From NCBI GenBank assembly GCA_950097015.1, contig CATNEN010000006.1, forward strand, positions 124,001 to 188,000: DNA of 64,000 nt, written 5' to 3'. The position numbers and the translations under genes were made by a program. This document shows, one piece after another, positions 1 to 64,000 of the stretch; within the stretch, counting starts at the first letter, position 1; every line of letters starts with the position of its first letter. The notes beneath the pieces were generated by a model. The model did no database searches, was not told where the DNA came from, and saw nothing but the letters and a program-made list of their open reading frames with translations. The DNA is from Macrostomum hystrix. Its lineage: Eukaryota > Animalia > Platyhelminthes.

Positions 1-96
1 CTGCCAGGCCGACTCCGGGAAGCCGCCGTTGCAGCCCATGCCGCAGGAGAAGCCGCAGCAGCTCAGCAGGTCCTCGGCGCTGAGGTGCACTTGCAC
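1..96 (-). CDS. CTSB: Cathepsin B exon 2 (runs off window edge)
   Basis: Acceptor ccgcag| at 98-97, then [32 protein letters not shown], in frame with exon 1 across a 214-nt intron (97-310). Confidence 0.93.
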
Positions 97-310
97 CTGC
101 GGTGGTGGCAGATTTCGGGGTGATTCTTGAATTCACAACCAATTAAATATCTGAATGAGTGACTTATCCAATCAGACGCTTCCACGTCACTTTTCAGGCT
201 AATTTGGCAAATCCCAGTCTGACGATCAGCCAATCAAAATCTTGCACGTCATTAGAAGCCAATCAAAGGCTTTCATGTTATCAGTCACTTGGTATTAACT
301 TGGTGTTAAC

Positions 311-730
311 CTTGCCACCGCTGTGGATGCAGTGCCGGTCGGACATAGCCTCAACAGCGCCGAAGGCCCAACAGGAGCCGCAGTTGCTCTGGTCGCGCAC
401 CTCCTGAATTGTCGGACAGTTTGGCCACTGGGTGCGGGAGTCGAACTCGGTCGGCAGATCGCCAATGTCCGAGCTCGGATAGCTCAGCACGGGCATTTCC
501 GGCTTGTTTGGATTCGGAATGACGCCGAGAACTTTGCGAATATCGGACACAGTCTGAAACCTGTCAGTCTTGCCTGCTAGCCAGGTGGTGCCGGCATTGT
601 TGACAAAGTCGATGAGCTCCTGGCTGAGCGGCTCGTGCATTGGCTGTACGATGTTCCTCTGGTCAGTGGCGTCCCTAGGATAAGCGCTGGTCGCAATGGC
701 CAGAAGAAGCAAAAGGAACAGTCGCAGCAT
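311..730 (-). CDS. CTSB: Cathepsin B (papain family C1A), exon 1: signal peptide, propeptide and catalytic Cys region
   Basis: Signal peptide [16 protein letters not shown]; [46 protein letters not shown] is the cathepsin B signature. GT donor at 310-309, phase 0 after GGK. Confidence 0.95.
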
Positions 731-1722
731 TGTTTTCTGGTGCGTTGTCTCTGGTTGTTAGTTCGACGAAAAAAAATCTACGCTGATTGCTTGCTGTAGC
801 GAGGCGAAACTTTTATTCTCCAGCTCTGCCTTATCATTTATCAAGCTAGCTATATCTGGAACTCTCACTCTATTCTTGCTGTAGCGTCAGCATTGCTGTT
901 ATTATCTTGTGTCTTTGGCAAGTACCAATCGACCAGGCCGTGCTGCAGCGTGAGCACGAGTCGCACCAAGCTAACTGATTAGAGTCTGATAGCTCAGAAC
1001 TGACACTGACACTGACAGAATTTGACCCTTTCATGAAATTTTCTTCGAGTACCTGATAAGTTGGCTTTCAAGACCTGTGGATGTACAGCTGTTTTGTCTA
1101 TGGAATGGTGGCCGCCATAGGCCGTTGTTGTATACGCCAACGGCCAGCGATGTTGTATATTGAAAATCAATTCGCAAAACAGTGTTTCTAGTTTCTTAGC
1201 AAGCTAATTTCGTAGATAAACTATGAAACAGAATTTTCTTTCCGAGGTATTGAAACTCTGTTAATACACATTTCAGTAGTATGAACAGTATCACAATTAG
1301 CAAAAAAGAAGGTTTCATATCTTCGTGAACTAAGGCAGCTTGAAATAGTGTTTATCAAGTGAGACTGCAAGCTAAGCGGGCACCACAGCATTCATCTGGA
1401 TTCCAAGCTCTTTAGTGTCGCACAACTAGGTCATTCTTGTTCAGCTCTTTCTTTTCGTTCGAGACCCAAATTTGCGCCAACACATACAGGCACACACTGT
1501 GTTATGTACAAAGTTGATTCTATAATGATTCTGTGCAGTAACGACTAGACAGTTTTGGCGCTTATAATTAATTCCTTGCACAATGAGTCAGTAATTAGGC
1601 CATACGGCAATCTGATGTATCAGGTCGGGGCTCCATCCTCGATAAAGATCTTTGTTAAAAAATTGATTCCAGCCAGTTCAATATTTTAATTAGCAACTAT
1701 TATTACCTGCTGCATTTTGAAA

Positions 1723-3650
1723 CTGTTAGACTAGTGCCAGAACTGTCATACTAGTCCCAGAACTGTCATACTAGTCCCAGAACTGTCATACTAGTCCCAG
1801 AACTGTCATACTAGTCCCAGAACTGTCATACTAGTCCCAGAACTGTCATACTAGTCCCAGAACTGTCATACTAGTCCCAGAACTGTCATACTAGTCCCAG
1901 AACTGTCATACTAGTCCCAGAACTGTCATACTAGTCCCAGAACTGTCATACTAGTCCCAGAACTGTCATACTAGTCCCAGAACTGTCATACTAGTCCCAG
2001 AACTGTCATACTAGTCCCAGAACTGTCATACTAGTCCCAGAACTGTCATACTAGTCCCAGAACTGTCATACTAGTCCCAGAACTGTCATACTAGTCCCAG
2101 AACTGTCATACTAGTCCCAGAACTGTCATACTAGTCCCAGAACTGTCATACTAGTCCCAGAACTGTCATACTAGTCCCAGAACTGTCATACTAGTCCCAG
2201 AACTGTCATACTAGTCCCAGAACTGTCATACTAGTCCCAGAACTGTCATACTAGTCCCAGAACTGTCATACTAGTCCCAGAACTGTCATACTAGTCCCAG
2301 AACTGTCATACTAGTCCCAGAACTGTCATACTAGTCCCAGAACAGTTAGACTAGTCCCAGAACTGTTAGACTCGACCCAGGACTGTTAGACTAGTCTCAG
2401 AACTGTTAGACTCGACCCAGGACTGTTAGACTAGTCCCAGGACTGTTAGACTAGTCCCAGAACTGTTAGACTAGTCCCAGAACTGTTAGACTAGTCCCAG
2501 AACTGTTAGACTAGTCCCAGAACTGTTAGACTAGTCCCAGAACTGTTAGACTAGTCCCAGAACTGTTAGACTAGTCTCAGAACTGTTTGACAAGTCCCAG
2601 AACTGTTAGACTAGTCCCAGAACTGTTAGACTAGTCTCAGAACTGTTTGACAAGTCCCAGAACTGTTAGACTCGAACCAGAACTGTTAGACTAGTCCCAG
2701 AACTGTCATACTAGTCCCAGAACTGTTTGACAAGTCCCAGAACTGTTAGACTCGAACCAGAACTGTTAGACTAGTCTCAGAACTGTTTGACAAGTCCCAG
2801 AACTGTTAGACTCGAACCAGAACTGTTAGACTAGTCCCAGAACTGTCATACTAGTCCCAGAACTGTCATACTAGTCCCAGAACTGTCATACTAGTCCCAT
2901 AACTGTCATACTAGTCCCAGAACTGTCATACTAGTCCCAGAACTGTCATACTAGTCCCATAACTGTCATACTAGTCCCAGAACTGTCATACTAGTCCCAG
3001 AACTGTTAGACTAGTCTCAGAACTGTTAGACTAGTCCCAGAACTGTTAGACTAGTCCCAGAACTGTTTGAAAAGTCCTATAACTGTTAGACTCGACCCAG
3101 AACTGTTAGACTCGACCCAGAACTGTTAGACTCGACCCAGAACTGTTAGACTCGACCCAGAACTGTTAGACTCGACCCAGAACTGTTAGACTCGACCCAG
3201 AACTGTTAGACTCGATCCAGAACTGTTAGACTAGTCCCAGAACTGTTAGACTCGACCCAGAACTGTTAGACTAGTCCCAGAACTGTTAGACTCGACCCAG
3301 AACTGTTAGACTCGATCCAGAACTGTTAGACTCGACCCAGAACTGTTAGACTAGTCTCAGAACTGTTAGACTAGTCCCAGAACTGTTAGACTAGTCTCAG
3401 AACTGTTAGACTAGTCTCAGAACTGTTAGACTAGTCCCAGAACTGTTAGACTCGACCCAGAACTGTTAGACTCGATCCAGAACTGTTAGACTCGACCCAG
3501 AACTGTTAGACTAGTCTCAGAACTGTTAGACTAGTCCCAGAACTGTTAGACTAGTCTCAGAACTGTTAGACTAGTCTCAGAACTGTTAGACTAGTCTCAG
3601 AACTGTTAGACTAGTCCCAGAACAGTTTGAAAAGTCCCATAACTGTTAGA
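1723..3650. repeat. 20-bp minisatellite (CTAGTCCCAGAACTGTCATA / ...GTTAGA), about 95 copies
   Basis: 20-bp periodicity is visible directly; a homogeneous block at 1741-2340 is followed by mixed variants. Confidence 0.97.
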
Positions 3651-5064
3651 CATGTTTTTTGACATGCAAATGATATGAAGATGTTCTTAGAAAGCTGCAA
3701 AATCTCGGGCACGTTGGACAATTAGCTAGAATACAACCACGAGAATGAATATCGTCTATGGCCAGTAACGAGCCAACTATAGTTTTAAGAAAAGGCAATA
3801 ATTTCTAGTATACGAGTATGCAAGTGGAGTGTATCGGTTTGGCTCGCGAAATTTCATGCGAAAGCCAAACGAAAGTCTCTCTCGCAACTGGGTCGCTGAG
3901 AGTGCTTGCGGCAGCGCAACTATAGAAGGAAAAATGAATTCTTTCTAACTTTCTTTCTCCAGTCTCGATCGGTGCGCAATACCAGTCCAGGAATGCTTCA
4001 ACTTGTTGCATAGCTTCGAACTGAGCAATTTCTAAAAGAAGGCGCAGTTTTAGCTATCGTTTCTGCTCCGGTTCCTATATGTTTTAGGCGCAGAATGTGC
4101 ACTGCTGAGCTTTGGCTTAGTTTGCTAGGAGTTTTTCGACTGCAGACAGCGAGGGGGTGGCGGTGGAGGCGGGCACTGCATGCAGAATGTAGCAAGTGAA
4201 CCTGCATTGCTTTGGTTGCGCGGGTGCATCAGAGAGAGAACTAGCCAGCTGCGCAATGGTTTCGGCCCAATGGAAGGTCGCTTCTTCTTCAAGGTCTAAA
4301 TCAATTATTTCTCATAAAAGTGGATCGGATCGTGAGAGAGGCGGGCCAGGGAATGGATACACCAGAGTTCCTTTTTTAAAGAGCCCCCCTCTATACCGAA
4401 AAGCAGCGACGCAAATCCATTTTGTCCTCCTTCCCCACCAGCGCTATTGAAAAGGAGAGCAGCATTTCGCAATTTTAATTTCGCTCGACGCAGCACCCCC
4501 CACTCCACGCCGCCAAGGGTTTCCGAGGCCAATTCAGGTAAAAAAATGTATTGCAGCCCGGCTTCGGGGTTGGTTGGGTCCCGGGGCGCGAGTTGCTAGG
4601 GGCGGAGGTGGGACGCTGGCGGGCAATTTAAAAAGGCTCGTGGCGCCCGGGCTCCAATCCTCAGCTCGGTTCCAGCAAACTTCCTTCGCATCTTCGCTAG
4701 CCCTGAGAAGCTCAACTCTGACTATCAGCGGAAGTCGTTGTGACTGCAGTGAAGAATTGAAACCTGCTTGTCTTGCCGGTGTACTGTAGGATTTGGGCTT
4801 GCAAAGCAATTGTTGTAAGCCATTCTACAGTGTACTAGCAGTCTGCAGTGAGCAGCATGTCACCTACTCAAGGGGGACCTACCCGCTATCAGTTTTCTAA
4901 TTTTTCTCATTTCACTAACCAGTTTCAATGTGCATATACTAAACATTGTGAGCTGAAAATCTTCCCCTGACCAACCACAAATGGTCGGCCTTTTGCCATG
5001 CTGCGCAAGCTTTGCAATGTTCACAGATTCACAGAATCTCAGAATCATCATATTCACAAATCAC

Positions 5065-5737
5065 TGCCTGTAATTCAAAGCCTAATACCTGTAATTCAAA
5101 GCCTAATACCTGTAATTCAAAACCTAATACCTGTAATTCAAAACCTAATACCTGTAATTCAAAGCCTAATACCTGTAATTCAAAGCCTAATATCTGTAAT
5201 TCAAAGCCTAATACCTGTAATTCAAAACCTAATACCTGTAATTCAAAGCCTAATACCTGTAATTCAAAGCCCAATACCTGTAATTCAAAGCCTAATACCT
5301 GTAATTCAAAACCTAATACCTGTAATTCAAAGCCTAATACCTGTAATTCAAAGCCTAATACCTGTAATTCAAAGCCTAATACCTGTAATTCAAAACCTAA
5401 TACCTGTAATTCAAAACCTAATACCTGTAATTCAAAGCCTAATACCTGTAATTCAAAGCCAAATACCTGTAATTCAAAGCCTAATACCTGTAATTCAAAA
5501 CCTAATACCTGTAATTCAAAGCCTAATACCTGTAATTCAAAGCCTAATACCTGTAATTCAAAACCTAATACCTGTAATTCAAAACCTAATACCTGTAATT
5601 CAAAGCCTAATACCTGTAATTCAAAGCCTAATATCTGTAATTCAAAGCCTAATACCTGTAATTCAAAACCTAATACCTGTAATTCAAAGCCTAATACCTG
5701 TAATTCAAAGCCCAATACCTGTAATTCAAAGCCTAAT
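5065..5737. repeat. 21-bp minisatellite (CCTAATACCTGTAATTCAAAG), left part, interrupted by the Polinton
   Basis: About 32 units; the array resumes at 21423. Confidence 0.97.
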
Positions 5738-6429
5738 AGTAGTATGCAAGAGGGGGCTTCTAGGACAAAAATAATCGCAGCCTCCATTATCCACAAACCA
5801 TTACTTTTATTATTCCCGAAGAGATCAGGAAAAAAAGGGTCCCCGCCCCTCTAAAAACTCCGTCTCCATATTCTAAATTCTCTACTTTTAATATCCCACA
5901 TCAGTTTGTAAGTTGAATATCTAGGACAAAAAATTATCGCAGCCTCCTTATTGCACAAACCATTACCTTTCCTGAAGGAACAAGGTTCCCCCGCCAAAAA
6001 AAAAATACTTTCCAGTTTCTGAACTTGGACAAAACAAATTATCGCAGCCACTCCCTAAGAGATCATGCACAAAATAGCGAAGCTGCAAAAAGCGTGCCAA
6101 GACAATCAAATTAGCACTAAAATCCCATTCCCCAAACTCAAGACCCCAAACCTAGGGTGCTCATCCTCCGAAAAAAAAATTATATTCTCATTAAAAATGC
6201 TCCCAATCGTCTCTCCAGGATCTTATTACAAAAGTCATGAGCCTAATTACAAGAGTAAGTACCAATGCAAACGAGAATGCAGCGAGTACATGAAGAAATA
6301 TTGTCCCAACGTCGATATCAATGTCCCTAATATTAATCTAGCTCTCCAAAGTCACTGGTTTCATAAGTATGGAGCAATTATAAAGGACTACGACAGCTAC
6401 TATAACTTTGCAGAAATCATTAAGCAGCT
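5738..6429 (+). repeat. Left terminal inverted repeat of the Polinton (692 bp)
   Basis: Reverse complement of 20731-21422. The only differences I found are two homopolymer lengths (A10 vs A11; A9 vs A8). Confidence 0.95.
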
Positions 6430-6445
6430 TACATTCTCTCAATGA
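6197..6445 (+). CDS. Small TIR-encoded ORF, left copy (82 aa, MLPIVSPGSYYKSHEPNY...), unknown function
   Basis: ATG in the TTAAAAATG context shared by the element's genes; identical to the right copy except that it reads through into TFSQ*. Confidence 0.45.
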   Translation: MLPIVSPGSYYKSHEPNYKSKYQCKRECSEYMKKYCPNVDINVPNINLALQSHWFHKYGAIIKDYDSYYNFAEIIKQLTFSQ

Positions 6446-7274
6446 TCAACGTCAATACAAACTCTTCACCGTTGAAATCAACGCCAACACCATCTTCCGT
6501 CTCAAACTGCAGCACAATCTCGTGAATCTCCTTATTACTTAGCACAACTCTTTTCACTGGATTTGGTTTCTCTACCAGCATCTGTCCTCCAGCAACAGAG
6601 TTTGAGATGTTGTACAAAATATTCGTTCGCTTTCCCTTAAACACCCAATCACGACTGAGATTACTTCTGATTAGTATATTCAAACCCTTTACAATGTCTG
6701 CGATATTGGGTGCTAAGAACAAGCCGCTTAGCAGGGTCCTTGAAACTGCCTCCGGTGATGCAGTCTGTGCTTCCGCCTTATAAACTTTCTTCTCGAATCC
6801 CAATTCCCTATACCATGTGTCATCTTTAAATTCAACCTCAGCATCTTTGTGAACTTGCATGACCACTCTCATTACAGTGAGATCATAGGATAGTTTGACA
6901 GGGAACAGTTTCTTCTCTGGCTTGCTCTCATTGGGTGTTTCAAAATGGCCTCTTTTAGTAAAAACACTTTCTAGAAAGTAATTGTAGGTATCCACACTTT
7001 GCGTGCTCACAGGGAATACCACAGCTTCTGCTGCTGCACCTCTCCATTTGTAATGAAACTTATTATTTGCTGCTGTCACATTGGGAACGTTTGACCAACC
7101 AGTGAAGTCGTTAAGATATACATGGTAATTAGCACCTGGATCCAGATGAATCGCCTGCTCTAATTTTTCAACAAATATCCCGTTTGAGTCATTAATTCGC
7201 CCAGCTATTGTAATAGGAATGCTCTCCTTAGAGTGAGAAATAATATTATTTAGTCTTTCAGCAATCGCTTCCAT
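6429..7274 (-). CDS. Polinton minor capsid protein (penton-like, single jelly roll)
   Basis: 281 aa; YHVYLNDFTGWSNVPNVTAANNKF and C-terminal IHEIVLQFETEDGVGVDFNGEEFVLTLII match Polinton penton patterns as I recall them; adjacent to the MCP gene. Confidence 0.8.
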   Translation of the reverse strand: MEAIAERLNNIISHSKESIPITIAGRINDSNGIFVEKLEQAIHLDPGANYHVYLNDFTGWSNVPNVTAANNKFHYKWRGAAAEAVVFPVSTQSVDTYNYFLESVFTKRGHFETPNESKPEKKLFPVKLSYDLTVMRVVMQVHKDAEVEFKDDTWYRELGFEKKVYKAEAQTASPEAVSRTLLSGLFLAPNIADIVKGLNILIRSNLSRDWVFKGKRTNILYNISNSVAGGQMLVEKPNPVKRVVLSNKEIHEIVLQFETEDGVGVDFNGEEFVLTLIIERM

Positions 7275-7297
7275 TTTTCAGCCCCGAAAAAAAATAT

Positions 7298-8584
7298 TTA
7301 AACTTTACTGGATGAATTGTTGATCATGTTAAGCTTCACCTTCCTCTCGAACGCATAGATAATGTACAGGTCAACAGCAGTTGCGGCAGTCCTCTCAATG
7401 TTAGTCACGATATTCACAGGGCTGTTATCAGTAGGCATTTGTCTGGCAGACACATCAGCGCCAAACATCGGATAAAGAGTTCCATATTGAAGAGCAGTGA
7501 TAGCAATTCCATTGTTCTCTTTCACAGCCAAGTCGACCAACTCGCTGTAAAATTTGCTAATCTTGTTCTGACTGAAATTTCCATTTTGTGGCAGTGCGGG
7601 GTAAAGATTATCACTGATTTCATGCTGAATGGACCGCACGTCTCCATGCATGTAGCGTATAATGTTATTTGGGTTTCTCATGTTAATAATAATATACCTA
7701 GGATTGCTGCATGATCCCTCTTTAATGCAGATGTTTGTTCTGGTTTCGTTTCGCTCATCTCGACACATGTAGGCCGTGTAGGCGACATCAATGTCCTTCT
7801 CTATTGCCTTGAGATAATCTGCTTTTAGTGCGGTCTTTGGCTCAATGACTTCCAAATACAGCTCGATTCCGGTTAGCTTCACTTCCATCCTAGTGTGGTC
7901 CGCCCCAGTCCACAACACTCTACTGCGATCATCTCTAGTCATCTTAAAGGTGTAGCTGAAATTACTAGTCAGTCGATTAAATGTATTACAGAATCCACTC
8001 ATGAATCTCAGTGGTATGAATACATCAACAGACCGATACAGCGGGTTCTTGGCAGCATCATCAGCACCTTGCAATGCATAGTTGTATCTCTTCTTCCTCT
8101 TTTTATAGCCACTGTCATTGATATCTCCTTCTTTTTCATCTGCAATAAAACCTGCACCACTCCCCAACTGAATAAAATCTGGATTCTCGATCAAACAATG
8201 AGCGTCATAGACAATTCCAAAGTTGGCGATTCGCTCCAACTCTGTGCTCCCATTCGATACACTAAACTCCTTGAACATGTACGCCCAAAAGTTACTAATC
8301 AGAGCCACATCTGCATCATGCTTGTCAACGTTAGCATGAGCTGCATCCGCACCTCCCTTTGTCTTGAATTGAAATGTCATATGGAAGCCGCTCTTAAGAC
8401 TGTGCACACTAACCAGAGACGAACATCCATTGTAGGTGAATGTCAGTGTTTGACCAGGACCAAGATTAGTTTCATTCTGATTTTCCTGACTGGGAACTCT
8501 TACTTGAGTCGCTTTGATTGTGCTATCATCACTCAAAATAGGCTTGTTAATTTTGTAGAAAACTGGTGTCAGTGGGTCGTTCAT
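7298..8584 (-). CDS. Polinton major capsid protein (double jelly roll, hexon-like)
   Basis: 428 aa, beta-rich; N-terminal P..SDDST, NGSTELERIANFG, C-terminal DNLYPA...NF and YPMFGADVSARQ motifs fit Polinton MCPs; size and position also fit. Confidence 0.8.
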   Translation of the reverse strand: MNDPLTPVFYKINKPILSDDSTIKATQVRVPSQENQNETNLGPGQTLTFTYNGCSSLVSVHSLKSGFHMTFQFKTKGGADAAHANVDKHDADVALISNFWAYMFKEFSVSNGSTELERIANFGIVYDAHCLIENPDFIQLGSGAGFIADEKEGDINDSGYKKRKKRYNYALQGADDAAKNPLYRSVDVFIPLRFMSGFCNTFNRLTSNFSYTFKMTRDDRSRVLWTGADHTRMEVKLTGIELYLEVIEPKTALKADYLKAIEKDIDVAYTAYMCRDERNETRTNICIKEGSCSNPRYIIINMRNPNNIIRYMHGDVRSIQHEISDNLYPALPQNGNFSQNKISKFYSELVDLAVKENNGIAITALQYGTLYPMFGADVSARQMPTDNSPVNIVTNIERTAATAVDLYIIYAFERKVKLNMINNSSSKV

Positions 8585-8614
8585 TTTTTTAAACTAAAAA
8601 AAATAAAATAAAAA

Positions 8615-9801
8615 ATGAAGCGAAAAAATGCGCACCAAATATCTGAATTGGAGAAGCTAGCACAAGCAGAAAGAGAGTTACCGGGCTAATCAATAAGGAG
8701 CAACAATCCTACAATGAGTTTGTCCAAGCAGCCACAGAGTTTCATAAACCCGGGTATGGAGAAGCTAAGAAAAATATTGATCAAGTCAAAGAAACTATTG
8801 ACGACATACAGGAAACCCAGGTGCAAAAGGCTTTGGACAAAATTCCAGAAGCACCGCAGATACAGCAATCTGCAGATCCACAAGTCCAAGTCCCACAACA
8901 GTCACAACTAAAAGTGACAGATAACTTTTTTGGACCAGTAGAACGCGCAGAACATGATGGGAAATATGTATTTGGAATAAGCATGTGGAGAAAAAACATT
9001 TATAATGAACCAGTGGAATATTATATCGACATAAACAAGAACCATATTTCTGTTGTCAAAGGCTCAGAAACTAAGAGAATAATTTACACAGAAACCTTAC
9101 TGAATTTTATGACTAAGAACCAAGAGAAAATTTCGGACAAGCAGCTAAAGAACTATAGAGATCTTGTGAGTTTTGCTCTTGCAAGAGATATAGAAATACT
9201 AAAGGCCCCACAAATTCTGAAAATGATGCATGACAACGGTGTCATCCTGACTAGATTCAAAAAGTACAAGCATTTTAAACAATGGTTTGGTTTGCCAGAT
9301 CAAGAAGATGCCATAAAACATCTAGAACAGCAACCGCCCCAGCAGCAACCGCCCCAGCAGCAACCGCCCCAGCAGCAACCGCCACAGCAGCAACAAACAT
9401 CTGAATCAACACCCGAAGACGTACTCAGTGCCCTTGAAAATGCAGATCCGACTCAAGTAGCTAAATATAAAAATGATCACCCGGATGCCTGGCAACAACT
9501 AGAAAATTTCTCCCCAGCTCGAATGAATAAAATCAAGGCAAGAGTGTTCACACCACAACAAAGACCAGTTGAGAGTTCACCCCAGTCCTCCACCGACCAG
9601 TCCTCCACTGACCAATCATTTCAAGGAAAAGGAATTTCTGACATCTATAAGCGAGTGGCCGTTCTTCTTGGAGCTGCAAAGACTGGCATGAAAGACGAAA
9701 ATAGAAAAGAATTTGTCAACATCCTGGACAAAATGATGGAAAAGAAGTATATCGACAAACGGGCAAGAGAGCTTCTGCTTTCACGTTTTAACAAAAAATA
9801 A
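8615..9801 (+). CDS. Conserved Polinton ORF (PZ-like), probably about 395 aa, with one 1-nt frameshift at about 8685
   Basis: C-terminal GKGISDIYKRVAVLLGAAKTG...EFVNILDKMMEKKYI resembles the conserved Polinton PZ tail. The track's frame is open from 8647. An ATG at 8615 in AAAAATG context joins it if one G is added in CCGGGCTA. Confidence 0.6.
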
Positions 9802-9819
9802 TTTCTTCCCTAATAAAAA

Positions 9820-10221
9820 ATGCCGATTATTTTCGAAAAAGACGTGGACAAATACTATGACAAGGAGGAACTTAATCTAATTAAGCGTGGATCTGGACTT
9901 TTCCCAGCAGGTCACTATCCTAGGAAAGAACGCTCAGGGAATGGTCTTGCTGACATGATTGCACAGGGTGCTCAGATCTTTAAAGTCATTAGTGAGAACA
10001 AAGATAATATTAAGAACGTGGCTGAATCTGTGGGAAGTGTTGTCACTGCGGCTAAAAAGATAAAGGATACTGTAACACAAGATATTCAGCCCCCATTGGC
10101 TCCGCTGGCTCCGCTGGCTCCGCTGGCTCCTCTGGCCCCAAACCCAGACACTGTGGACCCTGCAATCTATGAGAAGATGAGAGCTAGCATTAAAAAAGGA
10201 AGTGGTTTCAAATTCGAATAG
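9820..10221 (+). CDS. Small Polinton protein with G-x-G motifs and an amphipathic helix (candidate virion core or membrane-lytic precursor)
   Basis: 133 aa; RGSG|LF, SGNG|LA, KGSG|FK motifs; amphipathic GLADMIAQGAQIFKVISENKDNIKNVAESVGSVV; (APL)5 repeat. Confidence 0.6.
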   Translation: MPIIFEKDVDKYYDKEELNLIKRGSGLFPAGHYPRKERSGNGLADMIAQGAQIFKVISENKDNIKNVAESVGSVVTAAKKIKDTVTQDIQPPLAPLAPLAPLAPLAPNPDTVDPAIYEKMRASIKKGSGFKFE

Positions 10222-10264
10222 GGTACTAGGGTACTTTCCGAGGGTACAAGACATGTAAGGGTAC

Positions 10265-10390
10265 AAGACTAGTCCCAAAAAGACACATCTAAGTCCCAAA
10301 TAGACACATCTAAGTCCCAAATAGACACATCTAAGTCCCAAAAAGACACATCTAAGTCCCAAATAGACACATCTAAGTCCTAGACACATC
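10265..10390. repeat. 21-bp tandem repeat (GACACATCTAAGTCCCAAATA), about 6 copies, in a Polinton intergenic spacer
   Basis: Periodicity is visible directly. Confidence 0.85.
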
Positions 10391-10436
10391 TTATAAATGA
10401 TTTACTCTTTTTTAATTTTTTTTTCATCATAGAAAA

Positions 10437-11237
10437 ATGGACTTTTCAAACGACTTCAATCCTCACTGGACACGTAATCAGATTAAGTTTTCTCATCATG
10501 AGTCAATCCCGAGTCACTTCAGATGCATTGTTGTTGGTTCGTCAGGTTCAGGTAAAACATTCAGAGTCTTTAACATGCTTCTTAGACCTGGCTTTATCGA
10601 CTATGACACTCTGCACATCTACTCTCCCACCCTGTATCAAGATGAGTATAAAATGTTGATCTCTGGACTGCAAAACAGACTGCACAAAGAGCACATTATT
10701 CAATGTTTTAATAACCAAAAGAGCCTTCCCAGTAACCCAGAAATTGTAGCTGCCGAATATGCAAAGTACATCAAAGACAATGAAAAATGGCAGAACATTA
10801 AAGTGTTCACATACGGAGATCCGCAGGTTGATCCTAAGACCAAACTTCTACCCCAACCAGATGAGCTAGAAAAGGGGAGAAAACATTTGATTGTCTTTGA
10901 TGATTGCATGACAGGCCCACAGAAGCAGATAGAAAACTATTTTACAAGAGGACGGCACAACAATTGTAACGTAATTTACATTGCCCAGAACTGGTTCGAG
11001 CTCCCGAACAAAACAATTCGTGGGAACTGCAATCTGATCCTCCTGTTTCCAACAATTCCACAGGACAGGCTAAAAAGATTTTACAATGAGGTCATTGCGC
11101 CTGCCAATTTTGTAAATCCAACAAAAAACTCCAACAGAAAGATTTCACAGGAGGAATTCGTTAATCTTTGCTATGACAAGTGGAATCAACCTTACCAGTT
11201 TGTGATGATCAACAAAGAAAAAAGAACTGTAATTTAA
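10437..11237 (+). CDS. A32/FtsK-like genome-packaging ATPase
   Basis: Walker A VVGSSGSGKT, Walker B LIVFDD, and FTRGRHNNCNVIYIAQ...IRGN motifs. Confidence 0.95.
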   Translation: MDFSNDFNPHWTRNQIKFSHHESIPSHFRCIVVGSSGSGKTFRVFNMLLRPGFIDYDTLHIYSPTLYQDEYKMLISGLQNRLHKEHIIQCFNNQKSLPSNPEIVAAEYAKYIKDNEKWQNIKVFTYGDPQVDPKTKLLPQPDELEKGRKHLIVFDDCMTGPQKQIENYFTRGRHNNCNVIYIAQNWFELPNKTIRGNCNLILLFPTIPQDRLKRFYNEVIAPANFVNPTKNSNRKISQEEFVNLCYDKWNQPYQFVMINKEKRTVI

Positions 11238-11254
11238 ATTTTGTTATTAAAAAA

Positions 11255-19765: not shown

Positions 19766-20431
19766 TCAAACAAGTTGCTTCCATAACTGATCATCCTCAA
19801 GGATTTCAACTAATATTGACATATTGGTGTTCAAATCACGAAGCGGCAGGGAGACTTGCCTAAGACCAGGGTATTCACTTTCCAGCTTGAACAACTTCAT
19901 ATAAAGATTTGCTGACGAAACCTTGAGGTTTACTTGATCAAGAAGGTAGTCAAAATGCTGCTTTCGTGCCTTCTTACCGCTGTTTTTATTACTGGCTTTA
20001 AATGTCAACAAGAGTTTTCCACATTGGATCGCATGATGCAGACCAGTCTTCTGCGACCTTCTCAGACGAAACAGAGCGCACTGCAGACGCTCTACCACAT
20101 CACCGCTTTCATCATCGGCAGGTTTCCCAACATCTGCTTGGGGAATTCGTGAAGCGAGGAGCTTCTGTTTGAAGTCTTCTTTGCGCTTAGCTCGCCGCTC
20201 TGCATCAAGCGCCGCCACGCGATCACTCGCGGCCTTCTTCTGCAGCCGCGTTAGAGTGAGGACTTCCATTTGCAGCGACTCTTCGTTGAGCTTGAAAAAT
20301 GCGGCGATCTTTTGTCGTTTCTGCGCAGCTCTAACTGGATCCTTGATTTCTGCTAAAGTCTCAGATAAGACCTCACATAGGCTCCGTTGCACTGTTTCGC
20401 CAGACAGGTTTATACACCAATCGACATCCAT
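19766..20431 (-). CDS. Accessory ORF (221 aa) with a DUF3102-like helical C-terminal domain, unknown function
   Basis: HAIQCGKLLLTFK...FDYLLDQVNLKVSSANLYMKLFKL recalls the DUF3102 pattern (AIEIGRRL.EAK...S.RTA..YM.L). Family call is from memory only. Confidence 0.5.
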   Translation of the reverse strand: MDVDWCINLSGETVQRSLCEVLSETLAEIKDPVRAAQKRQKIAAFFKLNEESLQMEVLTLTRLQKKAASDRVAALDAERRAKRKEDFKQKLLASRIPQADVGKPADDESGDVVERLQCALFRLRRSQKTGLHHAIQCGKLLLTFKASNKNSGKKARKQHFDYLLDQVNLKVSSANLYMKLFKLESEYPGLRQVSLPLRDLNTNMSILVEILEDDQLWKQLV

Positions 20432-20726
20432 AGATGAAGTAGAAGCTATTACGGTTTCGGTTGAGAAGTGTAAAATAACTTTAGGAAGAGGCGGCGAAAA
20501 GGGCGGGCTGAGCTCACGTTTGTTTTAAGAGCTGACGTTGAGCTCACGTTTGAGCGTATTGGGGGGGGGGGGGGGGTGGAGCCAACTGGGAGTGACTACC
20601 AACACCGCTCGCGCTGTGAACTAAGACAAGAAACAGCTGCCTTACACATTCCGCTCAACATCCACCCGCCACACAGCAAAATATCAAACGCTCGTACGTA
20701 AAATATCGATTTTAATGCAGCGTGTT

Positions 20727-20963
20727 CTATAGCTGCTTAATGATTTCTGCAAAGTTATAGTAGCTGTCGTAGTCCTTTATAATTGCTCCATACTTATGAA
20801 ACCAGTGACTTTGGAGAGCTAGATTAATATTAGGGACATTGATATCGACGTTGGGACAATATTTCTTCATGTACTCGCTGCATTCTCGTTTGCATTGGTA
20901 CTTACTCTTGTAATTAGGCTCATGACTTTTGTAATAAGATCCTGGAGAGACGATTGGGAGCAT
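20727..20963 (-). CDS. Small TIR-encoded ORF, right copy (78 aa)
   Basis: Same ATG context as the left copy; ends IIKQL* with the stop codon just outside the TIR. Confidence 0.45.
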   Translation of the reverse strand: MLPIVSPGSYYKSHEPNYKSKYQCKRECSEYMKKYCPNVDINVPNINLALQSHWFHKYGAIIKDYDSYYNFAEIIKQL

Positions 20964-21422
20964 TTTTAATGAGAATATAATTTTTTTTCGGAGGATGAGC
21001 ACCCTAGGTTTGGGGTCTTGAGTTTGGGGAATGGGATTTTAGTGCTAATTTGATTGTCTTGGCACGCTTTTTGCAGCTTCGCTATTTTGTGCATGATCTC
21101 TTAGGGAGTGGCTGCGATAATTTGTTTTGTCCAAGTTCAGAAACTGGAAAGTATTTTTTTTTTTGGCGGGGGAACCTTGTTCCTTCAGGAAAGGTAATGG
21201 TTTGTGCAATAAGGAGGCTGCGATAATTTTTTGTCCTAGATATTCAACTTACAAACTGATGTGGGATATTAAAAGTAGAGAATTTAGAATATGGAGACGG
21301 AGTTTTTAGAGGGGCGGGGACCCTTTTTTTCCTGATCTCTTCGGGAATAATAAAAGTAATGGTTTGTGGATAATGGAGGCTGCGATTATTTTTGTCCTAG
21401 AAGCCCCCTCTTGCATACTACT
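20731..21422 (-). repeat. Right terminal inverted repeat of the Polinton (692 bp)
   Basis: Reverse complement of 5738-6429. Confidence 0.95.
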
Positions 21423-21760
21423 CCTAATACCTGTAATTCAAAACCTAATACCTGTAATTCAAAGCCTAATACCTGTAATTCAAAGCCTAATACCTGTAAT
21501 TCAAAGCCTAATACCTGTAATTCAAAACCTAATACCTGTAATTCAAAACCTAATACCTGTAATTCAAAGCCTAATACCTGTAATTCAAAGCCAAATACCT
21601 GTAATTCAAAGCCTAATACCTGTAATTCAAAACCTAATACCTGTAATTCAAAGCCCAATACCTGTAATTCAAAGCCTAATACCTGTAATTCGAAGCCTAA
21701 TACCTGTATTTCAAAGCCTAATACCTGTAATTCAAAGCCTAATACCTGTAATTCAAAGCC
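21423..21760. repeat. 21-bp minisatellite, right part (about 16 units)
   Basis: Continues the 5065-5737 array after the TSD. Confidence 0.97.
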
Positions 21761-21789
21761 CACTACATGCACTCATCTGCTATTCAGAG

Positions 21790-22390
21790 CCCTCACCTGC
21801 TAGACAGAGCCCTCTTCTGTTAGACTGAGCCCTCATCTGTTAGACAGAGCCCTCATCTGTTAGACCGAGTCCTCACCTGTTAGACAGAGCCCTCATCTGT
21901 TAGACAGAGCCCTCATCTGTTAGACCGAGTCCTCACCTGTTAGACAGAGCCCTCATCTGTTAGACAGAGCCCTCATCTGTTAGACCGAGTCCTCACCTGT
22001 TAGACAGAGCCCTCATCTGTTAGACAGAGCCCTCATCTGTTAGACAGAGCCCTCATCTGTTGGACAGAGCCCTCACCTGTTAGACAGAGCCCTCATCTGT
22101 TAGACAGAGCCCTCATCTGTTAGACAGAGCCCTCATCTGTTAGACAGAGCCCTCATCTGTTAGACAGAGCCCTCTTCTGTTAGACAGAGCCCTCACCTGT
22201 TAGACAGAGCCCTCTTCTGTTAGACAGAGCCCTCATCTGTTAGACCGAGTCCTCACGTGTTAGACAGAGCCCTCTTCTGTTAGACAGAGCCCTCATCTGT
22301 TAGACAGAGCCCTCACCTGTTAGACAGAGCCCTCACCTGTTAGACAGAGCCCTCACCTGTTAGACAGAGCCCTCATCTGTTAAACAGAGC
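21790..22390. repeat. 20-bp minisatellite (TAGACAGAGCCCTCATCTGT), about 30 copies; partial copy at 29148-29588
   Basis: Periodicity is visible directly. Confidence 0.95.
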
Positions 22391-23048
22391 AATGAAATTC
22401 AGTTACAAGGACAATTTTGACACAAAGTCAAATAAAACATTCACAAGAACTGTCATTTTTGCGATGAAGGTTGTGACAGAACACAAAAAGCATCACACAG
22501 GATATGCTCAGCTGATTAATTAACTTTTTATTTTTTCGTACGTCTAAAACTTATTCCGCTAAAAGTACACAGATATGGGTTTAAATATATATTCAAAATA
22601 TAAGCGATTAGAATGTAACGGAAATATTATCCAATAAAATTTGGTGAACAAAAAAGTATTATTCATAATTTTGCATTTATGAAAACAAAGCACAAAAAAA
22701 TTCTGTGGTGTTAAAAATAAATATTTGCTTGTCGTGTTACTATTCGGACAAAATCGGATAATCCACTAAATGTCAAGGATCAAAAGTATTGCACGACATG
22801 AAGTATTTAAAATGTAATTTCTAATAATTTCTAATATTAAGAAATAATAAATAACTAAATTCTGAACAAACAGACTAGACTAGAAAACTAATTCAAAGCA
22901 GGCTGCAGGATAATACTCGTATTTTCAAATTGTGATAAGAAAATACATAAAAAGACCAGCTTGTCTTCATTAATAGACTGTGACTGTATATTATATAATA
23001 TTAAATTAGAAAATATTCTCTAGTTTTCGTTTGGAGGTGGACTCGTTG

Positions 23049-24145
23049 CACTGATGACTCATCAATCTGCTAGCATTGAATCTCTCCCCGTGAATGTACA
23101 AGTGTACACTGATGACTCATCAATCTGCTAGCATTGAATCTCTCCCCGTGAATGTACAAGTGTACACTGATGACTCATCAATCTGCTAGCATTGAATCTC
23201 TCCCCGTGAATGTACAAGTGTACACTGATGACTCATCAATCTGCTAGCATTGAATCTCTCCCCGTGAATGTACAAGTGTACACTGATGACTCATCAATCT
23301 GCTAGCATTGAATCTCTGTCCGTGAATGTACAAGTGTACACTGATGACTCATCAATCTGCTAGCATTGAATCTCTCCCCGTGAATGTACAAGTATACACT
23401 GATGACTCATCAATCGGCTAGCATTGAACCTCTCCCCGTGAATGTACAAGTGTACACTGATGACTCATCAATCTGCTAGCATTGAATCTCTCCCCGTGAA
23501 TGTACAAGTATACACTGATGACTCATCAATCTGCTAGCATTGAACCTCTCCCCGTGAATGTACAAGTGTACACTGATGACTCATCAATCTGCTAGCATTG
23601 AATCTCTGTCCGTGAATGTACAAGTGTACACTGATGACTCATCAATCTGCTAGCATTGAATCTCTGTCCGTGAATGTACAAGTGTACACTGATGACTCAT
23701 CAATCTGCTAGCATTGAATCTCTCCCCGTGAATGTACAAGTGTACACTGATGACTCATCAATCTGCTAGCATTGAATCTCTCCCCGTGAATGTACAAGTG
23801 TACACTGATGACTCATCAATCTGCTAGCATTGAACCTCTCCCCGTGAATGTACAAGTGTACACTGATGACTCATCAATCTGCTAGCATTGAATCTCTCCC
23901 CGTGAATGTACAAGTGTACACTGATGACTCATCAATCTGCTAGCATTGAATCTCTCCCCGTGAATGTACAAGTGTACACTGATGACTCATCAATCTGCTA
24001 GCATTGAATCTCTCCCCGTGAATGTACAAGTGTACACTGATGACTCATCAATCTGCTAGCATTGAATCTCTCCCCGTGAATGTACAAGTGTACACTGATG
24101 ACTCATCAATCTGCTAGCATTAAATCTCTGTCCGTGAATGTACAC
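23049..24145. repeat. 58-bp tandem repeat, about 19 copies, each containing TGATGACTCATCA; duplicate at 30247-31343
   Basis: 58-bp period measured from 23049 to 23107; there are no unique spacers. Confidence 0.95.
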
Positions 24146-24594
24146 TCATGTCTCATGGCTAATGTCGAAACCATTGTCAACAAATTTGCTTTGATGAATC
24201 AGTGAAGTAAAGTTTTAGTTAACGTTATTATCAGTTTCACAACGAAAAATAAGAAATAATGATATAATTGTCGGTGGTTATGCAAAAGCAAACGAGACAA
24301 ATGCACGACAAATATTTGACGAAAAGCTTTTACGATTAATCGCTTTAGCGACGAAAAAATGTTTCTTGAAATACAATTTTAACGTTTCGCTACGACATGA
24401 TAAGCATTGAGTGTATAACAAGCTGCAGAAACTAGAAACTGACAGAGATAAACATGTTTGTTATAATATACGAGCCATATCAGTTCCACTTTCCAACACA
24501 AAAATAGCATCGAATGACCAACGAACTCATCTTTAAACTGAAAAAGAAAATTTAAAACAGACTTGCAATTTTCTCTTAAAAACCCTCTTGAAGG

Positions 24595-27500
24595 TCACTG
24601 CGGCAACGTCTTCAGGACGTTGTGCACCTCCTCAGCGATAGCCGATACAACGAACTCAAACTGGTCCTGTTATGAATGAAGTGAAAGGTTTACAGTAACA
24701 TGCCTGCTGTGCTGAGTGAGGATTGCTGTGCTGAATGAGGATTGCTGTGCTGAATGAGGATTGCTGTGCTGAATGAGGATTGCTGTGCTGAATGAGGATT
24801 GCAGTGCTGAATGAGGATTGCTGTGCCGAATGAGGATTGCTGTGCTGAGTGAGGATTGCTGTGCTGAATGAGGATTGCTGTGCTGAATGAGGATTGCAGT
24901 GCTGAATGAGGGAGGTTACAGTACTGAATGAGGGAGGTTGCAGTACTGAATGAGGGAGGTTGCAGTACTGAATGAGGAAGATTGTAGTACTGAATGAGGA
25001 GATTGTAGTACTGAATGAGGGAGATTGCAGTACTGAATGAGGGAGATTGCAGTACTGAATGAGGGAGATTGCAGTACTGAATTAGGAGGTTGCAGTACTG
25101 AATGAGGAGATTGCAGTACTGAATGAGGGAGGTTGCAGTACTGAATGAGGGAGGTTGCAGTACTGAATGAGGGAGATTGCAGTACTGAATAAGGAGGTTG
25201 CAGTGCTGAATGAGGAGGTTGTAGTACTGAATGAGGAGGTTGTAGTACTGAATGAGGAGGTTGTAGTACTGAATTAGGAGGTGGCAGTACTGAATGAGGG
25301 AGATTGCAGTACTGAATGAGGGAGATTGCAGTACTGAATGAGGGAGATTGCAGTACTGAATGAGGGAGATTGCAGTACTGAATGAGGGAGATTGCAGTAC
25401 TGAATGAGGGAGATTGCAGTACTGAATGAGGGAGATTGCAGTACTGAATTAGGAGGTTGCAGTACTGAATGAGGAGATTGCAGTACTGAATGAGGGAGAT
25501 TGCAGTACTGAATGAGGAGGTTGCAGTGCTGAATGAGGAGATTGTAGTACTGAATGAGGGAGGTTGTAGTACTGAATGAGGAGGTTGTAGTACTGAATGA
25601 GGAGGTTGTAGTACTGAATGAGGGAGGTTGTACTACTGATTGTGAGTGTAAATGTCTTAAAGTACTTCGCAGGCTCACCCGAGTCTTCACCAGTCCAGGC
25701 CTTTGATCCCGCAGGTGTTCGAGGCTGGCGGCCAGGTCGATCTCCTTGACGCCCTTGGCGATGCGGGCGAGTGCAAGGTCCAGCAGGCAGTAGGTGCCTG
25801 AACGGCCGCAGCCGTCGCTGCAGTGAATCACCAGAGGCGAGGTGCGGCCTTTGAAGGACTTGTTCACCTTGCTGCGGGTGTGACAGGCGGTGGATGAGTC
25901 TATCAGCGAAAAAATATAATAATGAAAAAATAGAGTTAAAAATGTGAATATTACAGTAACCATGGATCAACTGGGATAAACCTGAGTCATCCGGGGATAA
26001 ACCTGGGTCAACTGGATTAAACCAGGATCAACTAGGATAAAACTGGGCCAACTAGGATAAACCTGGGTCAACTAGGATAAACCTGGGTCATCCGGGGATA
26101 AACCTGGGTCATCCGGTGATAAACCTGGGTCAACTGGGATAAACCTGGGTCAACTAGGATAACTGGGTCAACTGGGATAAACCTGGGTCATCCGGGGATA
26201 AACCTGGATCAACTGGGATAAACCTGGGTCAACTAGGATAAACCTGGGTCAACTGGAATAAACCTGGGTCATCCGGGGATGAACCTGGGTCAGCCATCTC
26301 ACCGACGGAAGTCCAGCAGAGCCTTGGCACTGCGCGGCAGGCCGGCCTCCTCCCAGGTGAGGAAGTGAAACATGGTGACGGTGCGCGCCTCGCCACTGTC
26401 CAAATTCTTCAGGTAGAAGTTGCGCACCAGAAAGTCTTCGAACCAGACGTGCTCGGAAACCAGGTGGACCTGGGTTGTAGCAAACAAGGGAAATCTGTGA
26501 ACAGGGGATATCTGTGAACAGCGAAATCTGTGAACGGGGGAAATCTGTGAACGGGGGACATCTATGAACAGGGGAAATCTGTGAGCAGGGGAAATCTGTG
26601 AACAAGGGACATTTATGAACAGGGGAAATCTGTGAACAAGGGAAATCTGTGAACATGGGAAATCTGTGAGCAGGGGAAATCTGTGAACAAGGGACATTTA
26701 TGAAGAGGGGAAATCTGTGAACAGATGAAATCTGTGAACGGGGGAAATCTGTGAACGGGGGAAATCTGTGAACAGGGGAAATCAGTGCACAGGGGAAATC
26801 TGTGAACAAGGGAAATCTGTGAACAAGGGAAATCTGTGAACGGGGAACATCTGTGAACAGGGGAAATCTGTGAGCAGGGAAAATCTGTGAACAAGGGAAA
26901 TCTGTGAACAAGGGAAATCTGTGAACGGGGGACATCTGTGAACAAGGGAAATCTGTGAACAAGGGAAATCTGTGAACAGGGGAAATCTGTGAACAAGGGA
27001 AATCTTTGAACAAGGGAAATCTGTGAACAAGGGAAATCTGTGAACAAGGGAAATCTGTGAACAGGGGAAATCTGTGAACAAGGGAAATCTGTGAACGGGG
27101 GAAATCTGTGAACAAGGGAGATCTGTGAACAGGGAGATCTGTGAACAAGGGACATCTGTGAACAAGGGAAATCTGTGAAAAAGGGAGATCTGTGAACAAG
27201 GGACATCTGTGAACAGGGGAAATCTGTGAAAGGAGGAGTATATAAAATATTGAATCCTGTAGCACATAATCTAATAAAGCGGTGTTGAATCGCACCTCAA
27301 ACCTGTTGAACAGCTTGGAGCCCTCAGCCGGCCAGTACATGACGCTCTGTTCATTAGCGCCAACACTGGCCAGGTTCACGATCGTCACGGAGCAGCACTC
27401 CCACAGCATCTGCCAGAAGTCGGCAGCTGTTGAATCCGTGGGTCCCTGGGCCAGGATGTAGGCCTTAACCCTCGGGTCGGAGTCGTAGATGTAGCTGGCG

Positions 27501-29046
27501 TTGATGTAGTCTCCGCCAGTTGCGTTCAGTTCGCGCTTCAGTATCACCCGTGAATGGTCGTCTGCGCCCGAAAATGACAATAGAAGCCTTTTTAAGAGCT
27601 ACTGACAGTAGTTAAGGAAGATTACCAACCTAATTCTTGCATTCTTGGGTTAGCAAGAAAAATTAAACAATTAGTTGTCGCTATGCTCACAGACCCAGTG
27701 TAGTTAACCAAATTGAAAATCACAGATTATACGAGTAAAAATGACCCTAAAAACGTTTCACTCACACGGCAGAAGGTCCTGGAATCGATTCTTGGCCGCA
27801 TTCTCCGGGGTAGCGCCAGCGATAGATGAGCTCTGTTCGGCCTCGTATGAGCACAGATCGGCCCATTCCTGCTCAAGCTTCTCCTTGCTACTCAGATAGT
27901 TCTCCATGTAACTCTGGGTTCGGCGGTGTGTGGGATCTCGTCTGTTCATGTGTGGGATCTCGTCTGTTCATGTGTGGGATCTCGTCTGTTCATGTGTGGG
28001 ATCTCGTTTGTTCATGTGTGGGATATTGTCTGTTCATGTGTGGGATCCCGTCTGTTCATGTGTGGGATCTCGTCTGTTCATGTGTGGGATCTCGTCTGTT
28101 CATGTGTGGGATCTCGTCTGTTCATGTGTGGGATCTCGTTTGTTCATGTGTGGGATATTGTCTGTTCATGTGTGGGATCCCGTCTGTTCATGTGTGGGAT
28201 CTCGTCTGTTCATGTGTGGGATCTCGTCTGTTCATGTGTGGGATCTCGTCTGTTCATGGGTGGGATCTCTTCTGTTCATGTGTGGGATATCGTCTGTTCA
28301 TGTGTGGGATCTCGTCTGTTCATGTGTGGGATCTCGACTGTTCATGTGTGGGATCTCGTCTGTTCATGTGTGGGATCTCGTCTGTTCATGGGTGGGATCT
28401 CTTCTGTTCATGTGTGGGATATCGTCTGTTCATGTGTGGGATCTCGACTGTTCATGTGTGGGATCTCGTCTGTTCATGTGTGGGATCTCGTCTGTTCATG
28501 GGTGGGATCTCTTCTGTTCATGTGTGGGATATCGTCTGTTCATGTGTGGGATCTCGTCTGTTCATGTGTGGGATATCGTCTGTTCATGTGTGGGATCTTG
28601 TCTGTTCATGTGTGGGATCTCGTCTGTTCATGGGTGGGATCTCTTCTGTTCATGTGTGGGATATCGTCTGTTCATGTGTGGGATCTTGTCTGTTCATGTG
28701 TGGGATCTCGTCTGTTCATGGGTGGGATCTCTTCTGTTCATGTGTGGGATCTTGTCTGTTCATGTGTGGGATCTCGTCTGTTCATGGGTGGGATCTCTTC
28801 TGTTCATGTGTGGGATATCGTCTGTTCATGTGTGGGATCTCGTCTGTTCATGTGTGGGATCTCGTCTGTTCATGTGTGGGATCTCGTCTGTTCATGTGTG
28901 GGATCTCGTCTGTTCATGTGTGGGATCCCGTCTGTTCATGTGTGGGATTTCGTGGGCATTGGTGGGCACAATTGGCAACCAGAGGACTCACCAGAATGAG
29001 GTGTCCAGTAGTAATATCCATGTCAGTTGTGATTGGGTCATCACTC
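24595..29046 (-). pseudogene. PTPRN: Duplicated 3' half of the IA-2/PTPRN gene (exons 10-15, no promoter or 5' exons of its own)
   Basis: Exons 28992-29046, 27766-27913, 27296-27561, 26303-26469, 25679-25871 and 24595-24666 are identical to the proximal copy. Confidence 0.8.
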
Positions 29047-31793
29047 CTGTTCAATTGTGGAGAAGGTCAATTGATAAGTCTTTGAGAAAAATGTGCGAAA
29101 AAGTGTTAATTAAAATAATCAGACACTTCATTAACACTCGTAGAGAGCCCTCATCTGTTAGACAGAGCCCTCATCTGTTAGACCGAGTCCTCACCTGTTA
29201 GACAGAGCCCTCATCTGTTAGACAGAGCCCTCATCTGTTAGACAGAGCCCTCATCTGTTGGACAGAGCCCTCACCTGTTAGACAGAGCCCTCATCTGTTA
29301 GACAGAGCCCTCATCTGTTAGACAGAGCCCTCATCTGTTAGACAGAGCCCTCATCTGTTAGACAGAGCCCTCTTCTGTTAGACAGAGCCCTCACCTGTTA
29401 GACAGAGCCCTCTTCTGTTAGACAGAGCCCTCATCTGTTAGACCGAGTCCTCACGTGTTAGACAGAGCCCTCTTCTGTTAGACAGAGCCCTCATCTGTTA
29501 GACAGAGCCCTCACCTGTTAGACAGAGCCCTCACCTGTTAGACAGAGCCCTCACCTGTTAGACAGAGCCCTCATCTGTTAAACAGAGCAATGAAATTCAG
29601 TTACAAGGACAATTTTGACACAAAGTCAAATAAAACATTCACAAGAACTGTCATTTTTGCGATGAAGGTTGTGACAGAACACAAAAAGCATCACACAGGA
29701 TATGCTCAGCTGATTAATTAACTTTTTATTTTTTCGTACGTCTAAAACTTATTCCGCTAAAAGTACACAGATATGGGTTTAAATATATATTCAAAATATA
29801 AGCGATTAGAATGTAACGGAAATATTATCCAATAAAATTTGGTGAACAAAAAAGTATTATTCATAATTTTGCATTTATGAAAACAAAGCACAAAAAAATT
29901 CTGTGGTGTTAAAAATAAATATTTGCTTGTCGTGTTACTATTCGGACAAAATCGGATAATCCACTAAATGTCAAGGATCAAAAGTATTGCACGACATGAA
30001 GTATTTAAAATGTAATTTCTAATAATTTCTAATATTAAGAAATAATAAATAACTAAATTCTGAACAAACAGACTAGACTAGAAAACTAATTCAAAGCAGG
30101 CTGCAGGATAATACTCGTATTTTCAAATTGTGATAAGAAAATACATAAAAAGACCAGCTTGTCTTCATTAATAGACTGTGACTGTATATTATATAATATT
30201 AAATTAGAAAATATTCTCTAGTTTTCGTTTGGAGGTGGACTCGTTGCACTGATGACTCATCAATCTGCTAGCATTGAATCTCTCCCCGTGAATGTACAAG
30301 TGTACACTGATGACTCATCAATCTGCTAGCATTGAATCTCTCCCCGTGAATGTACAAGTGTACACTGATGACTCATCAATCTGCTAGCATTGAATCTCTC
30401 CCCGTGAATGTACAAGTGTACACTGATGACTCATCAATCTGCTAGCATTGAATCTCTCCCCGTGAATGTACAAGTGTACACTGATGACTCATCAATCTGC
30501 TAGCATTGAATCTCTGTCCGTGAATGTACAAGTGTACACTGATGACTCATCAATCTGCTAGCATTGAATCTCTCCCCGTGAATGTACAAGTATACACTGA
30601 TGACTCATCAATCGGCTAGCATTGAACCTCTCCCCGTGAATGTACAAGTGTACACTGATGACTCATCAATCTGCTAGCATTGAATCTCTCCCCGTGAATG
30701 TACAAGTATACACTGATGACTCATCAATCTGCTAGCATTGAACCTCTCCCCGTGAATGTACAAGTGTACACTGATGACTCATCAATCTGCTAGCATTGAA
30801 TCTCTGTCCGTGAATGTACAAGTGTACACTGATGACTCATCAATCTGCTAGCATTGAATCTCTGTCCGTGAATGTACAAGTGTACACTGATGACTCATCA
30901 ATCTGCTAGCATTGAATCTCTCCCCGTGAATGTACAAGTGTACACTGATGACTCATCAATCTGCTAGCATTGAATCTCTCCCCGTGAATGTACAAGTGTA
31001 CACTGATGACTCATCAATCTGCTAGCATTGAACCTCTCCCCGTGAATGTACAAGTGTACACTGATGACTCATCAATCTGCTAGCATTGAATCTCTCCCCG
31101 TGAATGTACAAGTGTACACTGATGACTCATCAATCTGCTAGCATTGAATCTCTCCCCGTGAATGTACAAGTGTACACTGATGACTCATCAATCTGCTAGC
31201 ATTGAATCTCTCCCCGTGAATGTACAAGTGTACACTGATGACTCATCAATCTGCTAGCATTGAATCTCTCCCCGTGAATGTACAAGTGTACACTGATGAC
31301 TCATCAATCTGCTAGCATTAAATCTCTGTCCGTGAATGTACACTCATGTCTCATGGCTAATGTCGAAACCATTGTCAACAAATTTGCTTTGATGAATCAG
31401 TGAAGTAAAGTTTTAGTTAACGTTATTATCAGTTTCACAACGAAAAATAAGAAATAATGATATAATTGTCGGTGGTTATGCAAAAGCAAACGAGACAAAT
31501 GCACGACAAATATTTGACGAAAAGCTTTTACGATTAATCGCTTTAGCGACGAAAAAAATGTTTCTTGAAATACAATTTTAACGTTTCGCTACGACATGAT
31601 AAGCATTGAGTGTATAACAAGCTGCAGAAACTAGAAACTGACAGAGATAAACATGTTTGTTATAATATACGAGCCATATCAGTTCCACTTTCCAACACAA
31701 AAATAGCATCGAATGACCAACGAACTCATCTTTAAACTGAAAAAGAAAATTTAAAACAGACTTGCAATTTTCTCTTAAAAACCCTCTTGAAGG

Positions 31794-48264
<16,471 letters not shown>

Positions 48265-49084
48265 TTTGTAACAAATTGTCTAGACTGACTCCGTTTGCAG
48301 ACCTTTTGACAACTTTTTAAATAATTTACACAGACTTAAGGAAGAATTTAATCGAGAACTTTAGTGCGAAATCTTGACACTATTTTTTATGCTAGATTGA
48401 AATACTGAGGTATTTTTCGTATTAACTTAACTAATTCCTTTATAAATGGAAACAACCATTACCCTTCACCAATGTAGTAGCTTAGTTTGGATTCACGATA
48501 AATAAAAATTATTGACATGCAGGCTTAATTTACTTATCGCATAATTTTGAATGAGCGCGCTAGTTTATCTTATCTACCAGTGCTTACTCCAATAAGTAAA
48601 GTTAACAGGCTTGCAAGAAATAAAAATATATATTTATTTTTGCGTAATAACATATAGATTTAAAATGAAATAGTTTTTTTTCTTTTTTAGCAAGCTACTT
48701 CTTTGTTAATCTCAAACAAAACCGTCATCAATGCGATTGTTTCTAAAAGCACTGCTAAACCCAAATATAGTTAGGATTTTAAATATAGTTTTCGTTGTTT
48801 AATCTGTTCTGAAACTAACTCAGAATGCTGTGAACTTGCAAAACAGGCTGTTTTTCGAGAACGTAGAAGTGAGAAGGATTGTGTTCTGCAAATAATGCGG
48901 ATGCCGATGCTACCAATTACGGCAGAGTAGCTGTACCGCAGAACACTAGGGTAATTATGACTGATGAAAAAAACGTCATGTTGTAGTAAACTGAAATCAT
49001 TCGAAATATTTTATTATACATTTGGTATTTATTTGTATATGGTTGCTTGCTTAAATGGCTTGTATTGATTGCATATGGCTGTAC

Positions 49085-49399
49085 CAGCGTGCGTGCCTAA
49101 CGCGGCCTTCTGTCCTGCTGACTCAGCGGCGCCTGCGGCTGGCCGGGCATGTCATCCGGGCCGAAGCCTACTGCCCAGAGCCGCTGCAGGATGTCCTGCT
49201 GTGGACCTCACAGGGACCGCGCGGGCGCGGCCAGGGACGATCAGCCCGCGATGTCGACCGTCTTTTTGAAGACGCGCGAGCACCCAGCCAGACGGCCGGT
49301 GTGAAGCATGTTAGAGACCTGGCTCTGAAACGCGCGATTTGACGCTCCCCCTCTTGGCCACTTCTGTGGTCGGCGTGGGGCGTAACTATTATTATTATT
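49085..49399 (+). mobile_element. 5'-truncated RTE-like non-LTR retrotransposon 3' end
   Basis: TQRRLRLAGHVIRA...LLWTSQGPRGRGQGR is the typical RTE ORF C-terminus; (TAT)n tail; 12-bp TSD ATATGGCTGTAC at 49073-49084 and 49400-49411. Confidence 0.85.
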
Positions 49400-50785
49400 A
49401 TATGGCTGTACAAGTTCATAGAAAATGCGCACTGATTAAAAAATTGTTAAAAAACTGTTAAGTCCTTAAATTTTGCGGAAAAACGATTGACGATGATACG
49501 TTTTTTTGCTCTCATAATTTTTTGATTAAATTTACAGGCGTTTAAGTTTTCGCAAGAATGTATAGGACCGTTGATATAGTTGCGAGAAATTAATTAGGCG
49601 ATTTTTTTTATTAGCTTTAAATAAAAATCGTAGCGATCGTCGTTGTTACATAACGAACATTAATAAACAGTTATTATATTTTCACTAACTTTAGATGTAA
49701 ATTTATTGCATTTGGATTATATCATTATTTCGTTATAAGCTGTCTCTTGGATTTGTCGAGTTTTTTGTTTACCGAAATATGGAGGACATGTCATTTTTCA
49801 TGTGAATGACAGTTTAATGTCAGTTAGATGTCAGTGCCTTTAAACTAGCACTGTGGATTTCACGATTCTATGGATAGTTTAATAAATAAGGTTTGAAGTT
49901 TGACAGCTGCCTCGTTATGCAAGTGATGCTTTGACAATAGAAACAGCACGATGCCAATCGCCAAGCTCAATACACACTATCTTCAGGGAATGGATTGGTT
50001 CTTTGTTGCTGGGCTGTCAAAATGGGAGTCAATGTGATTTTTCATCTGCTAAGCCTAATTGTCACATTTTTCTGACAATCTCTTTATTGAGTGGCAATTA
50101 TTTGGCAGATTTTCTAATTAGCTATAATGTGGCAGGATGTAGTGAATAGACGGTTGCCGAGCGATGATATTTCTAGCATTGCTATCTGTCCTCTTTTGTT
50201 AAAGTACACGTATTGTACCTACTATTGTAGAATGATAATAAAATAAACTAGCAAGCAGTCACCTTTGAAGGCAAACGCTGTCTGCAAACGTATGGAAATT
50301 AAGCCAAGGCAGAAAAAATACAGCTACCCCGGTACTAACTATATACAGCTGTATAATATTCAACAAACACAAAGTCCCCCCAGCATTGCCAGGATCATGC
50401 AATTCTGTTTTGGGGTGAGTCAGGGACACGTACGCACTGACGTTTGAGCACTGGGCGGATATAGTAATCCGCATAAAATATGGTTTCAGACAGTGTCATT
50501 GTTGTCTAGCTTTGACTCAGCAACTGCACTCGCGTGCAAAGGCCCTCGATTTCTAACGTGCAGAAGAGCAGTCATGGCTGCAATGCTGGCTAAGAAAATC
50601 AATGCATTTTCAGCTAAGAAGTCGTTCTGATCAAGTTAAATAAAATGAGTTGGAAAAAGTATTTGCGAGACAGCCAAACGCGCTTAATATAACAGTTGCA
50701 TGAGGCAATAATACGAGGGCAAGCTAAATTCGATGTTTATAAATGTTGAGTATCATACAGGTAAATTTAATTGCGTGTAAAAAAA

Positions 50786-53584
50786 CTATTTTCTTAAAAA
50801 ACCGGAAACCTGTACATGATCTTGCAGTCGGCGAGCATTGTTCTGCGCCCCGGATTCAGCGTGATAGTTGCCAATGAATGATCCCTCCTCACCATACTCA
50901 CCTGAAAGTTAGTAAACCAAGGAAGCAACTAAGTACTTTTAGACATTCTTGACGGGTTTCAGACATTCGAGGAACTCACGATAGTCGATCACATCCACGG
51001 CGCACTGAGCAGAACTCTCGCTAGAGAGGCCGCTGACCGGAGAGAGCCTGTGTCCAGGCTGGTCAGGCTCCCAGACTCCGTCCAGCCTGTCGGGCTGCCG
51101 ATATTCGCTGAACACCTCGGCGCGCGCCTCCGCCTGCGGATCATAGCCCCACCGGAGCTCTTGTTTGGCCACCTGGTAGGTTCGCCCAACCTGCCTGGTT
51201 GCCACGCGGATGCCGACTGCCAAGCATGCCAGCAGCAGCAGCGTGAGGACGACCGCAGCGACGACCTGCGCGCTTGCGCCTGCCAGATTCTGCTGTGAAG
51301 CTGCCTCCGGTGGCTGCCGAATGGACACCGTAAGGTTCTTCAGCTGGCCTGTGATGTCGAAATCGGTCGAATAGAAACAGCGGGTATCCCGGAGACAGTC
51401 CTGAGCCAGCATCCGACTGCCAGACAGCGACTGTGGCTTCTGAATCTGCAGGCTGCCCATAGCGGCTAAGGATCTGTACCGCAGGTTGAACACGGGGGTA
51501 AGACTGCGACCTTGAGTCAGCTGCGATCTGCAGGATGGCTGTATCCAGAGGACCACGCGGCCTCGATCGTTGTCAGTCTCCAGTGCGCAGCTGACGTTAT
51601 CTCGGAACAGAGCCGAGCTAGGCAGCAGTGTTCTGGAGTCCAGTCTGAGGGAGACTAGGATTTCGACGCCGATCTTGGTCAGGAAGTTGGAGAACTGATC
51701 ACTCAGACGGAATTCAAATCTCGTGCCGTTGTTTAAGTCGCATCGCTTGGAGTAGCAATCGCTATCGTCTTTGACTACAAAGTCTTCCATCGTAGGCCTT
51801 GGAATGAATACAATTTCACTTCCCTGACTTCCGACAGAGTAATCAGATGCACCGAGCAGCTGCGACTCTGTTGAATTTACTGAAGCCGTACATTCAAAGC
51901 GGTGACTAAAGTTTGTTCCAAGCACGGGATGCGAAGGTGGAACTCGGGTTATATTAATTGACAAGCTTCTCGAATAACTGACGGCTAATGTGGTCAGGTG
52001 CATCCAGTTGTCTATGGCGGAAGCCTGCTGACGAAATTCCTTATCAGACAATGCGACCCAGTTGGATTTATCCCCACTAGCGAGTAGCATGTAAAACACC
52101 GGTGTGATAGTTACGGAATTCAGTCCTGAGAATGTCACTGTACAGTTATAAGCCATAGATTCGCCTTCTATGGCGTACACTCTGTGAGGCAGCAGACCTG
52201 AAGTCGCAGATTCCAAGACGGAAGCCTGTGGAAAGCGGGGCATCGAGATTACTGCGACTTCAAACTCGAAAAACTTTGACCCGGCCTCGCATCTGTAGAT
52301 GCCATTGTGCACATCAGACACAGATGACGTGAATTCGATCATGTTACCAGTTCTGAATATTCGCAAATCATCCACAAGACTCCACTCGTCCAGATGAGCT
52401 GGGATAAGCGGCTTTCCGTCGCGATAAAATCGATAGACCTCGCTTTTATCGCTGCAAATGATTGGGCACACAAGGGCGGTGTTGTCCATGCCCGACATCA
52501 CAGTCACCTTTCTCTGAAGATTTGGCACGACCTCGCATTCGCGAGATGCCGCAGTGCCATTGCAGCCCCGGTAAAAAACTTCTTCTAGGGGAATACGCAC
52601 CCTGACCGGACCCGTGCTCACGTAGGGCTCAGAGTCGCCCGTCACCGATGCGATGGTGCAGATGCCGATGGAAAACTGAGGCATGCATTCTTCATAGAAC
52701 AGCTTCACTTCCCTGCTGAGACCGCAGTTTGAGAACCACAGCTTGCCGTCTCTCAGATTTAGGTGCAACAGTTTGGCGCGGTTTCTGTGCATTGAGTCCA
52801 TCTTTGAATGGTAATTAACAAAGAGAATCGAATTGCTGAGCTGATAAGTAATGCACGACGAAGAATCAAAATACAGAATCATTCCCAGGTTGAGCTTCGC
52901 TTTCAGAAACCCCGGCGCTGACTCAATAGCTGCAACAATCTCATGTCTTAAAAAGTCGACTCTAGCAAAGCTATCATCATACGAGTAGCGAGTAATATTA
53001 GTGGCGAAGCTAACAGCACTGTCAGTGAGAAATCCTGGCGTGAAGCTGCGCCCAGAAGCAGACGATGACACCGCCGTCACCGGGTCCAGGTTCCAGATCC
53101 GCAGAGGCTTGGACTCCAGCCGGCCAGTGGAAAACTTCACTCTAACTAGCAGCTCCAGGCTCTCAGTGATGGCGTCCTTCTGTGACAGTTCTGACTGGCC
53201 GATGTGCAAGCTGAAATCCTCAGCTTCCTTTAAGCTCGATGAGATTATGAATGGCAGGCTGCCTGCACAGCGCACCGCCGTCTCAGAAGCCGCAGTGCCA
53301 ACCGAGCCCAGATCCACAACACCCGCTAATGCTGACTTCGGACACCGGAAGCTGAGCAGCCTTCTTAGACCGAGGCCTGTGTCTCCGGCAATGCGAAGCC
53401 TCAGTCCAATCTTCGTGCCCTTCCTGAGCACAGCGATCGCGCCCGAGTCACCGACCTCCCAGACTTCGTCCCAATTTAGGAGTAGCTTGGCAGACCCACT
53501 GCAGTTGAAGTACGGAGCCTGAGACCAGTTCACCGCCAGATGGACCGTGCTCAGCAGCAGCATGAGCAGAAACTGGTTGTGCAT
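50786..53584 (-). CDS. Type I membrane Ig-domain receptor with L1CAM/neuroglian-type cytoplasmic tail; two exons (53584-50980, 50901-50786), about 906 aa
   Basis: Signal peptide; Ig motifs ALVC...FYRDG...NGIYRCEA and EGESMAYNC...FECTAS; TM VVAAVVLTLLLLACLAVGI; tail TYQVAKQELRWGYDP...FSEYRQP. Donor C|GTGAGT (50979), branch TACTAAC, acceptor TTTCAG (50902); exon 2 encodes EYGEEGSFIGNY. Confidence 0.8.
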
Positions 53585-54766
53585 GGTGCAGGTCTGGCAA
53601 TCGATCCATAACGATAATGGGAGGAATTAGCTTTCTAATAAAATATAATTTAGTCAAATTAGTCTAAAATAAAAAAATATTTAAGGAACGGAAATATCAC
53701 CACTAATAATTTTTGTAGTAGCATTAATTATATAAAGTGGTTTTGACTAGGCCTTGACAACGATCAATAATTAATCTAAATGATTTCTGTAAAGTTTTCC
53801 AGCAATCAAGTCAACACAAGGACAAAATGACTCACATTATTTTCTTCTAGAAGGCTTCGTCTTGATATTAAGAACAAATGTGATTATAAAAAAGAAAAAA
53901 TAAAAAAGAAATAAAGAGACTATAAAAATTTCCCACTGCCGACTTTGCTGTGGAAACTGAGAAGAGTTTTAAATAGTTAAACTTTTTAGCCGCTAAGATT
54001 AAAACAAAAATAGGTGATCAGCCTTCAACTCTGAACCTGCAATTCTTTAAACTTGTTCTTAAATAAAAAAAAATATTTTTTCGTCTTCTAAAATTATAAT
54101 CGTGATTTTGAGTTAAATTTGATTTAAAAAATAACTACCTACAATCCTACATCACACTGCGTTGAATAAAGTATACGCGTAATAAAGAGTTATGCATAAT
54201 TCCCCGATGCTAAATTTCATATGTGATTAGTAGAATATTTAAATTGTGCTTCTATTTTTATGTGAACGAATATAATTTCATAACGTTATGCAACTTCATC
54301 TGTCCTCATTTGTATCAGTTTTGGTAAACAAGATTGGTAAACTAGATTTATTTTCAATTCTGACCGTAAAATCATATACGTATTCGTATTCTTAATTTGA
54401 TAATCGCACACAAGACTTCATATTTCTTCAGCAGTCTTCACTTGTTATAGATCCTATACAAAGTGATTCTTGAGCGGTTTGTGCTCTGGTATCTTTTTGC
54501 TAAACAGAGTTGCAACAACTGCAGCGGAAGGCACAAGAATTTATAACATTACACTATAGGAATAATTGTCTCCCTATCAGGGGTTTAAAATCGGAACAAC
54601 GCGATACAAAAGAATCCTTATCTTTATTTCGAAGGGAGAACCTGATAAAATATGTGCATTTATTATAAACAAACGAACAGCATGTGGCAAGGGGACTTAA
54701 TTAGAAATATGCGTTTGCTGAGCACAGTTAAAATATCCATACAAGCTCATAACAGGTTAAGCCGCA

Positions 54767-55081
54767 ATGGTCATGACAATTGATCTACTACTTCTGGTCG
54801 CTCAGCTGACACCGCAACTCGGGGCAACAACAGCAGCCTGTCCGAACAGAGATTACATCCCGGTGTGCGGCGCAGATGGCTTAACGCATCCGAGTCGTTG
54901 CTGGGCGGAGTCGGCCGGCGTACCGGTGGTCAGCGAGGGCGTCTGTCCGGGCTCGCAGCGTCGCTGCACGCGCCAGCTGGCCCCGGTGTGCGGTGCCAAC
55001 GGCTTTGTCTATCCGAACGTGTGCATTGCAGAGGCAGACCAGGTGCGAGTGCTGCGAGACGGATTTTGCGACGAATTTTAA
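54767..55081 (+). CDS. Secreted two-domain Kazal-type serine protease inhibitor
   Basis: Hydrophobic N-terminus; CPNRDYIPVCGADGLTHPSRC...EGVC and CTRQLAPVCGANGFVYPNVC...DGFC. Confidence 0.88.
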   Translation: MVMTIDLLLLVAQLTPQLGATTAACPNRDYIPVCGADGLTHPSRCWAESAGVPVVSEGVCPGSQRRCTRQLAPVCGANGFVYPNVCIAEADQVRVLRDGFCDEF

Positions 55082-55552
55082 TCATTTACAAATAACAAAC
55101 CCTAAGCGTTATTTGTTTGCATTGCATGAGAAAGACAATATAAACGAGCGAATTGTTTTGCCAAATAATCTACGAGATATTTGAGTATAGTAGATATTAT
55201 CGAGACTTTTACGTAGTGTTTCAAATTGTATTTTTTTAATTGATGGATTTTGATTGTCAAGTTTTCAATTCCATTCGAATAGTGTGGAAGCAGCGGTTTC
55301 GCGTTTAACTCGCAATTAAGTTCCTGAGCTCGATTCCGCGGCAAGACCACATTAATTTGGAGCGCTGCCGCGGAGCGAAGGTTTAGTGGCTTGTCGTGCA
55401 ATTTACGAGTACGCCCTCAACAGTTGGACTATGTGAGAGATACAATTCAGACTACTGTCAACAGTAGAAAAGCAAAGACTTGGCTGCAAAATTCTCACAT
55501 AACACAAAAAAATATCGCCATAAAAATGGCAAGGCTAAAAGAGACTTCTGTG

Positions 55553-55648
55553 CACACTAAGAGTGGTGGCTATGGCTGACTGAAGGCAAACAAGCCAGAA
55601 ACCGGTCTCGGTCTGCCAGCGCGAGGTTCGTTCCCCACTTTTAGTGTG
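55553..55648 (+). ncRNA. Hammerhead-ribozyme-like three-way junction (variant core)
   Basis: CTGAAG, stem II GGC-aaacaa-GCC, GAAA, stem III ACCG-gtct-CGGT, GTC triplet, outer stem CACACTAAGAGTGG/CCACTTTTAGTGTG. The core deviates from CUGANGA. Confidence 0.4.
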
Positions 55649-57149
55649 CTACAGACTACCAAGCCCTTTTGCCGCCCGTTTTTATACCAAGGGGGGTTTT
55701 GACAGCGCCTGAATGCTAACAGCGTTGGGTGGTGACTGATTGGTTGACAGACTAGGCGATGGTATCCTGTGGTTGAGCTTCGCCTATTAGGCTTGATCCG
55801 TGAAATAGGAGAAGTTTGTGTCAGGTTGTGTATGGTGGCCTAGTTACACCTGTTGTTGCTCTGTAAGGTTCAGCAGTTCGTCTATATAAAGGTGGGTGAC
55901 CACCGAAGAAGGAGATGATGCAGGCACATTTGGGTGACATTCTGATGAATTTTGAAGGCCTGGCAAGGCCGCACTGAGGTGCAGTGCTAATTCGTGTATG
56001 CTAGCGCTTATGGGAAAAATCTGACCTTTGGCCCTAACCATATCTCGACGTTCTGAAGAGCTGGCGACTTGATTATTGTTTAAGAAGATGCGCAATTAAA
56101 AGTTAGCGCGTGTTCTTGAGTTTCGTGTGATTGCGTTGCCCCATTCGGGTGCAGCAGAAAAATTGTCTTTGTGCTCTTGTGTTAAGGGCCAACCTCCTGG
56201 GCACAGTGAGAGTGTACACTGCCTGACGATGAGAAAATCAGGACAGATGTACACACCTGTGTGAGTGTGTGCCTGCTTACAGTGTCTGTGTGCGAGTGTG
56301 CTCAGTAGTCAGTGAATGGGCAGAGCTGCCTGATCCAAATGATTCGCCAGTGCCCTCAACCCGTATGCCAATATTATTATAATAGCCCAGATCGGGCCAA
56401 CTGTAAGTGGCACAGCCGCAGCTATTGCAAGGAACTATGTACACTACGAAACAATGTGTGTATGTACTTGAGCAACACTTTTAATTACCAATTGATTCAG
56501 TTCACTCAGCTGCGAAATTGGTACTAGCATCAGCTGGGGTAGAAATTAAAGCTATAGTGTCATGGCGTCCTCCCAGTCCAAAAGGGGGCAGAGCTTCAGA
56601 AATATTAGAAATAGTTTATAGTTTTGACAAGAATTTTATATGCAGCCTCTAAAAATGACATTATTCATCTATACTCCAGACTGGTTGTTTTGCAAAGTGA
56701 AAGCGGCTGGAATATTTTTACACATTCGTGGACACATTTTTTGACAAGATGAACGTTGCAAATGCTACACCAAGTTATTAGGAGTCTACAGTAAAACAAA
56801 ATTTGACGCTTCGATTTCATTCCTAGACGAGGCATACTTCGCAATCTGGTCTGTAGGCTTTGGCTGCGGCATAGTAACCTTGTTGTGTGAGCTAAAACCT
56901 GTTCACAATCGCATCTGAAGATATTTATCAGGCTATTTAAACTGCGATGCCAACTTTAAGACGCATTTTCTGCGACTTTTTTCTATGAACTCAGAGGCAG
57001 TCTTATCGAAGAAGATTTTCTAAACTAGCTTACTTACTATATTGCTTGCTTGCGGACTTATGTTCGCATAGCAGTTATTATAACTGTTTTATGCAGTTAG
57101 TTATCCGGGCGTGCAGTGGATTTCCAAATTTGGAGTGATACATAGAATA

Positions 57150-58772
57150 TATAGCATTTTGCGAGCTATTGCAGACTACGAGCAAGCAATTTAATCCCAG
57201 AGAGCAAAAACACACGCATTTCGAGCCTCGATGCTAGCTGTCTATGGTAAAAAGTGTATCAAACCGGCAGGCAATTTAATCCATCGAGCACTCATTTAGG
57301 CACTGAAGCCCACAAACAGCGCTGTCTATGATGTTCCTCTCTCCGTTTTTCATCATGTCAGACGAAAGTGACCAAGCCAGCACCATTTTTGAAGACATCG
57401 ACGGAATCGCTGCCGAAGATGACGGAGCGCCACCTGTGCAATATGCAAAGATTAGCGACGAAAAGCATAAATTGATAATCGACGCAATCGACAGAGGCGA
57501 TAACAACAGAAGCATTGCGCGCTGGCTAAATGTAAAGGCCAAGACCGTTGCTAGCATTCGAAGACGGTACGAAATTACTGGCCGCAGTGAACGGCTGCGA
57601 CGTGGCGGTGACCATTCGTCGAAGATGGCATTGGAACATGTCCAGGCGCTGCTGATAGCACTGGACCAGAATTCTCTCTTGACTTTGAAAGAGATGCAGC
57701 GTATTTTACTGGATCAGTTTCCTGGAGTGCAAGTGAGTGAAGCAACCGTGAGTCATTCTCTGGACAAGCAGCTGATTACGTCAAAGTGCCTCGGTCGCGA
57801 TCCTGATGTCCCGGAAACAATAAAAAATCCAGCCAACATAGCGCGCAGGCAAGAATTCGCACAGTGGTTGACAGGCCTACCGATGGATTGCCGGCTGGTG
57901 TATGTGGACGAAACGGGATTCAACATTTGGACCTGTCGGTCATTTGGACGGAGCAGACGAGGTCAGCGAGTTCGCCGAGTTCTACACACACAGCGAGGTG
58001 TGCAAGTAAATGTAATTCAAGCTACTTCTTTTGACATGGGCCTGGTCAATCATAAAAACCACAGCAATGGAATCATCTATGGGCAGTGGTACATCGTGAT
58101 GGACGGACCCCGGTTCCACAATGCGGCCAGAATTCCGGCCCAGTTCGCGACAAACTGGCACATCGTGGTTTTGCCTCCCTATTCACTATTCTTGAATCCT
58201 GTAGAATGCGCGCATTCATGCCTGAAGGCAGCCATCAAGAGGGAGTTGGCCCGACCAGCTGTGCAACTGGAACTGGACACTCCGCCTCCGGAAACTACGC
58301 TACGTGACTGGCGTGTCCTGGTGCTGTAGAGACTTTCCGAGGAAGCGACGGCAGAGATCACACTTGTGAAGTGCGGCGGCTGGTTCAGGCAGATGCTGCA
58401 CTATGTTCCGCGCTGCATCGCTGGGGAGGTGATTATGTAACTTTCTGAAGTCTGAACTTATCTAAAAACCTTTCTGTGTGTTTCTTTCTATGCTGCAAGG
58501 TTTCGTTAAGTGAATTTGTTAACTTCTACTGTATCTTGTTCTTATTTTATCACATGGAGCTTCCAGGTTGATTCGGTTGGAGGCATGCATCAAATAAATT
58601 GAAATGCTGAGCGCGATAGTGCTTAAATGAGTGCTCGATGGATTAAATTGCCTGCCGGTTTGATACACTTTTTACCATAGACAGCTAGCATCGAGGCTCG
58701 AAATGCGTGTGTTTTTGCTCTCTGGGATTAAATTGCTTGCTCGTAGTCTGCAATAGCTTGCAAAATGCTATA
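57150..58772 (+). mobile_element. Tc1/IS630-superfamily DNA transposon with 155-bp TIRs and TA flanks
   Basis: TIRs 57150-57304 and 58618-58772, including the TA, with 2 mismatches; internal transposase ORF. Confidence 0.92.
57328..58440 (+). pseudogene. Tc1/IS630-type DDE transposase, inactivated by a premature TAG at 58327-58329
   Basis: HTH region SIARWLNVKAKTVASIRRRY; YVDETGF (D), IVMDG (D), LNPVE (E). The frame continues after the TAG as RLSEEATAEITLVKCGGWFRQMLHYVPRCIAGEVIM*. Confidence 0.85.
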
Positions 58773-60141
58773 GTAGAGTAAGTAGACCTCATCTTCACTT
58801 AGCGCCATTGTCTCATATTGAAGGGATATTATGGTTGCACGCCTTGAAAATCTAAGCCCATGAATTACTTTATCTGTCTTGCCAAGCTGACCATAATTTG
58901 GGCCATAGACATGTGGAGCGTGCACCAATGAAGCGTATTGTGACACGCTTCAACTGTCTATGGGTAAGAGGTCCCCAAGGTCATTCAATCCCAGTGGAGA
59001 ATGGCTATGATTGCACCAATGTATTTGACAGAGAGCGCGCACTCTTTGGCATTCTCTACAATATCGTTTTAATCATGATCGCTTTCATAACTTGCGCAAA
59101 TGGTCTTGTCCATAGACTACAGCCGCGCCCTAGGCGCCCTCTACAAAATATCATTGGCTGACTTGTCTATGGTTCAGATAGAATATAATCTATGGTGGCC
59201 ATCGATTTCAGACAGCCAAAGCGCCTGACACTGAATCGCGCCATCGGACCTCTTTTTGCTTTGGGGTTGCTCAGCTTTTTCTTGTTGTTGTTTCTGTGTT
59301 GCCGTAGCATTGCAAATCACTACAAAAAGGCCATGCACCCAGAAGTTTACCATTCGACTACCGACCACCAATTGACGTTGGTCAGAGCCTTCTCAGATTA
59401 TGAGATTAGTGAGTTTTGAAAATAAATTTGTCTATGGCCCCTTTTCCTCGTCATCAGGACGATGGCTACTTACACCGGAAATCGTAAAAGAAAACATTCT
59501 CAAAGAACCATTCTCAATCCAAAGCTTCGTTCGTTACGCTCATTACATGTATTTTAGATTGCAAAGAAATCGAATTGTAGAATTAAATTTCATAAATTTT
59601 CTATAATTTCCTCGGCGTATATCTAGATGCATTTTATAAGGCATTGCAGCATAAAATTTTAACTAAGCAGACTATGCAAGAATCCAGAAAATTGACAAAA
59701 AAGATTTAAGCATTTTAGGAACAGGTACAATAAATGTGACAATGTGAGGATTGATTTAGGCTAAATATTAGGCGTTTAAAAATTAAATAAATTTTGCTAC
59801 TAAAATATAACATTTTTTTCGCAGCCAGAAAAATTTCATGCGAAAAAGTTTGGCATTTATTGTACTCATGAATAGTAGGAGCAGGGCACAACAAAACGTT
59901 TCGCTAATCTAAAAAATATTTCAAAGACTGTTAGCCGTCTAAGCTTGATCGATTCTCGTCTTGGTTATATAACATTATAAATTAATTGACTGCAGGCGTT
60001 GTCAGTGAATCCGACTCGAGAATTTTAATCAGGTACATTTCATAGATGTACGGTGCACCGATGCCAATAAGGTCCTTACGACAGTTCAGAATAGTCCTTA
60101 CTGCTGACGGAAACAATCGAGACATTCAGCACCTGCTTGTT

Positions 60142-62692
60142 TCATGCAACAACCAGCGCTGGGGCGTCCTCGACATCGGCTGCGCCAGCCCTGATGTAAT
60201 CCTTGAAGGCCTCCTCCCTGGCCTCGGCTCTGGGGTTATGACCAACGCGGAGCTCATTCTCCTCAACTAGGTAGGCGCGCTCCAGAGACCTAGTCATTAT
60301 GTACACAGCTACCAAGGCTACCAGTACAGCGACCGCTGCTGCGATGGCGACACCAGCGATTGTCCCCATGGCTAAGCCAGTTTCCTTCGAGGGCAGTGGC
60401 ACAACCAGGAAGTTCAGTCCCACCCTGAGGAAGTCGAGACCGCTGGCCAAATCAAACTCAGTCGAGTAGAAGCAAAACGGGTCAGACCGGCAGTCCATAG
60501 TGCCAGCAGCAATGCTTGGAATACCGTAAGCTGACTTATTGTGCTGGAGATTACTCATCACTTTGCTGTTCGGGTAACTCAGCTTGAACACGGCTGTCAG
60601 ATTCTTCCGTTTCTGCAGCTCGTCTAGCACACTCTGGCTCGATATTGGCCGTATTAGATAAGATAAAGTTGCGCTCTTTGTATCGAAATGGAACATGGAC
60701 GCATAATCAACAAACAGAGGCTTGACGTCGGTAAGAAGTAGGTCATCCAGCATAAAGTAGGCAGAAATCTCGACGCCCAAATCCCTCAAGTAGGCGGCAG
60801 TGTCTTTGGATAGAGAGAATTTAAAGTTGGCGCCATTAATTACGCCACAGTTCTGAACGGAGCAGTTATTGTTCGGATTGATGACGAAGCTCTCTCGTGT
60901 TAAACGCTTTAAAAATATGACGTCGGTGCCAGTTTGAGTTCGATATTCCGACATGCCTACTAGCGCAGATTCGACCGAATCAACAGACGCATTGCACACA
61001 AACCGGTGGCTGAAGTTTGTGTGCAGTGATGGATTCACTGGCGGCACGCGGACCACATTCACTGATAAAGTTTTTTGGGGCCCAGCAGTTGTTGTTGTAA
61101 TACTCATCCACTTGTCGGTAGCTAATAACTTCTGACGAAATTCTTCGCTGGTAAGACCAGCCCAGTTAGTCCGACTACCACTCGGCAAGTGCATGTAGAA
61201 CATGGGAGACACTGTCACAGAGCTCAGTCCCCGAATCTAGCCGTGCAGTTATAGATCAATGACTCGCCCTCCATCGCGAACACTTTTTCAGGCAGCAGAC
61301 CGGAAGCCGCAGAGCCTGAGCTGCTTCCGCTCATGGAAGACGCATTCGTGGTAAATTGCGGCATTGAAATTACTGTCACATTAAACTGGAACGACTTTGA
61401 ACCAGCTTCACACCTGTAGGGGCCCGAGTGCTCATCTGATACGGAGTGGTAAACTCTATAATATTGCCAGTTTTGTACACCCGAATACCTTTGATCAGAG
61501 TCCATTCTTCGGAAGCGAGCAATAAGTTGTCCGCCTCGAAAGAATCGGTACGCCTGGCTCTTGTCGTCGCAGAGAATGGGACAGACAAGCGCAGTGGTGT
61601 CCATGCCTGATATGATAGTCACATTGCCATTGGCATTTCTTGCCACTTCACAGCGTCTCAAATGCATAGAGTATGCAGGGTATTTAACATGGTCAACCGG
61701 AAAACGTTCATCAACAGCCTGAATACTATCATAGGGCTCGGACTTTCCGGAGAGTGACATGAGGGTGCAGATGCCTATTGTGCTTTGCGGTTTCGCTTTA
61801 TTGTAGAGCAAAGCAATTTCGTGCTTCAGTCCGGAGGCAGAAAATTCAAAATAGCCACTTTCTATGTCTAGATGCATCAGCTTCTGCAGATTCTGAAGGC
61901 GGAAGTCAAACTTCGAATAGTAGCTTACAAACAGAATGGCCTCGCCAGGCGGGCTGTACAGACAGGAGCCGGCATTGAAATACAATTTGGCGCCCATTGT
62001 GATTTTGCTTTTGAAAAAACCGAGGTGACGATTTAACAATCTGCGAAAACCGTAGGCTCAATAAAGAGAACCGATGGAAACGGACCGTCTTGTGAATAGT
62101 TCAGCTTCGTCATTAGTTCAATAGCAGCCGGGGTGAGAAATTTTCTTTGCAAGGCGCCTATCGAACCAGCATTGAATAAACTCAAGGGATCTAGGTTGTA
62201 CAGAAAAAGAGGATTTGACTGAATCGAGCCGCCAGCCCATTCAACGCGCACCCTCAGCTTCACATTCCTATTGGCCACTTCGTCGTATGGAATAGACGAA
62301 ACGCCCATTTTTAGCTCGAATTTGCCCTCGACTGTGACACTCGACTGTACGGTAAACGGAATAGAACCTGGGCACCGAACCACGGACGAACCAGTGAGCT
62401 GTGTGCTCAAATCAACCTCTTCAGACCGTCCGTCAAGCGGGCACTCGTACATTAGAATCGTTTTCAGAGGGCTACCGACGACACCGCTTACTGACACATT
62501 GATATAGATGATCTTGTCCTTGGTCAGTATAGAAAGCACGCTGGACGATCCGGCTTCCCAGGTGTCGCTCCAGAACAGAAGCACCTTGTGGTTAGGAGAG
62601 AAGTCGAAGCGAGGCATCCGCTGGGCCGCGACGCCGATGATGCAGCCGCTGCCAAGGCCGATTAGCAGAGCCAATAGCACAGAGGACCTCAT
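60142..62692 (-). pseudogene. Second paralog of the Ig-domain L1-tailed receptor, split by four small deletions (pseudogene or assembly errors); about 851 aa if restored
   Basis: Three track ORFs (62033-62692, 61224-62039, 60142-61218) plus a side frame (61376-61588) align colinearly with the 50786-53584 protein. Frame breaks at about 62040, 61523, 61449 and 61230. Confidence 0.85.
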
Positions 62693-64000
62693 AGCCTTAG
62701 TTCAAGATTGGGTGAGGTTTTTTATTGCAAATGACTCCTGTGCACTTTACAGGTTCATTGTTATAAACACCTCGAATGGTTAGCAAAAAATATAAAAGAA
62801 TATAAAATGAATTCCTTGCTGCTAGTGTGACTCCATCGCTATACATTCTATAGCAAATAGTTGTGCCACAACACAAAAGTATAAGTGAACAGAACTAAAT
62901 AGTGAACAAAAAATATGAAAATTTTTACTCACAGGAAGACTAGTGTAGAATTTTTTGAAGAAATAAGGATAGAATGTCTGACTTATATTTTGACTTCGTC
63001 TTTTAACTTAAGATATTTTTTATTTGCTCGTATTCAGCGCTCGACTTTTGAAGTCAGTTATAAAAAGTGGTCTTTCTGGGTCGTGTCTTTCAGTTTTTTT
63101 TCCAAGCAATTAGCATTATTCCTTAAACTTGTTGTTTTACAAATACAAAATAGAAATAAAAATGCAACAGATTTTTTCATGGTACTGCATTCTTAATACC
63201 TTTTGTTCTAATTTCATCGAGTAAAACTAAAACCGGAAAATTCGTAATACGTTCGCTAGAGACAAGCAATGTTTGTAATTTTCATGGCTTTTGTAATGCA
63301 TGCTAAGTTGGCCGGTCCAACGACCTTATAGCCAAAACAATAGTGGCCCTTGATATCAACATCGCTTTGAACATTAACACATTGAAGGCTCAGCAGCCCC
63401 GATTAGATATTGCGTCACAGATGGCCGGAAACCAGTACTGCAGGTGCGAATAGAAATGTGGTGTATTTACCTCCTAATTTTTTCAGAGTCAATACAAGGA
63501 ACACTAGGAGTAGAAGTACGGGAAACACCTAGCTCACCTAGGCAGCATGTGGAGGAGCACCCGGTTATGTGAGAAATGTCTATGGAAGAATCTGTGTGAT
63601 CAGAAATGGCCATGCACATCTCCCTGAGTCAGCTCTGTTGAGAGAAATCAGGTAATCAAAAAACTTTTCGGTTAATTATAGGCATAGCGGAATGGGCTCA
63701 TGCTCTCGGTTGAGCCATTTCTCTATAGCTAAGGTGATCTCCCGCTGGCAGCTCTCAGGGTTGACACCATCCTTGGGTAGTTTGATCCACGAAATCATTG
63801 CCGAGGATCTTGTTGTGACCTGATCTGTTAAGTGCCACTAGGGTTTGCACGATTTTGAATCATTCTGACACCATTTTAGATGAGATTTTAGCGGCAGTCA
63901 GGGCCTAATGACGGCTTGGCTTTCGGAGTAATCATATTGGCCTAGTCATTGTATAACCTACGAGTACTAGCATTAAGACCAACTTAGCAGGAGTGAAGCT

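Follow-up and report, generated by a model that had tools for sequence, protein, structure and literature searches.

The segment from 5738 to 21422 of the window (the whole stretch of DNA that was analysed, 64,000 nucleotides) raises the question of whether it is a virus-like element that entered an animal genome recently and, if so, how much of it is still intact. A preliminary description had proposed an apparently intact endogenous Polinton/adintovirus, recently active and possibly of an undescribed lineage. We conclude, with a probability that we place near 0.88, that the segment is a recent insertion of a Maverick/Polinton of the adintovirus type in a metazoan 21-bp satellite, and that its core genes are open and the copy near-intact.

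The element has a total length of 15,685 bp. Its first bases, AGTAGT at 5738, and its last, ACTACT at 21422, constitute (AGT)2//(ACT)2 termini; such reiterated end motifs are a Polinton/Maverick hallmark, the published forms being (AGT)2//(ACT)2 or (AG)3//(CT)3 (PMC8097293). These bases begin and terminate, respectively, the left and right terminal inverted repeats (TIRs), which are 692 nt each and are located at 5738–6429 on the forward strand and 20731–21422 on the reverse strand. We observed that all 691 aligned positions of the 2 TIRs are identical; there are no substitutions, and the sole differences are two 1-base length changes, both in homopolymer runs. The left TIR contains a 17-nt motif in 3 copies and an inward-reading ORF (6065–6445). 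Both the TIR length and the overall size lie within the ranges used for Polintons/Mavericks, 100–1500 bp and 13–25 kb, respectively (PMC10748475).

On each side, the element is bordered by the sequence CCTAAT, at 5732–5737 and at 21423–21428, and this 6-bp target site duplication (TSD) agrees with the 5–8 bp, typically 6, found in this class. The surrounding DNA is a host array of a 21-bp satellite, which extends on the left from 5067 to 5737, its final 6 nt being the left TSD copy, and on the right from 21423 to 21760, its initial 6 nt being the right copy. An insertion inside such an array should make the TSD visible as a phase shift of +6, that is, the array restarts 6 nt earlier in phase, and the shift that we observed is the one predicted for a 6-bp TSD (odds of 1 in 21 if the phase were random). 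The exact ends, the perfect TSD and the near-identity of the TIRs were thus all correctly given in the preliminary description, which made no mention of the satellite. The element's rve-type integrase left the 6-bp duplication upon insertion into the satellite. In the flanks, exon-like ORFs similar to receptor phosphatases of the IA-2 family and a Tc1/mariner element indicate a metazoan context; an exact look-up of a flanking ORF of 881 aa and a search of Rfam gave no match. Neither a further copy nor a fragment of the element was seen elsewhere in the 64-kb window.

The junctions also bear on the possibility that the locus is an assembly chimera, in which a viral genome that was free in the sample was misjoined into satellite sequence. 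Satellite regions are difficult to assemble, and animal read sets do contain adintovirus-like contigs with free ends (PMC8502044). Yet both flanks consist of the same satellite in the same orientation, the phase offset is exactly the 6 nt that an integrase-made duplication would leave, and no N bases occur anywhere in the window. We consider a misjoin hardly credible.

Inside the element, ORFs occupy 88% of the inner part, with about 12.6 kb of open frame containing one break. The 2 capsid genes lie next to the left TIR on the reverse strand. The minor capsid (penton) gene, at 6429–7274, is an uninterrupted ORF of 281 aa with 12 relatives, among which those of 269–280 aa align at 100% coverage and 55–65% identity. 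An AF2 model of the protein (pLDDT 66.7) gave as its best Foldseek matches the mavirus penton (E 9e-7), the adenovirus penton base and the Sputnik penton. The major capsid protein (MCP) gene, of the double-jelly-roll (DJR) type, is likewise uninterrupted (7298–8584, 428 aa); four of its 9 relatives, those of 422–438 aa, align at 100% coverage and 71–78% identity, and PF21738 was matched by 10/10 members of the family. Its model matched the Sputnik, PBCV-1 and mavirus MCPs (E 8e-11), as well as adintovirus, MELD, adomavirus and virophage capsids, at a low model confidence (pLDDT 51) and with TM-scores of only 0.3–0.4. By these family and fold matches, the latter from models of moderate to low confidence, the 2 ORFs supply the DJR MCP and single-jelly-roll penton expected of a Polinton. 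A position of the reported lesion inside the capsid gene was considered and rejected, as relatives of the same length span the MCP ORF from end to end.

The largest ORF, at 13092–16892 on the reverse strand and also uninterrupted, is assigned to a protein-primed DNA polymerase B (PolB). We found 2270 relatives, the best of which are 39–45% identical, with full-length relatives not exceeding 45%. PF03175 was matched by 10 of 12 aligned family members and PF02945 by all 12, whereas the window's own PolB fell below Pfam significance for PF03175; the assignment of this ORF therefore rests on its relatives and on the Exo I–III, Pol A, B, C and KxY motifs, which are present as read by eye. Searches of PDB by sequence, with the protein alone and with a 12-sequence profile, returned no polymerase match and only a weak one to Hpy99I (HNH-type). 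An Endonuclease VII/HNH-like module is located within PolB between the first 2 exonuclease motifs (aa 534–592; 15117–15293, reverse strand). This match and a terminase-like match to the packaging ATPase were the only additions that PHROGs yielded, and Endonuclease VII inside PolB has already been reported for a Maverick (PMC5803895). Residues 225–395 of PolB contain family-invariant Cys and His residues, and the tools used there (Pfam, N-terminal pieces) gave no OTU match. By analogy with the families concerned, the N-terminal part of PolB would supply the priming domain, and reiteration of the end trinucleotide would serve jumping-back initiation by the protein-primed enzyme.

The rve integrase gene (17466–18455, reverse strand) is uninterrupted and encodes 329 aa with the D,D-35-E residues present, as in Polintons; the protein matched rve (E 2.2e-9) and, in PDB, the foamy-virus integrase core (E 1e-3). 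No Pfam domain was found at its C-terminus and a chromodomain was not detected there. Its length is below the 360-aa cut-off published for nematode Polintons (PMC10748475). Comparison with P0026, a fused gene model from a coral, bore out only the homology of the integrase core and of phospholipase A2 (PLA2), and did not inform the integrase ends.

The other 2 core genes, also part of the Polinton set, encode a genome-packaging ATPase of the A32/FtsK-HerA type and an adenain-like cysteine protease. The ATPase ORF (10437–11237, forward strand, 266 aa) is uninterrupted, contains Walker A and B motifs, and matched Pox_A32 (E 1.7e-6) and, over aa 14–237, the PHROG terminase-like family (E 2.3e-8). 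The protease ORF (12664–13062, reverse strand) matched Peptidase_C5 with an E value of 5.2e-5, which passes the cut-off. It is short, 132 aa, and truncation was considered and rejected: the His, Asp, Gln and Cys residues are all there in family order. MCP, penton, ATPase and protease could together constitute a morphogenesis module, if they act as their families do. In the aggregate, each of the six core genes is a single uninterrupted ORF with its catalytic or motif residues present, as had been claimed, and this complete open set, with the TIRs and TSD, bears out the identification as an endogenous Polinton/adintovirus.

Recent integration, on an evolutionary scale, is the natural reading of TIRs without substitutions; the argument presupposes 2 identical TIRs at the time of integration and no homogenisation afterwards. 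The opposite reading, that this is an old, decaying or domesticated fossil whose frames are open by chance or through host selection, takes its appeal from the observation that 96% of published vertebrate copies are fossils (PMC8097293) and from the location in satellite DNA, which suggests a silent chromatin context. It is very improbable in view of the absence of substitutions across 691 positions, the single break in about 12.6 kb of open frames, and the end-to-end collinearity of both capsid ORFs with equally long relatives.

We now consider the one break, which was correctly described as the only frame lesion. It is a single frameshift, without stops, in a conserved gene that adjoins the MCP gene (8615–9801, forward strand) and is outside the six core genes. 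This gene has 6 relatives (396–446 aa) among 1.84 billion representatives, and these align to 2 pieces of it in different frames, of which the larger has no internal stop. Its conservation in the element's nearest relatives makes it unlikely that this gene can be dispensed with. An intact copy in the sense of PMC8097293 ('potentially active') has all conserved ORFs open, TIRs and a 6-bp TSD. The element as assembled falls short of this by the one frameshifted gene; its TIRs, its TSD and its six core ORFs conform. The earlier phrase 'apparently intact' therefore holds for those parts and fails for the gene beside the capsid gene, and with six core genes open and one conserved accessory gene frameshifted we describe the copy as near-intact and not as demonstrably intact.

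The frame change falls within an interval of about 120 nt that contains 4 homopolymer runs of at least 6 nt (the longest is 8), compared with an element average of 3 such runs per kb, and the frameshift may for this reason be an assembly error. Possibly, then, the copy is fully intact, and the frameshift and the 2 TIR length differences are all errors of homopolymer length and not mutations; the only 2 differences between the TIRs are indeed of this kind, and the rest of the element is fully open. However, homopolymer runs are also hot spots of real slippage mutation, and the window cannot separate error from mutation. We regard full intactness as a tentative possibility, somewhat on the unlikely side.

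The remaining ORFs are accessory. A PLA2 ORF of the parvovirus VP1 type (18482–18940, forward strand, 152 aa) has the Ca-loop and the His-Asp dyad, matched PF08398 (E 9.3e-14), shows homology to the PLA2 portion of P0026, and had no match in PDB by sequence. On the opposite strand, a 143-aa ORF (17017–17448) contains a Gly/Ala-rich segment like that of adenovirus protein X (mu); its match to Adeno_PX is borderline and possibly compositional, with an E value of 1.3e-5 and a score of 25.5 bits where the cut-off is 25. Judging from their families, the PLA2 and pX-like proteins may be membrane-active entry or core components. On the forward strand there are also a 133-aa ORF with a 9-bp tandem repeat (9820–10221), which had no family match; a 242-aa ORF with heptad-like repeats and weak PHROG matches (11255–11983, counted from its first ATG at 11255 and listed from a GTG at 11180); and a 207-aa ORF (12015–12638), also without a family match, in which a long Gly/Ala-rich hydrophobic stretch makes it a candidate membrane-active protein. 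An AT-rich non-coding block with tandem repeats of 38, 21 and 76 bp (18941–19765) is followed on the reverse strand by a 221-aa ORF (19766–20431) that had no family match. LxCxE and paired-CxxC 'Oncoid' motifs were absent from the accessory ORFs.

Intact Mavericks have been published by the hundreds, with more than 100 intact copies that have the same end motif and TSD from vertebrates alone, and because of the latter the overall picture of these elements is unchanged by the present one. The copy follows the textbook in end motif, TSD, size and gene set. It is a clean specimen, in that its TIRs are free of substitutions, its morphogenesis module is complete and the scar of its integration is clear, and it adds a sparsely sampled capsid lineage: a search of 5.8 billion proteins gave only 9–12 relatives of the capsid module, all of them on short contigs and at most 78% identical. 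Protein and fold searches with the MCP and penton found no named close relative. The suggestion of a possibly undescribed lineage accordingly survives in a modest form, in that no named or close full-length relative was found, and is tempered by relatives of up to 78% identity (capsid) in public assemblies. A stronger proposal, that the element represents a genus-level lineage of animal adintovirus-like viruses that lacks a name and is circulating now, we consider doubtful; if it were true, the copy would have been captured in the germline very recently and would not be a fossil. The points behind that proposal are the rare capsid module and the presence of PLA2 and the pX-like segment as separate genes. 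Descriptive studies of expression, silencing and insertion polymorphism would naturally draw on young and nearly undamaged copies. The element, known here from its sequence, is also relevant to the question of whether animal Polintons/Mavericks form particles.

Comparison with known systems places the element as follows. With the Mavericks/Polintons of animals (Kapitonov and Jurka 2006; Pritham 2007; PMC8097293; PMC10748475) it shares the size of 15.7 kb, long TIRs, the 6-bp TSD, the (AGT)2//(ACT)2 ends, intronless genes, and the core set of pPolB, rve integrase, ATPase, adenain-like protease, DJR capsid protein and penton. Its layout differs from the two-module gene order of vertebrate Mavericks (PMC8097293), and the Maverick PZ, PW and PM genes are unrecognised in it; PLA2 and pX-like ORFs are found instead. 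Both sets of features have precedents, the ends and TSD in PMC8097293 and the PLA2 and pX-like genes in PMC8502044.

These 2 accessory ORFs point to the Alpha (Mayetiola-class) adintovirus type (PMC8502044), with which the element also shares a PolB lineage of the PF03175 type, adenain, an ATPase of the FtsK/A32 type, the hexon/penton pair and rve integrase. However, Alpha adintoviruses fuse PLA2 and a C-terminal pX as PLA2X (PMC8502044), whereas the PLA2 ORF of this element has no pX signal, and its borderline pX-like match is a separate ORF on the strand opposite to PLA2, across the integrase gene. The LxCxE 'Oncoid' motif of Alpha adintoviruses also has no counterpart here. Sf Maverick 1 and 2, from Spodoptera frugiperda cells (PMC5803895), resemble the element in having Endonuclease VII in PolB, a PLA2 domain, an A32-like ATPase, an adenovirus-type protease and rve integrase, and differ from it in the chromodomain of their integrases, none having been detected here. 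Finally, the mavirus virophage and adenoviruses (6g41/6g42, 6g44/6g45 and adenovirus penton bases) provide the best structural matches for the penton and DJR capsid folds, with TM-scores of 0.3–0.4 and a sequence identity of about 10%, and share protein-primed replication, reiterated ends and an adenain-type protease; unlike them, the element resides in an animal genome as an insertion and has both an integrase and PLA2.

The element, an adintovirus-like Maverick/Polinton that lies in host satellite DNA, spans 15,685 bp (5738 to 21422) and is near-intact and recently integrated. We observed that it starts with AGTAGT at 5738 and ends with ACTACT at 21422, and that its terminal inverted repeats (TIRs), each 692 nt in length (5738-6429 and 20731-21422), are identical at 691 of 691 aligned pairs and otherwise show only two one-base differences in run length. 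The sequence CCTAAT immediately flanks the element at left and right as a perfect 6-bp target site duplication (TSD). Ends, TIRs and TSD were thus as the preliminary description had reported them. The host satellite surrounding the element (21-bp unit; 5067-5738 and 21423-21760) provided a further observation on the TSD: its phase on the right flank resumes six bases earlier than the left flank stopped, which is exactly what a 6-bp TSD predicts and would be met at a random junction with a chance of 1 in 21. A 7-bp reading of the TSD is less favored because the TIRs are symmetric.

Zero substitutions among the 691 paired TIR positions correspond to a 95% upper bound of about three expected events. 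From this the age of the element would be roughly 0.2 to 2 million years, provided that the TIR arms were identical at integration and evolved independently afterwards, and with neutral rates that are assumed rather than measured (1e-8 to 1e-9 per site per year). Each TIR also contains a 17-nt motif in three spaced copies and a 42-nt pair (5766-6049, mirrored on the right), which may be sites bound by the integrase or the replication proteins, or else promoter elements. An inward-reading ORF lies nearly entirely inside each TIR (6065-6445, plus strand; 20727-21002, minus strand) and is therefore present in two copies, with listed lengths of 126 and 91 aa; it is rich in Lys, Tyr and Cys, and a family search with it gave no match.

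The penton (minor capsid) gene (6429-7274, 281 aa) and the capsid gene (7298-8584, 428 aa) encode proteins that are covered over their full lengths by relatives of 269-280 aa and of 422-438 aa, respectively, the latter at 71-78% identity, and a double-jelly-roll-like Pfam domain was present in 10/10 members of the capsid family. Despite low model confidence for the capsid (pLDDT 51) and moderate confidence for the penton (66.7), the best structural matches were all in the expected classes: Sputnik, PBCV-1 and mavirus capsid proteins for the former, and mavirus penton, adenovirus penton base and Sputnik penton for the latter. In a viral structure library, the capsid model matched adintovirus, MELD-virus, adomavirus and virophage capsids at ~10% identity. 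The ATPase (10437-11237) has Pox_A32 and terminase-like PHROG matches with Walker A and B present, and the short protease (12664-13062, 132 aa) retains the residues His, Asp, Gln and Cys, ordered as in adenain.

PolB (13092-16892, minus strand, 1266 aa) had 2270 relatives in a 5.8-billion-protein database, many with precomputed matches to PF03175 and PF02945. In a 12-sequence alignment of the family, Endonuclease_7 was matched by 12/12 members and DNA_pol_B_2 by 10/12, and Endo VII was the only family match attained by the element's own protein. The three exonuclease motifs, polymerase motifs A, B and C, and KxY can nevertheless be read in the element's PolB as it stands, at positions that are invariant across 11 relatives. 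The HNH/Endo VII module is situated between exonuclease motifs one and two; such a module in Maverick PolB has already been published (PMC5803895). In the integrase (17466-18455) the rve core is complete and includes D,D-35-E; the protein also matched the integrase cores of foamy viruses.

The single frame lesion noted earlier was recovered as one frameshift, with zero stops, confined to a plus-strand gene at 8615-9801, outside the six core genes. Hence "apparently intact" stands for the core genes, which are uninterrupted, but must be reduced to near-intact for the element as assembled, since the broken gene is conserved: six relatives came up in an exhaustive search, including two of full length (396 and 446 aa). 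Relatives align with two window pieces that differ in frame, of which the larger is open along the entire homologous stretch. Lying as it does between the capsid gene and the packaging genes, it is a candidate member of the morphogenesis module. The stretch in which the frame changes has unusually many homopolymer runs, and the only TIR differences are likewise of homopolymer length, so that an assembly error and a true mutation cannot be told apart here. The further claim that the element is virion-competent is an inference beyond what sequence can settle.

Of the element's inner part, 88% consists of ORFs. A parvovirus-type PLA2 ORF (18482-18940), with Ca-loop and His-Asp dyad, and a pX-like ORF (17017-17448, 143 aa), with a borderline adenovirus protein-X match in a Gly/Ala-rich hydrophobic segment, flank the integrase gene on opposite strands. 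Five further ORFs of the element could not be assigned a function. A 133-aa ORF (9820-10221, plus strand) contains a 9-bp tandem repeat encoding Pro-Leu-Ala and, close to both ends, a Gly-Ser-Gly motif after basic residues; speculatively, these motifs are protease processing sites in a small virion precursor. The AT-rich non-coding block at 18941-19765, bounded by the PLA2 ORF and the element's last ORF, has tandem repeats of 38 bp (5 copies), 21 bp and 76 bp, and may be regulatory.

No further copies or fragments of the element occur within the 64-kb window, which is crowded with minisatellite arrays of 15-58-bp units (1721-3651, 5067-5738, 21423-22390, 23049-24144 and 24721-47386). A 105-bp higher-order period is present as well, and a (TAGA)n run occupies 42092-42577. 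As the element lies inside one such array, its location is probably repeat-rich DNA, possibly heterochromatic or subtelomeric. A tandem segmental duplication (24303-29147 and 31501-36346; period ~7.2 kb, 99.98% identity) carries in each copy exon-like ORFs with protein-tyrosine-phosphatase matches, nearest to receptor-type PTP N2 (IA-2 family); it is a metazoan host gene or gene part, very recently duplicated or mis-assembled. A Tc1/mariner-like element (57150-58772), with 155-nt inverted repeats (2 mismatches) and an uninterrupted 333-aa transposase ORF (57328-58329; DDE_3 and HTH), looks young as well, and together with the phosphatase ORFs fits a metazoan host; the contig is not regarded as human. 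An uninterrupted 881-aa ORF (50939-53584, minus strand) gave only a weak immunoglobulin-domain match, and an exact look-up in a public collection returned none.

The element belongs to an already known kind. It conforms to the published Polinton/Maverick definition in size, TIR length, TSD and gene set (PMC10748475), and (AGT)2//(ACT)2, interpreted as serving jumping-back initiation, is the most frequent published Maverick end motif (PMC8097293); intact vertebrate copies numbered 134 in one survey alone (PMC8097293). By BLASTP, its capsid module is sparsely sampled (capsid, 9 relatives, best 78%; penton, 12, best 65%). Full-length PolB relatives were at most 45% identical, a poor gauge of distance, since the search covered only proteins of 0.55-1.75x the query length; the nearest capsid relatives are on contigs of <4 kb, so that closer PolB fragments would escape it. 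Alpha (Mayetiola-class) adintoviruses have as their hallmark a PLA2 fused to pX (Starrett et al., PMC8502044), whereas the element has PLA2 and pX-like sequences as split genes, and its gene order differs from the two-module layout of vertebrate Mavericks. These split genes and this gene order, together with the sparsely sampled capsid module, the distant full-length PolB relatives and an integrase in which a domain search detected no chromodomain, are the element's own features.

Follow-up and report, generated by a model that had tools for sequence, protein, structure and literature searches.

The window, a stretch of 64,000 nucleotides of Macrostomum hystrix DNA (C6:124001-188000, in a genome search covering 220 Mb on 42 contigs), carries on its minus strand an open reading frame of 881 codons (53584-50939) whose protein ends in ...VIDYREFLECLKPVKNV. 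Read together with the splice signals near its 3' end and with its paralogs, the gene encodes a type I membrane protein from two exons, the second of which is a separate 3' FIGxY exon.

Gene structure and the 3' exon

Exon 1 runs from the start codon to the splice donor (50980..53584, minus strand), as defined by the open reading frame, the sequence, the splice model and more than 20 paralogs. It holds residues 1-868 and the first base of codon 869, and carries the signal peptide, five predicted Ig-like domains, a stalk, the transmembrane helix and the membrane-proximal tail. The phase-1 intron that follows is 78 nt long (50902..50979, minus strand) and presents a GTGAGT donor (50979-50974), a TACTAAC element (50914-50908) and a TTTCAG acceptor (50907-50902), with the branch A unusually close to the acceptor, just 7 nt from its AG. 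Exon 2 (50786..50901, minus strand), placed by sequence and splice model, consists of 37 codons and a TAG stop (50788-50786) and supplies an ankyrin-binding-type motif and a short C-terminus. Splicing swaps the last 12 residues of the open reading frame for 37 residues starting EYGEEGSFIGNY and re-forms the junction arginine; the product reads ...VIDY-R-EYGEEGSFIGNYHAES...FLRK before the stop, and the motif EEGSFIGNY, coded at 50890-50864, comes into frame.

Support for this junction is comparative and is drawn from paralog lineages and from gene models of Macrostomum lignano. A phase-1 intron lies at the homologous place, ahead of a FIGxY exon, in L003 (76 nt), L010 (168 nt) and L011 (622 nt); the donors of these introns are GTGAGT or GTAAGA, the acceptors are pyrimidine-rich, and the downstream exons code for E-x-G-S-F-[IL]-G-x-Y. 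The joined exon sequences are present exactly in the annotated C-termini of the M. lignano gene models P0001, P0002 and P0005. Between L003 and its ortholog P0005, which are 74% identical, the alignment runs to ...DDIDF, the point of the predicted donor, beyond which P0005 carries on with the sequence of the L003 downstream exon. In a near-identical twin of the window gene on contig C24, exon 2 shows a single difference, which is synonymous. As three further lineages of paralogs have the same phase-1 intron ahead of their FIGxY exon, the junction of exons 1 and 2 is confirmed, by comparison of sequences, as more than a product of chance. A sequence-only reading of this DNA had already proposed an SFIGNY exon hidden behind a 78-nt intron at 50902-50979, and both its coordinates and its reading were correct, with four lineages and the M. 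lignano models in agreement.

Domain content and predicted fold of the ectodomain

The hydrophobic N-terminus is predicted, by inspection, to be a signal peptide (residues ~1-22; 53519..53584, minus strand) and forms a low-confidence helix at residues 4-13 in the structural model, while a second hydrophobic stretch, also identified by inspection, marks the transmembrane helix (residues ~774-792; 51209..51265, minus strand). Five domains can be delimited between them, all on the minus strand. D1 (residues ~24-170; 53075..53515) is an enlarged Ig-like domain in which W42 and C81 are invariant and C106 is kept in 10 of 11 sequences; D2 (residues ~185-335; 52580..53032) is modelled as an Ig-like sandwich with five inserted helices; D3 (residues ~350-450; 52235..52537) is an Ig domain identified through a sub-threshold Pfam Ig_2 match, a PDB profile match and hhalign; D4 (residues ~465-597; 51794..52192) is Ig-like with inserts and closes a predicted horseshoe; and D5 (residues ~598-755; 51320..51793), a fifth beta-sandwich with two helices and a conserved CFYSTDFD motif at its end, is probably Ig-like in the model and the least certain of the five. 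Invariant cysteine pairs with Ig-like spacing occur in D2 (C244/C309, 65 residues apart), D3 (C373/C432) and D4 (C481/C565).

At the level of sequence, D3 is the only Ig domain that is visible, through its GIYRCEAG F strand and its cysteine pair, and it is also the most conserved domain, with 49% mean identity between subfamilies. Pfam finds no Ig domain above the curated threshold in the exon-1 protein, the best match being Ig_2 at residues 354-435 (20.6 bits vs a cut-off of 27; E 5e-4), and no fn3 match in the window protein; the search does detect fn3 in a canonical CAM from this genome, and so works here. Only ~18 residues separate the end of D5 (~755) from the start of the transmembrane helix (~774), which leaves no room for an FN3 domain. 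A profile of 11 paralogs (A1), compared with PDB sequences, produced no more than a marginal match to the F-G strands of an obscurin Ig, and hhalign of the family profile against the metagenome protein P0004 and against the canonical CAM on contig C25 aligned only the Ig-Ig junction, across D3-D4.

The alignments behind the structural models are shallow (11 sequences and, for D1-D2, the 21 of A2), and the AlphaFold model of residues 1-755 reaches a pLDDT of 79.3 and a pTM of 0.76, with five beta-sandwich domains. Foldseek ranks multi-Ig adhesion molecules highest against it (E 1e-12 to 8e-17), namely contactin-1/2, Dscam, sidekick, neurofascin-155 Ig1-6, DCC, axonin-1 and hemolin. Residues ~20-595 of the model superpose on the complete Ig1-4 horseshoes of hemolin, axonin-1 and contactins (1bih, 1cs6, 3jxa and 5e4i; 360-374 residues aligned, rmsd 5.2-5.5), and residues 349-755 on NCAM Ig1-2-3 (270/288 aligned, rmsd 4.6). 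The extended three-Ig chain 6efz gave an rmsd of 32 in the same comparison as the horseshoes, and the horseshoe fit therefore reflects the predicted U-shape. Folded alone with the 21-sequence alignment, the N-terminal ~350 aa gave an AlphaFold pLDDT of 89 and a pTM of 0.87; this separate D1+D2 model matches Ig domains and two-Ig tandems, hemolin Ig1-2 included (Foldseek E 2e-6), with middling Z values of 6-7.5. A likeness of residues 20-345 to Methyltransf_FA (ESM Atlas, score 0.81) was at chance level and was dismissed.

On these models, the ectodomain is predicted to comprise five Ig-like domains, with D1-D4 arranged in a U-shaped horseshoe, large inserts in D1, D2 and D4, and no FN3 domain; D1, D2 and D5 are Ig-like by predicted structure alone. 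The horseshoe, a prediction of how the domains are arranged, also occurs in Dscam, sidekick and DCC and would not by itself point to L1. The sequence-only reading had recognised two Ig domains, which was generous given one sub-threshold Ig_2 match at 354-435. The flanking ~350 aa and ~170 aa, which it had left unassigned and taken for a new recognition surface, are both predicted to fold as Ig-like domains.

Cytoplasmic tail, paralog family and selection

The membrane-proximal cytoplasmic tail (residues 793-868, GRTYQV...EVFSEYRQP; 50980..51208, minus strand) was assigned by BLASTP to the Bravo_FIGEY region of P0001. Three M. lignano proteins exceed the cut-off of the Pfam Bravo_FIGEY family (PF13882; 23.8 bits), namely P0001 (60.9 bits, E 2.7e-16), P0002 (56.7 bits, E 5.8e-15) and P0005 (37.4 bits, E 5.9e-9), as do three paralogs found by six-frame search of the M. 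hystrix genome, two on C30 and one on C14. The exon-1 protein, the exon-1 tail and the exon-2 peptide of the window gene, searched separately, have no Pfam Bravo_FIGEY match even with E allowed up to 10. P0001 and P0002 are homologs of the complete window protein (E ~1e-140), whose exon-1 tail matches the Bravo_FIGEY region of P0001 (BLASTP E 7e-7) and whose exon 2 matches both the FIGGY segment of P0001 (BLASTP E 1e-3) and the FIGQY segment of P0004 (BLASTP E 2e-3). With the tail of P0004, a Bravo_FIGEY protein from outside Macrostomum, the exon-1 tail gives no match, and a word search with the P0002 tail returned only four proteins, three from Macrostomum and one from a metagenome, with no named L1 among them. 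Homology of the window tail to Bravo_FIGEY is transitive, via P0001; the tail of the family is of the L1/neuroglian type by descent, and that of the window gene probably so. The membrane-proximal part of the tail is degraded in the window copy, which is more diverged here than the tails of M. lignano.

The pattern E-[DEQH]-G-S-F-x-G-x-Y has 7 coding sites genome-wide vs 0 for a reversed control; all of them (7/7) lie directly 3' of family members, exon 2 of the window gene being one, and these seven, out of more than 20 paralogs, are the only copies to have kept a FIGxY exon and the sole FIGxY-type coding sites in the genome. Six-frame matches to Bravo_FIGEY, at E up to 10, all fall inside the family as well.

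The family is multi-copy and tandemly arrayed. When the A1 profile was searched against 1.84 billion representatives, it obtained 29 matches, the top 12 of which are family members; 11 of these were checked, and 11/11 came from M. lignano. A further match is the ENA fragment P0016, and the others, where shown, are mostly giant multi-repeat proteins matched mainly at positions ~414-450, the F-G strands of the D3 Ig. Every nameable relative of the ectodomain comes from Macrostomum lignano, P0016 matching in addition, and the family appears lineage-specific as judged by sequence. Automatic annotation gives some M. lignano members the names Bravo_FIGEY, Neurofascin/L1/NrCAM C-terminal or Ig-like domain-containing, and literature searches found no paper on the Macrostomum family. 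Altogether, two further proposals of the sequence-only reading, an L1/neuroglian-type tail and a lineage-specific family, are borne out by members that pass Pfam Bravo_FIGEY (three of them in the same genome) and by relatives confined, where nameable, to M. lignano; the genome-wide paralog count that it had suggested came to more than 20.

A quick ML tree divides the family into several subfamilies, in each of which orthologs from M. lignano occur. The window gene groups there with its C24 twin, on a branch that measures 1.06 substitutions per site and has no M. lignano ortholog. So long a branch would suit a drifting or non-functional duplicate, in which the exon-2 junction goes unused and the protein, if made, stops at ...KPVKNV without ankyrin coupling, and the same may be said of a tail too diverged for Pfam, the absence of FIGxY from most paralogs, the five 1-nt indels in a neighbouring paralog within the window, and a branch A merely 7 nt from the AG. 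We nevertheless consider this quite improbable, given that neither of the two near-identical copies has a break in the 881-codon frame, that the donor and acceptor still follow the consensus, with frame and SFIGNY preserved, and that the window copy retains every invariant residue of the family, Ig cysteines included. The twins differ at 9 synonymous and 6 nonsynonymous positions (roughly dN/dS 0.2), which suggests constraint, and on these few substitution events the window copy appears to be under purifying selection.

Origin and comparison with known receptors

The gene belongs to a multi-copy family, restricted to Macrostomum in the searches above, that probably descended from L1/neuroglian IgSF adhesion receptors and was strongly remodelled, and it is best described as a truncated, fast-evolving offshoot of the L1 family and not as a new kind of receptor. 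Six Ig domains and FN3 domains were looked for and neither was present, and for this reason the protein is not filed as a canonical L1 member. The six-frame and pattern searches, within their limits, reveal no canonical L1 gene in the genome; because all Bravo_FIGEY matches and all seven FIGxY sites fall in the family, descent from an ancestral L1/neuroglian gene is the simplest reading.

The sequence-only reading had favoured a shuffled or retroposed novel ectodomain, a view that sits poorly with the predicted superposition of residues ~20-595 on Ig1-4 horseshoes of the L1/contactin/hemolin type. Domain shuffling could still have joined a non-L1 ectodomain, either that of a different IgSF protein with a horseshoe or a module born within the lineage, to L1 transmembrane and tail exons and made the family chimeric. 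Such an origin would accommodate the lack of sequence similarity between D1, D2 and D5 and any L1 ectodomain (the profile search returned Macrostomum and generic Ig F-G strand matches), the fact that Dscam, sidekick, DCC and contactins share the horseshoe and score equal to neurofascin, and the existence of shorter M. lignano proteins, P0009-P0012, which hold D1-D2-like modules without a recognisable tail. We judge it unlikely, however: no second L1-type gene is detectable in the genome as a tail donor, the intron lies inside the tail and not at the ectodomain/tail boundary, the transmembrane helix and the ectodomain share one exon, and common descent is the simplest account of a horseshoe combined with an L1 tail. 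Retroposition was rejected. The tail intron is conserved, which speaks against a simple retrocopy, an additional intron interrupts the ectodomain in some C14 members, and retroposition is not needed because long ectodomains encoded by one exon are usual here; the canonical Ig+FN3 adhesion protein on C25 is likewise one open frame of 1231 codons, and the one-exon ectodomain loses the special status it had been given. The counter-case named beforehand, a diverged Ig/FN3 L1 ectodomain with clear orthologs, is found in part, in that diverged Ig domains are predicted, FN3 domains are absent and no orthologs were found outside the genus.

In neurofascin and neuroglian, a FIGxY-type motif recruits ankyrin when unphosphorylated. 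If an L1-derived receptor of this kind behaves like L1, neurofascin and neuroglian, its horseshoe may engage in homophilic or heterophilic cell-surface binding, and its SFIGNY tyrosine motif, unless phosphorylated, would recruit ankyrin and so connect to the spectrin skeleton. Because the FIGxY exon has disappeared from most paralogs, ankyrin coupling is expected in only a minority of the family, and the FIGxY-less majority might adhere or signal without ankyrin.

A bolder extension, conceivable but doubtful, is that Macrostomum lost the ancestral L1/neuroglian gene in its canonical form and kept as its sole descendants this FN3-less, five-Ig, two-exon family of more than 20 fast-diverging tandem copies, of which ~7 would be ankyrin-coupled, as a diversifying recognition repertoire. 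If that were true, the L1 scaffold would have been turned from conserved neural adhesion to a repertoire for recognition, perhaps tissue, self/non-self or mating-related.

Under the preferred reading of descent with strong remodelling, the family illustrates how far the L1 layout can drift: FN3 domains would have been lost, Ig domains inflated past sequence recognition and the gene multiplied, and ankyrin coupling, inasmuch as FIGxY indicates it, lost repeatedly, while the logic of horseshoe and tail persists. By combining FIGxY-bearing and FIGxY-less tails with a single scaffold, the family offers a natural set for testing the contribution of ankyrin coupling. The locus also holds two warnings for annotation, namely that a functional motif was hidden when the open reading frame was ended at its first stop, and that an ectodomain without Pfam domains need not represent a new fold.

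The L1 family, which includes vertebrate L1CAM, neurofascin, NrCAM and CHL1, Drosophila neuroglian and C. elegans SAX-7/LAD-1, is among the most conserved groups of bilaterian adhesion receptors and has a near-fixed layout in which six Ig domains are followed by three to five FN3 domains, the membrane span and an ankyrin-binding tail. The window protein shares with it the type I membrane topology, a tail, probably of the Bravo_FIGEY type, with its juxtamembrane G-x-x-Y-x-V and F-x-E-Y-x-x-P elements and its C-terminal ankyrin-binding-type motif E-x-G-S-F-I-G-x-Y, and, by prediction, an N-terminal horseshoe of four Ig-like domains. It differs in having five predicted Ig-like domains rather than six and no FN3; in the enlargement of D1, D2 and D4 by helical and loop inserts, which leaves one Ig alone recognisable by sequence; and in a two-exon gene present in more than 20 fast-diverging copies, most of them without FIGxY and all of them, as far as sequence relatives can be named, from Macrostomum.

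The best whole-module structural superpositions of the window model are with hemolin and with the contactins, including axonin-1; hemolin is secreted, however, and contactins are GPI-anchored and contain FN3 domains, and, unlike the window protein, none of them has a transmembrane helix and an L1 tail. The 560-aa metagenome protein P0004 has ordinary Pfam I-set/Ig_3 domains in a model that is probably truncated at the N-terminus, and its ectodomain shows only weak Ig-Ig junction similarity to the Macrostomum family. Nevertheless, its tail is 39% identical to that of M. lignano P0002, its FIGQY segment matches exon 2 of the window gene, and, with canonical Ig domains directly before the transmembrane helix and the Bravo_FIGEY tail, it displays the same FN3-less layout of Ig domains, transmembrane helix and L1 tail.

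Mirrored receptor arrays and a frame-split paralog

On contig C6 of the genome assembly (G000), the receptor gene heads an array that continues with a second member of the same family within the window (60142-62692, minus strand) and then with copies at C6:193k, 203k and 221k, an arrangement mirrored on contig C24 at 7082k, 7092k, 7101k and 7111k. The counterpart of the receptor gene itself (50786-53584) is G000:C24:7082654-7085374; identity between the arrays reaches 99.4-99.8% for the two gene pairs compared, and the similarity extends upstream to about 165 nt before the ATG. The mirrored arrays represent either a haplotig or a segmental duplication of very recent date.

The second paralog in the window, whose tail is of the type without the FIGxY exon (the separate 3' exon for an ankyrin-binding-type motif), is 99.8% identical to an intact copy on C24 (L004) and is divided into at least three frames by five single-base indels, located near 62049, 62013, 61532, 61446 and 61233. 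Either this copy was broken very recently, or the indels are errors of the assembly.

Neighbouring ORFs and other features of the window

Directly 5' of the receptor gene, and in opposite orientation to it, lies a small ORF with two Kazal-type protease-inhibitor domains (54767-55081, plus strand; Pfam Kazal_1, E 1.7e-13). Between the two receptor paralogs of the window sits a Tc1/mariner-like ORF with DDE_3 transposase and HTH domains (57328-58329, plus strand).

Farther from the receptor genes, a cluster of long ORFs at about 5000-20400 looks like a large integrated element, mobile or virus-like; it includes a weak double-jelly-roll capsid-like match at 7298-8584 and a 1266-aa ORF at 13092-16892 with a sub-threshold Endonuclease VII motif (23.3 vs 23.6 bits). 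About 7.2 kb is duplicated in tandem (25274-29201 and 32473-36400), each copy having the same set of ORFs, with a partial protein-tyrosine-phosphatase domain match at 26252-27580 (Y_phosphatase, E 1.7e-19) in the one copy scanned.

Adhesion proteins and ectodomain modules elsewhere

A canonical adhesion protein with five Ig domains, FN3 and a TM helix is encoded on contig C25 by a single open frame of 1231 codons (L025, G000:C25:1696000-1705999, at 4247-7942, minus strand); it has a weak match to the DSCAM C-terminal FN3 and lacks a FIGQY tail. After this ORF comes a repeat ORF rich in threonine, serine and proline.

The N-terminal module D1-D2(-D3) of the receptor, predicted to be Ig-like, is shared with four Macrostomum lignano proteins (P0009-P0012) and a locus on C38 (L017, G000:C38:6266000-6270500) at E 1e-25 to 1e-58. 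These proteins, of 533-723 aa, are shorter and more distant, and Pfam recognises no tail in them; the N-terminal module therefore occurs in other contexts too.
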